The position numbers were made by a program, and so were the translations under genes. From the IMG/VR virus record IMGVR_UViG_3300037418_002157: DNA of 62,382 nucleotides; one strand, given 5' to 3'. Below, in pieces: positions 1 through 62,382 of this stretch (position 1 is its first letter; the number at the start of each line of letters is the position of its first letter). Below the pieces are notes generated by a model. That model ran no database searches, had not been told where the DNA came from, and saw nothing but the letters and a program-made list of their open reading frames with translations. This DNA comes from a virus.

Positions 1-127
1 TCAGTGTAAGGGGTGGGTTGACATTTGTAAGGGGTACCCTTACATTTAGAGAGTCAGGGCACGGCAAGCAGGGGAGACGAAGATGAACGCCACGGTTCGC
101 GAGCAGGCCGATACCGCAGTGCAGGCG
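1..127. repeat. Terminal overlap, copy 1 (identical to 62256-62382); indicates a circularly closed replicon
   Basis: Direct reading: the 127 nt tcagtgtaaggggtgggttgacattt...ccgcagtgcaggcg occur at both window ends. Unique length is 62,255 bp. Confidence 0.9.
18..46 (+). promoter_or_regulatory. Sigma70-type promoter TTGACA-17 nt-TACATT with an operator-like palindrome in the spacer
   Basis: TTGACA at 18-23 and TACATT at 41-46. Inverted repeat TGTAAGGG-gta-CCCTTACA at 26-44, plus an extra half-site TGTAAGGGG at 5-13. On the circle it lies between divergent genes 61964-62251(-) and 83-349(+). Confidence 0.55.
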
Positions 128-349
128 ATGGCTGCGAAGCTCACCGACGAGGCCCTGTGTCTCGCCTGGATGGGCACCGAGGGCAAGCCTGCCACCAAGG
201 AACTCGCCATCGTGCGCGGCTGGATCATGGACGAGCTGAACGCGCGCCTCGGCGACGACCTGTTCGACGAGTGGCTGATCGCTGCAGGCGAGGACGGCAA
301 CGGCGTCAACCCGCTCGCCTACCTCGCGACGGCCCACCGTGGTCGCTAA
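83..349 (+). CDS. Hypothetical protein (88 aa)
   Basis: ORF track. High GC3. GGGGAGA RBS-like motif 6 nt upstream of the ATG. Confidence 0.6.
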   Translation: MNATVREQADTAVQAMAAKLTDEALCLAWMGTEGKPATKELAIVRGWIMDELNARLGDDLFDEWLIAAGEDGNGVNPLAYLATAHRGR

Positions 350-638
350 GAACCGGGCCGCGTTTGTGGAACTTGAGCCGGAGGGCCTGGCCATCGACGA
401 GCTGTGGCACCTCACCGGATTCGTTCGATGTGCTGACTGCGGCTACCTGGTCCACACCGAGACCCTCGCCGCCCTGCCCGAGCATCGCTGCACCCAGCGG
501 CAGGCACGCCCCCGACGCACCCAGCAGGTCACACGCTCGACACAGCTGAAGCTCCCTGTCGAGAAACGCGGCCAAGTGGACGTCATTCGCGACCTGTCCG
601 ACTACGACCGCGACAAGGGTACGGAGGGAGACGGATGA
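339..638 (+). CDS. Hypothetical protein (99 aa) with a CxxC...HxC motif
   Basis: ORF track. Overlaps the upstream stop. Contains CADCGYLVH...EHRC. Confidence 0.5.
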   Translation: MVAKNRAAFVELEPEGLAIDELWHLTGFVRCADCGYLVHTETLAALPEHRCTQRQARPRRTQQVTRSTQLKLPVEKRGQVDVIRDLSDYDRDKGTEGDG

Positions 639-760
639 CCGACCTCGTCCCGCACCAGCCGGACGCCACCCCCGCCGCCTACGACGCTGCGACGCTCGCC
701 GTCCTGGCCGCCATGGAAGAGGCAGCCGAGAAGCACCTCGACGCCATCCGCCCCCACTGA
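635..760 (+). CDS. Small hypothetical protein (41 aa)
   Basis: ATG at 635 overlaps the upstream TGA (ATGA coupling). Translation MTDLVPHQPDATPAAYDAATLAVLAAMEEAAEKHLDAIRPH has high GC3. Too short for the ORF-track cutoff. Confidence 0.3.
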   Translation: MTDLVPHQPDATPAAYDAATLAVLAAMEEAAEKHLDAIRPH

Positions 761-774
761 CGTCCGGCGCAGTC

Positions 775-804
775 GAGCCCCGCTCCCATCGAGGAGCGGG
801 GCTC
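775..804. terminator. Bidirectional stem-loop terminator between convergent genes
   Basis: Perfect 12-bp stem gagccccgctcc / ggagcggggctc with loop catcga, followed by ttcgtcgtc. Confidence 0.6.
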
Positions 805-820
805 TTCGTCGTCTCTGGGG

Positions 821-1153
821 TCAGGCCCCGTCCATTTCTCGGGTGATGACGTCCCGGTAGTCCATGTACCGGTCGACCACCTGTGCTGCCTCAAACTCAT
901 CCAGCCCGTCCGAGGCCATCTCGGCGTCGATGGCCTCACGCCGTGCCCTCTCCGCCAGTTCGGCGAGGAAGAGCAGCAGTTCCTTGGCTGTCGCGTCGGG
1001 GTTGCGCTCCAGCCAAATCTCGGCCCACTGGTAGCCCTGCCCCTTGGTCGTAGCTTCAATCCGAGCCCGCAACGTCTCAGATGCCTGCGACTTGCTCGCT
1101 TCCACTCCACCTCCGTGATCGCCGTGTGACGGAAAACCGTCGACTGTCGTCAT
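821..1153 (-). CDS. Hypothetical protein (110 aa), divergent from the resolvase
   Basis: ORF track 821..1345, trimmed to the internal ATG at 1153 (MTTVDGFPSH...). The longer form would overlap the resolvase start region. Confidence 0.5.
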   Translation of the reverse strand: MTTVDGFPSHGDHGGGVEASKSQASETLRARIEATTKGQGYQWAEIWLERNPDATAKELLLFLAELAERARREAIDAEMASDGLDEFEAAQVVDRYMDYRDVITREMDGA

Positions 1154-1186
1154 CTCGTCAACGAGCCTATCGCCGCAGGAAGTTGC

Positions 1187-1225
1187 TGTCGATAACTTGC
1201 GTCGGAAATCTATGACGGATAACAG
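1187..1225. promoter_or_regulatory. Possible res-like recombination or regulatory site upstream of the resolvase
   Basis: Locally AT-richer DNA with TGTCGATAAC (1187-1196), CGTCGGAAAT (1200-1209) and GGATAACAG (1217-1225). These resemble TGTCYRNTA-type resolvase half-sites. Confidence 0.3.
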
Positions 1226-1246
1226 TGCGCGTGTATGGTTCTCGAC

Positions 1247-1834
1247 ATGGATTTCGGATACGCCCGGGTCTCCACCGCCGACCAGAACCCGGACCACCAG
1301 ATCGACGCCCTCAAGCGCGCAGGCGTCGATGAAGAGAACATCCACATCGACTACGCCAGCGGCGCCAAGGCGTCCCGCCCAGAGTTCGACATCCTCATGA
1401 AACGGCTCCGGGAGGGGGACACGCTCAAAGCCACCCGCCTCGACCGGATCTCACGATCGCTCATCCATCTCGTCAACCTCGGCGCCGAGCTGAAGGACCG
1501 GGGGATCGGGCTGCACATCATCGAGCAGGGCATCGACTCCTCGACACCGGAGGGTCGCGCAATGTTCGGCATGCTCGGCGTCATGGCCGAGTTCCAGCGC
1601 GAGCTCATCCACGCCAACACCATGGACGGCCTCGCCGCCGCGCGAGCCCGCGGGCGCGTTGGAGGACGCCGCCCCAAGCTCACGGCACAGCAAGCCGAGC
1701 TCGCCCAAGAGCTCTACGACAAGCGCGAGAAGACCGTACAAGAGATCGCCGACCTGCTCAGCGTGCCGCGCACAACCGTCTACGGACACCTCAACCGATC
1801 GAACTCCGCGTTCCGCAAGAAGGAGAAGTCGTGA
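1247..1834 (+). CDS. Small serine recombinase (resolvase/invertase family)
   Basis: MDFGYARVSTADQ catalytic-Ser motif, DRISRS, GLHIIEQGIDSSTPEGRAMF and a C-terminal HTH (KTVQEIADLLSVPRTTVYGHL). Start placed at the ATG at 1247. Confidence 0.93.
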   Translation: MDFGYARVSTADQNPDHQIDALKRAGVDEENIHIDYASGAKASRPEFDILMKRLREGDTLKATRLDRISRSLIHLVNLGAELKDRGIGLHIIEQGIDSSTPEGRAMFGMLGVMAEFQRELIHANTMDGLAAARARGRVGGRRPKLTAQQAELAQELYDKREKTVQEIADLLSVPRTTVYGHLNRSNSAFRKKEKS

Positions 1835-2010
1835 GCCAGGACCGACCCGTCCGCCATCCTGACCCCAAACAGAACGAGGCCTACTGGGCGCGCATCGACC
1901 GCATCGTCGCCCAAGCCCCGCCGCTCACCGACGAGCAGCGGGCCATCATCCGCACCGCCTTTCACGCGCCCAGGCAGCCCGAGTTCCAGCTACACGAGGA
2001 AGGCCGATGA
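1831..2010 (+). CDS. Hypothetical protein (59 aa), translationally coupled to the resolvase
   Basis: GTG at 1831 overlaps the resolvase stop. AAGGAGAAG RBS at 1820-1828. High GC3. Ends in an ATGA overlap with the next ORF. Confidence 0.5.
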   Translation: MSQDRPVRHPDPKQNEAYWARIDRIVAQAPPLTDEQRAIIRTAFHAPRQPEFQLHEEGR

Positions 2011-2285
2011 GCGAAGACCCAGACAACGTGGTCCACCTCTTCAGGGAGGGCATCGGTGACCGCGTTCAGCGGCAGATGGTTGAGGACTGGGAGAAGGCGT
2101 TCCTGGCGGTTGGCCAGTCGCTCACCGACGAGGAGACGGCGACCAGCCTGCGGGTGACGCTCTCGTTCATGAGCCACCTCATTCACGGGCACTTCGAGGT
2201 CGGTCAAATCACGGCGGATCAGAGGGACTCGCTGTTGTGGTGGCTTCACACAGGCACCTATGCGGCGGACGAGCTGCAGAAGTAG
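2007..2285 (+). CDS. Hypothetical protein (92 aa)
   Basis: ORF track. ATGA coupling to the upstream ORF. Confidence 0.6.
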   Translation: MSEDPDNVVHLFREGIGDRVQRQMVEDWEKAFLAVGQSLTDEETATSLRVTLSFMSHLIHGHFEVGQITADQRDSLLWWLHTGTYAADELQK

Positions 2286-2325
2286 ACGGCCGTGTAGCCA
2301 TGCCCCCGTGCCACACTGTCCGCAA

Positions 2326-2355
2326 GCCCGCCGACCCACCCCCGTGTCGGCGGGC
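2326..2355 (+). terminator. Stem-loop after the resolvase operon
   Basis: Perfect 10-bp stem gcccgccgac / gtcggcgggc with a 10-nt loop. No T-tract. Confidence 0.45.
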
Positions 2356-2373
2356 CCCCGCTTGCCCCAGAAT

Positions 2374-2389
2374 TCGAACACGCGCTCTA
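2374..2389. promoter_or_regulatory. Degenerate SOS-box-like sequence upstream of the LexA-like gene
   Basis: TCGAAC-acgc-GCTCTA compared with the actinobacterial LexA box TCGAAC-N4-GTTCGA (10/12 matches). Lies 9 nt upstream of the ATG at 2398. Confidence 0.3.
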
Positions 2390-2397
2390 CTGGGGTT

Positions 2398-2625
2398 ATG
2401 GCGCCACCCCGCACCCACCACCTCACCGACGCCCAGGAACGCATCCTCGCGTTCATCCGCCGGACCATTACCGACCGCGGCGAGGCACCCACCCTCGAGG
2501 AGATCGGCGCCGAAATGGGCCTGGGCAGTAGGAGCGCGGTGCACTACCAGCTCGAGCAGATGCAGCGGAAGGGCGCCATCAGCCGCGAACCGCACCGCTC
2601 CCGTGGTATCCGGCTGACACGGTGA
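2398..2625 (+). CDS. LexA N-terminal winged-HTH DNA-binding domain protein (75 aa, no S24 peptidase domain)
   Basis: LTDAQERILAFIRRTITDRGEAPTLEEIGAEMGLGSRSAVHYQLEQMQRKGAISREP matches the LexA DNA-binding domain pattern. The ORF stops where the LexA hinge and cleavage domain would begin. Confidence 0.75.
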   Translation: MAPPRTHHLTDAQERILAFIRRTITDRGEAPTLEEIGAEMGLGSRSAVHYQLEQMQRKGAISREPHRSRGIRLTR

Positions 2626-2825
2626 ACCCCGAGCGTTTCCACCTCACCCTCACGTCCGCCGGCCGTCCGGTCGCGCACGGCTGGTGGGGGAACGAGACGG
2701 TAGCCCGCGGGAAGTTCGTGGAGTGGATCGGCTGGGGCGTGCCCGGTGCGCGGGTGGTGCTCGTTGACGAGGACAGCGGCGAGACCCTCGACGACTGGCC
2801 CGGAATTGTCGGCGGCGGCGCTTAA
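2622..2825 (+). CDS. Hypothetical protein (67 aa)
   Basis: ORF track. GTGA coupling to the upstream gene. Confidence 0.55.
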   Translation: MNPERFHLTLTSAGRPVAHGWWGNETVARGKFVEWIGWGVPGARVVLVDEDSGETLDDWPGIVGGGA

Positions 2826-2920
2826 GCTGCTCGTATCACTGTTCGCGTCTGCTGCACGCGGCCGGTTGCTCCGAATGGCGCCCTGCTCGGCGTGATGCAC
2901 CGGGCGGGGCGTCGCGGCGT

Positions 2921-3100
2921 TTACGCCGCCTCGACGATCTCGGCCCGGACGGCTTCCGCCCATTCCTCGACGAGCCGCTCGTACTGCCTGCGCTCCTCGG
3001 GTGTGAGTCGCACCCGCGGGTCCACCCACAGCGCGCGGATGTCCTCGTTCACGGCCGCAGCAGGCCGTACAGGACCCGGAGGCGGGAGAGACGGGGGCAT
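2921..3100 (-). CDS. Hypothetical protein (59 aa) downstream of the GntR gene
   Basis: Manual reverse translation: MPPSLPPPGPVRPAAAVNEDIRALWVDPRVRLTPEERRQYERLVEEWAEAVRAEIVEAA. High GC3. One residue below the ORF-track cutoff. Confidence 0.5.
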   Translation of the reverse strand: MPPSLPPPGPVRPAAAVNEDIRALWVDPRVRLTPEERRQYERLVEEWAEAVRAEIVEAA

Positions 3101-3132
3101 GCCCTGATCTTATGGCGGGGGTATGACAGCGG

Positions 3133-3423
3133 TCAGCCCTCCGCGGCACGCCTGCTTGGGTCAACCACGTAGATCCCCATTCCGGTGATCGTCTCGACGA
3201 GTCCCGCGTCCTTAAGCACCTGAGTGGCCTTGCGGAGGGTGTCACGGGCGACGTTGTACGTCTGCTCCATCTCGACCATGGAAGGGATGCGCCGGCCAGG
3301 TGGGATCGTCCCGTCCTCGATCTTCCGCCGTAGATCGTCGGCGATCTGCCGGTATGGGGGTACGGGCCCTTCCCTGTCGATGATCACTCTTTGGACGCTA
3401 GTCTGCCACCCATACCACGCCAT
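3133..3423 (-). CDS. GntR-family winged-HTH transcriptional regulator (96 aa, DNA-binding domain only)
   Basis: PPYRQIADDLRRKIEDGTIPPGRRIPSMVEMEQTYNVARDTLRKATQVLKDAGLVETITGMGIYV is a canonical GntR HTH pattern. Confidence 0.85.
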   Translation of the reverse strand: MAWYGWQTSVQRVIIDREGPVPPYRQIADDLRRKIEDGTIPPGRRIPSMVEMEQTYNVARDTLRKATQVLKDAGLVETITGMGIYVVDPSRRAAEG

Positions 3424-3433
3424 AGCTACCCAT

Positions 3434-3473
3434 GGGGGTAGTAGGGGGTAGTAAGGTCAAGGTCACAGTAAGG
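3434..3473. promoter_or_regulatory. Tandem direct repeats (operator candidates) in the divergent region next to the GntR gene
   Basis: GGGGGTAGTA twice in tandem (3434-3453), AGGTCA twice in tandem (3454-3465), and GTAAGG twice (3451-3456, 3468-3473). Confidence 0.45.
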
Positions 3474-3529
3474 ACCCCCGCAGCCGCTGTCACGGCTCGG
3501 GGGCGTGGCCGACGGAGTGGAGCGTCGAC

Positions 3530-3712
3530 ATGGCAGATCGTAGAGGCGAGCAGCCCCCACCGCAGCCCACCCAGCAGCCTGCGGCCTGTCACTGCGGCAG
3601 CCACGACCACCAGCCCCTGCGCGTCGGCGAAACCCTCTCCCTGTCCGGCGAGCCGATACCCGTCGTCATCTGCCCCGCCGAATCCGCCAGCGGCCTCGAG
3701 GGCGCACTGTGA
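3530..3712 (+). CDS. Hypothetical protein (60 aa)
   Basis: ORF track. Moderate-to-high GC3. Coupled to the next ORF by GTGA. Confidence 0.4.
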   Translation: MADRRGEQPPPQPTQQPAACHCGSHDHQPLRVGETLSLSGEPIPVVICPAESASGLEGAL

Positions 3713-3879
3713 CCGGGCAGGAGCGGCAGCGCGAAGACATCTGCGGGCCGTGCCGCATCGGCGAATGCAAGCACTGCGACGGCAACATCGACCTCAAGCC
3801 CGGCGGCGGGCCGGCTGTGCCGCTCGCCAGGTGCGCGCACGCGTGCAGCAGGGGGCGGGTGCGGCAGGTCAAGGCTTGA
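3709..3879 (+). CDS. Small Cys-rich hypothetical protein (56 aa)
   Basis: Manual translation VTGQERQREDICGPCRIGECKHCDGNIDLKPGG...CAHAC. GTG overlaps the upstream stop. Zinc-ribbon-like CxxC/CxxC. Confidence 0.45.
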   Translation: MTGQERQREDICGPCRIGECKHCDGNIDLKPGGGPAVPLARCAHACSRGRVRQVKA

Positions 3880-4025
3880 TCGCTGGCCAACGCATTACCG
3901 CAGGTAGCGCAACGGGCGGGATGTGTGTGAACTGTGCAGATATATGCAGCGTGAACCTTCCGTTACCGACGGTACGCGGGGTTGAATCCCGGTCAGCAAG
4001 CGGTTGTGATCACCGCCGCACCAGG

Positions 4026-4259
4026 TCAACCGTGAAGGAGGTCGGTGACATGCACCCGCAGCGCATGCGCGACAAGCAGGAGATGACTCAGCTTCATCTC
4101 CTGCCCGGCCTCCATCCTCTGGATCGTCGACCGATCGAGGCCGGCCGCGTAGGACAGCGACTCCTGGGTCATGTTGAGGTACAGCCGCCGCACTCGTATG
4201 CGGTCGCCGACCGCCCGGCGGGCGTCGAGGATCCATGGCGGGTGTTCGGAGGCTGGCAC
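4026..4259 (-). CDS. XRE-family HTH transcriptional regulator (77 aa)
   Basis: LYLNMTQESLSYAAGLDRSTIQRMEAGQEMKLSHLLLVAHAL is a Cro/CI-type HTH pattern. Confidence 0.85.
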   Translation of the reverse strand: MPASEHPPWILDARRAVGDRIRVRRLYLNMTQESLSYAAGLDRSTIQRMEAGQEMKLSHLLLVAHALRVHVTDLLHG

Positions 4260-4437
4260 CCGACCAACCGTTTACGGATCATGATCGCGGGTCAGCAGCA
4301 AATCTGCTGCATTCAATGATCATGAGATGCGCGCGACGGACCGCGCGCCCCCCGACGTAGAACAAGAGCAAGCCCTTACGAACGGCCTTGCGGCCCGCGC
4401 TGGCATATGCCGCAGGGCTACATGTACTGTGCAGAAA

Positions 4438-4453
4438 TCGAACACAGGTTCGC
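4438..4453. promoter_or_regulatory. Near-consensus actinobacterial SOS (LexA) box
   Basis: TCGAAC-acag-GTTCGC, 11/12 matches to TCGAAC-N4-GTTCGA. Sits in non-coding DNA between the XRE gene and attP. Confidence 0.55.
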
Positions 4454-4744
4454 CCGAAGGAGTGAACTACCGCATCGACCTGCATCCGTTAGGCAATACG
4501 GAAGGTCGAGGGGACATAGACGTGCCGGCCCCACAGAAGGGGCGCCCCCCACTGTGGAGGCCGGCACGAGCGCACCCCCAGCCTCCGGGCTGGGGGTGCG
4601 TGCTCACCTCGTCCGTGGGAGATTGGGAGACGTTTTGGGAGACGATCATGCAGACGGAACCCGGCGCAACACCCAAACAACCCGGAGCAACACGGCAGCA
4701 ATTGGCCTTCAACCAGGCAAAACGCGGCCCGACTGCAGGTAGTT

Positions 4745-4840
4745 GACAGGGATGCGGCGATCTACACGATCTTCGAGGGAACGAGCGAGATCCAGCGCCT
4801 GGTGATCGCGAGGACACTCTCGGGGATGCCGATCCGCTGA
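4745..4840 (+). pseudogene. 3'-terminal fragment of an acyl-CoA dehydrogenase gene (putative attP common core)
   Basis: In-frame translation DRDAAIYTIFEGTSEIQRLVIARTLSGMPIR-stop matches the conserved ACAD C-terminus (RDAKI.QIYEGTNEIQR.VIAR). There is no start codon or upstream ACAD sequence. Confidence 0.7.
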
Positions 4841-4884
4841 CACATCACCGCAGCAGGACACGCGTAGATCATTCGCATTAGGAA

Positions 4885-4910
4885 GGCCCTCCCGACGTTT
4901 CGGGAGGGCC
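4885..4910. terminator. Stem-loop terminator downstream of the ACAD fragment and of int
   Basis: 10-bp stem ggccctcccg / cgggagggcc with loop acgttt, followed by gtttcc. Confidence 0.6.
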
Positions 4911-4963
4911 GTTTCCGTGCGTCCGCAGGGAGATCAAAACCCGTTTGGGAGATGAATGGGAGA

Positions 4964-6226
4964 TCAACTAGCAGTTGGGGGATCCGGGAGAGGAACCGGG
5001 CCGAACTCGCGCCGGTCGACAACCGGCTTCAACGACTGCTCCCAACGGGACTGCAGCGTCTCGGCGATCTTCAGCTCCATCGTCAGCGTCGTGTGAGAGT
5101 AGGTCCCCTCGACGCCCTGGAGCGTGTGGCCCATCCGCTCCTCAACAGCCACTTTAGGGTGCCCGTCCTCATCCAGCCAGACCTTGTGCGAATGCCGCAG
5201 ACCGTGCGGCACCAGCCCCTCAACCCCCAGCACCGGCCGCACCCCCGGCCGGTAGCCGACCCGCGGCTTCGCCGGCCGCTCCGGACGCCCCGCCACCATG
5301 AACCGCCACGGCCCGGAATACCAGTCCCCGCCGCGCAGCAGCCGGCCACCCCGAGGCGCGGTGAACACCCACTCCGACCCCGGGCGCGAGTCCAGCAGTT
5401 GCTGAAGCAGCGCGGCCAGGAACACCGGGATGATCAGGCCGCGGCCCGAGTCGTACTTCGCCGGGATCTGAGTGAACTCCCCATCCACGTACTGGCTCTG
5501 ATGCTCCAGATGGATACGGGCACCCAGGCCGCGGTCGGTCAGCTCCAGCTGGCTGCGGTGCACGCCCGCGAGTTCGCCGATGCGCAGGCCCGTGTAGGCG
5601 GAGGTGATGACGAGCGCGTACTCGTTCAGCCCGTACATCTGCAGCCCGTTGCGGGCTATCAGCAGCACCTGGCGGGGCGTTGCGATGACCTTCTCGTCCT
5701 TCGGCTTCGGCTTGTACTTGCCGCGCCGGCCGGACTTGCGGGCCGCGACGGGGTTGTCGCCGCGCAGCTTCTCGCTGACGGCGTCGTCCAGCATGGTGCG
5801 CAGGACGCTCATCACACCGTCGGCGTAGTTCTTGGAGACGTCCTTGCGGAGCTTCTTCTCCCACGTGGATATCCCGGTGGCGGACAGGTCACCGACAGCC
5901 ACCGTCCCCCACTGGGGGAGGATCTTGTTCTTGAGGCGGAGCCGGTACTCCTTCTCGCTGAGCGGCCCGACGTCGATGGACTCGATCCACGCCTCGGCCC
6001 ACTCGGCGACCGTGATACGGCCATCGCGCGGATTGATGAACGTCTTGCGCCGCACGTCGGTTTCGAGGCCGGCGGCGTAGTCGCGGGCGGCACGCGCGCT
6101 GTAGAAGGGCTGTCCGCGGTCGTCCTTGGAGACCGAGCCCCACTGGCCGTTGGGGAGTTTGTAGCGTCCGCGCCAGCGCCACTTGCGGGCCCGCTTGTCG
6201 TAGCCGCGTTTCTCCGCGTGCGCCAT
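4964..6226 (-). CDS. int: Tyrosine integrase (420 aa)
   Basis: Catalytic signature TGLRIGEL (Arg), HGLRHSH (His-x-x-Arg) and MGH...GTYSH (His, Tyr). N-terminal arm-binding/SAM-like region. Confidence 0.95.
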   Translation of the reverse strand: MAHAEKRGYDKRARKWRWRGRYKLPNGQWGSVSKDDRGQPFYSARAARDYAAGLETDVRRKTFINPRDGRITVAEWAEAWIESIDVGPLSEKEYRLRLKNKILPQWGTVAVGDLSATGISTWEKKLRKDVSKNYADGVMSVLRTMLDDAVSEKLRGDNPVAARKSGRRGKYKPKPKDEKVIATPRQVLLIARNGLQMYGLNEYALVITSAYTGLRIGELAGVHRSQLELTDRGLGARIHLEHQSQYVDGEFTQIPAKYDSGRGLIIPVFLAALLQQLLDSRPGSEWVFTAPRGGRLLRGGDWYSGPWRFMVAGRPERPAKPRVGYRPGVRPVLGVEGLVPHGLRHSHKVWLDEDGHPKVAVEERMGHTLQGVEGTYSHTTLTMELKIAETLQSRWEQSLKPVVDRREFGPVPLPDPPTAS

Positions 6227-6295
6227 GGATCACCTCACGCATGACCGTTCATCGTGCTGCCGGAAGTGTGGCATGCCCTCAAGGGCGGTGGAGGC

Positions 6296-6511
6296 TCAGC
6301 CGGTTACGGCCCTGAGTGCGCGCAGAACAAACGGTTCGTCAAGTCGCTGCCATCCGGGGCTCATGGCGCGCAGGGCGGCCTGCAGGGCAGCCGCGCCCTG
6401 CTCGGTGATCAGCTTCTTGTCGATCAGCACTTCGAAGCCGTCGTCAGCGTCAACAACCCACACCTGCACGCGGTACGGCATTCCGGACACGCGTAGAACC
6501 CGCAGACCCAT
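6296..6511 (-). CDS. Hypothetical protein (71 aa) upstream of int in the same operon
   Basis: ORF track. GGGGGA RBS. No recognisable HTH. Confidence 0.6.
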   Translation of the reverse strand: MGLRVLRVSGMPYRVQVWVVDADDGFEVLIDKKLITEQGAAALQAALRAMSPGWQRLDEPFVLRALRAVTG

Positions 6512-6618
6512 TAGGTCCCCCTAGCTCACCGCGGGCGCCCCCCACTGTGGTGTCCGGATATGACACCACACTTCCGAGTGGTATCGGGAGGGATTGAACG
6601 CAATCAGTGTGCAGCTAG

Positions 6619-7176
6619 TTACGAACCGTTCGCGGCTTTCGGTTCGTCACCCTCATCAGCGTCGGGAAGCCGATGAAGGTTCCGCTCCGCGCGACGCCAG
6701 GCGAGGAGCGCCTCCTGAATCTGCTCCGGCGTCGCATCTGGCTGGCCATGCACGATGACCGTCATGCGGGCACCGCTCAGGCCGGGCAGCTGGATGACGG
6801 CAGAGTCGAGCAGGGAATCGTCGCTCTCCAGTTCGTCAACGATCCGCAGAGGAAGTTTCTCGCGCAGCGTGTCCTTGCCGCGCTGCGCCCCTTCGTGCTC
6901 TTCGTCCGTGGACGATGCGGGCGACGGCTCTCCGCCGTGGAGAATGGCGATGCCGGAGCCGGTCGACCAGCCGATGTGCGGCTCGACTTTCGCGAGGCTC
7001 TGGGGGATACGCGAGCGGGGCGAGCCGCCCTCGAGGTTCTGGACGCTGCCCTCGCTGATGCCGGCGAGCTCGGCGAGGTTGACCTGCGTCAGTCCGCGTG
7101 CTTCGCGGGCCGCCCTGATTGCTGCCCCGAGCGCGGCCCACTGCAGTTTGGTCCGGTCCTCTGTCATGAGGGCCAT
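6619..7176 (-). CDS. CI-like repressor candidate, XRE HTH with a C-terminal domain of unknown type
   Basis: LGAAIRAAREARGLTQVNLAELAGISEGSVQNLEGG HTH. Divergent from the Cro-like gene. Start set at the internal ATG 7176 (7203 and 7167 are also possible). Confidence 0.8.
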   Translation of the reverse strand: MALMTEDRTKLQWAALGAAIRAAREARGLTQVNLAELAGISEGSVQNLEGGSPRSRIPQSLAKVEPHIGWSTGSGIAILHGGEPSPASSTDEEHEGAQRGKDTLREKLPLRIVDELESDDSLLDSAVIQLPGLSGARMTVIVHGQPDATPEQIQEALLAWRRAERNLHRLPDADEGDEPKAANGS

Positions 7177-7353
7177 GATGCCGCACGGTCTGGCAACACG
7201 CACCCACTACATCCCCCAATTGACCAGTATTGATCGTGCTTAGCCGGGGTTTTTTGTTGCTTCGTTGACGTCTCGTTGCGCTTGCGCCCCGTGCGTGCGC
7301 CCCTGCGCTCTGCGCATCTCTGGCCACAGGTTCTCGCATGGGACGGCATTGGG

Positions 7354-7449
7354 CACCCAACGAGACCAGAGAAACACCCAACGAACCCAGCGCAACACCT
7401 TGCTTGTTGCGGCTAGATGGGTCTACGTTGGGTCCTGTGAGACCCAACG
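7354..7449. promoter_or_regulatory. Operator candidates of the CI/Cro switch (4 copies of ACCCAACG)
   Basis: CACCCAACGA at 7354-7363 and 7375-7384, 21 bp apart. Perfect inverted pair CGTTGGGTC-ctgtga-GACCCAACG at 7426-7449, just upstream of the Cro-like start. Confidence 0.5.
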
Positions 7450-7457
7450 GAGCCGCA

Positions 7458-7655
7458 ATGAAGGCCATCCGCACGGCACGGGGGATCGGCCTGAGGCGGC
7501 TCGCCGAAGCCATCGGCAGAGATCCCGGCTACCTCTCCCGCGTCGAGGGCGACAAGCAGGGAGCAAGTGACCGGACCCTCCACCTCTATGCCGCGTACCT
7601 CGACGTGCCCATCGAGGCCATCACCGACAAGGAGAACCCCCGTGACCAGGAATGA
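7458..7655 (+). CDS. Cro-like XRE HTH protein (65 aa)
   Basis: MKAIRTARGIGLRRLAEAIGRDPGYLSRVEGDKQ. ORF track 7338..7655 trimmed to the ATG at 7458, which has an AACGGAG RBS. Confidence 0.75.
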   Translation: MKAIRTARGIGLRRLAEAIGRDPGYLSRVEGDKQGASDRTLHLYAAYLDVPIEAITDKENPRDQE

Positions 7656-7971
7656 CCTGGCTCCCCCCACCAAGCGCCGGATGTCGCTCAACGTGATCCT
7701 CATCGAGCGACTGACTGAGGCCGTCGAGCAGCTCGCGGTCGCCGCTGCGGCATCCGCCGAACTCGAGCTCAAGACGTACACGCCGGCACAGGCTGCGGAG
7801 CTGCTCGAAAAGACCGAGAACTGGGTCGTCGAAGCCATACAGGCCCGCCGCATTCCCTTCACCTACGTCGGCAAGTCGCCCCGCCTGACCGCGGCGCACA
7901 TCCGCTGGATTCAGCAGGAGGGCGAAGTGCTGCCTAGCAAGTACGCCCAGCCGCTCGCCGTCGCCTCCTGA
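7642..7971 (+). CDS. Excisionase/MerR-like HTH DNA-binding protein (Xis candidate, 109 aa)
   Basis: YTPAQAAELLEKTENWVVEAIQARRIPFTYVGKSPRLTAAHIRWI resembles excisionase-type HTH_17. GTG at 7642 has an AAGGAGA RBS. Confidence 0.6.
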   Translation: MTRNDLAPPTKRRMSLNVILIERLTEAVEQLAVAAAASAELELKTYTPAQAAELLEKTENWVVEAIQARRIPFTYVGKSPRLTAAHIRWIQQEGEVLPSKYAQPLAVAS

Positions 7972-8074
7972 CGGCAAAGCCCCCACCGCCGGGCTCTGAC
8001 ACACCGGCAGCAGGGGCGCCGCGGCCCAAGGCCGCGCGATCCACCCACACCATCCGTGAACAGAAGGGCGAACC

Positions 8075-8362
8075 GTGCCTACATCATCCACCACTCCAGC
8101 CCAAGGGACCATGACGGTCCGGGTGTGCGACCGCGGCACTGGCCGCGCCTACGTCGGCGTCGCGATCCGCACGGTGACGGTCTCGGACCGCTGTCCGCAG
8201 TGCGGCGGCCCGCGCGGCGTCGACACGATCCGCAACCACAACTTCCACGAGGACGGCGAGTGGCTGTCTGTGGACCGCTGGGACAACCCGTGCGGCCACG
8301 TCGACATGTACTCCGCCGTCCTGACTGAGGCCCGCGCCGCACAGACGGGCGGTGCGTCGTGA
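8075..8362 (+). CDS. Hypothetical protein, zinc-ribbon-like (CPQCG...CGH)
   Basis: ORF track. The alternative ATG at 8111 also has an RBS. Confidence 0.6.
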   Translation: MPTSSTTPAQGTMTVRVCDRGTGRAYVGVAIRTVTVSDRCPQCGGPRGVDTIRNHNFHEDGEWLSVDRWDNPCGHVDMYSAVLTEARAAQTGGAS

Positions 8363-8622
8363 GCGACCTGACCGAGTTCGACCGCCTGACTTCCAACGTC
8401 CCCGTCATCTCGCCGTGGATGGCGATGTGGAACGAGGCGGAGGAGATGCTCCGCGCCGCGCATCCGGAGGGCTTCGAGGTCGAGGAGATCGGCCGCGTCG
8501 CGTTCGGCAGCCTGCCGGAGTCGGAGCGGGAGGAGGCGCTCGACTGCCTCTTCTACACGTTCTGGGCGGCGACGCTCGCCGACCGCGAAACCCGCGCCGC
8601 GTGGGGCGGTGAGGAGCGATGA
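8359..8622 (+). CDS. Hypothetical protein (87 aa)
   Basis: ORF track. GTGA coupling. Confidence 0.6.
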   Translation: MSDLTEFDRLTSNVPVISPWMAMWNEAEEMLRAAHPEGFEVEEIGRVAFGSLPESEREEALDCLFYTFWAATLADRETRAAWGGEER

Positions 8623-8816
8623 CGTTCCCCGCCCCCTCCCCCCTGCCGGACCTTGAGCAGCAGATTTCCGAGCTTCGCGCGCACGCCGTGCAGCACCTGG
8701 CCGAGCGCGGCGAGACGCCCACGGCCGAGCACTGGGTGCAGTGGCACGAGTTCCTCGACATCGACCCCGACCTCCGCGGCCGGGACTACACCCCGCACGC
8801 CAAGGAGACGCTGTGA
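8619..8816 (+). CDS. Hypothetical protein (65 aa)
   Basis: ORF track. ATGA coupling. Confidence 0.6.
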   Translation: MTFPAPSPLPDLEQQISELRAHAVQHLAERGETPTAEHWVQWHEFLDIDPDLRGRDYTPHAKETL

Positions 8817-9064
8817 CTGCCCAGTTCTACGGAGGCGTCAGCCTCGATCTGCTCGACGGCCCGGTCCGTACCGAGTACTCGCGCAGCGACTTCGACGGCA
8901 AGCTGACCGCCCGTCTGATCCTCGGCGAGGGCACCCAGTCGATCGCCGTGTCCGTGACCCGATCGACGCCGGCAATGCTCGCCGAGTTGCAGGAGGCGGT
9001 TGCCGAGTTGGCCGCCTGGGTGAAGCGGCAGGAGCAGCTGCGCAGCCTCCCGGAGGTGGCGTGA
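8813..9064 (+). CDS. Hypothetical protein (83 aa)
   Basis: ORF track 8741..9064 trimmed to the GTG at 8813, which overlaps the upstream stop. Confidence 0.55.
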   Translation: MTAQFYGGVSLDLLDGPVRTEYSRSDFDGKLTARLILGEGTQSIAVSVTRSTPAMLAELQEAVAELAAWVKRQEQLRSLPEVA

Positions 9065-9222
9065 TGCGTGCTCTCGCCGACATCACCGAGGACGCGCTGG
9101 CCCGCGTCGACGCCGAGGCGCACCGCGAGTTCGGTGACGACGAGTCGACGTGGCAGCCCGGCGCCTGGCGCGAGTACTTCCTCAACCTCGACGCCGCCCG
9201 CCTCGACCCCGAGGTGGCGTGA
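9064..9222 (+). CDS. Hypothetical protein (52 aa)
   Basis: Tail of ORF 8653..9222 from the ATG at 9064 (MRALADITEDALARV...). Coupled starts and stops on both sides. Confidence 0.5.
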   Translation: MRALADITEDALARVDAEAHREFGDDESTWQPGAWREYFLNLDAARLDPEVA

Positions 9223-9455
9223 TGGCCGCCGTCGCCCGTATCGCCGCCCCGCTGGCCCGCCTGCTGCGCCGCCCCCAGCCCCGTACCGCGTCCGTGGACT
9301 CCCTCGGCGTAGTCCTGGCCGCCGCGTCGGAGACCGGCGCCGTGATCACCGTCCCCGGGCTTGCCGCCTGGCTCGGCTGGACACCGCCCGAACCCGACGA
9401 CGCCGTCAACTCCTACGACGCCTACCTCCTCCAGCTCAGCCAGGAGGCGTCGTGA
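9222..9455 (+). CDS. Hypothetical protein (77 aa)
   Basis: ORF track 9150..9455 trimmed to the ATG at 9222, which overlaps the upstream TGA. Confidence 0.55.
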   Translation: MAAVARIAAPLARLLRRPQPRTASVDSLGVVLAAASETGAVITVPGLAAWLGWTPPEPDDAVNSYDAYLLQLSQEAS

Positions 9456-9544
9456 TCGCAGCTCTGCTGCCCGCTGTCGTGGTGGCGGTGGTGTGGCTGG
9501 CCGTGGTCGAGGCGACCGCGCGACGCCGCCGAGGCCGACCGTGA
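9452..9544 (+). CDS. Small membrane protein (30 aa)
   Basis: GTG at 9452 with a CAGGAGG RBS. VIAALLPAVVVAVVWLAVVEATARRRRGRP is one TM helix followed by a basic tail. Coupled at both ends. Confidence 0.45.
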   Translation: MIAALLPAVVVAVVWLAVVEATARRRRGRP

Positions 9545-9717
9545 CCGCCCCACTCCCGTCGCCGTACCGGTCGCCGATCGCGGGCCTGTTCAACACGCTC
9601 GTCGCACTGGCGATCCGCCTCCTCGACCTGCGAGCCCTCGAACTCGAAGCCGACATCGCCATCGCCACCGACCTCAACCAGCGCCTCAAGACCAACACCC
9701 CTGGGGGAACCGAATGA
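9541..9717 (+). CDS. Hypothetical protein (58 aa)
   Basis: ORF track 9361..9717 trimmed to the coupled GTG at 9541. Confidence 0.5.
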   Translation: MTAPLPSPYRSPIAGLFNTLVALAIRLLDLRALELEADIAIATDLNQRLKTNTPGGTE

Positions 9718-10175
9718 CCCGCGAACTGCCGCACAACCCGTACATCGACGCCGTGGAAGCCGCACTGACCGAAGCCAAGATGGAGCCCGAGCAGGCCGAC
9801 GCCTTCGTCGAAGACTCCTACGACGTGCCCTACCTGCGCGGCGTCATCACCCTCACGCCCGAAACCTCCAGCATCCCGGACCGGTTCAGGCACGGCCTAA
9901 TCCTCGTCTGGGACTGGCACACCGGACGCGACGAGGACTACGACCGCGGCCCGGTCTGGCAGTGGGCCCGGCTGGTCGACGACCACGGTCAGAGCCAGCT
10001 GCCCGAGCCGCTGCCCGTGCCCGGCTGGGTCGCACCGCCGATGCTCGCCGCAGCGGTCGCCACCCTCGCCCACACCGGCATGGCCACTTCGATGAACAGC
10101 GTGTGGCACGACCACCTCCGCAAGCCCGTTGAGGCCGCGTGTGAGGCGTGGGGCGCCACCGGGGCCGCGTCGTGA
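9714..10175 (+). CDS. Hypothetical protein (153 aa)
   Basis: ORF track. ATGA coupling. High GC3. Confidence 0.65.
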   Translation: MTRELPHNPYIDAVEAALTEAKMEPEQADAFVEDSYDVPYLRGVITLTPETSSIPDRFRHGLILVWDWHTGRDEDYDRGPVWQWARLVDDHGQSQLPEPLPVPGWVAPPMLAAAVATLAHTGMATSMNSVWHDHLRKPVEAACEAWGATGAAS

Positions 10176-10276
10176 GCGCCGCCCTGTGGGCCGGCTGCGG
10201 GCTCATCGGCTTCGGCTGGCTGCTGCTCGTCACCCGCGAAATCCGCCACCTACTGACCGCCGAGGAGGACCAGTGA
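10172..10276 (+). CDS. Small membrane protein (34 aa)
   Basis: Coupled GTG. VSAALWAGCGLIGFGWLLLVTREIRHLLTAEEDQ. Confidence 0.45.
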   Translation: MSAALWAGCGLIGFGWLLLVTREIRHLLTAEEDQ

Positions 10277-10677
10277 ACGTCGCCAGCCTCCTGCCGATCC
10301 GCCTCGGCCTGTTCGACAAGCCCACCGGTAAGCGCCGCCAGGACGACACGGTCGATCTGCTGCAGTGCAAGCTGACCGGCGCCCGAATGCTCATCAAAGG
10401 CCTGCGTCTCCAGCTCGACGACCAGGCGCATGAGCACGCGGAGACCATCGCCCGCATCGAAGACCGCCACGGCGAGACCGTCCGCGGCCTGGAACAGCAG
10501 ATCGCCGACCTCGAAGAGCGCCTGAAGGTGGGCGTCCTCGCCGAGTCCGTCGTCACCAAGACGCAGGAGCTCAGCCTCGACGAGATCCAGCGGCACTGCG
10601 TGATGCCACTGCACCAGGCCCGCACTGCCGGATTCTTCGAGCCCGTCACCGACCCCGGCCAGTACCGCACCCCCTGA
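10273..10677 (+). CDS. Hypothetical coiled-coil protein (134 aa)
   Basis: ORF track 10129..10677 trimmed to the coupled GTG at 10273. Confidence 0.6.
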   Translation: MNVASLLPIRLGLFDKPTGKRRQDDTVDLLQCKLTGARMLIKGLRLQLDDQAHEHAETIARIEDRHGETVRGLEQQIADLEERLKVGVLAESVVTKTQELSLDEIQRHCVMPLHQARTAGFFEPVTDPGQYRTP

Positions 10678-10680
10678 CCC

Positions 10681-10818
10681 GCCGGCCTGCGCGGTGCACC
10701 CTCCCGCACAGGCCGGCGCCAACAGCCACCCATAGACGCGGTGTCGAGCGCCTTCCCCCAAGCGCTCCACCGCAGCCGGAGCCTCCGCCCCGCCACATCC
10801 CCCCGACGGGGCGGAGGC
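10681..10818 (+). terminator. Two strong tandem stem-loops inside the early operon
   Basis: Hairpin 10681-10717 (gccggcctg.gcgg / ccgc.caggccggc). Perfect 12-bp hairpin 10781-10818 (gcctccgccccg / cggggcggaggc). No T-tracts. Confidence 0.45.
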
Positions 10819-10848
10819 CTGGCACCCCACACCCAACTGGAGAAGACC

Positions 10849-11190
10849 ATGCGCCACAACGGCACAACGGACACCACCAAGAACACCACTCTCACCGCGG
10901 GCGACCGGCTCAAGCAGCAGGGCATGGCCGACGCCGACGACGCCACCGACGACGACTGGAAAGGCCGCTGCGACGACGCGATCGACGCGATGGCCCGCCG
11001 CGGGGTCCCCTTCCAGGCCTCCGACCTGGTCGAGCTCGGCCTCATCGAGGACCCGCCGAACCATCACCAGTGGGGGCCGCGCTTCTCCTACGCCGCCCGC
11101 CGCGGCGTCATCCGCGAAGCCGCCGCCACCAAATCCAAGCGCCCCACCTCCCACAGCTCCCGACTCGTCACCTGGATCGGCGCCGCATGA
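10849..11190 (+). CDS. Hypothetical protein (113 aa)
   Basis: ORF track 10741..11190 trimmed to the ATG at 10849, preceded by CTGGAGAAG. Confidence 0.6.
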   Translation: MRHNGTTDTTKNTTLTAGDRLKQQGMADADDATDDDWKGRCDDAIDAMARRGVPFQASDLVELGLIEDPPNHHQWGPRFSYAARRGVIREAAATKSKRPTSHSSRLVTWIGAA

Positions 11191-11414
11191 ACGACACCCT
11201 GCAGACCGCACTCGCCTGGTTCGGCGGCATCAGCGCCCTCGGCTACCTCGCCGTCGGTGCCTGGATCACCGCCATCGGCGTGCATGAAGCCCGCCGCATC
11301 GAGGCCGAGCGCCGGCGGCTCCGTGCCCGCCGAACACCCATCACCGAAGCCGAGATCAACGCCGTCGACTTCGACGCCAAACTCGCCCGACTGATCAAGG
11401 AGGACGGCCGATGA
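11187..11414 (+). CDS. Membrane protein (75 aa)
   Basis: ATGA-coupled start. TM helix ALAWFGGISALGYLAVGAWITAIGV. Confidence 0.55.
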   Translation: MNDTLQTALAWFGGISALGYLAVGAWITAIGVHEARRIEAERRRLRARRTPITEAEINAVDFDAKLARLIKEDGR

Positions 11415-11782
11415 GCGCCGCCAAGAAAAAAGGCACCGCCGCCGAGACGGCCGTCGTCACTTACCTCCGCGCAATGGGCTTCGCCCAGGCCGAACGCCGC
11501 ACCCTGAACGGCAACAAGGACCGCGGGGACATCGCCGGCCTGCCCGGCATCGTCATCGAGGTGAAGAACTGCGCTCGGCAGGAACTCGCCGCCTGGGTGC
11601 AGGAAGCGGAGCTCGAGCGCGACAACGACAACGCATCGCTCGGCGCCGTCTGGCACAAGCTCCGCGGCAAGGCCCACCCCGCCGACTGGTTCGTCACCAT
11701 GAGCGGCGAGCAGTTCGTCCATCTGCTGCGCGAGTTCATGGAAATGCCGCCCCTCGAGGTCGAGGGTGGTGAAGCAGCGTGA
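11411..11782 (+). CDS. PD-(D/E)xK nuclease, Hjc-like Holliday-junction resolvase candidate
   Basis: GTAAETAVVTYLRAMGF...DRGDIAGLPGIVIEVKN fits the E...D...ExK nuclease core. Confidence 0.55.
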   Translation: MSAAKKKGTAAETAVVTYLRAMGFAQAERRTLNGNKDRGDIAGLPGIVIEVKNCARQELAAWVQEAELERDNDNASLGAVWHKLRGKAHPADWFVTMSGEQFVHLLREFMEMPPLEVEGGEAA

Positions 11783-13245
11783 TCACCCTGACCGACCTGT
11801 TCTGCGGGGCCGGCGGCTCCTCGACCGGCGCCATCCAGATCCCTGGCGTCGAGGTCGTCATGGCCGCGAACCACTCGCGGCATGCCATCAACACGCACCA
11901 GGCAAACCACCCGAACACCCGACACGACTGCGCGGACATCTCCCAGGTGGTGCCGACCCGGTACCCGAAGACCGACATCCTGTGGGCCTCACCGGAGTGC
12001 ACGAACCACTCCAACGCGAAGGGCGTGACCCGCGATCACGGGGAGTGGGACGACGGCCTGTTCGCCCCGGACGGCACTGACGAGGCAGCCATCCGCTCCC
12101 GCGCCACGATGTGGGACGTTCCCCGGTTCGCCGAGGCGCACAAGTACCGGATCATCATTGTCGAGAACGTCGTCGAATCCCGCTGGTGGGGGCCAAAGAG
12201 CCGCCCAGGCGCGATCTACGAGTCGTGGCTGTACACAATGAAGCACGGCCTCGGCTACCACCACCGCGCCGTCTACCTGAACAGCATGTTCGCCCAGGCC
12301 CTGGGCGACGGTGCAGCGCAGAACCGCGACCGCAAGTACGACGTGTTCTGGCCGGAGGGTGAGCGAGCACCGGACTTCGACAAGTGGCTGCGGCCCTACG
12401 CGGTCTGCCAAATGCACGGCACGGTGCGCGCCATTCAGGCGTGGAAGACCACCCAAAAGTGCAGCCCACTGAAGCCGTGGGGCCGGTACGGCACCCGCAA
12501 CCAGTACCTGTGGCGGTGCCCGCGCGTCGAGTGCCGCAACGCAATCGTCGAACCTGTGGTGCGGGCCGCGCACGAGATCATCGACTGGTCGCTGCCCGCG
12601 GTCGCCATCAAGGATCGCAAGGAAGCAGGGCTGGACCCGCTGGCCCCGGCAACAATGCGCAGGATCCGGGCTGGCTTTGAGCAGTTCGCCCGCCCCTATC
12701 TGGTCCCGGTGGAGGGTCGGGAGGGCAAGCAGCCGCTGTCGATCGACGCTCCGATGCGGACCTGCTCGACGCGCAACGAGACCGGTCTCGCCGTTCCGCC
12801 GTACATGGTCGAGTTGCGCGGCGGATCGTCATCGCACCGGGCGATCACCGAGCCGACCGCGACGGTCTGCGCGGGCGGGAACCACCTGTACCTGGCCGCG
12901 CCCGACATGGTGCTGCCGTACTACAGCAACTCCATGGCCCGGCCGGCTTTCGAGCCGCTGCCGACGGTGACCACGGTGGAAGGCGCCGCGGCGCTGCAGG
13001 GGGGCCGGGCGGAATCGGCGGAGGACATGCGGTTCCGGATGCTCGAGCCGCACGAGTACCAGGCCGCAATGGAGTTCCCCGCCGAGTACATCCTCACCCC
13101 GCGCGACAAGCGGACCAAGGTGAAGATGCTGGGCAATGCCGTCACCCCGAACGCCGCCCGGGATCTGGTCGCGATGGCCGTCGAGGCGTTGACCGGCGAG
13201 GACATCGCCCGCTGCGCGGAGCCGGAAATGGCGGTGGCGGCGTGA
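11779..13245 (+). CDS. DNA (cytosine-5)-methyltransferase
   Basis: Motif I DLFCGAGGSSTG, motif IV-like WASPECTNHS, IIIVENV, and a C-terminal LGNAVTPNAARDL. Confidence 0.88.
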   Translation: MITLTDLFCGAGGSSTGAIQIPGVEVVMAANHSRHAINTHQANHPNTRHDCADISQVVPTRYPKTDILWASPECTNHSNAKGVTRDHGEWDDGLFAPDGTDEAAIRSRATMWDVPRFAEAHKYRIIIVENVVESRWWGPKSRPGAIYESWLYTMKHGLGYHHRAVYLNSMFAQALGDGAAQNRDRKYDVFWPEGERAPDFDKWLRPYAVCQMHGTVRAIQAWKTTQKCSPLKPWGRYGTRNQYLWRCPRVECRNAIVEPVVRAAHEIIDWSLPAVAIKDRKEAGLDPLAPATMRRIRAGFEQFARPYLVPVEGREGKQPLSIDAPMRTCSTRNETGLAVPPYMVELRGGSSSHRAITEPTATVCAGGNHLYLAAPDMVLPYYSNSMARPAFEPLPTVTTVEGAAALQGGRAESAEDMRFRMLEPHEYQAAMEFPAEYILTPRDKRTKVKMLGNAVTPNAARDLVAMAVEALTGEDIARCAEPEMAVAA

Positions 13246-13448
13246 CCGAGCAGCCGACCGTCATCACCGGTATCCGTCCCGGTCTCGACATCCGCGGACT
13301 CGACCGCAATCAGATCCCCGTCGCCGACTGGCTGTGCTCCTGCGGCCACCACGAGCGTGCCCGCGGCGACGACGCCGCCCGCGAACTCTGCGCCCGCGTC
13401 CGCGTCGGCCACTGCCCCCACACCATCACGGCCAAGGAGGCGGCGTGA
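13242..13448 (+). CDS. Hypothetical protein (68 aa), Cys/His-rich
   Basis: ORF track. Coupled start. Confidence 0.55.
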   Translation: MTEQPTVITGIRPGLDIRGLDRNQIPVADWLCSCGHHERARGDDAARELCARVRVGHCPHTITAKEAA

Positions 13449-14236
13449 CGTTCACCCAGCCCGCCGGAACCATCACCGAGCACGAGACGAGCGCCGGCTC
13501 CGCCATCGCCCAAATGATCCGCACCCTCATTGTCGACACCGCCAACAATGCCCCCCGCTCAAGGCAGCGCCGCATCGGACCGTCCGAGGTCGGCAACCCC
13601 TGCACGCGTGCCCTCGCCTACAAAGTCCTCGACTGGCCGGAGGTGCCCGGCGCGGACCGGGACCCGTGGGCCAGCATCCAGGGCACCGCCGTCCACGCCT
13701 GGATGGCCGAACTGTTCGAGAAGCGCGACCCCAACGGTGAGCGCTACCTCGTCGAGAAGCGGGTCACCGTCCGCAAGGGCTACACCTACGACTCCACCGT
13801 CGCCGGATCCGCCGACCTGTACGACAAGGCCAGCGGCACCGTCTACGACTGGAAGATCACCGGCGTGTCGTCGCTGCAGAAATACCGACGCCACGGGCCC
13901 GGCGACCAGTACCGCATCCAGGCCAACCTGTACGGGCTCGGCATGGAAAACGCGGGCGAGAAGCCCCAAAGGGTCGCCATCGTCTTCCTCCCCCGGCATC
14001 ACGTCCTCGAGCCCTACGTGTGGGTCGACGACTACCGGCGCGACGTCGCCGAGCAGGCCCTCGCCCGCCTCGACGCGATCCGTGAACTCGTCCTCAAGCT
14101 CGACCCGGAAAAAACCCCGCAGCACTTCGGGCTGTTCCCCACCGACCCCAAAGCCCGCTGCGTGTTCTGCCCCTGGCACAAGCCCGGCGCCACCGACCTC
14201 AGCCAGGGCTGCCCCGGGATCACCAAGTCCTCCTGA
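13445..14236 (+). CDS. Cas4/RecB-like PD-(D/E)xK exonuclease with Cys cluster
   Basis: N-terminal Cys (GNPCTRAL). GSADLYD...YDWKITG (D...D.K). QANLY (QxxxY). C-terminal CVFCPW...C. ORF 13334..14236 trimmed to the GTG at 13445. Confidence 0.7.
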   Translation: MTFTQPAGTITEHETSAGSAIAQMIRTLIVDTANNAPRSRQRRIGPSEVGNPCTRALAYKVLDWPEVPGADRDPWASIQGTAVHAWMAELFEKRDPNGERYLVEKRVTVRKGYTYDSTVAGSADLYDKASGTVYDWKITGVSSLQKYRRHGPGDQYRIQANLYGLGMENAGEKPQRVAIVFLPRHHVLEPYVWVDDYRRDVAEQALARLDAIRELVLKLDPEKTPQHFGLFPTDPKARCVFCPWHKPGATDLSQGCPGITKSS

Positions 14237-14318
14237 CCGCACCGCGGTTCAGGACGCACCAATCCCGCACGGCAACACAGCCGCCCGGGACAAACGCACA
14301 CAGCACTCAAGGAGAACC

Positions 14319-14909
14319 ATGTTCAACCAGCCCACCGAGGCAGCGTTCGGCGGATTCTTCAAGCCCGCCGAGCACAACGGCCACCTCGTGCTGATCACCG
14401 TCGTCCACGGCATCGGCAAGAAGTTCGACACCCTCCGCAACGAGGAGATCGACCAGGCCGACGTCGACGTCGTCGACCTCGACGGCGACAACCAACTGCG
14501 CGAACACGTCAACATCACCCACAAGGCGATCGTCTCCCGCCTCACCCCCGGCGCCACGCTGATCCTCGGCCGCATCGGACAGGTCCCCACCAAATCCGGC
14601 TTCCAGGCCTGGGCGCTCAACCCGTTCAACGAGGGCGTCGACGACAGGAAAGCCGAGGCGTGGGTCAACGCCAACAAGCCGACGTTCACCCAGGCCGCGC
14701 CGCCCCCCGCCGCTCCGCAGCCGACGGCCGCACCCGCAGCCCCGACCCCGGCGCAGGCTCCGGCAGCGCAGCCGCCGGTCAACACGGCCACCGGTGAGAT
14801 CGCGGGCGGCGTCGACCTCAACGACCCGGCCGTGCAGGCCCTGCTCGCGCAGATCAACGGCGGCCAGGTGCAGGCCGCGGCACCGCAGTCCGGCGTCGCA
14901 CCGTTCTGA
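14319..14909 (+). CDS. Hypothetical protein (196 aa) with a Pro/Ala-rich linker
   Basis: Tail of ORF 13530..14909 from the ATG at 14319, with an AAGGAGAA RBS. Globular N-domain, then an AAPPPAAPQPTAAPAAP linker. Confidence 0.65.
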   Translation: MFNQPTEAAFGGFFKPAEHNGHLVLITVVHGIGKKFDTLRNEEIDQADVDVVDLDGDNQLREHVNITHKAIVSRLTPGATLILGRIGQVPTKSGFQAWALNPFNEGVDDRKAEAWVNANKPTFTQAAPPPAAPQPTAAPAAPTPAQAPAAQPPVNTATGEIAGGVDLNDPAVQALLAQINGGQVQAAAPQSGVAPF

Positions 14910-15012
14910 CCCATCCTCAACCGCCCGCCCGGTAGCCAGGCCGGCGCCCCGAGTTCAACGCCGGGGCGGGCGCGAAGCCCCAGCTTCCGCATCGGTCCGC
15001 AAGGAGACACAC

Positions 15013-17517
15013 GTGAGCCCCGACTACACCACCCTCGAGGCAGCCCTCGCCTGGCACCACGCTGGCGCCAGCGTCGTCCGGGCTGCCATCGACGGCACCA
15101 AGCGGCCGGACGGGGCATGGAAGCAGTACCAGACGAAGCGCCCCACCGAAGACATCGTCCGCCAGTGGTTCACCGGCGGGCACCCCGGCCTCGGCATCAT
15201 CCTCGGCTCCGTCTCCGGCGGCCTCGAGATGCTCGAGTTCGAAGGCCGCGCCGTCACCGAGAAGCGCCACGAGGAGTTCGACGAGATCGCTGAGGCGTCC
15301 GGGCTGAGCAACGTGTGGCAGCGCATCAAGGACGGCTACTGCGAGCAGACACCGTCCGGCGGCTACCACCTCGTCTACCGCGTCACCGACGGGCCCGTCC
15401 TGCCCAACACGAAGCTCGCCCGCCGCCCAGCCACCGCCGAGGAACTCGCCGCCAAGCCCAGCGAGAAAATCAAAGTCCTCGTTGAAACACGCGGCGAAGG
15501 CGGCTTCGTCATCACCGCCCCCTCCCACGGACCCGTCCACGAGACCGGTCAACCCTGGCAGTTGCTCGCCGGAGACACCAAGAACCTGGCCGAGATCACC
15601 GCGGACGAACGGGACGCCCTGTTCACCATCGCCCGCATGCTCGACCAAATGCCCGCCACCGAGCAGCCCACCCCGACCACCCCCGAACAGCCGACCAGCA
15701 CTGCAGACTTCGGCGGCGTCAAGCCCGGCGAGGACTACGAGCAGCGCACCGACTGGGCTGACATCCTCACCCCCCACGGCTGGCGGCTGCTCGGCCAGCA
15801 CGGCAACACCCGATACTGGCAGCGGCCCGGAAAGACAGGCATCGGCCCCTCCGCCACCACCGGCCACGCCGACGACCGCGACCGCCTCTACGTCTTCACC
15901 ACCAGCACAGAGTTCGACGCCGAGCGCCCCTACACCAAGTTCGGCGCCTACGCCCTCCTCGAACACGGCGGCGACCATTCCGCCGCCGCCAAAGAACTCC
16001 GCCGCCGCGGCTACGGCAGCGCCCCCACCACCCCCACGGGCCGACCGCAGCTGCGCATCGTCAACGGCTTCACCCAGCCGATCACCGGCGCCCCGCCCGT
16101 CGACGGCGCCAACGCTCTCCAGACGGACACCGCGCCGCGCGCCGCGGCCTCGAGCGGCAGCTGGCCCGAGTCGTTCACCGACGACGGCAACGCCCTGCTC
16201 TTCGTCGACACCTACGGCAACCAGCTGAGGTACGTCCCGCAGCGCAGCATGTGGCTGCTGTGGGAAGGCCACCGCTGGGCGTGGGACGAAGGCGGCCTCG
16301 TCGTCGAACTCGCCCGCGACATGATCCGCGACCTCGACCCCACCGTCTTCGGCGATGAAGACCTCGAGAAAGCCGCCCGCAAGCACAAGGCCTCCAGCCT
16401 GTCCCGCGACAAAGTCAACGCGGCTATTCATCTGTCCCGTACCGATCGTCGCGTCGTCGCTCCGGCCTCCGAGCTCGACGCCATCGCCACTCACCTCAAC
16501 ACCCCGGGCGGCATCGTCGATCTCGTCACCGGAGAAATGCACCCCTCCGACCCGGGCGCCCTGCACACCCGCTCCACTGCGGTCGAGCCCGACTTCGAGG
16601 CCGACGCACCACGCTGGCAGACCTTCCTCGCCGACACGTTCGGCGAGGACACCGAACTCGCCGCGTTCGTGCAGCGGCTGGCCGGCTACTCCGCCAGCGG
16701 CGACACACGCTTTCACGTCCTGCCGTTCCTGCACGGCCCCGGGGGGAACGGCAAAACCGTCTTCCTCGACGTACTGCGCATCCTGCTCGGCGACTACGCA
16801 GCAACCGCCCCCAACACCTTCCTCATGGTCGGCCAGCAGCAACACGAAACCGAAGTCGCCCGCCTCGCAGGCCTGCGCCTCGTCGTCGTCTCCGAGGTCA
16901 ACCAGGACGCCCGCTTCGACGAAGCCAAGATGAAGCTCCTCACTGGCGGCGACGCCCTCACCGCCCGGTTCATGCGCCAGGACCACTTCACGTTCGAACC
17001 CACCCACCACTTGTGGCTGATGGGCAACCACCTGCCTGCCGTGAAAGCAGGCGGTGACTCCTTCTGGCGGCGCCTGCGCCTCGTCCCCTTCACCCGCACC
17101 GTCTCCGAAGAGAAGAAGATCGACGGGCTCGCCCGCATCCTCGCCAACGAAGAAGGCCCGGCGATCCTCGCCTGGATGATTCGCGGCGCCGTCGACGCGT
17201 TCGCCGCCAAACTTCGCGAGCCGGCCGCCGTCATGGCCTTCACCGAGTCCTACGCCGAGGAAGAGGACGCCCTCGCGCGATTCATGGAGGACTGCTGCCA
17301 CCTCGGCGGAGGCACGCACGTCACCACGCTCACGGCAAAGCTGCGCGGCGCCTATGAGGACTGGTGCAAGACCGAGGGCGAGATTCCTCTCAAGCCTCAG
17401 GTGCTCGGCCGCGAACTTCGGACTCGTTTCGGTATTGACCAGAAGCGCAGCAATGGTCGGCGTATGTACGTCGGTGTCGCTCTTGTCGCCAGCGACGTCG
17501 ACGACGAGGGGGAGTGA
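15013..17517 (+). CDS. Bifunctional primase-polymerase (prim-pol) plus D5/P4-type SF3 helicase replicase
   Basis: N-terminal prim-pol pattern (KRPDGAWKQYQ, GLGIILG, ETRGEGGFVITAPS). C-terminal P-loop GPGGNGKTVFLDVL and Walker B LVVVSEV. GTG at 15013 with an AAGGAGA RBS. Confidence 0.88.
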   Translation: MSPDYTTLEAALAWHHAGASVVRAAIDGTKRPDGAWKQYQTKRPTEDIVRQWFTGGHPGLGIILGSVSGGLEMLEFEGRAVTEKRHEEFDEIAEASGLSNVWQRIKDGYCEQTPSGGYHLVYRVTDGPVLPNTKLARRPATAEELAAKPSEKIKVLVETRGEGGFVITAPSHGPVHETGQPWQLLAGDTKNLAEITADERDALFTIARMLDQMPATEQPTPTTPEQPTSTADFGGVKPGEDYEQRTDWADILTPHGWRLLGQHGNTRYWQRPGKTGIGPSATTGHADDRDRLYVFTTSTEFDAERPYTKFGAYALLEHGGDHSAAAKELRRRGYGSAPTTPTGRPQLRIVNGFTQPITGAPPVDGANALQTDTAPRAAASSGSWPESFTDDGNALLFVDTYGNQLRYVPQRSMWLLWEGHRWAWDEGGLVVELARDMIRDLDPTVFGDEDLEKAARKHKASSLSRDKVNAAIHLSRTDRRVVAPASELDAIATHLNTPGGIVDLVTGEMHPSDPGALHTRSTAVEPDFEADAPRWQTFLADTFGEDTELAAFVQRLAGYSASGDTRFHVLPFLHGPGGNGKTVFLDVLRILLGDYAATAPNTFLMVGQQQHETEVARLAGLRLVVVSEVNQDARFDEAKMKLLTGGDALTARFMRQDHFTFEPTHHLWLMGNHLPAVKAGGDSFWRRLRLVPFTRTVSEEKKIDGLARILANEEGPAILAWMIRGAVDAFAAKLREPAAVMAFTESYAEEEDALARFMEDCCHLGGGTHVTTLTAKLRGAYEDWCKTEGEIPLKPQVLGRELRTRFGIDQKRSNGRRMYVGVALVASDVDDEGE

Positions 17518-17520
17518 TGA

Positions 17521-17763
17521 CAGTGCCCGCAGTGCCCGTTCAGTGCCCGATCCAAAATGCCATCAGGCACTCGCTGGTACACGATCTGACCTGCAATGGT
17601 TGCGAATCAGTGCCCGCAGTGCCCGATGTTCTGCAGTTCCACCGTTACACGCATGCATGCGCGCGCGCATCAGCCCTCATATGCAAACTACGGGCACTAC
17701 GGGCACTGTTCACCGGATTGCTGCAGGTGGAAGCCCTAATCGCGGCAGTGCCCGATCGGGCAC
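17521..17763. repeat. Iteron-like array of the 9-mer CAGTGCCCG in both orientations (candidate replication origin)
   Basis: Forward copies at 17521, 17530, 17541, 17608, 17617 and 17744. Reverse copies CGGGCACT(G/A) at 17689, 17698 and 17755. Palindrome CAGTGCCCGatCGGGCACTG at 17744-17763. Locally lower GC and low GC3 in the overlapping ORF. Confidence 0.6.
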
Positions 17764-17805
17764 TGTCCACATGGTGGAACGGTGAATCACGGGCGGTGAC
17801 GGCCC

Positions 17806-18171
17806 GTGACTAAAAAGCCGCCGCCGTGGCTCGACCTATCCGCACCCCTCACCGACCGGCCCCGAACCCGTCTGTGCGCCTGGTGCGGACAACCTGTCCT
17901 GCTGGCCCTCGTCGGCCACGTCGCCGCCCTCCAAGTACGCGCCGACCCCAAACCCCTCAACCCGCTCGAGGAACTCGCCGCACGCCTCCAAGGACGCACC
18001 ACCTACTGCCTGCGCCTGCACCCCGTACTACGGCCCCGCCTGATCAACCGCAGCGCCGCGCACATCCGGGCCGGCCGCTGCACCCACCTTGTCGTCGCCG
18101 ACCACCACTGCACACGGACACCGGCACCCGCCGAACCCCACACCGCAACCCAGGCCAACCGACTCTTCTGA
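17806..18171 (+). CDS. Hypothetical protein (121 aa)
   Basis: ORF track. GTG start. Contains CAWCG. Confidence 0.55.
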   Translation: MTKKPPPWLDLSAPLTDRPRTRLCAWCGQPVLLALVGHVAALQVRADPKPLNPLEELAARLQGRTTYCLRLHPVLRPRLINRSAAHIRAGRCTHLVVADHHCTRTPAPAEPHTATQANRLF

Positions 18172-18185
18172 AAGGAACAACGACC

Positions 18186-18869
18186 ATGGGGAAGATCCCC
18201 GACCACGGAACCGCCAGCCGCTACCAGGGCTCCCGACGCAACGCCAACTGGGCACCCTGCCGCTGCGATCTCTGCCGCGCCGCCTTCCGCCGCGACGAGA
18301 AAGTAAGGGAACTGCGGCGCCTGCGCGGCATTCCTTCCTATGCGCCCATCGGGCCCGTCGCTGCTCACGTTCGCGTGCTGCTGGAATCCGGCTGGACCCT
18401 CGACAGCATTACCCGCGAAGCAAACGTCAGCAGGCGAGCCCTCGGGAACTGGCTGAACAATCCGCCCTCCGGTGTGCAGCACGAAGTGGCCGCGCGAGTA
18501 CTGGTACTGAAGCCAGCCACCACTGGCCCCCTGCTCGTACCGGCGCTCGGCAGCGCGCGGCGGCTACAGGCCCTCGCCGCGATGGGCTGGCCAGTCAGCT
18601 GGTCGGGCCCCCAGGCCGGCATCACGGACACCTACGCTCGCCTGCTCGTGCGGGGCCGCCACGGTTCCGTAGGCGCTGCTGTGGCCGCCCGCATCGACGC
18701 CGTGTACCGGCGGCACTGCATGATTCCCGGCCCTTCAGAGTTCGCACGGGCGCACGCCCGCCGCAACGAGTGGGTGACCGCCGTCGCTTGGGACGACATC
18801 GACGACCCCAAGGACAAGCCGCACAGCGTCATCGGCCGCTGCGAGCGCCGCCGCCGCACTGCCGCCTGA
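18186..18869 (+). CDS. HTH DNA-binding domain protein (227 aa)
   Basis: N-terminal HGTASRYQGSRRNANWAPCRCDLCRAA motif, which is common in actinophage DNA-binding proteins. Repeated HTH-like segments. ATG at 18186. Confidence 0.6.
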   Translation: MGKIPDHGTASRYQGSRRNANWAPCRCDLCRAAFRRDEKVRELRRLRGIPSYAPIGPVAAHVRVLLESGWTLDSITREANVSRRALGNWLNNPPSGVQHEVAARVLVLKPATTGPLLVPALGSARRLQALAAMGWPVSWSGPQAGITDTYARLLVRGRHGSVGAAVAARIDAVYRRHCMIPGPSEFARAHARRNEWVTAVAWDDIDDPKDKPHSVIGRCERRRRTAA

Positions 18870-18949
18870 CCCACCCCCCGCACGCGAACACCCCCGAAAC
18901 GATCCCTAACGCGCAACCCGCCACCAAACCAACCCCGGGAGCAGCCGAC

Positions 18950-19336
18950 ATGACCACCAACCACCTCACCAACCAGCAGCAGGCCGACGACCACGCCATC
19001 CAGATCCTCAGCAACGAGGGCGCCCAATGCGGCGACTGCGGCGACCAGCCCGGCGACCGCATCTGCCCGGACTGCGAGCGCTGCCGCGGCTGGTACGTCG
19101 CCGCCCTCCGTAAGGCCGGATGGGCGCCGCAGCCCGAGCACGACGCGCTGCTCGCCGAGGTCCGCCGCCTGCGTGCCGAGCTTGCCGCGACCCAGACCAA
19201 GACGCTGGCCACGGAGGCGGACGAGATCGTCGCTCACTGCCCGGACCACGGCAGCAGGGACGGCGTGTGGATGGACTGCCACTGCGCTGTCGCCGACGAC
19301 CTCCGCCGCCGTGCCGCCGCTCGTCCGTCTGCCTGA
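18950..19336 (+). CDS. Hypothetical Cys-rich protein (128 aa)
   Basis: Tail of ORF 18089..19336 from the ATG at 18950. CGDCGD...CPDCERC zinc-ribbon. Confidence 0.6.
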   Translation: MTTNHLTNQQQADDHAIQILSNEGAQCGDCGDQPGDRICPDCERCRGWYVAALRKAGWAPQPEHDALLAEVRRLRAELAATQTKTLATEADEIVAHCPDHGSRDGVWMDCHCAVADDLRRRAAARPSA

Positions 19337-19363
19337 TCCGCCAGCCCACAAGGAGCCAACGCC

Positions 19364-19717
19364 ATGACCGCCGTCGTGATCTGCCGCCCGCCGAGCTTCC
19401 CGATCCGCCGCATCCTCAACTGCCCGACCGAGGGGCGCCGCCGCCGCATGGCCGGGATCGACGGAGGCCCGTACTACGGGCCGTCCCTCACCTGCCTTGG
19501 CTGCGGAGACAGCTGGAGTTGCGGCGAGCGCCACGAGCGCCCGTTCCAACGCGCCTGGCGCGCCAAGGCCATCGCATCCGCCAAGCGCGCCTGGGACGAG
19601 GCGGGCCGCCGCAGCCGCGCCCAGTACGAGGCGTGGCTCGCCGCCGAGCTGGCCGCCGTGATGGCCGACTACGGCAGCTCTGCGGAGGACGTGCCGCTGC
19701 CCGAGCCCGCCGCCTGA
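19364..19717 (+). CDS. Hypothetical protein (117 aa)
   Basis: ORF track. CLGCGDSWSC motif. Confidence 0.55.
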   Translation: MTAVVICRPPSFPIRRILNCPTEGRRRRMAGIDGGPYYGPSLTCLGCGDSWSCGERHERPFQRAWRAKAIASAKRAWDEAGRRSRAQYEAWLAAELAAVMADYGSSAEDVPLPEPAA

Positions 19718-19752
19718 TCCGCCTGCCCACCCCACCACCCGAGAGGAACACC

Positions 19753-19986
19753 GTGACCGACGCACCCGACACCGTGACCGAGCACGTCCGCGCCGATCAA
19801 CTCACCCCAGGCCGCACGATCTTCGTCCTCACGTCGACGTGGGCGGAAACAGTGCAGCGCGTGGACCCGGCACACGGCTACGTCAACGTCTACACCGATC
19901 AGACCGGCCCGGAGGCTTGCTACCAGTGGCAGGCGCATGAGCCGATCCGGTCCCTCACGCAGCCCGGCGACACCCCTGCCCCGTGA
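19753..19986 (+). CDS. Hypothetical protein (77 aa)
   Basis: GTG at 19753 preceded by GAGAGGAA. High GC3. Confidence 0.55.
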   Translation: MTDAPDTVTEHVRADQLTPGRTIFVLTSTWAETVQRVDPAHGYVNVYTDQTGPEACYQWQAHEPIRSLTQPGDTPAP

Positions 19987-20062
19987 CCACGGACACGGCC
20001 GCCCGGAGTCGAGTTCCGGGCGGCCGCACCACCCAGCATCTCACCAGCACCCGGAGGAAACC

Positions 20063-20866
20063 GTGACCGACCCGTACTGGGAAGACCGAGAGGCAGGCCT
20101 CGCCCTGTACCTCGGCGATATGCGGGAGATACTTCCCGCCCTCGGCGTCCAAGCCGATCTGATCATCGCGGATCCACCGTATGGCGAGACCGCGCTCGCC
20201 TGGGACCGCTGGCCCATCGGCTGGCTGAAGGTCGCCGCCGCCCACAGTAACGCCATGTGGTGCTTCGGCAGCCAACGCATGTTCTTCGACCACCTCGACG
20301 AGTTCAAGGCCGCCGACTGGAAGCTCAGCCAGGACGTCATCGGCCACGACGAAGACGGCGATCCGATCGTCGGCGACGTCAACATCGTGTGGGAGAAGCA
20401 CAACGGCACCGGCTTCGCCAAGGATCGCTTCCGGCGCGTCCACGAACACGTCCTGCACTGGTATCGCGGCCCGTGGAGCGGCATACATCAGGCAGTCCCC
20501 CGAGTCCCGGCAATCTACGACCCGAAAGGTCGCGTCCGCAGTCGCCAGGACCGCGCGGCACATCTCGGGGCCCTAGGCGACGCGGTGTACGTCGATGACG
20601 GACTTCGACTGATGCGGTCGGTGATCAAAGTCGGGTCGGTGCGGGGCGGCATCCACAAGACGCAGAAGCCGGAGTCACTGCTGCTGCCGCTGATCCGCTA
20701 CGCCTGCCCACCCGGCGGTCTCATCGTGGATCCGTTCGCCGGGTCCGGCAGCACGCTCGATGCGGCCCGCCAGTCCGGCCGCCGGGCGATCGGCATCGAA
20801 GCCCACGAGCCCTACGCCGAAGCCGCAGCGCGCCGCCTGTCAGCGCTGACCCTGCCGGTGGCGTGA
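20063..20866 (+). CDS. DNA N6-adenine/N4-cytosine methyltransferase (DPPY type)
   Basis: IIADPPYG catalytic motif, HKTQKP, and VDPFAGSGST AdoMet motif (beta-class order). GTG at 20063 with a GGAGGAAA RBS. Confidence 0.88.
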   Translation: MTDPYWEDREAGLALYLGDMREILPALGVQADLIIADPPYGETALAWDRWPIGWLKVAAAHSNAMWCFGSQRMFFDHLDEFKAADWKLSQDVIGHDEDGDPIVGDVNIVWEKHNGTGFAKDRFRRVHEHVLHWYRGPWSGIHQAVPRVPAIYDPKGRVRSRQDRAAHLGALGDAVYVDDGLRLMRSVIKVGSVRGGIHKTQKPESLLLPLIRYACPPGGLIVDPFAGSGSTLDAARQSGRRAIGIEAHEPYAEAAARRLSALTLPVA

Positions 20867-20869
20867 CGC

Positions 20870-20900
20870 GGCCCGCCCCGGCCGATACCCGGGGCGGGCC
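20870..20900 (+). terminator. Stem-loop terminator after the methyltransferase gene
   Basis: Perfect 12-bp stem ggcccgccccgg / ccggggcgggcc with loop ccgatac, followed by ttcgctc. Confidence 0.55.
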
Positions 20901-20981
20901 TTCGCTCAGCCTCCCACAGCCCGCCTGACTGCCCCTGTCTCGTCTGCTGCCCGCCGCCCCGAACAACCCCAGGAGACCGCC

Positions 20982-21800
20982 GTGACCGAACCGACCGAGA
21001 CCGCCCGCGAACTGCTGTGGCGGCACAACCTGCCCGAGGACGTCATCGACGGCGCGCTCTGCCTGCACGCGCAGGAGTTGGCCGCCGTGCAGCGGGAGGC
21101 GATCCGTAAGACCGACGACCCGGTGTTCTACGAGGGTGAGGCGGGCTGGCTCGTCGGCCTGATCGAGCCGGAGGACGCCCCCGCCGTGTCTGCCGGGGTG
21201 GCGACCGCCAGCAGCCAGGCCGCTCCCGCCGTCTGGATCGACGGCCACCCGCAACTGGAGGCCATCGCCGCCGCCGTGTGGGAACGGTGCGGGCGCAGCG
21301 ACAGCGGCACGTGCGTCGAGGACGACCCCCGCAACATCGCCGTCGCCGCACTGGCCGCCGTGCTGCCCACGACCACCGACCGGGCGGGCGTCGAGGCTCC
21401 GGAAGCAACGTGCAGCGCCCAGAACCGCAACTACGAGTCTGGTCCGCGACTGTGCATCCGCGCCGCGCAGCATCACGGCGACCACATCGACGAGCGCGGC
21501 TTCCACTGGTCCGACACCGTCGCTGTGTACCCGGTCGCCGGCGGCACGTTCCGCACCGGGATCAACGTGCGGGCCGAGCTGCGTCGCGTGGCTGCCGAGG
21601 CCGGGCCCGCCGACACGGGGGAGGACGGCGGCGAGACCGAGGGCGCCTGCCCGCGCTGCAAGGGATCGGGGATTGACCCCGAGGACGACCTCATCCCAGG
21701 AAGTTCGTGGGAATTGCCGCAGGCGCCTCCTTGCCGCTCCTGCACGCCGAGTGAGCAGCCCGCCGCCGCGCAGCCGCCGAAGGAGGCCCGGCCGCAATAG
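20982..21800 (+). CDS. Hypothetical protein (272 aa)
   Basis: ORF track. High GC3. C-terminal CPRCKGSG...CRSC. Confidence 0.65.
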   Translation: MTEPTETARELLWRHNLPEDVIDGALCLHAQELAAVQREAIRKTDDPVFYEGEAGWLVGLIEPEDAPAVSAGVATASSQAAPAVWIDGHPQLEAIAAAVWERCGRSDSGTCVEDDPRNIAVAALAAVLPTTTDRAGVEAPEATCSAQNRNYESGPRLCIRAAQHHGDHIDERGFHWSDTVAVYPVAGGTFRTGINVRAELRRVAAEAGPADTGEDGGETEGACPRCKGSGIDPEDDLIPGSSWELPQAPPCRSCTPSEQPAAAQPPKEARPQ

Positions 21801-21903
21801 GCCGCGCGTGAGCCTCCCGCCAGAGCTTCACCCCGAGCGAGGGACGCCGAGCCGCCCCCAAGCGCTCCTGACCAAAAATGAGAGAGCAGGAAGGACCCAA
21901 TCG

Positions 21904-22194
21904 ATGCCCATCCCGATCCCCGGTGTCGGCGACGTACCGAAGAACGCCATAGTCCACGGATCTTGTGAGCAGTGGTGGACCGGAGCTGAACGCAGCCACT
22001 GCGGCGGATGCCATCTGACGTTCACATCCCTCACCTCATTCGAACGCCACCGCAAAGGCCTGCACTGCAACCCGCCCGAGGAAGTCGGCCTCGTAGCCCG
22101 CCAGAAGCCCTACGGCACGCTCTGGGGCCTCCCCGCACCCGTAGGCGGCTACGGAGCCCTCCACGGCCGCGACGAAGCCACAGAAGCCGCCTGA
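21904..22194 (+). CDS. Putative zinc-binding protein (FDxHR-like motif, 96 aa)
   Basis: SHCGGCHLTFTSLTSFERHR. Tail of ORF 21673..22194 from the ATG at 21904. Confidence 0.55.
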   Translation: MPIPIPGVGDVPKNAIVHGSCEQWWTGAERSHCGGCHLTFTSLTSFERHRKGLHCNPPEEVGLVARQKPYGTLWGLPAPVGGYGALHGRDEATEAA

Positions 22195-22201
22195 CAGCCA
22201 C

Positions 22202-22227
22202 GCGCCGGGCCACCCCCGGCCCGGCGC
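22202..22227 (+). terminator. Stem-loop
   Basis: Perfect 10-bp stem gcgccgggcc / ggcccggcgc. Confidence 0.4.
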
Positions 22228-22305
22228 CCGCCTCCACGAATCACTTCACCGTTTGGCGAAGTGACGCCACCCGCCCGCAACACCCCGACCCGACAAGGAC
22301 CCCGC

Positions 22306-22524
22306 ATGAACGTCTCCCGCCAAAACCCCGACGGCTCCTGGAGCCCCGACCAGCCCCTCCCACTCACCGACGACTTCGACGTCGAGGTGACCGGCACCGG
22401 CCCCTACCGGTGGGACGCGTGGGTTGGCATGACCGAAGTCGCCACCGGCACCGCGCGTACTCGCCTCGGCCTGCGGTTCGCCATCGCGCGGGCCAAGCGG
22501 CGCCACGCAAGGAACAGCCGATGA
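22306..22524 (+). CDS. Hypothetical protein (72 aa)
   Basis: ORF 22261..22524. The ATG at 22306 has an AAGGA RBS. The GTG at 22261 is also possible. Confidence 0.55.
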   Translation: MNVSRQNPDGSWSPDQPLPLTDDFDVEVTGTGPYRWDAWVGMTEVATGTARTRLGLRFAIARAKRRHARNSR

Positions 22525-22961
22525 CCGACCAGCCCTGCCCCTTCTGCGAGATCATCGCCTACCGCGCGCCCGCAACCATCGTCCGCGTGTGGCCCGACGC
22601 GCTCGCCATCGTCCCCCTCGGCCCGGTCGTTGACGGCCACCTGCTCGTCATCCCGCACGATCACGTAAGCGACTTCAGCGCTGACCCTGACGTCACCGCG
22701 ATCACCGCCCGCCGCGCAGCCGAGCTCGCCTTGGAGCGGGGCCTCATCTGCGCAAACCTCATCACCTCCATGGGCGCTGCGGCCACGCAGTCCGTGTTCC
22801 ACCTCCACCTGCACCTCGTTCCCCGCGCCGAGAACGACGGACTCGCACTGCCCTGGTACAGCGGCAAGAAGAAGAGCGGCCTGCAGATCAACGTCCGGCC
22901 CAAGCCCAACGACGATGACGCGTTTGCCCGGGGCTTTGCCGCAGGAAGGCGCACCCGATGA
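22521..22961 (+). CDS. HIT-family (histidine triad) nucleotide hydrolase/transferase
   Basis: CPFCEI N-terminal motif and the histidine triad HLHLHLVPR. Confidence 0.85.
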   Translation: MTDQPCPFCEIIAYRAPATIVRVWPDALAIVPLGPVVDGHLLVIPHDHVSDFSADPDVTAITARRAAELALERGLICANLITSMGAAATQSVFHLHLHLVPRAENDGLALPWYSGKKKSGLQINVRPKPNDDDAFARGFAAGRRTR

Positions 22962-23392
22962 CCGACCAGCCCAGCCCCGACCGTGAACGGCGCATCCCCC
23001 TCGCCGAACTCCGGCAGCAAGACCTCGACCTGCTGTACAACGACCTCGACCGATACGACGACGCCATCGGCGAACTCAACGAAACCAACATCAACATGGC
23101 GCGGGAACTCGCCGCCCTGCGCGCGGTCGCCCGCGGCTACTGCCCCCACTGCGGGCGCGGCGACGCCGCGCCCACCGTCGAAGACTGGGAGCAGCAGAAG
23201 CAGCGCGCCGACCACGCCGAAGCCGCCCTCGAACAGGTACGCGACGCGTGTGACCGGCTTCGGCGAGCGTCCGTCCTCGCAGACGGCCAACCCCACACCG
23301 ACCGCGAACGCGGCGTGATTCAGACGGTGGAGCGCGTCCTCGCCGTCCTCGACGAGTCCACGCCCGGCCCGGCAACCGCAGGCCCGTCGTGA
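22958..23392 (+). CDS. Hypothetical coiled-coil protein (144 aa)
   Basis: ORF track. ATGA coupling. Confidence 0.6.
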   Translation: MTDQPSPDRERRIPLAELRQQDLDLLYNDLDRYDDAIGELNETNINMARELAALRAVARGYCPHCGRGDAAPTVEDWEQQKQRADHAEAALEQVRDACDRLRRASVLADGQPHTDRERGVIQTVERVLAVLDESTPGPATAGPS

Positions 23393-23625
23393 ACCCGCGC
23401 TACCGCAAGGCCATGCGGCTCAAATCCCGCCACCACCGCCACCACCGGACCCTGCACACCCTGCCCGCCCCCCGACGGATCATCCCCTGGGCAACGGAAC
23501 CCTGCGGCGACAGTTGGCCGCTACCGCAAACCGTCAGCAACAACAACGACCTGATCGGGCAACGGATCAAACCCGACAGCAGCCAGACCATGAAACTCGT
23601 CAAACTCGTGGGGGACCTGCTGTGA
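23389..23625 (+). CDS. Hypothetical protein (78 aa), weak
   Basis: ORF track. Coupled at both ends, but composition and GC3 are less typical. Confidence 0.35.
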   Translation: MNPRYRKAMRLKSRHHRHHRTLHTLPAPRRIIPWATEPCGDSWPLPQTVSNNNDLIGQRIKPDSSQTMKLVKLVGDLL

Positions 23626-23867
23626 CCCGCGAACTCACCCACCGGCAACGGCAAGTCCTCCTGCTGGTCGCCAACGGCAACACCAACCAGCAGATAGCCG
23701 TCTGGCTCGGCATCACCGCCGACACCGTCAAGGACATCCTCGGCCTCGCCTACCGCACCCTCGGCGCCACAGACCGCGCCCAAGCCGTCGCCATCGCCCT
23801 CGCGGTGGGGGAGATCGGCGTACACCAGATACACGTCCCCGACCAGCAGAGAGAGGCAGCAGCATGA
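23622..23867 (+). CDS. LuxR/GerE-type HTH protein (81 aa, stand-alone)
   Basis: LTHRQRQVLLLVANGNTNQQIAVWLGITADTVKDILGLAYRTLGATDRAQAV. Confidence 0.8.
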   Translation: MTRELTHRQRQVLLLVANGNTNQQIAVWLGITADTVKDILGLAYRTLGATDRAQAVAIALAVGEIGVHQIHVPDQQREAAA

Positions 23868-24262
23868 CCATGTCCGTCACAGAGCTCGCCGCGCTCCCCA
23901 CGGCGCCGACGATCTCCCGCGGCCTGCGCGAAGCCGCCCGGTACGCCGACCACGGCGTACACCTCGCCCTACGCCGCGCCCTGTTCGGCACCACCACCTT
24001 CAACGACTTCGTCGCGGTCATCACCCCCGAGCACGCCATCGCCGAAGGCGTCGCACTGATCGTCGTCGGCGGAATGATCAACCCCGACGTCACCGACCAC
24101 GGCTGGCCCGACGACAGCTGGGACGCCGGCTACTACTCCCAGCGCGTCCGGCACGCGCACGAGGCCCTGACCGGATGGGCCGCCGACCACACCAGCGAGC
24201 AACTCGCACACCTCCTCGAAGCCGCCGCCGACCGGGCACACGCAATGGAGGCAGCAGGATGA
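23864..24262 (+). CDS. Hypothetical protein (132 aa)
   Basis: ORF track. ATGA coupling. Confidence 0.6.
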   Translation: MTMSVTELAALPTAPTISRGLREAARYADHGVHLALRRALFGTTTFNDFVAVITPEHAIAEGVALIVVGGMINPDVTDHGWPDDSWDAGYYSQRVRHAHEALTGWAADHTSEQLAHLLEAAADRAHAMEAAG

Positions 24263-24510
24263 GCGAACCCCTGGTGCAGGTCGGCTGGTACTGCTGGCGC
24301 TGCGAAGGCCTCGTCGACCAGCCCTGCCGCAGCGACAGCGTCCCCGTATCCGTCCCCGCCGAATGGGCTGAGGAGATGCGCGCCGAGATCTACCGGCTGA
24401 CCACCGAAGACAACGAGACCGAGCAGCAGCTCGCCCACAACGACGGACCCACCGTCCGCGAAGCAGCAGCCAATGACCGGCGATGGGACTTCGAGAAGCA
24501 CGGCGAATGA
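24259..24510 (+). CDS. Hypothetical protein (83 aa)
   Basis: Tail of ORF 24175..24510 from the coupled ATG at 24259. CWRCEG...C. Confidence 0.55.
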   Translation: MSEPLVQVGWYCWRCEGLVDQPCRSDSVPVSVPAEWAEEMRAEIYRLTTEDNETEQQLAHNDGPTVREAAANDRRWDFEKHGE

Positions 24511-24514
24511 CGAA

Positions 24515-24538
24515 GGCCCCGACCAGACGGCCGGGGCC
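24515..24538. terminator. Bidirectional stem-loop between convergent genes
   Basis: 7-bp GC stem ggccccg / cggggcc with a 10-nt loop. Confidence 0.45.
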
Positions 24539-24543
24539 CGCAC

Positions 24544-24921
24544 TCAGAACCGGCCGACGCAGGCCAGACAGATCGTCGCCGCATTCCACTCCGCCAACGA
24601 CGCCTCGAACGCCTGCACCCCAGCGTGAATGACGTAGCCCCAGATGAGGCCGCCGACCGCCACCAGCAGACCGAGCAGGACACTGCCGGACGACATCAGC
24701 GCGATCGCGATCAGGATCGCGATCATCGCCTGCCAGTAGCGGGCGTCCGGGCGGGCCGGCGGGGCGTACCTCCCACGCAACGGGGACTCCGCCGGCAGGG
24801 CTTCCCAGTAGTGCGACAGCTTTTCCACGTTCGACGACTTGCACCCCGGACACTGCACGTCAACCCCCCGAAGGCCAGCGGTAGTTGAACGCAGCATCGG
24901 TCGCCGGAACCGCGGCAGCAA
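24544..24921 (-). CDS. Membrane protein with an N-terminal zinc-ribbon (candidate exclusion protein)
   Basis: CPGCKSS, then two TM helices (AMIAILIAIALMSSGSVLLGLLVAVGGLIWGYV), and a C-terminal CLAC. The start could be an internal Met. Confidence 0.6.
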   Translation of the reverse strand: MLPRFRRPMLRSTTAGLRGVDVQCPGCKSSNVEKLSHYWEALPAESPLRGRYAPPARPDARYWQAMIAILIAIALMSSGSVLLGLLVAVGGLIWGYVIHAGVQAFEASLAEWNAATICLACVGRF

Positions 24922-25011
24922 GCAGGCGGACAGACGGTGTGAGCGGGCTCACCAGGCGCACGAAAACGGCGCCCCACCTGCAACAGCAGGCAAGGCGCCG
25001 TAACCGGACGA

Positions 25012-25308
25012 CTACGCGTGCGACACCGTCAGCGGGGCCGGCAGCGGCGAAGCGTCAAGCCCCAGCCCCTCCGCGAGGAGCATCCGCGCCGCCGTATCCC
25101 GCTCGAACGCCGACCGGCCCGCCGGCATCGACAGGACCCGCGTGCCGTCACGGCGCTCCACGAACGCGCCGAAGAACGTGGCGTCGGTGATCGACGAGTC
25201 GACCAGCTTCACGCGGTGCGCGGTCAGCAGCTGGGGGAGTGGTACATCCAACAGATGGTCGGCCGTGATTCGCGGCGGCGTTAACCGTCGCGCTTGGGTA
25301 GTCTGCAT
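25012..25308 (-). CDS. Hypothetical protein (98 aa)
   Basis: ORF 25012..25518 trimmed to the ATG at 25308, which has a GGAG RBS. High GC3. Confidence 0.55.
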   Translation of the reverse strand: MQTTQARRLTPPRITADHLLDVPLPQLLTAHRVKLVDSSITDATFFGAFVERRDGTRVLSMPAGRSAFERDTAARMLLAEGLGLDASPLPAPLTVSHA

Positions 25309-25405
25309 GGGTAACTCCGATCTGGACAGGTTGGGTTGCTGATCAGCGAGCCGCGAACTCGCTGGTTGAACAGGCCGGGCGGTGGCGACCGCCCGGCCGT
25401 TCGCG

Positions 25406-25813
25406 TTAGTGGGGGAGCGCCTCGTCGAGGTACTCCTGAACCGGACCGAACAGGCCGTAGGGCACCAGCCCCGGGATCTCGGAGTGCTCGACCCAGGCGA
25501 CCGTGTCGAGCTCGTCATCGTCAGCGACGTGCGCCGTGCCCGAAACGACCTCGCATGCCGTGTACGCCATGAACTTCCCGGTCTTCGGGTGAACCCGGTC
25601 GCCGATGTACTTCACGGACTTCACGATGAGGCCCGTCTCCTCGAGCGTCTCCCGCACCGCCGCATCCTCCGCCGTCTCGCCGTCCTCGACTCCGCCGGCA
25701 GGGAACTGCCACGACAGCTCGCCCTCCTTGACGCGGCGGCGCACCATGAGGACACGTCCCCCATCCGTGATGATCGCGGCGCTTACGTCGGGCTTCTTCG
25801 TCTCGGTGGTCAT
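25406..25813 (-). CDS. NUDIX hydrolase (135 aa) with a complete Nudix box
   Basis: GGVEDGETAEDAAVRETLEETGL matches Gx5Ex7REUxEExGU exactly. The ATG at 25813 overlaps the upstream stop. Confidence 0.9.
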   Translation of the reverse strand: MTTETKKPDVSAAIITDGGRVLMVRRRVKEGELSWQFPAGGVEDGETAEDAAVRETLEETGLIVKSVKYIGDRVHPKTGKFMAYTACEVVSGTAHVADDDELDTVAWVEHSEIPGLVPYGLFGPVQEYLDEALPH

Positions 25814-26505
25814 ACGGTCGCCTCCAAGGCGTCGAGAATCGGCGGGTAAATGCGGTCGGCGGGGATATAGCGGCTGAGCTCCCCTATGGGGGCCCATGCC
25901 ACGGCGACGTTCTCGGAGGTGTCCCCATTGACCGCCTCGCCGTGGACAAAATCGCATATGAAATACGAGCAGAGCGCCCTTGTGATCGGGTGAAGCCGCT
26001 CACCCAACTGTTCGCGGACCATGCAATGCACTCCGGTCTCGTCCAGGGTTTCCCGAACGGCGACCTTTGATGCTGAACCGCCTGGCTTCACGATCCCGGC
26101 CGGGAACTGCCAGGCGATGTCCTCGCCGTCCTGCCTGCACACAAGCAGCACGTCACCGCCGCGACGGACGACGGCGATTGCAACGCGCAATGCCTGCGCC
26201 TGAGGCTGGGGAGCCGGTATCCGCGACAAGTGGATGAACCGCCGGCGCACCGCATCACCTGCCCTTTCGTATGCCGTGTCCAGGATTCGCTGCGTTTCGC
26301 GTTGCGGAATCATGTTCGGTGTGGCGTGCCATGCGGCGACGCTGCGCACCGAAACTCCGAGCCGACCCGCGAACTCCTCCTGGGTCATTTGGAATGCCTC
26401 TTGGAGCCAGGCTGCCTTTTGCCCGGTCCACTGTTCGACGTCCACTATCGGCTCCCTGGCCGCTGTCGTGGGCTTTCCTGCAGCCGGGCTGCATGGTGCC
26501 TGCAT
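25810..26505 (-). CDS. XRE-HTH fused to a NUDIX-fold domain with a degenerate Nudix box
   Basis: N-terminal FQMTQEEFAGRLGVSVRSVAAWH. C-terminal GIVKPGGSASKVAVRETLDETGV, where the first Glu is replaced by Gly and EE by DE. The true start may lie downstream of 26505. Confidence 0.8.
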   Translation of the reverse strand: MQAPCSPAAGKPTTAAREPIVDVEQWTGQKAAWLQEAFQMTQEEFAGRLGVSVRSVAAWHATPNMIPQRETQRILDTAYERAGDAVRRRFIHLSRIPAPQPQAQALRVAIAVVRRGGDVLLVCRQDGEDIAWQFPAGIVKPGGSASKVAVRETLDETGVHCMVREQLGERLHPITRALCSYFICDFVHGEAVNGDTSENVAVAWAPIGELSRYIPADRIYPPILDALEATV

Positions 26506-26549
26506 GCCCGCTGCATGATCACTGCATGTTGCTGCATGGGCTCTTCATG
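26489..26549. repeat. Six helically phased copies of CTGCATG at the 5' end of the HTH-Nudix operon
   Basis: CTGCATG at 26489, 26500, 26511, 26522 and 26532, plus CTTCATG at 26543. Spacings are 11, 11, 11, 10 and 11 bp. Confidence 0.7.
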
Positions 26550-26595
26550 GCCTGCGCCCGCTCACGCGCGAAGACTCGATCCCATGGATTCCCGG

Positions 26596-26850
26596 TCACA
26601 CGCCCTTGCCGTACTGGAAGGCGCGCTGGAACGAGACGCCTCCCATGAGCTCGCCGATCTCCTTCCACGTCTTCCCCTCATCGCGAAAGCCTTGTGCGAT
26701 CTCTTGGCGCTGCCGGCGCCGCCAGAGTTCCAGCTCGTTCTCAAGGAACTCAGCCAAGCCGAGGTAGGTAGCCCAACGCTCGTTGAGGTCGGTGATCTCG
26801 CGCAGCTGCTCGTCGTATCGGGTGAAGGGAGCGTCGGGGGAGTCGGCCAT
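26596..26850 (-). CDS. Small HTH protein (84 aa), paralogue-like to 61964-62251
   Basis: C-terminal GKTWKEIGELMGGVSFQRAFQYGKG, preceded by LELWRRRQRQEI. The architecture matches the 95-aa protein at the other end of the map. Confidence 0.6.
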   Translation of the reverse strand: MADSPDAPFTRYDEQLREITDLNERWATYLGLAEFLENELELWRRRQRQEIAQGFRDEGKTWKEIGELMGGVSFQRAFQYGKGV

Positions 26851-26914
26851 GACGTGAGGGTACGGGCGATCCGACGCTCGCTCAAGACTGAACTAGAAGA
26901 GTTGAGTTGGGCGC

Positions 26915-26973
26915 TTGACGCGACACCGCGAGCCCTCTACGGTCGTACCAAGCCTTCTAGGTGCCACCTAGAA
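26915..26973 (+). promoter_or_regulatory. Promoter TTGACG-17 nt-TACGGT followed by a 19-bp palindrome
   Basis: TTGACG at 26915-26920 and TACGGT at 26938-26943. Perfect inverted repeat TTCTAGGTG-c-CACCTAGAA at 26955-26973. An additional CTAGAA lies near 26893. Confidence 0.5.
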
Positions 26974-27102
26974 ACGGGCTTTGTCGTCCACTCCTACCGG
27001 ACCCAGTCCGCGGACGACACCCCACAACAGAAGACGGGCCGGACACCGCGACTCCTACACCGCGGGCCGGCCCTGACCACCAGGTTCTAACGAGGAGATC
27101 CT

Positions 27103-27498
27103 GTGGCTACCCAGATCGTACAGGCGCCCCAGCGCGCCGATCACCAGGGTCAATCCCTGGCCGACCGACTGGCCCACGCTGCCGCGCAGGGCCCGGTCCG
27201 CCGGTGTTCGGTGCGCACGGATCGCGGTATGCGCACCCCGACCGGCGACTACCTGACCTGTGCCGGGCAGCACGCCCCGGGCGACCCGCACGGTGCCCCG
27301 TTCGGGGAGTCGGGCTGGTTCACGTGGACCGACAGGCCGGCCCGCACGGTGCTGGAGCGTTTCCCGGCGTCCGCCCCGCGTGGTTCGTGGCCGGCGGAGG
27401 AGTTCGCCGCAGACCGTCGCCGCGATGGTGTCCCCGCCCGCGTGGTGATGGACCTCGCCACCGACAGCTTCCTCGTGATCGTCGAGGCCGCGTCGTGA
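27103..27498 (+). CDS. Hypothetical protein (131 aa)
   Basis: ORF track. GTG start with a GAGGAG RBS. Confidence 0.6.
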   Translation: MATQIVQAPQRADHQGQSLADRLAHAAAQGPVRRCSVRTDRGMRTPTGDYLTCAGQHAPGDPHGAPFGESGWFTWTDRPARTVLERFPASAPRGSWPAEEFAADRRRDGVPARVVMDLATDSFLVIVEAAS

Positions 27499-27740
27499 GC
27501 GCCGCCGAGCGTGAGCTGCTGGCCGCGGTCCTGGAGGCGGTCACTCTCCCGGATGACACGCGGGCCGTGGATGACGTGTCGCGGGTTGAGGCGCGGACGA
27601 TGATCGCCCGTGTCGCGGTCCGGGCCGCGCTCGAGGACGGCCCGAACAATCCGGGCGCGTTCACCTGGAACGCCGAATGGCTGCGGCAGAAGCTCCGCGA
27701 GGAAGAGGCCCGGTACAAGGCCGGTGGCCGTCGTGACTGA
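27495..27740 (+). CDS. Hypothetical protein (81 aa)
   Basis: Tail of ORF 26961..27740 from the coupled GTG at 27495. Confidence 0.55.
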   Translation: MSAAERELLAAVLEAVTLPDDTRAVDDVSRVEARTMIARVAVRAALEDGPNNPGAFTWNAEWLRQKLREEEARYKAGGRRD

Positions 27741-27920
27741 CGCCGAGCGTGAGGCACTGCGCCGGAAGGTCGCCGAGGCGAACCGGCGTAGTGAAACCCG
27801 GCCGAAGTAGCCGGACCCCCTGATCGCCGTGGCGGTGGGGAAGACCGACATCCCCCGCGGCCCCCACCGTCACGGCCCACCACCCGTTCATCCCGGCATG
27901 ACCACCCGAGGAGATCAGCC

Positions 27921-28172
27921 ATGCCTTCTACCGACCAGCCAGACGCCGTGTCTTCGGTCGACGTGGACGCTTTGACCAGTGAGCAGCGGACGGCCTTGCA
28001 CTGGGCTGCCGACGCGCTCCGTGTGGTCGAGGCGTGTAAGGAGCGGGGCGGGACGCCCACCGGCACGGCGCAGATCAACGCCGACCGGTATCGGGTTGCT
28101 GCCCGCGCCCACGGCTTCACCGACGAGCAGGTGCGCGCCTACCTGAAGACCCTGCCCCGCCCCACCGCCTGA
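27921..28172 (+). CDS. Hypothetical protein (83 aa)
   Basis: ORF track. GAGGAG upstream. Confidence 0.6.
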   Translation: MPSTDQPDAVSSVDVDALTSEQRTALHWAADALRVVEACKERGGTPTGTAQINADRYRVAARAHGFTDEQVRAYLKTLPRPTA

Positions 28173-28211
28173 CCCCCCACCCCCCTTCCCTTTGATCCAG
28201 ATAGGACCGCC

Positions 28212-28442
28212 ATGTCTCCGTACCTGTTCTCCGCCGATCTCGCCGTCACCGACCTGGGCCGGAAGGCCCGCGCGTCCACGACGGTCGCCGAGGCCGCCCT
28301 GCTGTCGATCACCGACCTGTTCGCCGAATACACGGCGGCCCGGAAGGCGGGTGACGTGTTCCGTCTGAGCCAGATCCGTGCGGACGCCGACCCGTGGCTG
28401 CTGGCCGAGCTGGACGGCTTCGACTACCCGGCAGCCGCCTGA
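28212..28442 (+). CDS. Hypothetical protein (76 aa)
   Basis: ORF track. Confidence 0.6.
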   Translation: MSPYLFSADLAVTDLGRKARASTTVAEAALLSITDLFAEYTAARKAGDVFRLSQIRADADPWLLAELDGFDYPAAA

Positions 28443-28530
28443 CCCCACAGACCGCCGGGCGGCGGTCACCTACCCCCCCCGTCCCGTCGCCCGGCACCCC
28501 TATCCGTCCCGACCCCGAGAGGAGGCTCCG

Positions 28531-28827
28531 ATGCGCCCGTTCCTGATCACCGCGAAGCCTGGCCGGCTGCAGCTGACGGCCCGCTGGGTTGCCCGGTGGG
28601 CGCTGAAGAGCCTCGCCCTAACCGTGATGGTCGGGCTCGGCGCGCTCGTGCTGACCGTGCGCTGCGCCCGTCCCGTCATCAACTACACCGCCACCCGGGC
28701 CGCCTGGCTGGAGTTGTGGGCCGCGTCGGTGACCGGGATCGGCCCGGTCGGTGCCGCGGTCGGGTCCGGGCTGACCGACGAGTTCATCCGCGAATTCCAC
28801 AAGGCGCGCACCGGCGCGCCCGCCTAG
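28531..28827 (+). CDS. Membrane protein (98 aa), Spd-like candidate
   Basis: ATG at 28531 after GAGAGGAGG. TM helix LKSLALTVMVGLGALVLTV. Confidence 0.55.
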   Translation: MRPFLITAKPGRLQLTARWVARWALKSLALTVMVGLGALVLTVRCARPVINYTATRAAWLELWAASVTGIGPVGAAVGSGLTDEFIREFHKARTGAPA

Positions 28828-28840
28828 AGAGGAGCACCAC

Positions 28841-29047
28841 ATGCCCACGCCGCTGATGTCCCCGCTCACCGTCCTGATCGCCTGCCCATCAACCGGTGCG
28901 GCGATGGCCGCGCTGTACGGCGCCAGCGTCATGGGCGCACCGACGCCCGTATCCGTCGCGGCCAGCGTGACCGTGTTCTGGCTGGTCGCCTACCGCGTCA
29001 CCAGCCTCCTCGAAGCCATCGCAGCCCACCGCGCCACCCGCGACTGA
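28841..29047 (+). CDS. Membrane protein (68 aa), Spd-like candidate
   Basis: Two hydrophobic helices (LTVLIACPSTGAAMAALYGASVMG, VSVAASVTVFWLVAY). Confidence 0.55.
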   Translation: MPTPLMSPLTVLIACPSTGAAMAALYGASVMGAPTPVSVAASVTVFWLVAYRVTSLLEAIAAHRATRD

Positions 29048-29069
29048 ACCCGAAAGGACACCGAACATC

Positions 29070-30413
29070 ATGACCGCCAGCCCGCCCCTGAACGGCCACA
29101 CCCGGTCGCCCATCCGCATTGTCGGGGACTGGCAGCCGGTCACCCCCGAACCCGCCGAGGAACAGCGCAGCCCCCAGCCCGAACCCGCCGTCGACGCCGA
29201 GGTCGCCCGCGCTCGCGCGTGGGCCGAGGCCGAGGAACGCCGCGTCGCCGCCGAAGCCGAGAAGGAAGAGCGCCTCCTCAAGGCGCAGGCCGAAGCCGAC
29301 GCCATCCGCGTCAAGGCAGAGGAAGATGCCCGCCGGCTGCGCCTCGCCAACGACCGGCAGGAACGCAAGGCGCGTGAGGAGGAGGAAGCATCCGAGGCGC
29401 GCATCGCCGAGTCCCGCCGCAAGCGCGACGAAGCCGACCGCGCCCGCGAGCGGGACGCGCGCCAGGCCGCCGAGCAGCAGCAGAGCGAGCAGCAGGCCGC
29501 GAAGGAGATCACCGACGCGGATGAGAAGTGGCGGTCCTACGCGATCCGCTTCGCGATCGTCTGCGGCATCGTCTCCCTCCCGGTGCAGATGTCGTTCTTC
29601 TGGAATCCGCACGCCCCGTGGATGGCTGCCGCACCGGTCATGCTCGAAGGCGCCGCCTGGGTCGTTCACCGAGGTGCCCGCGCGGCGGCGGTCAGCAAGC
29701 GGCCGGTGTGGCACTACCGGGCGATCGTGTGGCTGCTCGCCCTGATCGCCGCCGCGATCAACCTGTACCACGGCCTTCACGCCTTCGACCCGGGGACCGC
29801 GCTGGCGACCGCGTTCGCGTCGGTCGCCGGCCCCGGTGTGTGGGATCTCCACGAGCACGGCCGGATCCGCAAGCGGGACGGCGTCCTGACCCGGCGGGAG
29901 CGCAAGGCGCAGCGGAAGCAGGAGCGCGCCGAGGCGGCTCGGAAGGCCGCGGAGGAGAAGCGGATCGCAGCCGAGAAGGAGGCCGCGGACAAGGCGGCGG
30001 CCGAGGCAGCGGAGAAGCTCGCCGCGGCGCGCGCGGAGAAGTTCCCGAAGGTGTGGGAGCACGCCCTGAAGATCGCTGCGGCGCTCGGCGAGACGACCGT
30101 GACCGAGGCTGTCTGGGACCGTGCGCACCGCGACGTCGAGGGTGCTCCGCCCGCCGATTCTGCGGACGTCATCCGCATGCGCAACGCCGCCGAAGCGAGG
30201 GTCGCCGCTGCCACCGAGAAGCGGTCCGTAAACGGCATGTTGATGCAGGTCGATCAACAAATGCCCCGTCGTTCGCGGCGCGGTCACGTAGGGGGTCCGA
30301 CGGTGCGCGGAGTGCGACGCCCGAACGACACCGAGCGGTACACACCAGGCGCCCGTCGACAGGCAGCCATCACCGCCAAGAACACAGCAGAGAAGAAGGG
30401 TGGCAAGGGCTGA
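29070..30413 (+). CDS. DUF2637/SpdB2-like polytopic membrane protein with coiled-coil arms (447 aa)
   Basis: Central block of about 4 TM helices (YAIRFAIVCGIVSLPVQMSFFW, WMAAAPVMLEGAAWVV, YRAIVWLLALIAAAINLY, ALATAFASVAGPGVW), flanked by long E/R/A/K-rich helical regions. Confidence 0.6.
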   Translation: MTASPPLNGHTRSPIRIVGDWQPVTPEPAEEQRSPQPEPAVDAEVARARAWAEAEERRVAAEAEKEERLLKAQAEADAIRVKAEEDARRLRLANDRQERKAREEEEASEARIAESRRKRDEADRARERDARQAAEQQQSEQQAAKEITDADEKWRSYAIRFAIVCGIVSLPVQMSFFWNPHAPWMAAAPVMLEGAAWVVHRGARAAAVSKRPVWHYRAIVWLLALIAAAINLYHGLHAFDPGTALATAFASVAGPGVWDLHEHGRIRKRDGVLTRRERKAQRKQERAEAARKAAEEKRIAAEKEAADKAAAEAAEKLAAARAEKFPKVWEHALKIAAALGETTVTEAVWDRAHRDVEGAPPADSADVIRMRNAAEARVAAATEKRSVNGMLMQVDQQMPRRSRRGHVGGPTVRGVRRPNDTERYTPGARRQAAITAKNTAEKKGGKG

Positions 30414-30922
30414 TGACTGGCATCACCTACGTCATGACGCACCGCGGCTACCGGTCGGTGAAGGTCGGTTACACGAGCCCTGATTCGCTCCGGCTGAGCG
30501 GCCTGCGGCGCGGGGGATGGGAGCCCTTCCGTCAGCTCGCCTGCGAGTCCACTTCGCTGGCGCGCGAGATCGAACAGGCGGCCCTCTTCGAGATCCGATT
30601 CCGGCTGTACGTGCCCGTGCATCTGACGCCTACGCAGATGCGTGGCGTCCACGGCTGGAGTGAGACGTCGAGCATTGCCGTGATCAGCCCCAGCGAGGTG
30701 TGGGAGATCGTCTGCGAGAAGGGCGCCCTGGAGCAGCTCGCGCCAACCGTCAAGAAGACCCGCGTCTACAAACCGCCAGTGAAGCGCGGTGTACGTCGAT
30801 CTGGCGACGTCCCCGACTTCGTGCGCGCTGCCCGCATCGAAGCGTCACGCACCGCCCGCGCCAACCGGGTCGGTGGACCCCAGAAGTCCAAGGCCAAGAA
30901 CGCCCGCCAGAAGGACCAGTGA
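30413..30922 (+). CDS. T5orf172/GIY-YIG-like domain protein with a basic tail (169 aa)
   Basis: YVMTHRGYRSVKVGYTS...EIEQAALFEIRFRL...HGWSET pattern, then a K/R-rich C-terminus. Coupled at both ends. Confidence 0.45.
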   Translation: MTGITYVMTHRGYRSVKVGYTSPDSLRLSGLRRGGWEPFRQLACESTSLAREIEQAALFEIRFRLYVPVHLTPTQMRGVHGWSETSSIAVISPSEVWEIVCEKGALEQLAPTVKKTRVYKPPVKRGVRRSGDVPDFVRAARIEASRTARANRVGGPQKSKAKNARQKDQ

Positions 30923-32925
30923 TGAGCCTCGACGCCCACCCCGAGTTCCCCGCCGACTGGGACGACAGCAAGGTGATCCACGGCGAGCTGCACGTGCCCG
31001 ACGACCTGTCCGACGAGGACATCCCGCCCGGCATAGTGGTCCCCTACACGCCGCGCCCGCCCGTCCTCAGCAAGGCGGGCGGGGCGGCCATGGTCGTCGT
31101 CGCGAAGACCGGCCGCTTCACCGGCCTGTCCGTGCGCTACTTCGGCGTCGGCCTCAAGGCCGTCTGCCACCTCGGCTGGCGGTACGTGCGCGCCCACGAC
31201 CTTCAGGAGGTCATCGGCGGCATGCAGAAGAAAGGCGACTGGAACAAGGTCGACGACGTCCGCAAGAAGCGGTGGAAGTTCCTCGGCTGGACGGCCGGCA
31301 TCACCGCCGGCCTCAACCTGGCCGGCTGGTGGGCGCTGGTGAAGTTCGCCGACATGACGGCTGCGGGCTGGTCCTGGAAGATCCCGCCCACCACCACCGC
31401 AGCGATCGCCGCCACCCTGATCGCCCTGTACGGCCGCTACCGGACCAACCGGCCCGAAATCGGCCCCCTGCAGATGATCGCCGAGCAGGACAACCCGAAC
31501 TCGGACGAGCCGTTCCCGCTCGCCGTGTGCACCTCCCCCGGCATGGTCGAGGACTGCGTATCCCGCGCCCTCGCCTGGGAGGGCATCGAAGCCCGCGCGA
31601 TCCGGGTGCTCGGTTTCCACGGCACGTTCTGGGAGATCGACGTCATCCTCAAGGGCTCCACCCCCGGCAAGGTCAACGCGGTCGCCGACCAACTCGACGC
31701 CCACTTCAACATCAAGCAGGGCGGCACTCTCATCGACCCCGACCCGCAGCAGTCTGCGCACGTCGTGCTGCGCCTGGTCGTCGGCAACCCCTTCGAGGGC
31801 ATGCCGAAGCCTGCCGTGCACGCCCCCAACAGTCTCGACATCGCCGACAGCCACAACTTCGGCCGCTGCATGGACGGCAGCTCCCTCGATATGGTCCTCG
31901 AAGGGCAGCGCATCCTCGTCATCGGCGTATCCGGCTCCGCCAAGTCCACCGGCGTCCTACGCGACCTCGCCGAGGTCATCACCGCCTGCCACAACGCCAT
32001 CGCCCTCGACATGGACCCCGTCAAGGACGGCCTGCGCGAGTTCGAAGGCGCCATGGCCGCCCCGCCGATCCGCGGAGCCAAGGCCTGCGAGCAGTGGCTC
32101 GAGTACCTGGTGAAGATGGCCAGCGGACGCAACGCCGTCCGCAACCGGCTCGGCATGGGCGACACCTGGGTCGCCACCAAGGAACGCCCCGCGATCTTCG
32201 CGCTCGTCGACGAGTTCATCTTCCTCAGCCAGAAGGCCAAGGAGAAGTTCATCGAACTCCTACGCATCGGCAAGCAGTCCGGGATCTACGTGGTCGCCGC
32301 CGGCCAGGACGCCACCTCCGATGCCATGGGTGACGCCATCGCCGACACGTTCACCACCAGCATCATGCTCGCCTCCCGCTGGGACGACATCCGCCTGGTC
32401 CTCGGCCAGGGCGCAGCGGCCAAGGGCTACCGGCCCGACCGGCTCGTGCCCGCCCAGAACAAGCAGATCAAGAACGATGCGGGCCAGTCCTACATCAAGG
32501 GCCCCGGCCTGGACCGGCCCCTGCTGTACGGCTGGAACGAGCACAGCAACGAGGCCATCAAGCGCGCCGTCGCCGACCGCATCAAGGCCGGGCGGCCCAC
32601 GTTTGACCGCGACACCCTCGCCGCGGCCGGGCTGCTCCATCTTGCCGACGCAGGAGCGGAGCAGAAGCGCATCAGCGGGGACCGGCAGATCGTCTTCGAC
32701 GCGATCGAGGTCATGACCGAAGCCGGCGTCGAACGGATCCGCCCCGAGCCGCTCGCCGAGGCGCTCACCGAGCTGAAGCCGGAGCTGTACGGCGACCTGA
32801 CGGTTGCCGAACTGCGGAAGCTGCTGCGGGAGATCGGCGTCGGCGCCCCTGTGCCGATCGGCGACATCGACGGGCTGACGAACCCGCGTGGCTACAAGCT
32901 CGAACAGCTGACCACTTTGACCTAG
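30922..32925 (+). CDS. traB: FtsK/SpoIIIE-family DNA translocase, Streptomyces TraB-like (667 aa)
   Basis: N-terminal TM segments. Walker A-like ILVIGVSGSAKSTGVL. Walker B AIFALVDEF. Followed by YVVAAGQDATSD and a helical wHTH-like C-terminus. ATG at 30922 overlaps the upstream TGA. Confidence 0.78.
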   Translation: MSLDAHPEFPADWDDSKVIHGELHVPDDLSDEDIPPGIVVPYTPRPPVLSKAGGAAMVVVAKTGRFTGLSVRYFGVGLKAVCHLGWRYVRAHDLQEVIGGMQKKGDWNKVDDVRKKRWKFLGWTAGITAGLNLAGWWALVKFADMTAAGWSWKIPPTTTAAIAATLIALYGRYRTNRPEIGPLQMIAEQDNPNSDEPFPLAVCTSPGMVEDCVSRALAWEGIEARAIRVLGFHGTFWEIDVILKGSTPGKVNAVADQLDAHFNIKQGGTLIDPDPQQSAHVVLRLVVGNPFEGMPKPAVHAPNSLDIADSHNFGRCMDGSSLDMVLEGQRILVIGVSGSAKSTGVLRDLAEVITACHNAIALDMDPVKDGLREFEGAMAAPPIRGAKACEQWLEYLVKMASGRNAVRNRLGMGDTWVATKERPAIFALVDEFIFLSQKAKEKFIELLRIGKQSGIYVVAAGQDATSDAMGDAIADTFTTSIMLASRWDDIRLVLGQGAAAKGYRPDRLVPAQNKQIKNDAGQSYIKGPGLDRPLLYGWNEHSNEAIKRAVADRIKAGRPTFDRDTLAAAGLLHLADAGAEQKRISGDRQIVFDAIEVMTEAGVERIRPEPLAEALTELKPELYGDLTVAELRKLLREIGVGAPVPIGDIDGLTNPRGYKLEQLTTLT

Positions 32926-32932
32926 AAAGTCC

Positions 32933-33088
32933 ACTGCTCGCGAGGTGCTCGCCACTGCTCGACCGCAGGTCACAGCCGCTCGACCAGGTGCTCGCTCAAC
33001 TGCTCGGCGAAATCCCGAGCACCTGCCGAGCAGCACCCCGAGCGGCTCTGACCAGCAGCGGAGCAGTAGCGAGCGCCCGCCGAGCACC
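32933..33088. repeat. clt-like array: 8-mers (A/G)(C/G)(T/C)GCTCG forward, then CGAGC(A/G)NN reverse
   Basis: Forward: ACTGCTCG at 32933, GGTGCTCG at 32944, ACTGCTCG at 32954, GCCGCTCG at 32975, GGTGCTCG at 32987, ACTGCTCG at 32999. Reverse: CGAGCACC at 33016, CGAGCAGC at 33027, CGAGCGGC at 33039, GGAGCAGT at 33060, CGAGCGCC at 33070, CGAGCACC at 33081. The array starts 8 nt after the traB-like stop. Confidence 0.6.
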
Positions 33089-33133
33089 ACACAAACCCAC
33101 GCAAACCGATCACCCGCCCGAGGAGTCCCGAAC

Positions 33134-33928
33134 ATGCCTGCGAAGCGTCAGCCGGCCCGCCGCACCACCCGCACCGCGCCCGCGCGACGCCGGAAACCGG
33201 CAGCCCGCACCTCCGCGCGCAAGCACCCCGCCCGCCGCGTCAAAATCCCCCGCACCGGGCCGATCCACGCCAGGATCACCGCCCGCATGGTCCTCTTCGC
33301 CGTCTCCAAGTTCGACACCCACGACGACGTCGTCCGCTCCCGCAAAGACGCCGCAATCCTCCGCGCCACCCACCAGGGCTGCCCCAAATGCAAGGGCAAC
33401 GGGCAGATCTTCACCAAGGGCAAGAACGGCGAGTTCACCGGCTCCAAGCCCTGCCCCGCCCCCGCCACCAAGCAGCGCGTCAGCCGGTGGGAGATCTACA
33501 AAGCGTCCCGGTTCGGCCCCGACAAGAACACCGGCCTCGTCGGATGGGCCTGCCCCTGCGGCAAGAAGGAGAAGCCCCGCTACCGGGACGCCAAAGAAGC
33601 CACGAAAGCGCTGCGCACCCACGAACGGAACAAGCACGGCGGGAAGAGCGTCGGCGGCGCCTGGTACGCGCAGACCACCGCGGCCGCCGCCGAGCAGCCG
33701 CAGCAGCAGGCGGCCGTGCCGTCGAAGACCGTCACTGACTCCGGCATGACCGACGAACAGTGGATCAAGCAGAACAAGAAGATCCACCCCGGCAAAGCCA
33801 TTGCGCAGGGCGTGTGCTGGATGTGCGGCGGAAACGGCAAGCTGCACGGAGCCTTCGGCGGCGAACAGATCCTCGCCGTCTGCCCCGAGTGCCAGGGAAG
33901 CGGCAAGCCAGCGAAAGCGACGGCCTGA
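33134..33928 (+). CDS. Basic protein with DnaJ-type CxxCxGxG zinc-finger repeats (264 aa)
   Basis: Arg-rich N-terminus. CPKCKGNGQ, CWMCGGNGK and CPECQGSGK. ATG at 33134 after GAGGAG. Confidence 0.6.
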   Translation: MPAKRQPARRTTRTAPARRRKPAARTSARKHPARRVKIPRTGPIHARITARMVLFAVSKFDTHDDVVRSRKDAAILRATHQGCPKCKGNGQIFTKGKNGEFTGSKPCPAPATKQRVSRWEIYKASRFGPDKNTGLVGWACPCGKKEKPRYRDAKEATKALRTHERNKHGGKSVGGAWYAQTTAAAAEQPQQQAAVPSKTVTDSGMTDEQWIKQNKKIHPGKAIAQGVCWMCGGNGKLHGAFGGEQILAVCPECQGSGKPAKATA

Positions 33929-34443
33929 TGACCGCGCCCACCACGAGAGCCAGAACCAGCGCACCCGCCCCGGCCGAACTCGACCTGGACGCGCGGCTCG
34001 CACTGGTGGGCGCCCTCATGGACGAACGCCTCGCCCTCGCCAACCTCAGCTTCGAAGTCGACACCGCCCACATCCCCGCAGCCGACCCCATCCCCAAAAT
34101 CACCGCACCCCCGCTCATCGCACCCACGCCGACACCCTGCCCGTACAGCACGCCGATCGCCGCCACCCTCCATAACGCCCGCGTCCGGCTGGAGACCGGC
34201 GGCTGGTGCACCGGAGCGTTGCGCGACGAACAGGACGCCCGCTGCCTCATCGGCGCCATCCGCGCCGAAGCGCCCGGCCAGCATGCGGCCGACGACGCGT
34301 GCGTACTGCTGCTGGAGACCATCCGGAGGGACTTCCGCGACGCCGACACCATCCCCAGCTGGAACGACAACCAGCGCGACTCGCGACTCCCGCTGCTCTA
34401 CCTCGACCGGGCCGCCACACTCGCCCACGCGCGCGGGCTCTAG
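33928..34443 (+). CDS. Hypothetical protein (171 aa)
   Basis: Tail of ORF 33760..34443 from the coupled ATG at 33928. Confidence 0.6.
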   Translation: MTAPTTRARTSAPAPAELDLDARLALVGALMDERLALANLSFEVDTAHIPAADPIPKITAPPLIAPTPTPCPYSTPIAATLHNARVRLETGGWCTGALRDEQDARCLIGAIRAEAPGQHAADDACVLLLETIRRDFRDADTIPSWNDNQRDSRLPLLYLDRAATLAHARGL

Positions 34444-34449
34444 GGGCAG

Positions 34450-34764
34450 CTACGGCGCCCAGCCCTGCTGATAGCCCGCGTTATCGGCATGCTCCCAAGC
34501 CAGCATTCGCAGCTGCCGCTCGGCAATCCTGCCCGTCGGGCCAGCCGTGCCCAGATAGGGCACCACGGTCTCCTCCAAGAACCGGGCACGGGTCTCGGCG
34601 GCGTGCAGGCTCGCGCGGGCCCGATCCGCGGCAGCGTTGCGGGACACGCCGAAACGCTCCTCGGCGTTGGTGACAAACACGTTCCCGAACTCGCGGGCAC
34701 GGGTGATCGCCTCGGCATAGCGGGCGCGCAGGAACTCCACCATCGCGGCAATGTCATCGGTCAC
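34450..34764 (-). CDS. DUF6221-like protein (104 aa)
   Basis: N-terminal IAAMVEFLRARYAEA and C-terminal ...GWAP. Paralogue-like to 35548-35940. Confidence 0.6.
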   Translation of the reverse strand: MTDDIAAMVEFLRARYAEAITRAREFGNVFVTNAEERFGVSRNAAADRARASLHAAETRARFLEETVVPYLGTAGPTGRIAERQLRMLAWEHADNAGYQQGWAP

Positions 34765-34888
34765 GCTTCATCATCCCCCGATCGCCCAAAGCCTTTGAGG
34801 CCGCACTAGCGCCCCGGCGGTGTCAACCCCTCATGCCACACTTGACGCAGAGTCACCAGCGCCCCCGCACCGCCGCCGAGGAGCCGCC

Positions 34889-35551
34889 ATGCACGACCAG
34901 CCCGACGACAGCTATGAGTGGCCGACCTGTGGCTGCTGCACCCGCCCCCTTCGGCACGACGAACTCGGCCGCGTAGCCTGCCGGCTGTGTCAGGAACGCG
35001 CTGAAACAGCGCTGCGGCAACTCTGCGGCCGTGACGGTCTGTACGCGCGGCTTGCCACCGTCCTCACCCCCGGAAGTGGCGGCGGCATGCCCGTCTCCGG
35101 ATCCCGCACCGCACCCCTCCCGCTCCGACTCGAGCCGCTCAGCCTCATGGCCCGCGGCGGCGTCGTCACCGTGCTGCAGACGTGGCAGGTCGACTGGCAC
35201 GAGCAGTTGGGCTGGCGGCACCCGCGCTGGGAAGGCACCCTGCAGCAGCAACTCGAGCAGACCGTAACCGCGCTGTACAACAACCTCGAATGGGCCGCCG
35301 GCAGCCACCCCGCCTTCGGCGAATTCGTCCACGAAGTCACGAGCCTGGTCCGGCAATGCGAGCGGCAGATCACCGGCGAACGGCGGGAGCGGCCCATCGC
35401 CGTCGCCTGCCCCTGTGGCGCGACGCTACGGATCACCGTGTCGACACCTGGCGTGCGCTGCTATGGCTGCGGGGAGCAGTACGGGCGCACTGAGGTTCTC
35501 GACCTGCCGTTGGCCGCGCGCGCAGCCGGACAGACAGGAGCCGCAGCATGA
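34889..35551 (+). CDS. Hypothetical zinc-ribbon protein (220 aa)
   Basis: ORF 34820..35551 trimmed to the ATG at 34889, which has a GAGGAG RBS. CGCC...CRLC and CPCG...CYGCG. Confidence 0.6.
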   Translation: MHDQPDDSYEWPTCGCCTRPLRHDELGRVACRLCQERAETALRQLCGRDGLYARLATVLTPGSGGGMPVSGSRTAPLPLRLEPLSLMARGGVVTVLQTWQVDWHEQLGWRHPRWEGTLQQQLEQTVTALYNNLEWAAGSHPAFGEFVHEVTSLVRQCERQITGERRERPIAVACPCGATLRITVSTPGVRCYGCGEQYGRTEVLDLPLAARAAGQTGAAA

Positions 35552-35940
35552 GTGACATCGCCGACTTCCTGCGGGCCCGATATGCAGAACGGCGGGCGCT
35601 CGCCGAAGCCGCCAGCCCTGGCCCGTGGCACGCCAACGCCGAACACGACGAAGTGCTCGCCGCCGACGGCATCACCGTCGCCGACGGATTCGCCCTCAGT
35701 GGCAGGCAACTCCGCGCCACCGTCGACCACATCGCCGCCAACGATCCCGAGGCGGTCATCGCCGACTGCGACACCAAGCTCGCCATCGTCAAGCACATGG
35801 ACGAGACGGTGAAGTTCGCGGAGGGCGACACGGAAGTCGACCACTACGGCGCCCTCGACGCGGCCGACCAGACCCTGCGCCACCTCGCCCAGCCGTTCGC
35901 CGGGCACCCCGACCATAAAGGCGAGGAATGGGCGCCGTGA
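35548..35940 (+). CDS. DUF6221-like protein (130 aa)
   Basis: MSDIADFLRARYAERRALAEAASPGPWH...HPDHKGEEWAP. Confidence 0.6.
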   Translation: MSDIADFLRARYAERRALAEAASPGPWHANAEHDEVLAADGITVADGFALSGRQLRATVDHIAANDPEAVIADCDTKLAIVKHMDETVKFAEGDTEVDHYGALDAADQTLRHLAQPFAGHPDHKGEEWAP

Positions 35941-36045
35941 GTGGGCAGGCCGCATGGCCCATCTGAACCCGAAAACCCTCAACCACAACTTGACAGTTCA
36001 CCAGGGCAGAAGCCATGATCTGCTCAAATAGCCTTCGTGCGCTTT

Positions 36046-36071
36046 GAGCCCCACCCCAACCGGTGGGGCTC
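36046..36071 (+). terminator. Stem-loop at the early/late boundary
   Basis: Perfect 10-bp stem gagccccacc / ggtggggctc with loop ccaacc. Confidence 0.5.
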
Positions 36072-36095
36072 AGCCATATCCCGGGGTGGTGAACG

Positions 36096-36308
36096 ATGCC
36101 CCTCGCCCTCGTCTCAGCACAAGACGCCGCCTGGTACACCGGCCGGGCAGTCGGCACCATCTGGCGGTGGGCATCCGAAGGACGCATCACCAGCCACGGC
36201 GGCCGATACGACGTCCGCGAACTCCCCGGCAAGATCGTCGACGACGTCACCGGCGAACTTCGGCTCGGCGAGCCGCCGCCATTGCCCGCTGGAAACCGCG
36301 CCGCCTGA
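36096..36308 (+). CDS. HTH DNA-binding protein (70 aa), first gene of the late block
   Basis: AAWYTGRAVGTIWRWASEGRITSHGGRYDVRELP is a MerR/excisionase-type HTH pattern. Confidence 0.6.
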   Translation: MPLALVSAQDAAWYTGRAVGTIWRWASEGRITSHGGRYDVRELPGKIVDDVTGELRLGEPPPLPAGNRAA

Positions 36309-36371
36309 TCGTCCCGCCGTCCGTCACGCCCCCGTCATGGACGGCGGGACCCACCGCACGGGAGGTGCCGC

Positions 36372-37829
36372 ATGCCATTCCCGTCAGGCACCACCGTCGT
36401 CACCCTCACCGGCACACTCCCTTCCGCTGTCGCCGGCACCGGATACGGCGGGCAGATCGTGCTCACCCCTTCGGCAGAACTGATCGACAACACGCATCAC
36501 GCCGTCTATCCCGGCGGCGGCAAAGTCGACATCACCGCCGGTACCTTCTCGGTGCAGCTCATCCCGAACAACGCGTCAGGGATCCTGCCTGCCGGGTGGA
36601 AGTGGCACGTCGACCTTCAGCCCGTAGGCGGCAAGCGCATCACGTTCTGGACCGACATCTACGGCGACAACGGCGCCACCATTGACTTCGACACCCTCGT
36701 GCCCGTACCCGCTCCAGGCGGCGGGCCGAGCAGCGGCGGAAGTGGCGGCAGCGGCACTCCGACCGGTCCCGCAGGCGGCGACCTCACCGGCACGTACCCC
36801 AACCCCACCGTCGCCAAGATCAAAGGCGTTACGGTCAACGGGACACCGGCAGCCGGCCAAGTGCCCACCGCCACCTCCAGCACCGCCGCCTCGTGGCAGA
36901 CACCGACTCCCGCCCCGAACCCGGCCGGCACGGTCGTGACGGAAGCCGCCTTCGGGCAGGCATCGTCCGCCGGAGCAGCGTCCACCTATTCGCGCGGCGA
37001 CCACACCCACGGAACACCCACCCTGCCCTCGGCGAGCACGTCGACCGCGGGCATCGTCCAACTGGACGGCACCGCCACCGACATTCAGGCGCTCGGCGCG
37101 CAAGCCGCCGGCAGCGTCGGTAGGGCGGCAGACGCCGGCCACGTGCACCCCACCACAGGCCTGGTGCTCGCATCGGATCCGCGGCTCACGGACAGCCGGA
37201 ACCCGACGGGATCGGCATCAGGAGACCTGACGGGAACCTACCCGGGCCCCACCGTGGCGAAGGTCAACGGCGTTGCCGTCACAGGCACGCCGACCAGCGG
37301 GCAAGTACTCACCGCCTCATCCGGCACGGCAGCTTCCTGGCAGACCCCATCCGGTGGCGGAAGCGGCACCACGATCAAAACGGCCACCGTGCGGATCACC
37401 GACGACAACCTCAGCGGCCTGCCGTCGGCGCCGTCATGGACGGTCGCACAAACCTCCGCAGGCACCAAGCTGCAATGCGCCATCGCCGCGACTGCGGGCG
37501 ACCGCATCCGGGTGTGCGCTGCGTTCATGCGGTCGGGAAGCCACGCACTGGACTGGGCGCTGCTCGACAACACCGGGGCCATCGCGCAGTACGCCGGGTC
37601 CGGCACAAGCTCTCCGCTGGCTGAGGGGCATCCAGCGCTGTATCCCAGCCTGAGCTTCAGCTATGTGACGGGCGATGAGATGTTCACTGTCAGCTCCGGC
37701 CACATCGACGGAACCGGAAAGATCACAGTCGCGCTGGCCCACCAGGGCACGGCCGCCGCCACCGTGTACGCGCACACCACCTACCCGTGGCGGCTGCGGC
37801 TGGAGAACATCGGCCCCGAGCCGGCCTGA
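36372..37829 (+). CDS. Tail-fibre-like protein with an internal 43-aa duplication (485 aa)
   Basis: Gly-rich linker. Repeats GDLTGTYP(N/G)PTVAK(I/V)(K/N)GV.V.GTP..GQV.TA.S.TAASWQTP at aa 136-178 and 284-326. Motifs of the STAGIVQL type. Confidence 0.65.
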   Translation: MPFPSGTTVVTLTGTLPSAVAGTGYGGQIVLTPSAELIDNTHHAVYPGGGKVDITAGTFSVQLIPNNASGILPAGWKWHVDLQPVGGKRITFWTDIYGDNGATIDFDTLVPVPAPGGGPSSGGSGGSGTPTGPAGGDLTGTYPNPTVAKIKGVTVNGTPAAGQVPTATSSTAASWQTPTPAPNPAGTVVTEAAFGQASSAGAASTYSRGDHTHGTPTLPSASTSTAGIVQLDGTATDIQALGAQAAGSVGRAADAGHVHPTTGLVLASDPRLTDSRNPTGSASGDLTGTYPGPTVAKVNGVAVTGTPTSGQVLTASSGTAASWQTPSGGGSGTTIKTATVRITDDNLSGLPSAPSWTVAQTSAGTKLQCAIAATAGDRIRVCAAFMRSGSHALDWALLDNTGAIAQYAGSGTSSPLAEGHPALYPSLSFSYVTGDEMFTVSSGHIDGTGKITVALAHQGTAAATVYAHTTYPWRLRLENIGPEPA

Positions 37830-37894
37830 CCCGACGCACACGCCACCACCGCCTGAGGCGCGGCCACGCGGCCTCGACACTCTAGGAGCCTCGC

Positions 37895-38227
37895 ATGCCT
37901 CGCACCGCCCTCACTCCAGTCCAGGCCACGCGTGCCGGAACGGTCCTCCCTGCAGCCACCGCCGGTGACGTCGCCAACGGCAACAGCGTCGCCAACGACG
38001 GCCGTGTCGTCCTCATCGTCAAGAACACCAACGGGACGTCGACCACACGCAACATCACCTTCGCGTTCACGAAGACCGTCGATGGACAGGCCGTCACCGC
38101 CCGGTCCGAGGCCATCCCGGCCGGAGAGACGCAGGTGTTCGGGCCGTTCCCGCCCACCGACTACGGCACATCTCTCGCCGTCAACGTCGACAACGCCGAG
38201 TTGACCGTGCAGGTCGTCCGGGTCTGA
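37895..38227 (+). CDS. Hypothetical protein (110 aa)
   Basis: ORF track. High GC3. Confidence 0.6.
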   Translation: MPRTALTPVQATRAGTVLPAATAGDVANGNSVANDGRVVLIVKNTNGTSTTRNITFAFTKTVDGQAVTARSEAIPAGETQVFGPFPPTDYGTSLAVNVDNAELTVQVVRV

Positions 38228-38319
38228 TCGACAGGATCGTCACGACAGCATCACAGAGGCTCCACTCTGCGTCAGTTGTCCCTATGCTCCCCGGGTCAGC
38301 ACGACCCAAGGGGGCACCA

Positions 38320-38496
38320 ATGAACACGATCAAGACACGGCGCAAGATGGGGTGGATCGCACTCACCTTCCACTGGACGATGATGGTCATGACCGTCGGA
38401 CTCTGGACGCCGATCTACCTCGCCGCACGACGCAGGCGCGTCACCGTCACGCACATCCCCAACGGCTACGCGGGGCCCGTGCCGCCCATGCGGTAG
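38320..38496 (+). CDS. Small membrane protein (58 aa)
   Basis: ORF 38284..38496 trimmed to the ATG at 38320, which has an AAGGGGG RBS. TM helix GWIALTFHWTMMVMTVGLWTPIYL. Confidence 0.5.
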   Translation: MNTIKTRRKMGWIALTFHWTMMVMTVGLWTPIYLAARRRRVTVTHIPNGYAGPVPPMR

Positions 38497-38519
38497 CCCA
38501 GCCTTTTTCTGGAGGCCCC

Positions 38520-38873
38520 ATGCCATTTCGGCTCAAGCCTCCCTGCTCACGGCCCGGCTGCGACCAGGCCAAGCCCTGCCCGATCCACGGCCGGGACACG
38601 CGACGGCGAGGCGGTGCACGTCAGCGCGGCTACACCACACGCCACGAGGACCGCTTCCGTCGTGGCGTTCTGGATGCTCAGCCAGTGTGTGTCCTGTGCC
38701 GTAGAGCGCCAGCCACAGAGGCAGACCACTGGCCCAAGTCCAGGCAGCAGCTTGAGGCTGAAGGCCTGGACGCCAACGATCCGCAGTACGGCCGAGGCTT
38801 GTGCAAGCCGTGCCACAGCCGAGAGACCGCGCGTCATCAGCCCGGAGGTTGGGCAGCCGAACAGCAGAGGTGA
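38520..38873 (+). CDS. HNH endonuclease (117 aa)
   Basis: CVLCRRAPATEADHWP...GLCKPCHSRET. Located next to the terminase genes. Confidence 0.85.
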   Translation: MPFRLKPPCSRPGCDQAKPCPIHGRDTRRRGGARQRGYTTRHEDRFRRGVLDAQPVCVLCRRAPATEADHWPKSRQQLEAEGLDANDPQYGRGLCKPCHSRETARHQPGGWAAEQQR

Positions 38874-38879
38874 TAGCCG

Positions 38880-39065
38880 ATGCCAAAGGGACGCAGTGGG
38901 CGAGCGCGGGGCATCGTGGCCGGCCGACAGCAGGTGTACGAACGCCTCAAGGTCACGATAGGGAAGACGCGAGCCGCGAAGATCGCCAACGCGGGAAAGA
39001 CGCATCAGGATCGAGTTCGGATGGCTCGGAAGGCTGCTCGGACACGCAAGATCCATGGACGATGA
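38880..39065 (+). CDS. Small basic hypothetical protein (61 aa), uncertain
   Basis: ORF track. GC3 is only about 70 percent, lower than neighbouring genes. Confidence 0.35.
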   Translation: MPKGRSGRARGIVAGRQQVYERLKVTIGKTRAAKIANAGKTHQDRVRMARKAARTRKIHGR

Positions 39066-39181
39066 TCACGACGCGAGCGGGCGGGCAGGGGTACCACCCC
39101 CACGCGCGCGCGTGAGGGACCGCGGGGGAGGGAAATTCCTGACGCCGCAGTTCAGAGCCTTCCGATCGGGGGTGATCTTGC

Positions 39182-39769
39182 ATGGCCGTGCCTGGCCGCA
39201 AGCCAAAGCCCCCGCTGCAGGTCGTCCGTGAGGGCAACCCGGGGAAGCGCCCGGTTCGTGAGGGCGTGAAGCTTCCGCCGGCCGAACTGGTCGAGCCGGA
39301 CTGGTCGTCGTTCTTCCCCTCCTCACGTATGCCTCCAAAGCCTCGGGCTCCGCGGGGTGCAGACGACGAGGAACTGAAGGAGTACCGGCGCGAGGTCGCG
39401 CACTGGCAGCGGCTGAAGCTTGCGCAGGAGGCCGCCCAGTTCGGGCGTGAGGTCGCCGGCCGGGAGTGGCAGCGGGTCGTTCCGGTGCTGCAGCAGATGG
39501 CCGGGCTGACTTCGGTGGACCGGTCGACGGCCGTGGACTACTGCGTGTGCGTGGCCCGGCTGGAGTGGTGTGAGCGGCAGCTGTCCATCGAGGGTCTGGT
39601 GACGATGGGGCAGCGGGGCCCGTGCCGGAATCCGTTGACGACGATCGCGTCGCAGTACCGGACGCAGTTGAAGGCGTACATCGGGGAGCTTGGCCTGTCG
39701 CCGTCTGCTCGCGGTCGGCTGACGCCGCCGGAGGGTGGCGACGATGACGACGACGACACCTTCGACTGA
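39182..39769 (+). CDS. Terminase small subunit (P27-like)
   Basis: REGNPGKRP N-terminal motif and an acidic C-terminal tail DDDDDDTFD. Immediately upstream of TerL. Confidence 0.8.
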   Translation: MAVPGRKPKPPLQVVREGNPGKRPVREGVKLPPAELVEPDWSSFFPSSRMPPKPRAPRGADDEELKEYRREVAHWQRLKLAQEAAQFGREVAGREWQRVVPVLQQMAGLTSVDRSTAVDYCVCVARLEWCERQLSIEGLVTMGQRGPCRNPLTTIASQYRTQLKAYIGELGLSPSARGRLTPPEGGDDDDDDTFD

Positions 39770-41453
39770 TGGGCTGCCGGTTCCGCGTGAGGCGCTGTAC
39801 GAGCTGGGGCTGAGCGATGAGGAGATCGAACAGGCTTTGGCGTCCCGGCCGTTGGTGGTCGCGAACCAGGCGCACGAGCAGGAGGGTGCCTGGTTCGACG
39901 TCGAGGCGGCACGGCGGGCGGTCCGGGCGATCCAGTCGTTCAAGCACACGAAGGGCCGGTGGGGTGCGACGCCGCTGAAGCTGGCGCCGTGGCAGTTGGT
40001 GTGGGTGATCGCGCCGGTGTTCGGCTGGCTGTGGCACGATCCGGAGCTCGGCCGGCCGGTGCGGGTGGTGCGGGCCTGCTGGATCGAGGTGCCCCGCAAG
40101 AACGGCAAGTCGACATTGTCGTCGGGTATAGGCCTGACGCTGCTCCTGGCGGACCGGGAGATCGGCGCCGAGGTGTATGCGGCGGCGGGATCGCTAGAGC
40201 AAGCGAAGCGCGTGTTCGACGATGCGAAGCGGATGGCGCAGACGTCGAAGGCGGTGAAGGGCCGGGCCGAGGTGTTGACTTCGGTGATCCGGGTGCCGCG
40301 CACGGGCGGTGTCTTCCGCGCGCTGTCGCGGATCGCGGAGACCGCGCATGGCCTGAACGTCTCGGGCGCGGTGATCGACGAGGTCCACGTGCACAAGTCG
40401 AGGGATCTGATCGATGCGATCGAGACGGGCACGGGTGCACGTGATCAGCCGCTGATTGTGTTCATCACGACGGCGGACGACGCTCAAGAGGGCTCGATCT
40501 ACGACGAGAAGCACTCCTACACCCGCAAGGTCGCCGAGCACGTTGTCCAGGATCCCGCACACTACGGGGTGATCTGGGCGGCCGACGAGTCCGACGATCC
40601 GTTCGACGAGACGACGTGGCGGCACGCGAACCCCGGGTTGGGAACCTCGCCGACGCTGGCGTATCTGCGGCGTGAGGCGAACAAGGCGCAGGCGACACCG
40701 TCTTACTTCCCGACGTTCCTGCGGCTGTCGCTGAACATCCGCGAGAAGGCTTCTACGCGGTGGATCGACGTCCGGTCGTGGGATCGCGTGGCGGGCATGG
40801 TCGATGAGTCGTCGCTGAAGGGCCGTCGGGCGTGGGGCGGGCTCGACTTGTCGGCGGTGTCCGACCTGAGCGCCTGGGTGCTGGCGGTGGAGTCGAAGCA
40901 GCCGGGTGTGGAGCTGGAGTTGGTGTCCCGGTTCTGGCTGCCGTCGGAGCGGCTGGAGGAACTGCAGCGGCATCTGCAGGTGCCGTTGGCGCAGTGGGCG
41001 CGTGAGGGCTTCCTGAAGCTGACCGAGGGCGATGCGATCGACTACGACACGATCGAGAAGCAGGTGCTGGAGGACTGCAAGCATTTCGACGTGCAGTGGA
41101 TCGGCTACGACCGCATGTTCGCCGGCCAGCTGGTGCAGAACGTGGACCGGGAGACGAAGCGCGGCGTGAAGGTGTCGCCGATCTCGCAGACGTTCCTCGG
41201 TCTGTCACCGGCGTGCAAGGAGTTGGACCGGCTGCTGCTGGAGCAGCGTTTCCGGCATGGCGGGCATCCGATTCTGCGATGGATGGCCGGGTGTGTGGAG
41301 ACCATCGCGGATGGCAACGACAACTACCGGCCGACGAAGCCGGACCGGAAGAAGTCGCAGGCCCGGATTGATGGTGTCGCAGCGACGGTGATGGGCCTGG
41401 ACGGATATCTGCGCAGGCCGAAGGCGAAATCCCGGATAGCGGTCGGATTCTGA
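39735..41453 (+). CDS. Terminase large subunit
   Basis: 572 aa. Walker A-like VPRKNGKS, Walker B VIDEVH, and a C-terminal RNaseH-like nuclease region (GLDLS...DG). Confidence 0.93.
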   Translation: MATMTTTTPSTDGLPVPREALYELGLSDEEIEQALASRPLVVANQAHEQEGAWFDVEAARRAVRAIQSFKHTKGRWGATPLKLAPWQLVWVIAPVFGWLWHDPELGRPVRVVRACWIEVPRKNGKSTLSSGIGLTLLLADREIGAEVYAAAGSLEQAKRVFDDAKRMAQTSKAVKGRAEVLTSVIRVPRTGGVFRALSRIAETAHGLNVSGAVIDEVHVHKSRDLIDAIETGTGARDQPLIVFITTADDAQEGSIYDEKHSYTRKVAEHVVQDPAHYGVIWAADESDDPFDETTWRHANPGLGTSPTLAYLRREANKAQATPSYFPTFLRLSLNIREKASTRWIDVRSWDRVAGMVDESSLKGRRAWGGLDLSAVSDLSAWVLAVESKQPGVELELVSRFWLPSERLEELQRHLQVPLAQWAREGFLKLTEGDAIDYDTIEKQVLEDCKHFDVQWIGYDRMFAGQLVQNVDRETKRGVKVSPISQTFLGLSPACKELDRLLLEQRFRHGGHPILRWMAGCVETIADGNDNYRPTKPDRKKSQARIDGVAATVMGLDGYLRRPKAKSRIAVGF

Positions 41454-41462
41454 CGCGAGGGG

Positions 41463-42890
41463 GTGCTCATGGCCCTCGCGCAGAAGCCGAAGCCGGGTGA
41501 GCCGCTGTGGTGGCTGGACAGGCTGTGGGACGAGCTGGAGGAGCGGCGGAAGTACGCGGAGACGGTCCGCTGCTACTACAGCGGCGATCATCCTCTGGCG
41601 AACATCGCAGACAAGGCCCGCGATGCCTTCCGCAGGCTACTGAAGCAGGCCCGCTCGAACTATGTCGGCCTGGTCGTCGACGCCACCGCGGAACGCATCC
41701 AGGTGGATGGGGTGCGGATCGGGGACGAGAAGGTCGGCGACACTGAGGCGTGGCGGATCTGGCAGGCCAACAACCTCGACGCCGACTCGGATCTGCTCAT
41801 CACAGAGGCGGTGAAGGTGGGGCGGGCGTTCGTGCTTGTCGCACCGAACCCGGGCGACGCCAAGACGCCGATCGTGACGGCGGAGGACTGCACGCAGGCC
41901 ATCGTCGCCTACAAGCCTGGTTCCCGGCGGGAGCGTGCTGCGGGGCTGAAGGTGTGGGAGGACGACTGGACGGGCGACCTGATGGCGACCGTCTACCTCC
42001 CGGACGCCCTGTACAAGTACGAGGCGCCGAAGCCGACGCAGGGCACGACGGGCAAGCCGCGCTGGGTGGCCCGCGAGGTCGAGGGTGAGGCGTGGCCGGC
42101 ACCGAATCCGCTGGGTGTCGTGCCGCTGGTGGAGATGCAGAACCGCCCGGATCTGCTGGGCGGCTGCATGTCGGAGATCGAGGATGTCCTCGACATCCAG
42201 GACCGGATCAACAAGACGCTGATCGACCGGATGATGGCGCAGGAGTTCGCCGCGTTCCGTCAGCGGTGGATGACTGGCTACGAGGTGCCGACGGACGAGT
42301 CCGGGCAGCCGGTCGAGCCGTTCAAGGCGGCCGTGGACCGGTTGTGGGTGATCGAGGACGAGAACGTCAAGGTCGGCGAGTTCGGCGCCACCGACCTCGG
42401 CCCGTACTTGAGCGCGGTCGAGGCGGATGTGAAGGACATGGCGGCCCGCACGCGCACCCCGTCGCAGTACCTGCTCGGCGCGATGGTCAACATCTCCGGT
42501 GACGCGCTGAAGGCCGCCGAGTCCGGCCTCGTCAGCAAGGTCAGGCAGCGGCAACGCCCGTTCGGTGAGGCGATCGAGGAGGTCGTCCGCCTGTACCTGC
42601 AGGCTGCGGGCGATGGACGGGACCTGTCGGCGCTCGAGGTGATCTGGCACAACCCGGAGTTCCGCACCGAGGGCGAACTCGTGGACGCGCTGGTGAAGAT
42701 GTCCACGCTCGGGGTGCCGCGGGAGGCGCTGTGGGAGCGGTGGGGTGCCTCTCAGACGGAGATTGCGCAGTGGCGTGAGCAGGCCGACCAGCAGGCAGCC
42801 AGGATCCTCGGCGGCGACCCGGCGAGCCTGTTCGGTCCGAAGGCTGATGCGTCCGTGACGGAACCGGCGGCCGATGGCAACGCCGACTGA
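41463..42890 (+). CDS. Portal protein
   Basis: 475 aa directly after TerL. SPP1-gp6-like pattern (YYSGDHPL..., LVDATAERI). Confidence 0.88.
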   Translation: MLMALAQKPKPGEPLWWLDRLWDELEERRKYAETVRCYYSGDHPLANIADKARDAFRRLLKQARSNYVGLVVDATAERIQVDGVRIGDEKVGDTEAWRIWQANNLDADSDLLITEAVKVGRAFVLVAPNPGDAKTPIVTAEDCTQAIVAYKPGSRRERAAGLKVWEDDWTGDLMATVYLPDALYKYEAPKPTQGTTGKPRWVAREVEGEAWPAPNPLGVVPLVEMQNRPDLLGGCMSEIEDVLDIQDRINKTLIDRMMAQEFAAFRQRWMTGYEVPTDESGQPVEPFKAAVDRLWVIEDENVKVGEFGATDLGPYLSAVEADVKDMAARTRTPSQYLLGAMVNISGDALKAAESGLVSKVRQRQRPFGEAIEEVVRLYLQAAGDGRDLSALEVIWHNPEFRTEGELVDALVKMSTLGVPREALWERWGASQTEIAQWREQADQQAARILGGDPASLFGPKADASVTEPAADGNAD

Positions 42891-43860
42891 GCTCGGACGC
42901 ACCCGCTACCAGCAGGTGACCACGGTGATCCGCGCCGTCGTCGAACGGGTCCAAGAGCTATGGAAGAGTACGTCCGCGGCATCCATCGAAAGCGACTTGG
43001 AAGGACCGACAGGCGCGGCCATCGTTGCCGCTGTCGCCGAGGGCCAGTTGACGGTGGCGGACGCGGCGCAGGCGTACATCGCCGCACAGATGGCCGCCCA
43101 GGGCGGCTCCGCGGTCGCCGAGGCGACGCTTGTCGCCGCAGCGTTCGCGGGCATCGCTCCGGATGGCGGGCCGCTGGAGACGCTGCTGTTCCTGCCGGCG
43201 ATCGGCGTGCGGAGGCGTCTGGCGGCGGGGATGACGCCGGAGGAGGCCATGCTCGGCGGGCTTGCGGACATGGCCCGCTACGCGTCCACGTCGATCGCGG
43301 ACACGGCCCGCTCAGCGGATCAGGTCGGCATGACGGCGAACCCGAACTGCGTGGCCTACGTGCGCGTGGTCCAACTTCCGGCGTGTTCACGCTGCATTGT
43401 CCTGTCGGGGCGTATGTACACCCGCTCTGAGGGCTTTCTGCGGCATCCGAACTGCGACTGCCAGACGCTGCCTTTGCGGGAGAAGGAGTGGCCGAACGTT
43501 CCGACGCCGCAGCAGCTGTTCGACCGCATGCCATCCGCTGAACAGCGGCGGGTGTTCACGGTGGCGGGCGCGGAAGCGATCCGGTCCGGTGCGGACGCGG
43601 GCCAGGTCGTGAACGCGCGGCGCGGCATGGGAACGGCGCACCTGGCCGGGCGCAGCCTGCGGGTGACGTCGGAGGGTACGACCCGGCGGGGCCTGTACGG
43701 CTCGCGCGCGCGTCGCGCGGGCGGGGAGTTCGCCCGCTTCCCGGGGCAGCGCTACTCGCGGGTGACGACGCCCCGCTTGATGCCGGAGGAGATTCTCCGG
43801 ATCTCGGACGACCGGGCTGAGCAGCTACGGCTGCTGCGCCGGTACGGCTACCTCGTTTAG
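42874..43860 (+). CDS. MuF-like minor capsid/head morphogenesis protein
   Basis: C-terminal ACSRCIVLSGRMY...HPNCDCQ motif, typical of the SPP1 gp7/MuF family. Confidence 0.8.
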   Translation: MATPTELGRTRYQQVTTVIRAVVERVQELWKSTSAASIESDLEGPTGAAIVAAVAEGQLTVADAAQAYIAAQMAAQGGSAVAEATLVAAAFAGIAPDGGPLETLLFLPAIGVRRRLAAGMTPEEAMLGGLADMARYASTSIADTARSADQVGMTANPNCVAYVRVVQLPACSRCIVLSGRMYTRSEGFLRHPNCDCQTLPLREKEWPNVPTPQQLFDRMPSAEQRRVFTVAGAEAIRSGADAGQVVNARRGMGTAHLAGRSLRVTSEGTTRRGLYGSRARRAGGEFARFPGQRYSRVTTPRLMPEEILRISDDRAEQLRLLRRYGYLV

Positions 43861-43913
43861 CCGATCTTGAGTGTCCCTGCCGCGAGGGCGGGGTGTACGG
43901 AAGGACAGCCGCG

Positions 43914-44417
43914 ATGGCTGACGAGAACACCACCGACGTCACCGAGCCGGAGCCCGCGACGGAGCCCGAGCACACCGACGACGTCCCTGCCGGCCTCGGT
44001 GAGGCCGGACAGAAGGCACTGGCCGCAGAGCGCAAGGCGAAGGCGGCAGCCGAGAAGCAGGCCAAGGCCGCGCAGAAGCAGCTCGACGAGGTGACCAAGC
44101 GGCTGCAGGAGTTCGAGGACCGCGACAAGACCGAGGCGCAGAAGCTTGCCGAGGCGAAGACGGTGGCAGAGCGCGAGGCGGCGACCGCCAAGCAGGAGCT
44201 CATGCGCTACCGCGTCGCGGCGAAGAAGAAGCTCCCCGCCGAACTCGCGAACCGCCTGCACGGTGCGACCGAGGAGGAGATGGCGGAGGACGCCGACAGG
44301 CTCCTTGAAGTCTTCGGCCAGCGGTCCACCCCGAATTTCGACGGCGGCGTGCGTAAGCCCGCTGCCGCCCCGACCGACATGAATGCCCTGATCCGCCAGA
44401 AGGCGGGGCTGGGCTGA
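43914..44417 (+). CDS. Scaffolding protein
   Basis: Acidic N-terminus, then a long K/A/E coiled coil (KALAAERKAKAAAEKQAKAAQKQLDE). Located just before the capsid gene. Confidence 0.75.
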   Translation: MADENTTDVTEPEPATEPEHTDDVPAGLGEAGQKALAAERKAKAAAEKQAKAAQKQLDEVTKRLQEFEDRDKTEAQKLAEAKTVAEREAATAKQELMRYRVAAKKKLPAELANRLHGATEEEMAEDADRLLEVFGQRSTPNFDGGVRKPAAAPTDMNALIRQKAGLG

Positions 44418-44471
44418 GTAACCCCCGGCACGGCGAGGTCCGGCCGGTAATCCGAGGAGGAGGGCCGGACT

Positions 44472-45422
44472 GTGGCCTACAACAACGTGACCTCGCGGAC
44501 GGACGCTTCGGCGCTCATCCCGGAAGAGGTCTCCAACGAGATGCTCGGCAAGGCGACTGAGCAGTCCGCCGCGCTGAGCCTGTTCCGGCGGGTGCCGGTG
44601 GGCCGCGCTCAGGTCCGGTTCCCGGTCCTGTCTGCGCTGCCGGTGGCCTACTTCGTCGGCGGTGACACTGGTCTGAAGCAGACGACCGAGGTCGCGTGGG
44701 CGAACAAGTTCCTCAACATCGAGGAGATCGCCACGATCATGCCGGTCCCGGACAACGTCCTGGCCGACGTGGACGCCAACATCTGGGACGAGGCGATGCC
44801 TCTCCTGACCGAGGCGTTCGGCCGCACCCTCGACGCGGCGATCTTCTTCGGGACGAACGCCCCGTCCTCGTGGCCGTCCGACGTCACCACCGCGGCGACC
44901 GCAGCGGGCAACGACGTCACCGAGAGCGCAACGGCAGCGCAGGGTGGGTTCTTCGGCGACCTGGACAACCTGTACGAGAAGGTCGAGGCCGACGGTTACG
45001 AGATCGACGGCTGGGTCGCGTCGACGTCGGCGAAGTCGAAGCTGCGCAAGGCGCGCGACACCCAGGGCCGCAAGCTCGACGAGACCCGCGTCAGCGGCAA
45101 CCTGATGACGCTGGACGGGCTGCCGGTCGCCTACGCGATGCGCGGCCTGTTCCCGTCCGGCGGCGGCGCCGGCACGAACACCCGCCTGTTCGGCGGTGAC
45201 TGGTCGCAGTTCGTTCTCGGTGTCCGCCAGGACATCACGATGAAGATCCTCGATCAGGCCGTCATTCAGGACAACACCGGCGCGATCATGTTCAACCTCG
45301 CACAGCAGGACATGACGGCGGTGCGCCTGACGTTCCGTGTGGGCTGGCAGGTCTCGAACCCGATCAACAACGAGCAGCCGACCGAGGCGTCCCGCTACCC
45401 GGCCGGCGTCCTGAAGTACTGA
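44472..45422 (+). CDS. Major capsid protein (HK97 fold)
   Basis: 316 aa. LIPEEVSNEMLGKATEQSAALSLFRRVPV... pattern and position after the scaffold. GTG with a GGAGGAGGG RBS. Confidence 0.88.
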   Translation: MAYNNVTSRTDASALIPEEVSNEMLGKATEQSAALSLFRRVPVGRAQVRFPVLSALPVAYFVGGDTGLKQTTEVAWANKFLNIEEIATIMPVPDNVLADVDANIWDEAMPLLTEAFGRTLDAAIFFGTNAPSSWPSDVTTAATAAGNDVTESATAAQGGFFGDLDNLYEKVEADGYEIDGWVASTSAKSKLRKARDTQGRKLDETRVSGNLMTLDGLPVAYAMRGLFPSGGGAGTNTRLFGGDWSQFVLGVRQDITMKILDQAVIQDNTGAIMFNLAQQDMTAVRLTFRVGWQVSNPINNEQPTEASRYPAGVLKY

Positions 45423-45450
45423 CCCGCATCAAGGAAGAGAGGTATCCGTC

Positions 45451-45855
45451 ATGACCACTGCTCCCTTCGTGCAGGTCATCGAGCGCAACGTGCCTGCCGT
45501 ATCGACGGCGGGGAACGACGACGACACCGTGCTGGGCCAGGCGCCGTTCGCCTGCACGGTTACGGCTGTGCAGTACGTCCCCGAGGCCGCCATCACCGGT
45601 GCCGACACCAACAGCCGCACCGTCAGCCTCGTCAACAAGGGTCAGGTCGGGTCCGGCACCACCACGGTCGCCTCGCTCGCCCTGACCAACGGCGTCAACG
45701 CCGCCGCGAACGACGAGAAGACCATCACCCTGTCCGGTACGGCGGCGAATCTGGTCCTGGCGGCCGGAGACACGCTGCAGTGGCGGTCCATCCACGTCGG
45801 CACCGGCATCACCGACCCCGGCGGCGTCGTCCGGGTCACCATCTCCAGGAGCTGA
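45451..45855 (+). CDS. Hypothetical head-associated protein (134 aa)
   Basis: ORF track. Position between the capsid and connector genes. Confidence 0.6.
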   Translation: MTTAPFVQVIERNVPAVSTAGNDDDTVLGQAPFACTVTAVQYVPEAAITGADTNSRTVSLVNKGQVGSGTTTVASLALTNGVNAAANDEKTITLSGTAANLVLAAGDTLQWRSIHVGTGITDPGGVVRVTISRS

Positions 45856-45866
45856 GGAGCGGACTC

Positions 45867-46094
45867 ATGGCTGAGCGGAAGACCGCCGCGCCGAAGGACG
45901 AGGCGCAGCAGGAAGTGCAGAAGGTGTTCGACGAGGCTGAGGACAAGGGCTTCCTCGGCGTCTCTGTGGATCCGACACCCAAGGATCATTACACCGTCGC
46001 CGGTGTCATCGCCGGCAAGCCGACTCCGGAGACGGACGCCGGCCACGCGCGCGAGGTGCGGCAGAAGCTCGACGACGACGCCCGGGCGCGCTGA
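45867..46094 (+). CDS. Hypothetical protein (75 aa)
   Basis: Tail of ORF 45780..46094 from the ATG at 45867. Confidence 0.5.
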   Translation: MAERKTAAPKDEAQQEVQKVFDEAEDKGFLGVSVDPTPKDHYTVAGVIAGKPTPETDAGHAREVRQKLDDDARAR

Positions 46095-46109
46095 CGAGGG
46101 GAGGCTGCC

Positions 46110-46721
46110 GTGGCTGTGCTTCCCTCGCTGGCGACGGTGGCCGACCTCGCCACCCTGCTCGGCCGCACGTTCACGCCAGAGCAGGAGCTGCAGGCGCAGG
46201 CCCTGTTGGATCAGGCGTCTAGTGTCGTCCGCGCCTACGTCCGGCAGGACATCACGCGGGCGACGACGACGGACACGTTCACGATGCGGCGCGCGGATCC
46301 GCTGCTGCACGCCTGCGGCGGGGTGGTGACGCTGCCCCAGCGTCCGATCGTGGATATCGCCAGCGTGCTCATCGACGGCACGACTACGCAGGACTGGTGG
46401 CAGGAAGGCAGCGACCTCCTGCTGCGTTCGTGGGCGTGGGACCAGCCGCCGGCCGCGCACCGACCGCCGCAGGTCACGGTCACCTACACGCACGGCGATG
46501 ATCCGATCCCGGGCGACATACAGGCGATCGTGCTGCAGGCCGCGAACCGGGTCATCGTCAACCCGTCCGGGATCCGCTCGGAGACGGTGGGTGGCGAGTC
46601 CGTCACTTATCTGATCCCGGCGGTCGGCGAGTACCTGGGTGTGCTGCTGTCCCGCACGGAGCAGAAGGTGCTGGACCGCTACCGACGCACCGCCGGGTCG
46701 GTCCGGCTGCGGAGCCGATGA
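46110..46721 (+). CDS. Head-to-tail adaptor/connector
   Basis: LATVADLATLLGRTFTPEQELQAQALLDQASSVVRAYV is a gp6-like pattern. Synteny supports the call. Confidence 0.7.
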   Translation: MAVLPSLATVADLATLLGRTFTPEQELQAQALLDQASSVVRAYVRQDITRATTTDTFTMRRADPLLHACGGVVTLPQRPIVDIASVLIDGTTTQDWWQEGSDLLLRSWAWDQPPAAHRPPQVTVTYTHGDDPIPGDIQAIVLQAANRVIVNPSGIRSETVGGESVTYLIPAVGEYLGVLLSRTEQKVLDRYRRTAGSVRLRSR

Positions 46722-47059
46722 TGCTGTATCTGCAGGACATCGTCATCGTCCGCCCGGGTGTGATGGTCGACGAGTACGAGACCGAGCAGCCCGACTGGGG
46801 CGCGGGAGCCACCCGCACCACCGTGTTGGGCGTGAACGTGCAGCCGTCGGGTGGTTCGACGGAGGACACCGACGACAAGCAGGTCACCGTGACGGGCTGG
46901 CGCCTGTACACGCCGCGCGGTATGGACTTGGACCTTCGGGAGACCGACCGGGTCGAGACGTGGGGGACGACGATGCAGGTTGTCGGCAAGGTGGCCCGCT
47001 GGCCCGCTCCGGGCGGTGGCGTGCACCATGTGGAGGCGGATCTGCGGGAGGTGGCCTGA
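46718..47059 (+). CDS. Head closure / head-tail joining protein
   Basis: 113 aa. Synteny and an SPP1 gp16-like size. ATGA coupling. Confidence 0.65.
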   Translation: MMLYLQDIVIVRPGVMVDEYETEQPDWGAGATRTTVLGVNVQPSGGSTEDTDDKQVTVTGWRLYTPRGMDLDLRETDRVETWGTTMQVVGKVARWPAPGGGVHHVEADLREVA

Positions 47060-47436
47060 TGGCCCGCAGCTCGTTCCGGTACGTGCCCAATCCGAACATG
47101 TACCGGGAACTGGCCCGGCAGCATCAGATGCGGGACGCGTTGAAGGACGTCGCGGACCGCGGCGCCGATGTGGCCCGGGCGATAGCCCCGACATACACCG
47201 GTCCGACCTACGATCCGGCGGTGCAGCGGCACGGCGAGTACGCGGCGAGCGTGTACTCGGCGGCGAGCCTGCGGCCGAACGGGTGGCGGGCGGAGTTCGG
47301 TGCGGACGCCCCGTGGACGTTGCAGGTGGAGTTTGGTTCGGGCCGCCCGGCCACCAGCCGGGACCGGCCGCAGACGGGCTGGTCTCCGAAGACGCGCACG
47401 CTGGGGCGTGCCCTGGACGTATTGAGGAGCACGTGA
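47059..47436 (+). CDS. Tail completion protein (HK97 gp10-like)
   Basis: 125 aa. ...TLQVEFGS motif. Synteny supports the call. Confidence 0.6.
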   Translation: MARSSFRYVPNPNMYRELARQHQMRDALKDVADRGADVARAIAPTYTGPTYDPAVQRHGEYAASVYSAASLRPNGWRAEFGADAPWTLQVEFGSGRPATSRDRPQTGWSPKTRTLGRALDVLRST

Positions 47437-47663
47437 TGCCTCGGATCAAGCTCGCATCCTGGTACGGGGACAAGTCCCCCGGCGAGGAGATGGACGTCGA
47501 CGACGCCGCGTTGAAGGCGCTGCGCCGAGACGGCCTCGTCGCCGAAGTGCTCGGCGGCGACGAAGATGGCGCGCCTGAGCCTGACGCGTCCCAGGCTGCC
47601 AACGACAGTGGTGAGCCGGATGCCGCGAAGCCGGCGCCACGGTCTGGCCGCAGTAAGCGATGA
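47436..47663 (+). CDS. Hypothetical protein (75 aa)
   Basis: Coupled ATG at 47436. Acidic protein. Confidence 0.5.
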   Translation: MPRIKLASWYGDKSPGEEMDVDDAALKALRRDGLVAEVLGGDEDGAPEPDASQAANDSGEPDAAKPAPRSGRSKR

Positions 47664-48079
47664 GCGGCATGCCGGTTGCGGCGATGCCGGACGTGGAGCA
47701 GGCCGTCGTCGTCTTCCTGAAAGGCGTCCTGGCGCCCGGGACGGTCGTCGGCGTGGAGTGGCCGCCCGATCTGGCGTCCAAGCTTGCGGCCGGCGTGGTG
47801 TCGGTGACGCTCGGCGGCGGCGGCTCCCGGCAGAAGGCGGTGACGGCGGATCGCACCGTTGACATCGACGTCCTCGCCGCGACGAAGAAGCAGGCTCGCG
47901 ATCTGGCCGCGGACGTGTCTGCCCAACTGATTGCCGCGCAGGGTACGGTGCAGCCGGGCGCCCGCGTCTACGGCGTGGACGAGACATCCCTGGTGTGGCT
48001 GCCGTATCAGGCATCAGCTGAGACGGATCCGATTCCGCGGTACGTGCTCGTGATGAGCATGGTCATCCGCCCCGCGTAG
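47660..48079 (+). CDS. Tail terminator
   Basis: 139 aa immediately upstream of the major tail gene. Confidence 0.6.
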   Translation: MSGMPVAAMPDVEQAVVVFLKGVLAPGTVVGVEWPPDLASKLAAGVVSVTLGGGGSRQKAVTADRTVDIDVLAATKKQARDLAADVSAQLIAAQGTVQPGARVYGVDETSLVWLPYQASAETDPIPRYVLVMSMVIRPA

Positions 48080-48160
48080 CAGCACCCAACCCGCACCCCC
48101 TTTCCCCTTTCACCCGTCGGCGTTCGGCCTGCGGGTCCTCGCTATGCCTGGAGGCTTCCC

Positions 48161-48718
48161 GTGGCACTCGACGCCGACAACGTGCGCGTTGGCCTGAACG
48201 GAAACGTCTACATCGCCCCGAAGGGCACCACCGCCCCCACCGACCTGACCACAGCGTGGGGGGCCGGCTGGGTCGACCTCGGCTACCTGTCCGACGACGG
48301 CGTCGAGATGACGTACTCGACGGACACCGAGGACATCAACGCCTGGCAGTCCCTGTCCCCGGTGCGGAAGGTGCTGACCGGTGTCGACATGACGCTCGGC
48401 TTCACCGCGATCGAGCTCAAGACCAGCACGGTCACCCTGTACTTCCCGTCGTCGACGATGACGGACGTATCGGCGGGCGTGCACAAGCTGGCCATCCCTG
48501 CCGCGCCTTCCCCGGACGAGCGGGCGATCGGCCTGGAGTGGGTCGACGGCAGCATCACAAACCGTCTGATCATCGCCCGTGGCGAGGTCACCAACCGCGA
48601 CAGCATCACTCTCGCCCGCTCCGGCGCGGTCGCGCTGCCGATGACCGTGTCGGCCTACGCGGACACCGCACCGGAGATCGCGATCTGGCTGTCCAACGAC
48701 CCGGCCTGGGCCGCGTAA
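48161..48718 (+). CDS. Major tail protein
   Basis: 185 aa. VGLNGNVYIAPKGTTAPTDL...GYLSDDGVE pattern. Followed by a hairpin and the chaperone genes. Confidence 0.85.
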   Translation: MALDADNVRVGLNGNVYIAPKGTTAPTDLTTAWGAGWVDLGYLSDDGVEMTYSTDTEDINAWQSLSPVRKVLTGVDMTLGFTAIELKTSTVTLYFPSSTMTDVSAGVHKLAIPAAPSPDERAIGLEWVDGSITNRLIIARGEVTNRDSITLARSGAVALPMTVSAYADTAPEIAIWLSNDPAWAA

Positions 48719-48725
48719 CGAGTCT

Positions 48726-48763
48726 CCCCGGCAGGCACGCGAGCGGGTCGTCGCCTGCCGGGG
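48726..48763 (+). terminator. Stem-loop after the major tail gene
   Basis: 11-bp stem ccccggcaggc / gcctgccgggg, followed by ttcaacc. Confidence 0.5.
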
Positions 48764-48792
48764 TTCAACCCGCTCACCCGCAGGAGAACCTC

Positions 48793-49128
48793 ATGACCAC
48801 CAGCAAGAAGCCCGTCGGCCGCGAAGTCGTCTCCCTCGACTCGCTGGCCAAGCAGAAGCGGGACGCCCTGCCGGAGCCGACCACGTTCGAGCTGCACGGC
48901 GTCGAGTTCACGCTGCCCCCGATGCGCCTGCTGCCGTTCGAGTTGCAGGAGCGCGTGGGCGACCTGAACAACGTGCCGGGTGTCCTGCGGGATGTCCTCG
49001 GCGCCGAGAAGCTGCAGGAGATGTACGCCGCCGGCTACACATTCCTCGACATCGAACTCGTCGCCCAGAAGTGGCAGGAGCATTCCGGGCTGGAGTCGGG
49101 GGAATCGCCGGCCTCCGCCGCTTCCTGA
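48793..49128 (+). CDS. Tail assembly chaperone (G-like)
   Basis: 111 aa between the major tail and tape measure genes. Confidence 0.8.
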   Translation: MTTSKKPVGREVVSLDSLAKQKRDALPEPTTFELHGVEFTLPPMRLLPFELQERVGDLNNVPGVLRDVLGAEKLQEMYAAGYTFLDIELVAQKWQEHSGLESGESPASAAS

Positions 49129-49541
49129 CGGAGTACGGGGAGGCCGTCGAGTGGGATGTGGCCCGCTACTGGCCGGGCCGGTCCCTGCTGGAGTTGTACC
49201 GGGGTGAGATGTCGTGGCGTGAGCTGCGCGTGTTCCTGCAGTTCCTGCCGCCGGATTCTGCGACAGCGCGAGCCGTGCGCGGCTCCACACCGGAAGAGGA
49301 CGCCTGGACGCTGGAGCGGCAACTGCTGGCCAGCGCGGTGGACGCCATTCGGGAGAACACGTTCGCCACGGTCAAGGTCGGCGGGGACCCGAAGAAGACG
49401 GGCCGCCTCAGGCCACCGGATCCGATTCCGCGGCCGGGCGTGGAGGTCAAGAAGTCCAACGTGATCCGCTTCGGTGGCCGTCACGGCTCCGGGGCTGCAC
49501 AACTGGCGAGGGTCTTCGGGAGGCCTGCCGCGAACCAGTAA
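48793..49541 (+). CDS. Tail assembly chaperone, -1 frameshift product (G-T-like)
   Basis: ORF 49071..49541 is open in the -1 frame and overlaps the G 3' end. Candidate slip site G GGG GAA at 49098-49104. Confidence 0.65.
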
Positions 49542-49554
49542 ATGGGGGTGCGCG

Positions 49555-52500
49555 GTGGCTGCTGGCGGTGTCCTCGTCGGACGCGGGTACGTGTCCATCC
49601 GGCCCGAGTTCGAGGGCGACTGGTCCCGTTCCGTCAACGCCCGCGCATCCAGCGCTGGACGCTCCGGGGCGGGCGCCTTCAGTAAGGCGTTCGGCGCCGG
49701 CCTGAAGGGGATCGGCGCGCTTGCGGGGGTGGCGATCGGCGCGAACCTTGCGTCGGCCGCCGCCGGAGCGGCAGCCCTCGCGCCCGCGTTGGCCACTGCG
49801 GGGGCCGCGGCCGGCGCCCTGAAACTGGGGCTGTCCGGTGTCGGGGAGGCGTTCAAGCAGGCGTTCTCCAACTCCACAGCAGACGCCACCGCTGCCGCTT
49901 CCGCGACGAAGGCCGTGGAGTCGGCGCAGCGCGGGCTGGCGAACGCGCAGCGCGCGCTCGCGCAGGCGCGTGTGGACGCGGCCGAGCGCGTGAAGGACGC
50001 CCAGCGCGGTGTCCGTGACGCGGAGCGGGATCTCGCCGACGCTCAGCGCGACGCCCGGGACGTCCAGTCCGAGCTGAACGCCGCCCGCCAGGAAGCCGCG
50101 CGGGCCCTTGAGGACATGAACACCCGCCTCAAGGAGTCCCAGCTCGACGAGCGTGAGGCAGCGCTGCGGCTGGCGCAGGCGCAGAAGGAACTGGCGGCGG
50201 CGCAAGCCAACCCGGGCACCACACCCGAGGAGCTGGCGAAGCTTCAGTTGGCCTACGATCGGGCGACGCTGAATCTGCAGGAGCAGCGTACCGAGACGAA
50301 GCGGCTCGCCGAGGACACCAAGAAGGCGAACAAGGCTGGCGTCGAAGGCTCCAAGCAGGTCGTTGACGCCAAGAAGAAAATCTCCGACGCCAACCGGAAT
50401 GTTGCCGACAAGGAGCGTGCGCTCGCCGACGCGCAAGCGAATGTCGACAAGGCGCGCGCGGACGGACAGCGGCAGATCGAGAACGCCCAGCGTGCCGTCG
50501 CCGACGCTGCCGCGGCGGTAGCCGACGCTCAGGCCGCGGCGGCAGCGCAGACGTCGAAGTTCGACCAGGCGATGTCGAAGCTGGCACCGAACGCGCAGAG
50601 CTTCGTGCGCACCGTGCAAAGCCTGGCGCCGGCCTGGGATGCGATGCGCCTGTCGGTGCAGAACGAGTTGTTTAAGGGCCTCGACGCAACGGTCACCGGG
50701 CTGGCGCGGACGACGATCCCGGTCCTGCAGCGGGGGCTCACCGGCACGGCCGGGATCTGGAACACCATCGCGAAGAACGCCGCGTCCGGTGTGCAGGAGA
50801 TGGCCAAGTCCGGGATGCTCGAGGACATCCTGAAGGGCGCCAACGACAACCTGCGCGTCTTCCAGAACACGCCCAAGCAGATCATCACCGCGTTCGGGCA
50901 GCTCAGCGTCGCCGCTCAGCCCGCCTTCAACGGGCTGCTGCAGAAGTTTGCCGGGGCCATCACCTCGTTCACGGACGGCATCGCGAAGAGCTTCACGTCG
51001 GGTGGCCTGCAGGACGCCATCGACACCGCGTTCGGGATCCTCTCTCAGTTCGGCACGCTGCTCGGTAACGCGTTCGGCGTCGTGACGCAGATCTTTAAGG
51101 CCGCCTCCGACGCGGGCGGCCAGATCGTCGGCGTGCTCGGCGCCGTCTTCGGTGAGCTGGAGCGGATCCTTGCCACACCGGAGATGCAGGCCGCACTGCG
51201 AACCCTGTTCGCGTCCGTGGCCCGGATCGTCACCGCGATCGTCCCGGTCATCGGTGCGATCGTGCAGGCGGTGGTGCCGCTGGTGGCCGCGCTCGCCCCG
51301 GTCATCGCCGACCTGGCCGAGAAGATCGGTCCCGTCCTCGTCGAACTCGCGGGCGTGCTGGGGAAGGCGCTGGCGCCGATCATCACTGCGCTGATGCCCG
51401 TGGTGGACACTGTCGGCAGCGTCCTCGCCGGCATCGTGCAGAACCTGATGCCCCTGCTGCAGCCTCTCGGGCTGCTCATCGGCGCGGTCATCAGGGCGCT
51501 CGCCCCGGTCCTGTCGGTGATCGGCCGCAGCCTCAACACGGTACTGCGAGCGGTGGTGACGGCGCTGGTGCCAGTCATCTACGCGCTACTGCCGGCGGTC
51601 GGCCAGTTCGGAAAGTTGTTCGCGGACCTGGCGCCTCTGTTCCCGCCTCTCGTGAAGGCGGTGCTGCCGCTACTGCCGCCGCTCACGCAGCTGTCCATCC
51701 AGCTGCTGCAGCTGGCCGTCGACATCATCACCCCGCTGATGCCGCTCATCGTTGGTCTGGCGACGCTGCTCACCGGGATGTTCGCCGACGCCATGGGGCG
51801 CCTCGTGCCGATCATGTCCGGTGTCATCGGAGCCGTCAGCAGGTTTGTGAAGGCCATCGACGACGGGGTGCGCTGGGTTGTCGACCGCTTCACGTGGCTG
51901 TACGACGTCCTGCTCGGGCATTCGATCATCCCGGACATCGTGAACGGCACCATCGGCTGGTTCGCCACCCTATGGACGCGGCTGAGAGAAATCGTCACCG
52001 CGATCCGGGACGGCGTCGTCGGCCGCTTCCAGGGCCTCAAGACGGGCGCCCTCAAGATCTGGTCCGACTTCTGGGGCCGGGTCACATCGATCAGCTCCAA
52101 CGCGTTGACGTCCGTCCGGCAGGGCTTCGACGGGTTCAGCTCCGGCTTGGCGGGCGCGTTCAAGAGCCTGCGCGACAACATCGGAACCATCTGGGCAGGC
52201 CTGAGGAAGGCCACCAAGGACCCGATCAACTTCGTCCTGGGCACGGTGTGGAACAAGGGCGTCGTCAAGGCGTGGGGCCGCATCTCCGACTGGGTGCCCG
52301 GCCTGCCGAAGTTGAAGGAGTTGCCGCTGCTGGCGCAGGGCGGCATGCTGCCCGTGCAGCCGGGCGTCTTCAACACCCCGACGGCGATCGTCGGCGAGGG
52401 CAACCCCAAGCACCCCGAGTACGTCATCCCCACCGACCCGAAATACCGGGGCCGGGCGCTCGCCCTGTGGCAGGCTGCGGGCGGCCAGCTGATGGAAGAC

Positions 52501-53361
52501 GGCGGCATCCTCGGCGACATCGTCGGCGGACTGAAGTCGATCGGCGGGAAGATCGGCAGCGTCATCGGCACCGCCGCGAGCTTCCTGAAGGACCCGGGCG
52601 GGGCCCTCGACTCCCTGATGGGCAAGCTGCTCCAGCCGCTGCAGGCCATCAAGAACAGTGCATGGGGAAAGCTGGCCATCGCCCTCCCCAGGGCGATGTT
52701 CAAGGGTCTGCAGGATCTCGTATCTCTGGGCGGCAGCAGCAGCGGGCCGATCGGGGGGAGCATCCCCAATGGGCAGCGCCTGGCCGTCATCAACCAGGCG
52801 CTCGCCGCGGCCGGGGTGCCGCCGCCTGGAGTGCTCGCCCAGTGGCAGGCGGGCCTGAACACGCTGATCACCCGCGAGTCCGGCTGGAACCCGAACGCGA
52901 TCAACCGGTGGGACTCCAACGCGAAGGCCGGGCATCCCAGCCAGGGTCTGGCGCAGACGATCCCGGGCACCTTCGCGGCCTACGTTCCGGCGTCGCTGAG
53001 GGGCCGGGGCATCCTCGATCCGGTGGCTAACGTAGCGGCGGCGATCCGCTACATCGTCTCCCGCTACGGCAACATCACCAACGTTCAGCAGGCCAACGCC
53101 AACCGCCCTCCCGCCGGTTACGACTCGGGTGGCTGGCTGCAGCCCGGCTACACCCTCGCCTACAACGGCACCGGTCGGCCAGAAGCCGTGCTGACGAACA
53201 GCCAGTGGCGCACCATGTCGGCGGCCGGCTCCGACGGGCCCGCCATGTTCGAGGGCGACCTCTACCTGGACAGCGGCGAGTTCCTCGGCGCTGTCCACGG
53301 AGTGATGAACGAGCGGGACCGAGGACTGGTGTCGGTTCTGCGCGCCGGCCGGAAGGGGTGA
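49555..53361 (+). CDS. Tape measure protein with a C-terminal transglycosylase-like domain
   Basis: About 1268 aa. Long Ala-rich coiled coil, hydrophobic central repeats, and WNPNAINRWDSNAKAGHPSQGLAQTIPGTF near the C-terminus. Start set at the GTG at 49555. Confidence 0.9.
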   Translation: MAAGGVLVGRGYVSIRPEFEGDWSRSVNARASSAGRSGAGAFSKAFGAGLKGIGALAGVAIGANLASAAAGAAALAPALATAGAAAGALKLGLSGVGEAFKQAFSNSTADATAAASATKAVESAQRGLANAQRALAQARVDAAERVKDAQRGVRDAERDLADAQRDARDVQSELNAARQEAARALEDMNTRLKESQLDEREAALRLAQAQKELAAAQANPGTTPEELAKLQLAYDRATLNLQEQRTETKRLAEDTKKANKAGVEGSKQVVDAKKKISDANRNVADKERALADAQANVDKARADGQRQIENAQRAVADAAAAVADAQAAAAAQTSKFDQAMSKLAPNAQSFVRTVQSLAPAWDAMRLSVQNELFKGLDATVTGLARTTIPVLQRGLTGTAGIWNTIAKNAASGVQEMAKSGMLEDILKGANDNLRVFQNTPKQIITAFGQLSVAAQPAFNGLLQKFAGAITSFTDGIAKSFTSGGLQDAIDTAFGILSQFGTLLGNAFGVVTQIFKAASDAGGQIVGVLGAVFGELERILATPEMQAALRTLFASVARIVTAIVPVIGAIVQAVVPLVAALAPVIADLAEKIGPVLVELAGVLGKALAPIITALMPVVDTVGSVLAGIVQNLMPLLQPLGLLIGAVIRALAPVLSVIGRSLNTVLRAVVTALVPVIYALLPAVGQFGKLFADLAPLFPPLVKAVLPLLPPLTQLSIQLLQLAVDIITPLMPLIVGLATLLTGMFADAMGRLVPIMSGVIGAVSRFVKAIDDGVRWVVDRFTWLYDVLLGHSIIPDIVNGTIGWFATLWTRLREIVTAIRDGVVGRFQGLKTGALKIWSDFWGRVTSISSNALTSVRQGFDGFSSGLAGAFKSLRDNIGTIWAGLRKATKDPINFVLGTVWNKGVVKAWGRISDWVPGLPKLKELPLLAQGGMLPVQPGVFNTPTAIVGEGNPKHPEYVIPTDPKYRGRALALWQAAGGQLMEDGGILGDIVGGLKSIGGKIGSVIGTAASFLKDPGGALDSLMGKLLQPLQAIKNSAWGKLAIALPRAMFKGLQDLVSLGGSSSGPIGGSIPNGQRLAVINQALAAAGVPPPGVLAQWQAGLNTLITRESGWNPNAINRWDSNAKAGHPSQGLAQTIPGTFAAYVPASLRGRGILDPVANVAAAIRYIVSRYGNITNVQQANANRPPAGYDSGGWLQPGYTLAYNGTGRPEAVLTNSQWRTMSAAGSDGPAMFEGDLYLDSGEFLGAVHGVMNERDRGLVSVLRAGRKG

Positions 53362-53364
53362 CGG

Positions 53365-55596
53365 ATGGCGATCCCCGGGAATTATTTGTCGGAGACGACG
53401 TCGACGATCGACCCGAACACCAGCGGGTGGGCCGTCAAGTTGAACTGCACGCTGGCCAAGGGAACTGGCGGCACGGTCACCGACGGCTGCCTGCAGATGA
53501 AGTCGGTGGCGTCCGGGGAGATGCAGGCCCGGACGCTGTCCTACTACCAGGTGCAGCCGGGCGTCGAGTACATGGCGTTCGCCGACGCGTCGGGAGCGAC
53601 GGTGCCGGAGCGTATCGGGATCCGCTGGCTGGACGCCTCGGTGGTGGAGCTCGGCATCACCTGGTCGATGACGACGGCGTCGGCGTCGGCGACCTGGCAC
53701 CGGATCGCGGTCGCCGACTTCGCCCCCGCCAACGCTGTGATCGCGCAGGTCTTGTTCTCGGCGACCCCGGCCGCCGGCAACGTCAGTAATTTCTTCGACA
53801 ACGTGTATTTCGGGCTGCCGCAGCGGACGACGGGCAACCTGCTGTCGGCCAACACGGAAACCAGTGAGCGGTCCTCCAGCTGGGCGTACACCGCCGGCAC
53901 CAACTGCACGGTGTCGCGGACGGTGCCCGTCGTGAACTGGGGGCCGACCGTCTATGTGGCGGGCGGCCACGCCGCGACCATGACGGTCACCGCGAACGGG
54001 GACGCCGACTTCCGGAGCACGGAGCTCGCCCCGGTCACCCCGGGGCAGGAGTATCTGGCCTACGCCTACCTCAACCCGCCTTCGCCGTCCACGCCGTGGA
54101 TCGAGCTGCGGTTCTACAACTCTTCCTCGTCGCAGATCCAGGCGACTAGGGCGATCCTCGCCGAGCCGGGCACCGGCTGGTACCGGCAGCGGGTCAGCGA
54201 CTTCGCCCCGGCCGGCGCCGCCTACGCCACGGTGGCGCTCGGGCTGACCGGTGCGACGGCCGGGCAGATCCTGCGCACCGACGCGGCCGTCATCACGGTG
54301 GCGCCCGATGTGCGCCCCGGCACGGTCCTGCCTTACAAGGACGGCGCGTTCGAGGCGGGCACCGGCACGTGGACGGTGGCGTCCGGTGTTGCGACGATCG
54401 CCCGCCTGGATCCGTGGGGCACGGACGCGGTGGACGGCTCCTACTGCATGACCGTGTCGTCGGCGACCGCGACGACCAGCGTCATCCGCACCGCGAAAGT
54501 CGCGGTGGGCGCAGCGGCGGGGCAGTCGTGGACCGTCGCCGCCGCGATGAAGGTTTCTGCTGGCGGCTGGAATCTGACGCGGTCGATCCGCTGGTACGAC
54601 GCCTCCAACAACGACTTGGGCGCCACCTCGACCACGGCCGCGGCCATCCCCACCCCGAACTGGTGGACCCTGTCCGCGCAGCACATTGCCCCTGCGGGGG
54701 CGACGCAGGCGGCAGCCGAGTACACGCTGACCGCCACCTCGACCAGCAGCGTGGTTCGGATCGACTCGGTCGGCCTGTGGCAGTCGGTGCCGCTCGTCGA
54801 GGCGCAGGACCACGACGACACGGCATCGATCACGCTCACGCTGAGGGAACTCCCGGTGGGGGCGACGCTGACGGTGTGGCGCGTCACCACCGACGGCACC
54901 CGCACGCTGGTCCGCGGCACGGACGGCCTCATCGACTCCGCCGCGATCACCGCCGAAACCGTGGTCATCGAGGACTATGAGGCGCCTCTCGGTGTCCCGG
55001 TCTCCTACTACGCGGAGGCCCGCACCGGCACCACGCTCCTGGCCACGCGCAGCGTCGGCCCTCTCACACTCGACCACGCGGACGCCAACCTGGCCTGGCT
55101 GAAGGATCCCGGCAATCCGCAGCGCAATCTGCAGGTGATGGTGCGTCGGGCGCCGGACTGGCAGCGCGACATCGCTCAGGCCGAGTACCGGGTGCGCCGC
55201 CGCCGCAACAGCGTCATCCACTCGGATGTGCGGGGCGGACTCGCCGGGGACCTGGTGGTGTGGACCCGCTCGGACCAGGAGCGGGCCGACCTGCACTGGA
55301 TCCTCGACGAGGGCAACGTGCTGCTGTGGCAGGCCGCCCCGGGCATGGGCGTCGCCGACATGTACGTCAACGTCGGCGCCGTCACCGAGGCCCGCGTCAC
55401 CACAGACGCGACCGAGGAGTGGCGGGAGTGGACACTGCCACTGAAGCAGGCCGACCAGCCCGTCACCGTGGGCGTCTCGTCGTCCGCGGACCGCACGTGG
55501 CAGGACATCCTCACCGAGAACGTCACCTGGCAGAGCGTCCTCGACAGGTACGCCACCTGGGAGGACGTGGCCCTCAACAGGCCGATCGGAGGCTGA
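53365..55596 (+). CDS. Minor tail protein: three CBM-like modules plus a Dit-like C-terminal domain
   Basis: 743 aa directly after the tape measure gene. About 150-aa modules each end in ...FAPA(N/G)A...A.V.. motifs. Confidence 0.75.
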   Translation: MAIPGNYLSETTSTIDPNTSGWAVKLNCTLAKGTGGTVTDGCLQMKSVASGEMQARTLSYYQVQPGVEYMAFADASGATVPERIGIRWLDASVVELGITWSMTTASASATWHRIAVADFAPANAVIAQVLFSATPAAGNVSNFFDNVYFGLPQRTTGNLLSANTETSERSSSWAYTAGTNCTVSRTVPVVNWGPTVYVAGGHAATMTVTANGDADFRSTELAPVTPGQEYLAYAYLNPPSPSTPWIELRFYNSSSSQIQATRAILAEPGTGWYRQRVSDFAPAGAAYATVALGLTGATAGQILRTDAAVITVAPDVRPGTVLPYKDGAFEAGTGTWTVASGVATIARLDPWGTDAVDGSYCMTVSSATATTSVIRTAKVAVGAAAGQSWTVAAAMKVSAGGWNLTRSIRWYDASNNDLGATSTTAAAIPTPNWWTLSAQHIAPAGATQAAAEYTLTATSTSSVVRIDSVGLWQSVPLVEAQDHDDTASITLTLRELPVGATLTVWRVTTDGTRTLVRGTDGLIDSAAITAETVVIEDYEAPLGVPVSYYAEARTGTTLLATRSVGPLTLDHADANLAWLKDPGNPQRNLQVMVRRAPDWQRDIAQAEYRVRRRRNSVIHSDVRGGLAGDLVVWTRSDQERADLHWILDEGNVLLWQAAPGMGVADMYVNVGAVTEARVTTDATEEWREWTLPLKQADQPVTVGVSSSADRTWQDILTENVTWQSVLDRYATWEDVALNRPIGG

Positions 55597-56688
55597 ATGT
55601 ACCCGGTATCCGACCGGTTCCTGAAGACGATCCTGGAGGACCACGCTCCGATCACGGAGGTGGTCCTCTTCCGCACCGACGGCAGGGTCGACCGGCTGGA
55701 CCACACCGGCGGCTCGGTGTCCGTCGACCGAGGGGCGCAGTGTCGCCGCACCTGCACCGTCACCTCCGCCGACACCAGCCTCATTCCCCGCACCGCCGCC
55801 GACAAGGTCAGCGTGTACGGGGCGCGGCTGCGGATCTCCCGCGGTGTCCAGTACTCCGACGGCACCCAGGAACTCGTGCCGGTGGGCGTTTTCCGGGTGG
55901 ACGAGGTGTCCGGCGACATCGACGAAGGCCCGGTCACGATCAGCGGCAAGAGCCTCGAATGTGTCATCCAGGACGACAAGTTCACCGCCCCCTACCGGGC
56001 ATCCGGCACCGCGGTTGGCGCCATCACGTCGCTGATCCAGCGGACCATCTCCGACGCCATCGTGGTCAGCACGGCCACGGATGCGGCGATCGGTCCGCGC
56101 ACCTGGGACATTGAGGGCGACCCGTGGGCGGCTGTGCTGGAGCTGGCAGCGGCGATCGGCGCGAGCGTGTACTGCGACCCCGACGGCGAGTTCGTCGTCG
56201 CCGAACTGCCCGACCTGTCCACGGCAACACCCGCGTGGTCGATCGATGCGGGCGAGGGCGGCGCCTACGTGCAGGCCTCCCGCGGCATGACCGCCGACAA
56301 GGTCTACAACGGCGTGTCGGCGCGCGGCGAGAACACCGAGACGAACGTCGCACCCGTCTCCGCGCTGGTCGTCGACAACGATCCCGGCTCGCCGACGTAC
56401 TGGTCCGGCCCGTTCGGGCACCGGCCGATGTTCTACAGCTCGAGCACGCTCACCACCACCGCAGCCTGCACGGCGGCGGCCACCTTGCTGCTCCGGTCCG
56501 CGACCGCCCCCAACGCGTCCGCCGACATCAGCTCCCTACCGAACCCCGCCCTCGAAGCCGGTGACGTGCTGCGCGTCACCTACCCCGACGGCAGCAAAGA
56601 GCTCCACCAGGCCGCCAGCTTCAGCGTGCCGCTCGACGTCGGCGGCAACTTCCCCATCCAGACGATCAGCGCGAAGGAGGGCACGTGA
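55597..56688 (+). CDS. Minor tail protein (Tal-like N-terminal domain)
   Basis: 363 aa. MYPVSDRFLKTILEDH... Synteny supports the call. Confidence 0.7.
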   Translation: MYPVSDRFLKTILEDHAPITEVVLFRTDGRVDRLDHTGGSVSVDRGAQCRRTCTVTSADTSLIPRTAADKVSVYGARLRISRGVQYSDGTQELVPVGVFRVDEVSGDIDEGPVTISGKSLECVIQDDKFTAPYRASGTAVGAITSLIQRTISDAIVVSTATDAAIGPRTWDIEGDPWAAVLELAAAIGASVYCDPDGEFVVAELPDLSTATPAWSIDAGEGGAYVQASRGMTADKVYNGVSARGENTETNVAPVSALVVDNDPGSPTYWSGPFGHRPMFYSSSTLTTTAACTAAATLLLRSATAPNASADISSLPNPALEAGDVLRVTYPDGSKELHQAASFSVPLDVGGNFPIQTISAKEGT

Positions 56689-57290
56689 CCGGCATGCAGT
56701 CCATCGCGATCGACCTCGCCGACGCCCTCAGGCAGGAATCCATCCGGGCCGGCACCAGCGAGCCGGCGGTACGCGGCTCGAACTGGCAGACCGCAGTGGT
56801 CTCCGCGGTCGCTGCCGACGGCACCCTGACCGCGGGTGGGATCTCCGGGATACGGCGCATCGCCCACTACATCGACCCTGCTGTCGGCGACACGATTGCC
56901 ATCACCCAGAACGCCTCAGGGAACTGGCTCGCGTGGGGCGGACTGGCGACGTCGGTGGGGGAGTGGACGGCGCTGCCGTTCGCGTCCGGGTTCTCCGCCG
57001 CGGCCGGCTACCAGGTGCCGCAGTACCGGATCGTCAACCGTGCCGTCCACATCCGCGGCTCCTTCACGAAGTCCAGCACGCTCGTGTCCGGTGACGTGTT
57101 CACCACAGTGCCGACCGCGATCCGCCCGCTGGTCGACCACGACATGGTTATCGGCGGCAGCCACGGCACCAACGGCACCAATATCGGTGCGTTCCGCGGC
57201 ATTTTGCGCACGAACGGCAACTTCGAGTACCGCGGCCCGAGCGTCAGCACGCTGGTGTTCATCCCGCCCACCACCTACTGGCTGAGCTGA
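56685..57290 (+). CDS. Minor tail protein
   Basis: 201 aa. Coupled GTG start. Synteny supports the call. Confidence 0.6.
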   Translation: MTGMQSIAIDLADALRQESIRAGTSEPAVRGSNWQTAVVSAVAADGTLTAGGISGIRRIAHYIDPAVGDTIAITQNASGNWLAWGGLATSVGEWTALPFASGFSAAAGYQVPQYRIVNRAVHIRGSFTKSSTLVSGDVFTTVPTAIRPLVDHDMVIGGSHGTNGTNIGAFRGILRTNGNFEYRGPSVSTLVFIPPTTYWLS

Positions 57291-57299
57291 GGAGACGCC

Positions 57300-57932
57300 A
57301 TGGCCACAGACAGCTACGGGCAGAGCATCACCATCCCCGCCCTCACCGACGCCCCCAGCATCGCCACCACCGGCGCATCCATCGACACCACCGTGGGCCG
57401 GACCATCCTGCGGTTCTCGTCATCCTCGGCGCGGGCCGCCACCCTCACCGCGCCCGTCGAGGGCATGGTCACCTGGCTGCAGGACGTAAACCGCCTGTAC
57501 GTGTACGAGGGTTCCGCCTGGGTCGAACTCAGCCGGGCTCTCACGACCGAGTTCTCCGAGGACACCACCAACGCCACCGTCACATCGGGGACCTACGTCA
57601 ACAGCTCGCGCACACTGTCCGACACCATCGTCGCGCCGCAGTCCGGGCTGGTCGAGGTGACCCTCGGCGTGCGCTGCGACAACTCGGCAGGCTCCAACAC
57701 GCTGTCCCTGTTCGACGCCTCCGGATCCGTCACCGGCGCCATCTACACCGCAACCAGCGGCGTCGACGGCCCCGCCATCCAATGGGCCGACACCGTATCG
57801 GCAGGCCCGATGACCACAACGCAGGTCATCAGCTGCACGCCCGGAGAGACCGTCACCGTGACAGCGAGGCACCGCGTCGTGGGCGGCACCGGGAACCTGC
57901 GCTACCGAAACCTCAAACTGCGGCAGCTGTAG
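57300..57932 (+). CDS. Minor tail protein
   Basis: 210 aa. Synteny supports the call. Confidence 0.6.
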   Translation: MATDSYGQSITIPALTDAPSIATTGASIDTTVGRTILRFSSSSARAATLTAPVEGMVTWLQDVNRLYVYEGSAWVELSRALTTEFSEDTTNATVTSGTYVNSSRTLSDTIVAPQSGLVEVTLGVRCDNSAGSNTLSLFDASGSVTGAIYTATSGVDGPAIQWADTVSAGPMTTTQVISCTPGETVTVTARHRVVGGTGNLRYRNLKLRQL

Positions 57933-57944
57933 GAAAGGGACACG

Positions 57945-58088
57945 ATGCCGGACCTCGAACCGCCCGTCGACCGGCCCACGACGCCACGCGTCGACCTAGC
58001 CGCCGCCGACACCGAAACCCTCGTCGACATGGGCGTCATCCCCGAGCCACCACCCGAGCCCGAACCCCTGCAGCCACCTGCCCCGTGA
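57945..58088 (+). CDS. Small Pro-rich hypothetical protein (47 aa)
   Basis: ATG at 57945 after GGAAAGGGA. Ends inside the terminator stem. Confidence 0.35.
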   Translation: MPDLEPPVDRPTTPRVDLAAADTETLVDMGVIPEPPPEPEPLQPPAP

Positions 58089-58099
58089 GGGGCTTTTTT
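58080..58099 (+). terminator. Rho-independent terminator at the end of the tail operon
   Basis: gcccc-gtga-ggggc followed by TTTTTT. This is the only clear T-tract terminator in the window. Confidence 0.8.
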
Positions 58100-58125
58100 C
58101 ATGCCCCGACGCGATTGGAGCCGTC

Positions 58126-59211
58126 GTGCGTTTTCGTGCTGTCCTGGCCGCCCTCGTCCTGACCGTCGCCGCGTTGCTGGGTGCGAGCGCGCCAGCTGCT
58201 TCGGAGAGCACGCCGGGCGTCCTGCCCACGGCGGTCGTCGTCGACGGCGTGGACCTGCACGACGGCATGGTGTACGAGGACGCCGGCACGTACTACATGG
58301 TCGGCTCGATGTACGGCTGCGGGTACCAGTGGTATGTGCCCAGCCCGTGGTGCGGGTTCGGGGTGGCGAGTGCTCCGAGCCTGAGCGGCCCGTGGTCGTC
58401 CCCGCAGTTGCTGTTCCCGGTGAACGAGGTCGACCCCTATAGCGGCAAGTCGTTTGCGACGCTGTGTGCTGTGACGAACGGTCATGGCTGCTTCAACCCC
58501 CGCATGGCGCAGCGCCCGGACGGGGTGTGGGTGTTGTGGTTCAACATGCCCGACGCCCGCGTCGACTCCTCAACTCACGCGTACTGGATCATGGGCTGCA
58601 ACGGCCCTGCCGGACCCTGCGGAGCATCCGCGGGCGCCCCCAACGGATCCACCCACAAGCCGAAGCTGGCCCAGTGCGCAGGCGAGAACGGCGATTTTGC
58701 CCTGGTGCCGGACGGCTCCGGCGGCGCGGCCATCATCTGCAGCTACGGCGGCACCCTCGCCATCGAGAAACTCGACAAGTGGTGGGCCAACGGCACCGGG
58801 CAGGGGGCGACCAGTCTTGCCAGCCTCTCCGGTGTCGAGGGCGTCGGCGCCTGGCAGGATCCCTCCGGTACGTGGGTGATGACCTACAGCGAGAAGTGTG
58901 GATATTGCAGCGGGACACCCGCCGGATACGCGACCGCGCCGAGTCTCCTCGGCCCGTGGACCGCACCCGGCAACCTCGGCTGGAGCGCTCCGCCCGGCGG
59001 CCGCCGGGACATCAGCCTCGGCTGCGGCGGCCAAGCCCGCACCGTCAGCATCGTCGACGGCACCCCCTACCAGGGCACCGACATGTGGATGGGCACGAGG
59101 AATGAGGCCGCCGCCGACACGCTGCTGTCCCCGCTGTCCTACACACCAACCACCGGCAGCCCCGGCGACGGGCACCGCTGGATACCACCCGTCAGCTACC
59201 CCTGCAGCTGA
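58126..59211 (+). CDS. Secreted beta-propeller protein, glycoside hydrolase family 43-like (putative)
   Basis: Signal peptide MRFRAVLAALVLTVAALLGASAPAAS. LHDGMVYEDAGTYYMVGS, SAPSLSGPWS and DGVWVLWFN blade-like repeats. Many Cys. Confidence 0.5.
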   Translation: MRFRAVLAALVLTVAALLGASAPAASESTPGVLPTAVVVDGVDLHDGMVYEDAGTYYMVGSMYGCGYQWYVPSPWCGFGVASAPSLSGPWSSPQLLFPVNEVDPYSGKSFATLCAVTNGHGCFNPRMAQRPDGVWVLWFNMPDARVDSSTHAYWIMGCNGPAGPCGASAGAPNGSTHKPKLAQCAGENGDFALVPDGSGGAAIICSYGGTLAIEKLDKWWANGTGQGATSLASLSGVEGVGAWQDPSGTWVMTYSEKCGYCSGTPAGYATAPSLLGPWTAPGNLGWSAPPGGRRDISLGCGGQARTVSIVDGTPYQGTDMWMGTRNEAAADTLLSPLSYTPTTGSPGDGHRWIPPVSYPCS

Positions 59212-59235
59212 CCCGCATCGCCCCAAGGAGGGCTC

Positions 59236-60192
59236 ATGGCCAGAACGGGCCCGCAGAAGATTCCTGGCGCCTCGCAGACCAATTTCTACGGCACCGGCCA
59301 GTACTCCGGCTCCGACATGGAAGTGAACTGCGGTGTCGTCCATACCACCGAGGGCCGGACGCTGCCCGGCTACAACGGCGGCTCGATCGCCCCGACCGTG
59401 ACCGGCGTTCCCGACCTGGCCGCGAAGAAGCTGCGCTGGTATCAGCACTACGACGTCGACGAGTCCGCGCGCGCCTTGGCGAACAAGCTGGGCGGCGTGG
59501 AGACTAACACGGCGAACGCCTTCCAAATCGAACTCGTCGGCACCTGCGACGACGCGAAAAAGACCAGCTGGGACGGCAAGCGGGCAGGCGTCGACTACCT
59601 GCACTGGCCGACCGCCCCCGACTGGGCACTCGCCGAGGTTGCCTGGCTGGTGCGCTGGCTGCACGACTACCACAACGTGCCCCTCACCTGCGTGCCGACC
59701 TGGCTGGCCTACGGCAAGGACCCGCGCCGGCCCGGCGTGACACCCGCCTCCTACGGGGCCAGCCCGGCCCGCATGTCCTTCGACCAGTGGCGCGCCTTCA
59801 AGGGCTGGTGCGGACATCAGCACGTGCCCGAGAACGACCACGGCGACCCCGGCTCCATGAACTTCGCCCGCGTCATCGAGCTGGCCAAGGGCGAGGTACC
59901 GCCGCCCACGACCCCGGTGACGTCTCCGAGTAAGCCGCAGTCCTACGAGCCGTTCCCCGGCGCCTCGTTCTTCCGGGACGGCCGCCGCTCGCCGATCATC
60001 GCGGCGATGCACGACCGGCTCGTCGCCGTCGGCTGCAACCGCTACCAGTCCAGCCTCAACAAGAACGTGTGGGGCTCCGGCGACAAGGCGTCCTACGCCG
60101 CCTGGCAGCGCAAGCTCGGCTACACCGGCAGCGCCGCCGACGGCATCCCCGGCCCCACATCGTGGGCCCGCCTCAAAGTCCCCAACGTGTAA
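59236..60192 (+). CDS. Endolysin: N-acetylmuramoyl-L-alanine amidase plus a peptidoglycan-binding domain
   Basis: VVHTTEG and GHQHVPENDHGDPG amidase_2-type motifs. C-terminal YAAWQRKLGYTGSAADGIPGPTSWARL. Confidence 0.85.
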   Translation: MARTGPQKIPGASQTNFYGTGQYSGSDMEVNCGVVHTTEGRTLPGYNGGSIAPTVTGVPDLAAKKLRWYQHYDVDESARALANKLGGVETNTANAFQIELVGTCDDAKKTSWDGKRAGVDYLHWPTAPDWALAEVAWLVRWLHDYHNVPLTCVPTWLAYGKDPRRPGVTPASYGASPARMSFDQWRAFKGWCGHQHVPENDHGDPGSMNFARVIELAKGEVPPPTTPVTSPSKPQSYEPFPGASFFRDGRRSPIIAAMHDRLVAVGCNRYQSSLNKNVWGSGDKASYAAWQRKLGYTGSAADGIPGPTSWARLKVPNV

Positions 60193-60209
60193 CCCCGGAA
60201 GGAACCCTC

Positions 60210-60560
60210 ATGCGCATCTTCGGCAGAGAGCCCGCTCTCATCATCGCCACGGTCAGCGCCGCCCTGTCGCTGCTGGTCACCTTCAACTTCGGCCTCTCCG
60301 CCGAGCAGGCCGGCGCGATCGTCGCCGTCATCAGCGCCGTGTTCGCCGCAGCAACCGCCGCCATCACCCGCCCGATCGCACCCTCGGCGTTCACCGGTCT
60401 CGTCGCCGCCGGTGCCGCCCTCCTCGCCGCCTATGGCCTCGAGCTTGGCCCGGAGAAGATCGGCGCCCTCAACGCGGTCGCCCTCGCCGTGCTCGGCCTG
60501 CTGACCCGCGGCCAAGTGTCACCTGCCGCCTCGCGGCCCGCGAAGCCGAGCAGCATCTGA
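60210..60560 (+). CDS. Holin (4 predicted TM helices)
   Basis: 116 aa, Ala/Leu/Val-rich, directly after the endolysin. Confidence 0.7.
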   Translation: MRIFGREPALIIATVSAALSLLVTFNFGLSAEQAGAIVAVISAVFAAATAAITRPIAPSAFTGLVAAGAALLAAYGLELGPEKIGALNAVALAVLGLLTRGQVSPAASRPAKPSSI

Positions 60561-60574
60561 CGTAGGAGCAGCAC

Positions 60575-60871
60575 GTGCCGGAGGAGCCGACTCTCGGGGA
60601 GCTCGCCCGTCGCCTCGATGAGCGCACTGGCGACATCCGGGACGACATCAGGACGCTGTCCGCGGAGCTGGCCAAGAAGGTCGACCAGAAGCTGTACGAC
60701 ATCCGCCACGACGCCCTCGCCGCCCGCGTCGCCACACTGGAGACGCTGCGAGAGAAGGACGCCGAGCGGATCGTCGCCACACGGCGCTGGCTGATCGGCG
60801 CAGTGATCGTGCCCCTCGTCGGGATCCTGTTGCCCGTCATCATTCTCCTGACGCGAGGGGCGGGATCGTGA
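60575..60871 (+). CDS. Lysis-cassette membrane protein (C-terminal TM anchor)
   Basis: 98 aa. Coiled-coil N-terminus and LIGAVIVPLVGILLPVIILL at the C-terminus. Confidence 0.6.
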   Translation: MPEEPTLGELARRLDERTGDIRDDIRTLSAELAKKVDQKLYDIRHDALAARVATLETLREKDAERIVATRRWLIGAVIVPLVGILLPVIILLTRGAGS

Positions 60872-61491
60872 CCCGATCGGAGATCCGCGCGGAAGAACGA
60901 CGCTGGCGGCGCGGCGATGTCCTCGCCGTCGTCGGCGCGCTCCTGCTCGGTGCGACGCTGGCGTGGATCGTCCTCAGCATCCAGGGCATGGCCGACGACC
61001 TTCACGAGAAAGACAACGACATTGCCGCCCTCTCCCAGCAGGTACGGCAGCTTGGCGGCAAGCCGGTAGCTGGAGCCCGTGGCGAACCGGGCAAGTCGGT
61101 GACCGGCCCGAAGGGAGACCAAGGCGATCCCGGTCCGATCGGCCCGTCCGGTCCGCCCGGACCATCAGGGTCCCCGGGCAAGAACGGTGCGAACGGAACC
61201 GATGGCACGGCCGGTACTGCGGGTGAACCCGGGGCCGTCGGCGCCACCGGCCCGGCAGGACCAGCCGGACCCGCTGGCCCGCAGGGCGAGCAGGGGCCGA
61301 AGGGCGACACCGGCGAGCAGGGGCCGGCCGGGCCATCGTGCCCGGACGGCTACCACCTCGAGGCCCCCACCTGGGATCCGGACGCGCTCGTCTGCCGTAA
61401 GGACGGCGCCGACCAGCCGCCCGGCAACGGAAACGGCAACGGCGGTCTGCTGTCCGCGGGCCTCGACCCGCAGCGCCGCCAGTACACGTAG
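60868..61491 (+). CDS. Membrane-anchored collagen-like (G-X-Y) repeat protein
   Basis: N-terminal TM helix VLAVVGALLLGATLAWIVLSI. 26 uninterrupted G-X-Y triplets (aa 80-157, nt 61105-61338). Cys-containing C-terminal domain. Confidence 0.75.
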   Translation: MTRSEIRAEERRWRRGDVLAVVGALLLGATLAWIVLSIQGMADDLHEKDNDIAALSQQVRQLGGKPVAGARGEPGKSVTGPKGDQGDPGPIGPSGPPGPSGSPGKNGANGTDGTAGTAGEPGAVGATGPAGPAGPAGPQGEQGPKGDTGEQGPAGPSCPDGYHLEAPTWDPDALVCRKDGADQPPGNGNGNGGLLSAGLDPQRRQYT

Positions 61492-61500
61492 GAGACGCCC

Positions 61501-61593
61501 ATGCCCGACGAGCCCGACCCGCCGCCGTTCTGGTTGTCGCCGCGCCCGTTCCTCGAACCCGACCTCCCGCCGCCCGACGACAACGACAACTGA
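61501..61593 (+). CDS. Small Pro/Asp-rich hypothetical protein (30 aa)
   Basis: ATG after TAGGAGA. Uncertain. Confidence 0.3.
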   Translation: MPDEPDPPPFWLSPRPFLEPDLPPPDDNDN

Positions 61594-61598
61594 CACAC

Positions 61599-61625
61599 GC
61601 CCCCTCCTTCGGGAGGGGGCGTTTC
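61599..61625. terminator. Bidirectional terminator at the end of the late operon
   Basis: 9-bp stem gccccctcc / ggagggggc with loop ttcg, followed by gtttcg. Confidence 0.7.
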
Positions 61626-61638
61626 GTCGTCCTCAGGA

Positions 61639-61893
61639 TCAGGCGAGCACCCAGTGGCCTTCGCTGTCGAGCTTCATCTGGCGCCCGCACTGTATGCAGA
61701 CGGCTTCTTCGATTGGGACCGGTCCGAGCGTTGCGGCGGGCTTGTGCTGCCAGCATTGGCCAAGGCGCCGCGTCCCGACGGCGAGTGCCGCAGCAGTGCC
61801 GGGCTCGGGCTGGATGCCGAGCAGGTCGTGTTCCAGGACAGCGATCCTGACGAGATTCGGGCGGTCTGTTCTCTGAGACGTGGCGTTGGCCAT
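61639..61893 (-). CDS. Hypothetical protein (84 aa)
   Basis: ORF 61639..62211 trimmed to the ATG at 61893 (MANATSQRTD...). C-terminal CIQCG. Confidence 0.5.
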   Translation of the reverse strand: MANATSQRTDRPNLVRIAVLEHDLLGIQPEPGTAAALAVGTRRLGQCWQHKPAATLGPVPIEEAVCIQCGRQMKLDSEGHWVLA

Positions 61894-61963
61894 GCGCTCA
61901 TGATGCCGCGAAGGGCGCACAGTTGGGGTCGTGCCCTCTCGATAACATGCCATATCACGGGCG

Positions 61964-62251
61964 TTATTTGGGATGATTGTCCGACTCTTGGTCGGCCCGC
62001 TTGCCGGTCGTCCGCCCCTCGGCGATCTGCTGAGCGCGCGCCCTGCTGATGCCGAGTTCGGCGGCAACCTGCGCATGGCTGAGTCCGTCGTCGCGCATCT
62101 CCAGCACGGCTTCATGTCGGATCTCGCGCAGCCACTTCTGCAGGTCGGGGATGGCTTGCAGTGCCGCGCCCACACCCTTGGCGCGCTGGATGGCGTCACC
62201 TTGCTCGGCAAGGTGCTTGAGGTTCTCGAAAGGGCTCGGCGGGTTCGTCAT
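61964..62251 (-). CDS. Small HTH protein (95 aa), paralogue-like to 26596-26850
   Basis: DGLSHAQVAAELGISRARAQQIAEGR HTH, preceded by LQKWLREIRHEAV. Divergent from the promoter/palindrome at 18-46. Confidence 0.65.
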   Translation of the reverse strand: MTNPPSPFENLKHLAEQGDAIQRAKGVGAALQAIPDLQKWLREIRHEAVLEMRDDGLSHAQVAAELGISRARAQQIAEGRTTGKRADQESDNHPK

Positions 62252-62255
62252 GGAA

Positions 62256-62382
62256 TCAGTGTAAGGGGTGGGTTGACATTTGTAAGGGGTACCCTTACAT
62301 TTAGAGAGTCAGGGCACGGCAAGCAGGGGAGACGAAGATGAACGCCACGGTTCGCGAGCAGGCCGATACCGCAGTGCAGGCG
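62256..62382. repeat. Terminal overlap, copy 2 (identical to 1-127)
   Basis: Direct reading. It includes a second copy of the promoter/palindrome and the first 45 nt of the 83-349 ORF. Confidence 0.9.

Follow-up and report, generated by a model that had tools for sequence, protein, structure and literature searches.

A stretch of viral DNA of 62,382 bp (the window, meaning the whole sequence analysed) carries, between the gene for a predicted replicase and a small gene that follows it, 288 bp (17518-17805) in which a 9-bp sequence recurs in both orientations. What is this interval for? The initial annotation, made from the sequence alone, had proposed a candidate replication origin, and this reading is supported by the architecture of homologous replicons, the conservation of the repeats (iterons), the co-segregation of the repeat unit with the C-terminal domain of the replicase, and the match to the origins of staphylococcal pathogenicity islands (SaPIs). 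Sequence comparison and analogy together make it likely that the interval is the replication origin of a temperate actinobacterial (Streptomyces-type) phage, served by the adjacent self-loading prim-pol/SF3-helicase replicase. The predicted origin is very probably of the kind known from SaPIs and phage P4.

A Strictly Local Array of 9-bp Repeats

The exact 9-mer CAGTGCCCG occurs eight times on the two strands of the window, against 1.75 expected (sd 1.12) and a maximum of four over 100 dinucleotide shuffles. All eight copies lie inside 245 bp (17521-17765), six on the plus strand (17521, 17530, 17541, 17608, 17617, and 17746) and two on the minus strand (17700-17708 and 17757-17765); outside this segment, neither exact copies nor clustered copies with one mismatch were found anywhere in the 62-kb window. 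A ninth copy with one mismatch, TAGTGCCCG, occupies 17691-17699 on the minus strand, and a degenerate tenth completes the count. The array is real and chance is excluded. Its 9-bp unit is arranged in both orientations around a dyad, as follows:

17521-17549, plus strand: left array of three direct iterons CAGTGCCCG (17521, 17530, and 17541), starting 4 nt past the replicase stop codon
17564-17572, minus strand: degenerate reverse iteron CAGGCACTC with two mismatches (tenth copy), conserved in lineages L101-L103
17586-17595, plus strand: conserved auxiliary motif CTGACCTGCA, which together with an inverted partner on the right flanks the core
17608-17625, plus strand: inner forward iteron doublet (exact matches), left arm of the core dyad recovered by dyad search
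17691-17708, minus strand: inner doublet of reverse iterons (right arm of the core dyad in the dyad search), its first copy with one mismatch
17722-17729, minus strand: degenerate right-hand counterpart TGCAGGTG in the inverted CTGACCTGC pair
17746-17765, both strands: right array, two iterons head to head that together make up the perfect 20-bp palindrome CAGTGCCCGATCGGGCACTG

The arms of the core dyad (17608-17630 and 17686-17708) are 87% complementary, with 55 nt between them. The iteron-like array, the two doublets and the perfect palindrome had all been described in the initial annotation and are borne out. Of the positions given there, 17521, 17530, 17541, 17608, and 17617 are right, whereas 2 nt must be added to each of 17744, 17689, 17698, and 17755; likewise, two of its three reverse copies are exact, while the third carries a mismatch.

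Several of these sites can be followed into related lineages (numbered here with an L). Relatives have three to five direct copies of their local unit at the position of the left array. The site of CAGGCACTC holds in L104 a perfect copy of that lineage's own unit, CGGTCACTG, and L036, L037, and L041 have a reverse copy at the same relative position. The second half of the palindrome is degenerate in L101-L103 (CTGGCACTG), and L102-L104 carry GCAGGTCA at the site of TGCAGGTG. The sequence GACCTGC/GCAGGTC reaches a density of 2.5 per kb in origin regions vs. 0.5 per kb elsewhere, and its sites are found ~70 and ~205 nt past the stop codon regardless of iteron type.

The Adjacent Replicase and its C-Terminal Domain

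15013-17517, plus strand: replicase of 834 aa, with an N-terminal AEP prim-pol, D5_N, an SF3 helicase (DUF5906 / P4-family primase C-terminal region) and a predicted C-terminal DNA-binding domain
17224-17514, plus strand: C-terminal domain (CTD) of the replicase, residues ~738-834, winged-helix-like, predicted reader of the iterons

The replicase matches the Pfam families Prim-Pol (PF09250; 1.2e-10), D5_N (5e-30), and DUF5906 (2.6e-11), the PHROG families of DNA primase/polymerases and, with 301 bits against a cut-off of 108.7, the NCBIfam model TIGR01613 (“phage/plasmid primase, P4 family”), which is also the name that homologues bear in their sources. At least 1,867 homologues have E <= 1e-50. 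A full-length AF2 model built from 80 homologues (pLDDT 81) was searched whole by Foldseek, and its top matches are ASFV PrimPol, MPXV E5, and vaccinia D5. In this model the CTD has a confident topology, in which two helices (738-751 and 753-761) are followed by two strands, two further helices (774-788 and 795-806) and a beta-hairpin (810-824); modelled alone from the single sequence, the domain has a pLDDT of 57.8. Profile matches of the CTD include the C-terminal domain of ASFV C962R (4e-5), a weak match to SaPI5 PriRep5 (7OLA; 0.0029) and the RFX1 winged helix (0.15), to which a weak match to Pfam Pox_D5 (0.0066) may be added. Taken with the model and with better known initiators, these matches suggest that the CTD would read the 9-bp iterons.

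The Same Architecture with Different Units in Relatives

Relatives were collected through the protein, because megablast of 14.5-19.5 kb against phages and plasmids returned short, weak matches only. The 500 nt past the homologous prim-pol/SF3-helicase gene were taken as the origin window at 27 related loci and searched for a single 8-mer present at least five times, which was found in 21 of these 27 windows vs. 4 of 666 control windows. A common layout emerges, running from direct copies at the stop codon to a forward doublet, a lower-GC spacer of 55-85 bp, an inverted doublet and further copies; a strict exact-match search recovers the succession of doublet, spacer and inverted doublet at 18 loci. 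The units themselves are lineage-specific, and include AGTGCCGTT, CAGCTACAGCA, AGTGCCCAGTT, GGGTGACCAGTT, AGTGACAC, AGCTACAC, GGGTGGCA, and CCCCTTCG.

Among close relatives that share a unit, only 6 of 90 iteron columns are variable vs. 72 of 198 other intergenic columns (p = 2.5e-8). Where the unit does change, it changes in concert: L104 carries CAGTGACCG at 8 of its 10 sites, and all nine sites differ between L036/L037 and L041/L045 (AGTGACAC vs. AGCTACAC) on an otherwise near-identical backbone. A clear array past the replicase gene was not seen in some relatives, e.g., Shambre1 and L023. A scan of viral contigs for the exact 18-mer CAGTGCCCGCAGTGCCCG returned seven loci with the doublet only (2-3 copies in total); none has an array, and they were left aside.

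The Repeat Unit Changes Together with the C-Terminal Domain

Across lineages, the repeat unit and the last ~95 residues of the replicase change together. Nine of the 12 substitutions that co-segregate with iteron type fall in the last 70 residues of the protein (p = 5e-7), and in the comparison of L036/L037 with L041/L045, which covered 7.5 kb, the nucleotide sites co-segregating with the unit have their only peak over the end of the replicase gene and the origin. Identity between replicases with different units falls from 92% outside the CTD to 71% inside it (L012 vs. L019) and from 78 to 55% (the window vs. L015), whereas in L008 and L010, which have a unit in common, it rises from 72% outside to 87% inside. 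This link between the CTD and the iterons is correlative, and a CTD and origin exchanged as one module by recombination would give an identical pattern, although such an exchange would imply functional linkage too.

A Lower-GC Spacer with an Alternating Purine-Pyrimidine Tract

17626-17690, no strand: 65-bp spacer between the inner doublets, predicted site of melting and initiation, GC 54% vs. 69% for the locus
17646-17670, no strand: perfectly alternating purine-pyrimidine tract TACACGCATGCATGCGCGCGCGCAT of 25 nt, inside the spacer

The lower-GC segment noted amid the copies in the initial annotation corresponds to this spacer. Its GC content lies about 15 points below that of the locus in all relatives, and the 54% found here is low for the surroundings without amounting to an AT-rich sequence. 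A long hairpin is predicted for the core (17600-17716) in single-stranded form (-29.1 kcal/mol, z = -3.9).

With its 25 nt, TACACGCATGCATGCGCGCGCGCAT is the longest alternating purine-pyrimidine run of the window (the runner-up has 17 nt), and a run of at least 24 nt arose in only 1 of 200 Markov-simulated windows. Alternating tracts of 10-25 nt are present in the spacers of 15 of 18 relatives, against a control mean of ~6. When the window is compared with L101-L104, 9 of the 10 variable columns of the tract are transitions, vs. 29 transitions and 41 transversions in the rest of the intergenic region (p = 0.005), a pattern which suggests that the tract is kept alternating by substitutions that are almost exclusively transitions. 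No account of phage DNA unwinding at tracts of alternating purines and pyrimidines was found in the literature.

An Open Frame Crosses the Predicted Origin

[quoted passage not shown]
17806-18171, plus strand: gene for a small conserved CxxC protein (phrog_16156, 9e-18), 3′ of the origin in most lineages

The frame that spans the origin is open in 19 of 28 lineage representatives vs. 4.2 expected from shuffles (P < 5e-6), while each of the other five frames is open in 1-5 of the 28. Substitutions over it have no codon periodicity: their frequencies at the three codon positions are 0.47/0.35/0.40, vs. 0.16/0.08/0.52 in the replicase gene and 0.28/0.20/0.50 in the other flanking gene. Its composition is likewise flat, with GC1/2/3 of 0.68/0.51/0.64, and the low GC3 to which the initial annotation had drawn attention is confirmed against the values of 0.85-0.93 in the long genes of the window. 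Pfam and PHROG gave no match to the ORF, its peptides are unrelated between lineages, and gene callers skip it in relatives; the equivalent ORF of phage ChuckDuck, gp60, was annotated by SEA-PHAGES as a hypothetical protein. Homologues of the CxxC protein follow the origin in L008, L015, L017, and ChuckDuck (gp61), and in L031 the CxxC gene is fused in frame to the origin-spanning ORF. A hairpin hiding the downstream GTG start (17787-17809) was considered as the cause of the open frame and rejected as a general mechanism, its z of -2.7 at this locus having no counterpart in other lineages.

The region had initially been called non-coding. That description stands as far as family matches and coding-type substitutions are concerned, both being absent, and needs amending for a frame that is kept open and start/stop-coupled to both neighbouring genes. 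Protein-level conservation across the ORF, the observation that had been set against an origin at the outset, was looked for; codon periodicity is lacking and the peptide differs completely between lineages. Translation is probable because the frame is kept open and coupled to both neighbours, and since this open frame has no codon periodicity, the origin region is probably translated without encoding a conserved protein.

A Proposed Mechanism and its Alternatives

A mechanism can be proposed by analogy with SaPI Rep, P4 alpha and the viral SF3 initiators, from which the steps of binding, hexamer assembly, melting and priming are borrowed. The winged-helix-like CTD would read the 9-bp iterons, and the outer arrays would recruit and concentrate the protein. 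The inner doublets, facing each other over the 65-bp spacer, would place two hexamers head to head; the spacer, with the locally lowest GC content and the 25-nt alternating tract, would melt, and the exposed strands would be primed by the N-terminal prim-pol domain. Ribosomes probably cross the origin in the stop-free frame and would couple translation of the replicase gene with that of the downstream gene.

No origin of this type was found described in actinobacteriophages in the literature. We suggest tentatively, and with some doubt, that it represents a two-part design for high-GC DNA without prior description. One part would be an unwinding element of 20-25 alternating purines and pyrimidines, prone to form Z-DNA or a bubble, whose pattern is kept by selection; the other would be the placement of the whole origin inside a translated, stop-free and start/stop-coupled frame with an unconstrained peptide. 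An origin inside a translated frame implies ribosome traffic over the initiator-binding sites, and if this design is true, such traffic could couple origin firing, replicase synthesis and downstream expression.

Could the array bind the replicase and yet not be the start site? As a cis control element it would serve copy control or handcuffing, autoregulation or enhancement in the manner of P4 crr, with replication starting elsewhere. The iterons of P4 do form two clusters, ori and crr; binding sites where the replicase gene ends could also act on the expression of genes further downstream; and no inflection of cumulative GC skew was found at 17.5 kb, skew being a weak indicator in phages. This explanation is nonetheless improbable: the 62-kb window contains one cluster of the unit only, a dyad of doublets enclosing a structure-prone spacer of lower GC content is how an initiation site is organized, and the homologous position is occupied in SaPIs by the proven origin and in pRN1 by a genetically required element that was proposed to be the origin. 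The chances seem slimmer still that the repeats bind another protein with no role in initiation, whether as operators of a repressor, as a partition site resembling a centromere or as targets of the CxxC protein. The gene for the latter does follow the array in most lineages, and the CTGACCTGC motif, being independent of iteron type, must have a reader other than the variable domain. Against this, in L036/L037 vs. L041/L045 all sites co-segregating with the unit fall within the array or the 3′ end of the replicase, with none in the flanking genes; no genes of the ParA/ParB type were found among those scanned; integrase, excisionase and repressor-like genes are present; and operators would be expected near promoters, of which none was found here.

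That the region is a plain gene of 98-99 aa whose repeats are coding repeats (VPAVPV..., LRALRAL) is hardly credible. The open frame in 19 of 28 lineages where about four are expected, the overlap of its start and stop with the neighbouring genes and the naming of ChuckDuck gp60 as a hypothetical protein would all suit such a gene. It is contradicted by substitutions without codon periodicity, by a flat GC1/2/3 where genes have a GC3 near 0.9, by the absence of Pfam and PHROG matches and the unrelated peptides of different lineages, and by copies placed symmetrically on both strands around a dyad, which indicate constraint at the DNA level. Translation and origin function are compatible and not mutually exclusive. 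Other candidates were rejected: attP arm sites because the integrase gene is 11 kb away, a cos/pac site because the predicted packaging and structural genes start near 39.2 kb, past a 685-nt gap, and insertion of a mobile element because synteny is conserved while the unit changes. A scan of 17000-18300 for promoters and terminators found no promoter; its single terminator-like hit is weak and falls within the replicase gene, on the other strand. Rfam found nothing in the window.

Implications

Read as an origin, the interval gives a precise prediction for a very large group of replicons, comprising prophages of Streptomyces and other actinobacteria and some isolated Arthrobacter phages, for which no mapped origin was found in the literature. 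The compact cassette of replicase and origin could become a vector backbone for high-GC actinomycetes. The CTDs, each paired with its own iteron unit and including near-isogenic pairs that differ by one or two unit bases, form a ready dataset for the DNA-recognition code of this domain and could be used to predict incompatibility or cross-replication of co-resident prophages. The alternating purine-pyrimidine core bears on how origins melt in GC-rich DNA, and the open, unconstrained frame on whether translation over an origin is functional. The same frame flags a class of probably spurious “hypothetical proteins,” e.g., ChuckDuck gp60.

Comparison with Known Replicons

The origins of SaPIs lie directly 3′ of the rep ORF and consist of 6-12 short iterons (5-6 bp), at least two of which lie on each side of an AT-rich, easily melted centre, the two sides being oppositely oriented; the SF3 helicase recognizes them through a C-terminal winged helix, with a specificity that varies between elements (PMC9371898). 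The locus described here resembles them in many respects. Its first iteron lies 4 nt past the replicase stop codon, and iterons are directly downstream in relatives as well; its 10 copies are within the range of 6-12; the forward doublet (17608-17625) and the reverse doublet (17691-17708) flank the centre; and the predicted initiator is an SF3 helicase (D5_N, DUF5906, TIGR01613). Primase and helicase are likewise fused in PriRep5, whose structure 7OLA is matched by the CTD profile (E = 0.0029). On the other hand, the iterons are 9-11 bp rather than 5-6 bp long, the centre, at 54% GC, is marked by a conserved tract of alternating purines and pyrimidines instead of being AT-rich, an additional conserved CTGACCTGC inverted pair is present, and an open frame with translational coupling extends over the whole origin. 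Instead of a satellite, the element is a complete temperate phage, its host is an actinobacterium of high GC content, and sequence similarity to SaPIs is remote.

P4 alpha is a multifunctional primase-helicase whose C-terminal winged helix binds the origin repeats, upon which the protein unwinds and primes; its primase is a Toprim domain of bacterial type (PMC4234260). The helicase regions belong to the same NCBIfam family, TIGR01613. However, the N-terminus is here an AEP Prim-Pol (PF09250), not a DnaG-like Toprim domain, and P4 needs the second cis element crr, whereas a second cluster is absent from the 62-kb window.

In the Sulfolobus plasmid pRN1, an essential cis element with a stem of ~21 nt and a loop of ~58 nt lies just 3′ of the replicase gene orf904 (PMC4234260). 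ORF904, next to which Bordetella phage BIP-1 may be named, shares with the present replicase the succession of AEP prim-pol, SF3 helicase and C-terminal winged helix (predicted here), and the dimensions of the two elements are close, with arms of 18-23 nt and a spacer of 55-65 nt here (fold -29.1 kcal/mol, z = -3.9). In contrast, the structure described for pRN1 has no iterons, while the “stem” of the phage locus is built from iteron doublets and further copies lie outside it; the organisms, moreover, belong to different domains of life.

The large T antigens of SV40 and other polyomaviruses and papillomavirus E1 are SF3 initiators that recognize short pairs of inverted repeats around a centre, assemble as head-to-head double hexamers and melt flanking or central DNA. 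These proteins belong to eukaryotic viruses and bind the origin through a domain that is placed N-terminal to the helicase and differs from a winged helix. The sequence relationship is limited to the SF3 core; the likeness is an analogy of mechanism only. In phage lambda, the iterons of the origin lie inside gene O, within translated sequence that encodes part of the functional, conserved protein O. Iterons within sequence that is probably translated are the point of resemblance here, but the overlapping frame has no protein-level constraint and the initiator is of a different class. The classical iteron plasmids (RepA, pi, TrfA) combine direct iterons of 17-22 bp with DnaA boxes and an AT-rich DUE, and their winged-helix Rep recruits the host DnaB; the phage locus, in contrast, has a 9-bp unit in both orientations around a dyad and a predicted initiator that is itself the helicase-primase.

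The repeat array and its genomic setting

The replicase gene (15013-17517, + strand) codes for a protein 834 aa long that combines Prim-Pol, D5_N and DUF5906 domains, matches TIGR01613 (“phage/plasmid primase, P4 family”) with 301 bits and has an AF2 model (pLDDT 81) similar to ASFV PrimPol, MPXV E5 and vaccinia D5. Because this gene ends at 17517 and the next real gene begins at 17806, the repeats occupy a 288-bp gap, in which a promoter, a terminator and an Rfam family were all looked for and none was detected. Judged from comparative data, the element found there is likely a replicase-bound replication origin. All eight exact copies of its repeat unit (iteron), CAGTGCCCG, are confined to 17521-17765, versus 1.75 copies expected in the whole 62,382-bp window (shuffle maximum of 4).

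Features of the interval and of the gene that follows it
17521, 17530, 17541, 17608, 17617, 17746; + strand; exact copies of CAGTGCCCG
17700-17708, 17757-17765; - strand; exact copies of CAGTGCCCG
17691-17699; - strand; one-mismatch iteron TAGTGCCCG
17564-17572; - strand; degenerate reverse iteron, backed by relatives
17586-17595; motif CTGACCTGC(A/G), with a degenerate partner at 17722-17729
17806-18171; small CxxC protein gene (phrog_16156), GTG start at 17806

The initial annotation had already proposed a candidate origin here, a reading that is supported by comparative data defining the element well. Most of its copy positions stand, except that four coordinates were 2 nt too low and one “reverse copy” is imperfect; both doublets are borne out, the perfect palindrome is present (17746-17765), and the centre is indeed lower in GC (54% vs. 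69%).

The window, with a GC content of 69%, is a temperate siphovirus-like genome whose host is probably Streptomyces; among replicase homologues whose source is named, the nearest come from Streptomyces genomes. Its other products include a tyrosine integrase (4964-6226, - strand), a repressor-like HTH protein, an excisionase, RusA, DNA methyltransferases and a Cas4-like exonuclease; long + strand ORFs from ~39.7 to 60 kb are taken to be putative structural genes, assigned without protein-family comparison. This tailed-phage genome also carries a gene for an FtsK/SpoIIIE-like protein (30919-32925; phrog_12531, 9e-67), a domain typical of conjugative DNA translocases in actinomycetes. The + strand carries almost all genes between 7.4 and 61.5 kb. 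GC skew, negative from 7 to 39 kb and positive from 39 to 48 kb, switches sign near 39 kb and has no inflection at the predicted origin.

Conservation of the array among relatives

Homologous loci, drawn from genomes, viral contigs, metagenomes and exact-protein look-ups, bear the same element at the same position. A 500-nt stretch that spans the replicase stop codon and extends past it was examined for 8-mers on both strands; one 8-mer occurs at least five times in 21 of 27 lineage-representative loci, versus 4 of 666 control windows drawn from those loci. A chance origin of the array is ruled out by this comparison together with the copy excess in the window. In the common layout, three to five direct copies adjoin the stop codon, in many cases with one reverse copy after them; then come a forward doublet, a spacer of 55-85 bp (~15 GC points lower than the locus), an inverted doublet and one to three more copies. 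The unit itself varies between lineages, and among the four elements sharing the window's unit the iterons are far less variable than the rest of the interval (6/90 vs. 72/198 variable columns, p = 2.5e-8).

Repeat units of the window and related loci
CAGTGCCCG: window, L101-L103
CAGTGACCG: L104
CAGCTACAGCA: L015 (replicase 75% identical to that of the window)
AGTGCCGTT: L008-L010, L016
AGTGCC(G/A)TT: L017
AGTGCCCAGTT: L012
GGGTGACCAGTT: L019
AGTGACAC: L036, L037, Arthrobacter phage ChuckDuck (L106)
AGCTACAC: L041, L045
GGGTGGCA, ACTGGGCA, CCCCTTCG, TGACTACA and others: remaining loci

The replicase C-terminal domain as predicted iteron reader

Several comparisons implicate the C-terminal domain of the replicase (its final ~95 residues, ~738-834) as the predicted reader of the iterons. 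Replicase identity is 92% outside and 71% inside this domain between L012 and L019, and 78% and 55% between the window and L015, two pairs whose units differ; it is 72% outside and 87% inside between L008 and L010, which have a common unit. L104 has C -> A at 8 of 10 iteron sites, and 8 of the 19 private residues of its replicase (P0003) fall in residues 738-818. Its array (L104 3243-3530) is a hybrid, with CAGTGACCG at 8/10 sites and CAGTGCCCG retained at two, and may represent an intermediate of a specificity switch. The confident AF2 model of the domain consists of helices followed by a β-hairpin “wing,” and its profile matches the C-terminal domains of ASFV C962R (4e-5) and SaPI5 PriRep5 (7OLA; 0.0029), with a further, weak match to the RFX1 winged helix.

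The replicases of L036/L037 and L041/L045 are ~95% identical, yet their iterons differ at 9/9 sites (AGTGACAC vs. AGCTACAC), and 9 of the 12 residues co-segregating with the unit lie within the final 70 (p = 5e-7). In a 7.5-kb DNA alignment, the density of co-segregating sites peaks solely at the replicase 3′ end (12 per 250 nt) and in the array (29), versus 0-9 per 250 nt elsewhere. This map disfavours the view that the array consists of sites for some other protein, which we regard as very unlikely. Slightly less improbable is a control site, i.e., an array that binds the replicase while replication starts elsewhere.

An open frame across the predicted origin

The least probable alternative, a plain protein-coding gene, deserves consideration since a frame (17517-17813) whose start overlaps the stop codon of the replicase gene (TGATG in the window; relatives have ATGA or GTGA) runs uninterrupted through the entire predicted origin and usually ends on the next gene's start codon (GTGA, ATGA or TGATG). 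Nineteen of 28 lineage representatives keep it open, versus ~4.2 expected from dinucleotide shuffles (P < 5e-6), each of the remaining five frames being open in only 1-5 of 28; in L031 it continues in frame into the downstream-gene homologue as a fusion. This alternative is contradicted by substitutions that lack codon periodicity (0.47/0.35/0.40; the flanking genes have 0.16/0.08/0.52 and 0.28/0.20/0.50). The frame has flat GC1/2/3 and no family match, its peptides are unrelated between lineages with none conserved, and the low GC3 reported initially for the overlapping ORF holds (0.64 vs. 0.85-0.93 in long genes). In our reading, the predicted origin would be a translated spacer with a coupling or anti-polarity role and no functional protein product.

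In ChuckDuck (PQ362676; L106 3975-4316), the equivalent ORF, annotated as “hypothetical protein” gp60, exactly covers the predicted iteron origin of AGTGACAC units, with flat GC1/2/3 (0.58/0.57/0.54). The small CxxC protein, whose gene follows the origin in most lineages (gp61 in ChuckDuck), could be an accessory replication factor. A hairpin, TCACGGGCGGT/ACGGCCCGTGA (17787-17809), encloses the GTG start of this gene in the window and its close relatives and is missing from other lineages.

The alternating tract and a third conserved element

The 65-bp spacer (17626-17690) between the inner doublets contains a 25-nt tract of perfect purine-pyrimidine alternation (17646-17670), the longest in the window (runner-up, 17 nt); only 1 of 200 simulated windows reached a run of at least 24 nt. 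Of 18 spacers identified in a strict search, 15 hold comparable tracts of 10-25 nt (control mean, ~6). The tract sequence varies among the window and L101-L104, and transitions account for 9 of its 10 variable columns, versus 29 transition and 41 transversion columns in the rest of the interval (p = 0.005); therefore, the alternation pattern, rather than the sequence, appears to be under selection. We infer that the tract would act as a supercoil-sensitive unwinding or Z-prone element, a role for which no precedent was found in the literature. Other alternating runs lie in the large non-coding gaps 3388-4025 (GTGCGCGCACGCGTGCA, 17 nt, 3831-3847) and 38497-39181, upstream of predicted packaging genes (CACGCGCGCGCGTG, 14 nt, 39101-39114). 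The ChuckDuck origin region has two tandem AGTGACAC doublets with a separate alternating tract after each of them, and L025 is similar.

Two inverted copies of the motif CTGACCTGC(A/G) lie outside the inner doublets, ~30 nt away on each side; the motif is enriched fivefold in origin regions and is independent of the iteron unit, its orientation being reversed in some lineages.

Proposed mechanism and comparison with known systems

SaPI Rep proteins serve as the model for the proposed mechanism: the C-terminal domain would bind the iterons, the convergent inner doublets (17608-17625, + strand; 17691-17708, - strand) would position two hexamers, the spacer would melt and the N-terminal prim-pol would prime. 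Being SF3 helicases that load themselves, SaPI Rep proteins use a C-terminal winged helix to bind short-unit iterations directly downstream of rep, and the SaPI origin has at least two units on either side of a central region, in opposite directions (PMC9371898). The analogy also reaches P4 alpha and pRN1 ORF904 (PMC4234260). As single-stranded DNA, the core folds into a long hairpin (z = -3.9) with arms of ~20 nt and a loop of ~55-65 nt, a geometry matching that of the stem-loop which lies downstream of orf904 and without which pRN1 does not replicate (PMC4234260). The predicted origin belongs to a known class, that of iteron origins served by P4-, SaPI- and pRN1-like primase-helicases; two of its features, the alternating tract and a frame that is kept open while its peptide is unconstrained, go beyond the known origin pattern.

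Follow-up and report, generated by a model that had tools for sequence, protein, structure and literature searches.

In Streptomyces plasmids, the translocase TraB uses a C-terminal winged helix to bind the 8-bp clt repeats that lie at the 3' end of the traB gene or shortly beyond it (PMC4447253, PMC4170104, PMC3583192). The clt of pWTY27 is 175 bp long, with 16 bp within traA and 159 bp downstream (PMC3583192). Non-coding repeats of 7-9 bp in direct and inverted orientation make up the clt loci of pSVH1 (TRS repeats), pWTY27, pJV1 and pIJ101 (PMC3583192, PMC4447253, PMC9513070). The array described here is likewise non-coding and composed of short direct and inverted repeats; it is similar in size to the plasmid loci and shares their placement relative to an FtsK-like translocase gene, at its 3' end or directly beyond. 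Recognition is ascribed to a C-terminal winged helix for the phage array as for the plasmid loci (there of TraB/TraA), and the specificity varies by element. However, the carrier here is a temperate phage, neither a conjugative plasmid nor an AICE, and the motif RSYGCTCG is new. The phage array also differs from plasmid clt in its strict mirror-symmetric 6+5(+1) layout, its phasing of ~11 bp and its embedded CCGCAGGTCA pair. For pSVH1, specificity is reported to map to helix alpha-3, whereas the specificity-linked residues of the phage protein lie on the beta-1 strand and the wing.

The proposed pump-site pair also resembles FtsK gamma with KOPS and SpoIIIE with SRS, where a hexameric dsDNA pump reads an 8-bp motif through a C-terminal winged helix and the orientation of the motif matters for loading. 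KOPS and SRS occur dispersed over an entire chromosome with a strand bias, whereas the phage motif is concentrated in one 156-bp array. In contrast to FtsK gamma, the phage C-terminal domain shows no FtsK_gamma match in Pfam or Foldseek searches, and in the plasmid relative L002 a true FtsK_gamma lies at the N-terminus. The element pZL12/phiZL12 and its relative pSLE1 are Streptomyces phage-plasmids, with a tra locus for conjugal transfer according to citing papers (PMC3583192, PMC4487206). pZL12 is a ~90-kb element with ParAB that is maintained as a plasmid, whereas the present phage is 62 kb and carries an integrase; the citing papers describe no clt-like array in pZL12. Homologous motors (~36% identity over residues 188-565, same PHROG family) are found in lytic BE-cluster phages (Coruscant, NootNoot, Paradiddles and others), in which FtsK-like translocases are usually read as host-development manipulators (PMC10117723, PMC13587820). 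These phages served as a negative control. They have the motor with a canonical Walker A, without the winged helix and without the array, and the next gene overlaps the translocase stop so that there is no intergenic array. A literature search found no description of a phage clt.

The stretch of DNA analysed (62,382 nucleotides, hereafter the window) is the complete circular 62.3-kb genome of a temperate siphophage of Streptomyces. It encodes TerS, TerL, portal, capsid and tape-measure proteins as well as AICE-like functions (integrase, NUDIX, primase-polymerase), and its relatives reside in chromosomes. DNA comparison with a plasmid collection gave a sole similarity, a 219-bp stretch shared with two S. 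europaeiscabiei plasmids (79% identity). The plasmid replicon assumed in the initial annotation was rejected because of this near absence of plasmid DNA similarity and the presence of phage structural genes on a circular contig. The genes relevant to this work are as follows.

29070-30413, + strand: upstream membrane protein gene (447 aa, weakly DUF2637-like)
30413-30922, + strand: small ORF (169 aa), translationally coupled to the translocase gene
30922-32925, + strand: FtsK/SpoIIIE/TraB-like translocase gene (667 aa; phrog_12531, E 9e-67)
32686-32922, + strand: coding region of the predicted C-terminal winged helix (residues 589-667)
33134-33928, + strand: downstream gene (basic Arg/Lys-rich N-terminus and CXXCXGXG zinc-finger motifs)
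25406-25813, - strand: NUDIX hydrolase gene (Pfam PF00293, E 5e-25)
15013-17517: primase/helicase gene, 15 kb from the array
39182-39769: TerS gene
39735-41453: TerL gene

The translocase gene ends in the stop codon TAG (32923-32925), and the first repeat unit begins 8 nt later. The parts of the array are given below.

32933-33088: whole repeat array (156 bp, non-coding), six forward RSYGCTCG units followed by five reverse units and one variant
32933-33006, + strand: forward arm, six 8-bp units RSYGCTCG, with orthologous units in 22/22 distinct related arrays
32933-32940, 32954-32961 and 32999-33006, + strand: forward unit ACTGCTCG
32944-32951 and 32987-32994, + strand: forward unit GGTGCTCG
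32975-32982, + strand: forward unit GCCGCTCG
32963-32972, + strand: conserved element CCGCAGGTCA, inside the 21-bp gap that separates unit 3 from unit 4
33016-33088, - strand: reverse arm, five CGAGCRSY units plus the variant unit
33016-33023 and 33081-33088, - strand: reverse unit CGAGCACC
33027-33034, - strand: reverse unit CGAGCAGC
33039-33046, - strand: reverse unit CGAGCGGC
33049-33061, + strand: imperfect inverse partner of CCGCAGGTCA, in the 21-bp gap of the reverse arm (TGACCAGCAGCGG here, TGACCTGC in most relatives)
33060-33067, - strand: variant (twelfth) unit GGAGCAGT, with GGAGC in place of CGAGC
33070-33077, - strand: reverse unit CGAGCGCC

All twelve 8-mers listed in the initial annotation were confirmed, including their start 8 nt past the translocase stop. 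Eleven of them are true units; the twelfth, which had been counted as one more repeat, is a conserved variant with its own sequence. Nearly all relatives have ..GCTCC at this unit, which ignores the G/A and GC/CC switches of the other eleven. The unit-to-unit distances (11, 10, 21, 12, 12 / 14 / 11, 12, 21, 10, 11) are mirror-symmetric, and the spacing is about one helical turn (about 11 bp). Over R-S-Y-G-C-T-C-G the information content is 1.0, 1.0, 1.3, 2, 2, 2, 2 and 1.5 bits; an 8-bp unit length is justified because the information falls to ~0 beyond these positions. The array region contains a 60-nt inverted repeat with 75% complementarity. The make-up of short and inverted repeats proposed earlier holds, with eleven units, one variant and eight informative positions. 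In the CCGCAGGTCA element, nine of ten bases are invariant in 22/22 aligned arrays and the tenth is kept in 21/22. The element is not enriched elsewhere in the window.

The local clustering of the motif greatly exceeds chance: the array holds 11 GCTCG/CGAGC pentamers in 160 bp, compared with six in the second-richest 160-bp stretch of the 62-kb window. YGCTCG sites number 11 per 156 bp; in 300 third-order Markov simulations the mean was 4.0 and the highest value 6. The initial annotation had proposed enrichment across the replicon as a check. In this analysis GCTCG was found 351 times in the whole window (358 expected) and YGCTCG 195 times outside the array (177 +/- 13 expected), and strand skew outside the array was absent (forward/reverse 58/61 on the left and 42/34 on the right). 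The motif signal is purely local since there is no window-wide enrichment. Replicon-wide enrichment is thus a non-diagnostic test: the array is clearly selected despite its absence. A KOPS/SRS-like reading of the motif was rejected, as the motif is neither over-represented nor polar across the replicon.

The scan of genome contigs alone gave eight related loci, and others were added from IMG/VR and by exact-protein look-ups. In total the relatives comprise 33 further phage or prophage loci (8 from genomes, 18 from IMG/VR viral contigs and 7 from exact-protein look-ups), with translocase identity from 84% down to 60%. In these 33 loci the array is found in the same place, 7-13 nt past the translocase stop, with the same 6+5(+1) architecture and spacing. 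The unit sequence switches in concert. Within one element, 11/11 units have a common core and last base in 18 of the 22 distinct arrays, and between elements the motif changes among GCTCG, GCTCA, CCTCG, GCTA and GTCT. The inter-unit spacers vary freely and are neither conserved nor complementary. One array (L036) is degenerate. The array is also kept, in place and architecture, in the three conjugative-type plasmids examined (L001-L003), which lack phage genes and carry, in order, a translocase gene, an inverted GCTCTAC/GTAGAGC array and a basic zinc-finger gene. The CCGCAGGTCA element is found in all three as well, and plasmid translocases are 33% identical to the phage protein.

The translocase begins with helices of weak hydrophobicity, followed by a motor and a predicted winged helix at the C-terminus. 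Its Walker B motif (LVDEF) is intact and its Walker A (GVSGSAKST) is atypical: in the pattern GxxGxAK[ST], Ala replaces the canonical Gly before Lys, and this is invariant in 53 homologues. Because of this Walker A, ATPase or pump activity of the family is not assured. The motor domain shows ~75% identity across the family. A profile match to FtsK structures in PDB (E 0.02) aligned the P-loop and Walker B, and the match to Pfam PF01580 (FtsK_SpoIIIE) was weak (E 0.14); at E <= 0.01 the Pfam search returned nothing for the translocase or the neighbouring genes. The TraB identity given in the initial annotation did not hold. The protein scored 25.1 bits (E 5.8e-6) against the curated TraB model NF041214 (NCBIfam), which has a cutoff of 800, and it differs from TraB in its P-loop as well. 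Judged by sequence, it appears to be a phage FtsK/SpoIIIE-like protein (family phrog_12531) and only distant kin of plasmid TraB. The full-length AlphaFold2 model was poor (pLDDT 54) and usable in the C-terminal domain only. The domain model had a pLDDT of 76.7 overall and about 80-87 over residues 590-667, with H-beta-H-H-wing topology. The top Foldseek matches were the winged-helix domains of Rex, Fur and ORC (probability 0.99; best E 0.1, non-significant). The domain is predicted to be a winged helix, and residues 589-667 are proposed as the reader of the repeats.

Comparison of 10 GCTCG loci with 8 GCTCA loci identified six class-separating columns among 667, all in the C-terminal domain (residues 604, 606, 645, 646, 648 and 653). 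Identity over residues 1-585 is 0.756 within classes and 0.746 between them; over residues 586-667 it is 0.751 within and 0.602 between. The nearest neighbours by the N-terminal part often belong to the other repeat class. The downstream zinc-finger gene, which is equally close to the array, and the upstream ORF have zero class-separating columns, and for this reason neither protein is favoured as the repeat reader. The specificity signal thus appears confined to the winged helix. When wing class was used for prediction at new loci, the wing QLG[EPA]CEGE was paired with GCTA repeats in 5/5 loci and PIGAIDG..NPNG with CCTCG repeats in 2/2. Overall, wing class predicted repeat class in 7/8 new or held-out loci. 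The exception (L031) has the wing PIGAMDG..NPNG yet carries TGCTCG in 9/11 units, which breaks a simple wing code. In the loci with GTCT repeats the C-terminal domain is a different one. The array adjoins the coding region of the winged helix, and the association could partly be linkage in a small recombination block; the downstream side of the array shows no such block.

The flanking genes also have counterparts in the conjugative-type plasmids. The membrane protein encoded at 29070-30413 is similar to L002:1095-2537 (BLASTP E 1e-11; Pfam DUF2637 E 0.069, below threshold), and its gene is syntenic with the DUF2637 protein gene of these plasmids. It is a candidate spread or pore partner. The 169-aa ORF gave no family match and no similarity to the plasmid RRQRL protein. 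The gene at 33134-33928 is syntenic with the gene 3' of the array in the plasmids, and its product is similar to L002:5801-6574 (BLASTP E 7e-6; Pfam DnaJ_CXXCXGXG E 3e-5, below threshold).

The array is real and conserved, and it evolves in concert with the winged-helix domain. We consider it probable (roughly 60%) that it is the cis-acting recognition and loading site of the phage's own FtsK/TraB-like dsDNA translocase, a functional equivalent of clt. This was the core idea of the initial annotation, and it gains strong comparative support from the placement of the array, the concerted switches, the tracking by the winged helix and the plasmid equivalents. Physical binding, stoichiometry, ATP-driven translocation and the biological role are what we infer from these patterns. 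One C-terminal winged-helix domain would read one 8-bp unit RSYGCTCG. Six units in one direction and five or six in the other, spaced by about a helical turn, would gather subunits just downstream of the gene, and a membrane-anchored hexameric pump would assemble around the double-stranded circular phage genome. The pump may then carry the genome through hyphal cross-walls or into neighbouring hyphae, probably assisted by the flanking membrane and zinc-finger proteins. The outcome would be a virion-independent, plasmid-like spread of a temperate phage.

The same pairing of protein and site could serve gene regulation. In such a case the array would be an operator for the translocase winged helix or another regulator, controlling transcription of, or read-through into, the downstream zinc-finger/DUF6197 operon or autoregulating a potentially toxic translocase, with no DNA transfer. 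The array is found between two co-oriented genes and just 5' of the ribosome-binding site of the next one; kil-kor-type control of traB is known in Streptomyces plasmids (PMC4447253). The covariation reveals the pairing alone and is silent on its purpose, and the atypical Walker A might mean a non-pumping protein. We nevertheless think an operator unlikely. No sigma-70-like promoter was found in 32500-33500, eleven phased sites over 156 bp far exceed typical operator needs, the motor is strongly conserved with an intact Walker B, and the homologous position in conjugative-type plasmids agrees with experimentally defined clt loci (PMC3583192). A long hairpin at the RNA or single-strand level (U-tract-independent terminator, attenuator, mRNA stabiliser, cruciform or single-strand origin) is quite unlikely as the explanation of the array, even though the array strand folds to a very stable structure (-101.8 kcal/mol, z = -9.9 vs shuffles) and 82.5% of cells are paired in the 22-sequence alignment, with many pairs changed on both sides. 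All two-sided pair changes fall inside units and are an automatic consequence of the concerted switches; in spacer columns, pairing fails in 9-20 of the 22 sequences. The lack of conservation and complementarity in the spacers argues against a selected hairpin or terminator; a stem also needs neither 11 identical units per element nor a tie to a protein domain, and no Rfam family match was found. An intrinsic terminator was rejected: there is no T-tract, the spacers do not pair, and the unit sequence is conserved, not just its complementarity. The array may have an additional RNA-level or cruciform role.

Episomal maintenance is improbable, slightly more so than the hairpin; in this reading the array would be a replication origin of the iteron type, or a parS-type site that acts like a centromere in segregation into hyphal compartments or spores. 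The neighbouring genes gave no match to Rep, ParA or ParB, the primase/helicase gene is far away, and the covariation implicates the translocase and not a Rep or Par protein; these points have to be set against the circular contig and the resemblance of phased short dyad repeats to iterons (in pWTY27, RepA binds an iteron made of 7-8 bp repeats over 300 bp; PMC3583192). The task of an FtsK-like pump could also be segregation instead of transfer. This would be a variant of the loading-site explanation and not a true rival. The phage has both TerS and TerL, and short repeated motifs are common in the packaging sites (pac or cos) to which the small terminase binds. The array is very improbable as such a site: terS lies 6 kb downstream of it, plasmids without terminase carry the same array, and it covaries with the translocase domain.

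Actinophage FtsK-like genes are now treated as accessory host-manipulation genes, and a cognate cis-site would make the phage genome the substrate of the pump. A broader proposal, which we make tentatively and rate somewhat below even odds, is that a widespread family of temperate Streptomyces phages carries a complete plasmid-type dsDNA conjugation or spreading module (TraB-like pump, cognate clt, membrane and zinc-finger partners) by which the genome spreads virion-free within and between mycelia, and that changes in the wing have split the pump-site pairs into five or more private specificities. With the phage genome as the substrate of the pump, the boundary between temperate phage, AICE and conjugative plasmid would blur, and a virion-free route of phage spread in multicellular bacteria would exist. 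The loci provide a series of protein-DNA pairs (GCTCG, GCTCA, CCTCG, GCTA, GTCT and GCTCTAC) in which the changes map to few residues. Such a residue-mapped series makes DNA choice by TraB/FtsK-type proteins, a long-standing question, directly testable by domain and site swaps; if the broader proposal is true, the wing would hold a natural specificity code that is readable and can be re-engineered. The clt loci of most AICEs are undescribed (PMC9513070), and the analysis supplies a sequence-based route to locating them. The NUDIX hydrolase gene of this phage belongs to a type that is a hallmark of actinomycete integrative conjugative elements (e.g., Pif of pSAM2; PMC2440964), and we infer a tie between this gene and the array.

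All twelve 8-mers described in the initial annotation were found within 32926-33100 and none differed. They lie just past an FtsK/SpoIIIE-like gene that had been called traB-like:

30922-32925, FtsK/SpoIIIE-like translocase gene, 667 aa
32923-32925, translocase stop codon
starts 32933, 32944, 32954, 32975, 32987, 32999, + strand, six forward units ending in GCTCG
32963-32972, CCGCAGGTCA element, in one 21-bp gap of the array
starts 33016, 33027, 33039, 33070, 33081, - strand, five reverse units starting with CGAGC
33049-33061, imperfect inverse of CCGCAGGTCA, TGACC[AT]GC, in the other 21-bp gap
33060-33067, degenerate twelfth unit GGAGCAGT

The unit starts are separated by 11, 10, 21, 12, 12 / 14 / 11, 12, 21, 10, 11, a mirror-symmetric spacing of about one helical turn. 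The pentamers GCTCG/CGAGC occur 11 times per 160 bp at the array (no other such stretch of the window has more than six). YGCTCG occurs 11 times per 156 bp, where 300 third-order Markov simulations gave 4.0 on average and never more than 6. Thus the cluster is not a chance event. Alignment of all units gave eight informative positions (R-S-Y-G-C-T-C-G) and zero beyond, and the 8-bp unit is therefore real. The genome-wide frequency check proposed earlier was run by counting motifs outside the array; it revealed no enrichment, as over the remainder of the window the motif is neither over-represented nor biased to one strand.

The replicon had been assumed to be a plasmid. Genes called on the basis of GC3 and then scanned with PHROG and Pfam identified it instead as a phage, by its integrase, terminase, portal and capsid genes:

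4964-6226, - strand, tyrosine integrase
6619-7176, - strand, HTH repressor-like gene
11779-13245 and 19937-20866, DNA methyltransferases
13445-14236, exonuclease
15013-17517, primase/helicase
25406-25813, - strand, NUDIX hydrolase (Pfam E 5e-25)
39182-39769, small terminase
39735-41453, large terminase
41463-42890, portal
44472-45422, major capsid protein
49555-53361, putative tape-measure protein, 1268 aa (by size and position only)

Positions 1-127 and 62256-62382 are 100% identical over 127 nt, which indicates a circular or terminally redundant genome of 62,255 bp; the contig is accordingly a complete phage or episome, not an integrated one. The large terminase DNA is 71% identical to that of Arthrobacter phages. 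The NUDIX gene is located 5 kb upstream of the translocase module. A NUDIX protein (Pif), which blocks redundant transfer, is a hallmark of actinomycete integrative conjugative elements (AICEs) (PMC2440964), and by its predicted NUDIX, integrase and primase/helicase genes the phage has an AICE-like gene set. A 25-nt direct repeat (GGGCGCCCCCCACTGTGG..., 92% identical) brackets the integrase gene at 4540-4564 and 6533-6557; the copies could be arm-type or attP-related sites, or terminators.

The translocase matches phrog_12531 (FtsK/SpoIIIE-like) with E 9e-67 and FtsK structures in PDB with E 0.02. It shows about 33% identity to Streptomyces plasmid translocases; the traB-like label itself was not borne out by the curated plasmid TraB model (25 bits, cutoff 800). 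We found 352 homologues at E < 1e-10, in Streptomyces chromosomes (presumably prophages) and in 46-93 kb contigs classed as viral by IMG/VR. Loci for comparison were taken from genomes (8), from IMG/VR (18) and by exact-protein look-up (7), and in all of them an array of the same architecture starts 7-13 nt past the translocase stop. Within any one element the eleven true units have a common core and a common last base (11/11 in 18 of the 22 distinct arrays), the inter-unit spacers vary freely among elements, and the repeat differs from element to element.

Repeat classes of the array
[CT]GCTCG: the window and 11 others
[CT]GCTCA: 8 loci
mixed G/A last base: 3 loci
[CT]CCTCG: L017, L032
[CT]GCTA: L021, L033, L034, L035, L037
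CGTCT: L028, L030

Among the aligned arrays, all 21 that belong to the G, A, mixed and CCTC classes keep ..GCTCC as the twelfth unit, which is altered only in the GCTA-class array L021; it is thus a conserved variant and not an ordinary copy. It interrupts the otherwise perfect mirror symmetry at the identical place in every element. In mixed arrays (L031 3505-3690; L011, L014 and L015) the fourth unit pair, beside CCGCAGGTCA, is often the odd one: it reads CCCTCG in L031, and GCTCA where the other units are GCTCG. The pattern suggests that motif switching begins at the fourth pair, or else that this pair is read in a different way.

AlphaFold2 modelled the C-terminal 80 residues of the translocase confidently (pLDDT about 80-87) and the remaining protein poorly. 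The model places helices at 589-601, 608-618 and 628-638, a strand at 604-606 and, at 643-659, a wing formed by a beta-hairpin. The best Foldseek matches, none significant, were winged-helix DNA-binding domains of Rex, Fur, ORC and RTP. Ten non-redundant GCTCG loci were compared with eight GCTCA loci over 667 alignment columns. Only six columns separate the classes perfectly, and all six are in strand beta-1 and the wing.

Class-separating residues of the translocase
604: E/T in GCTCG, D in GCTCA
606: I in GCTCG, M in GCTCA
645: P in GCTCG, T in GCTCA
646: I in GCTCG, L in GCTCA
648: D in GCTCG, A/Y in GCTCA
653: I/R/T in GCTCG, K/N/S in GCTCA

Residues 1-585 carry no class signal (identity 0.756 within vs 0.746 between classes; nearest neighbour from the other class in 7/18), whereas residues 586-667 do (0.751 within vs 0.602 between; nearest neighbour of the same class in 17/18). 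Simple linkage is an insufficient explanation, because zero class-separating columns were found in either the upstream ORF or the downstream gene, which starts 46 bp past the last unit (identities 0.652 and 0.632). In a prospective check, 120 homologues among the matches listed were sorted by wing, and loci were fetched for new wing types. Wing QLG[EPA]CEGE pairs with GCTA in 5/5 loci and wing PIGAIDG..NPNG with CCTCG in 2/2 loci. L031, with wing PIGAMDG..NPNG, is an exception or intermediate in this pairing: it keeps TGCTCG in 9 of 11 units and has CCCTCG at the fourth pair only. The array of L036 (wing PLGALDGME) is degenerate, and the CGTCT-unit loci have an unrelated C-terminal sequence.

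Three circular Streptomyces plasmids of 43-47 kb encode a translocase 33% identical to that of the phage, and all three carry an inverted GCTCTAC/GTAGAGC array in the equivalent place, framed by the CCGCAGGTCA pair. The gene order common to phage and plasmids is DUF2637-like membrane protein, small ORF, translocase, array and basic CXXCXGXG protein. The one plasmid that was read entire carries GntR regulators, a replication-relaxation protein and a ParA-like ATPase, and no phage genes. The CCGCAGGTCA pair hardly varies from one repeat class to another, and the window shows no enrichment of it outside the array; it has the look of a second recognition element, independent of class, for some factor. 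In plasmid NZ_CP108056 (locus L002, 2990-5578) the translocase has 863 aa with FtsK_gamma (PF09397, E 2e-18) at the N-terminus (residues 20-73), which is unusual as the gamma domain of FtsK itself sits C-terminally.

Arrays of this kind and their recognition are already known from conjugation. In Streptomyces plasmids TraB, a membrane-bound FtsK-like hexamer, reads the 8-bp repeats of the plasmid locus clt via a C-terminal winged helix. It transfers double-stranded plasmid DNA, unprocessed, to the recipient and, with Spd proteins, moves it across septal cross-walls (PMC4447253, PMC4170104, PMC3583192). The clt of pWTY27 comprises 16 bp of traA and the adjacent 159 bp (PMC3583192). The phage array resembles plasmid clt in position and unit size, as the initial annotation had proposed, and also in whole-locus size and winged-helix coupling. 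Since the array fits this picture and the module is syntenic with conjugative-type plasmids, we consider it a probable clt-like loading site for the phage's own pump (probability roughly 0.6). We infer that the winged helix binds the units physically, each unit holding a single winged helix and each hexamer engaging six units, that the translocase pumps at the expense of ATP, and that array and pump serve the following role. The array would make the circular dsDNA of the phage a substrate of its pump, and pump-driven spread within a mycelium or between mycelia would not need virions. FtsK-like genes are known in phages and are treated as host-manipulation genes (PMC10117723, PMC13587820), and pZL12 is cited as one Streptomyces plasmid-phage with a tra locus (in PMC3583192 and PMC4487206). 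Literature searches turned up no clt-like site described for a phage, and even for the archetypal AICE pSAM2 no clt is described (PMC9513070). New here are a clt-like array with a new motif in a temperate phage family, the strictly dyad 6+5(+1) layout of that array, and pump-site specificities that co-evolve and form a natural series.

The array strand can also fold into a hairpin (-101.8 kcal/mol, z = -9.9), and a hairpin terminator or attenuator is a disfavoured alternative. In the 22-sequence alignment the within-unit pairs are kept, but since forward units change in step with reverse ones, such pairs are bound to look "compensatory"; the spacer-column pairs, broken in 9-20 of the 22 sequences, speak against a hairpin role. 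With no T-tract terminator found at the array, no Rfam match for the region and no need for identical units in a stem, the symmetry is that of sites. An operator or autoregulatory array is an unlikely alternative that would be compatible with the covariation taken alone, yet it accounts less well for unit number, phasing and the plasmid parallels. Also unlikely is an origin or centromere, given that no Rep or Par gene is adjacent and that the repeats covary with the translocase. A pac or cos site is very unlikely, the small terminase gene being distant from the array and the array being present also in plasmids.

The Walker A of the putative pump is GVSGSAKST (residues 335-343, window 31924-31950), with Ala where the canonical Gly precedes Lys. 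The family motif is GxxG[SA]AK[ST], with Ala and Lys invariant in 53/53 aligned homologues, and the Ala is also found in the divergent L028 and L030, whereas the canonical form is present in a plasmid relative (GGPGSGKS) and also in Coruscant, a lytic phage (AGPGGGKS). The Ala may mean altered or lost ATPase activity. In cultured lytic Streptomyces phages with genomes near 130 kb, Coruscant (MT711976, 73077-74921) and 88 more, homology is limited to the motor domain (residues 188-565, 36% identity). These phages, BE-cluster members such as Coruscant included, lack both the winged helix at the C-terminus and the array after the gene, whose stop codon is overlapped by the gene that follows; winged helix and array thus come and go together.
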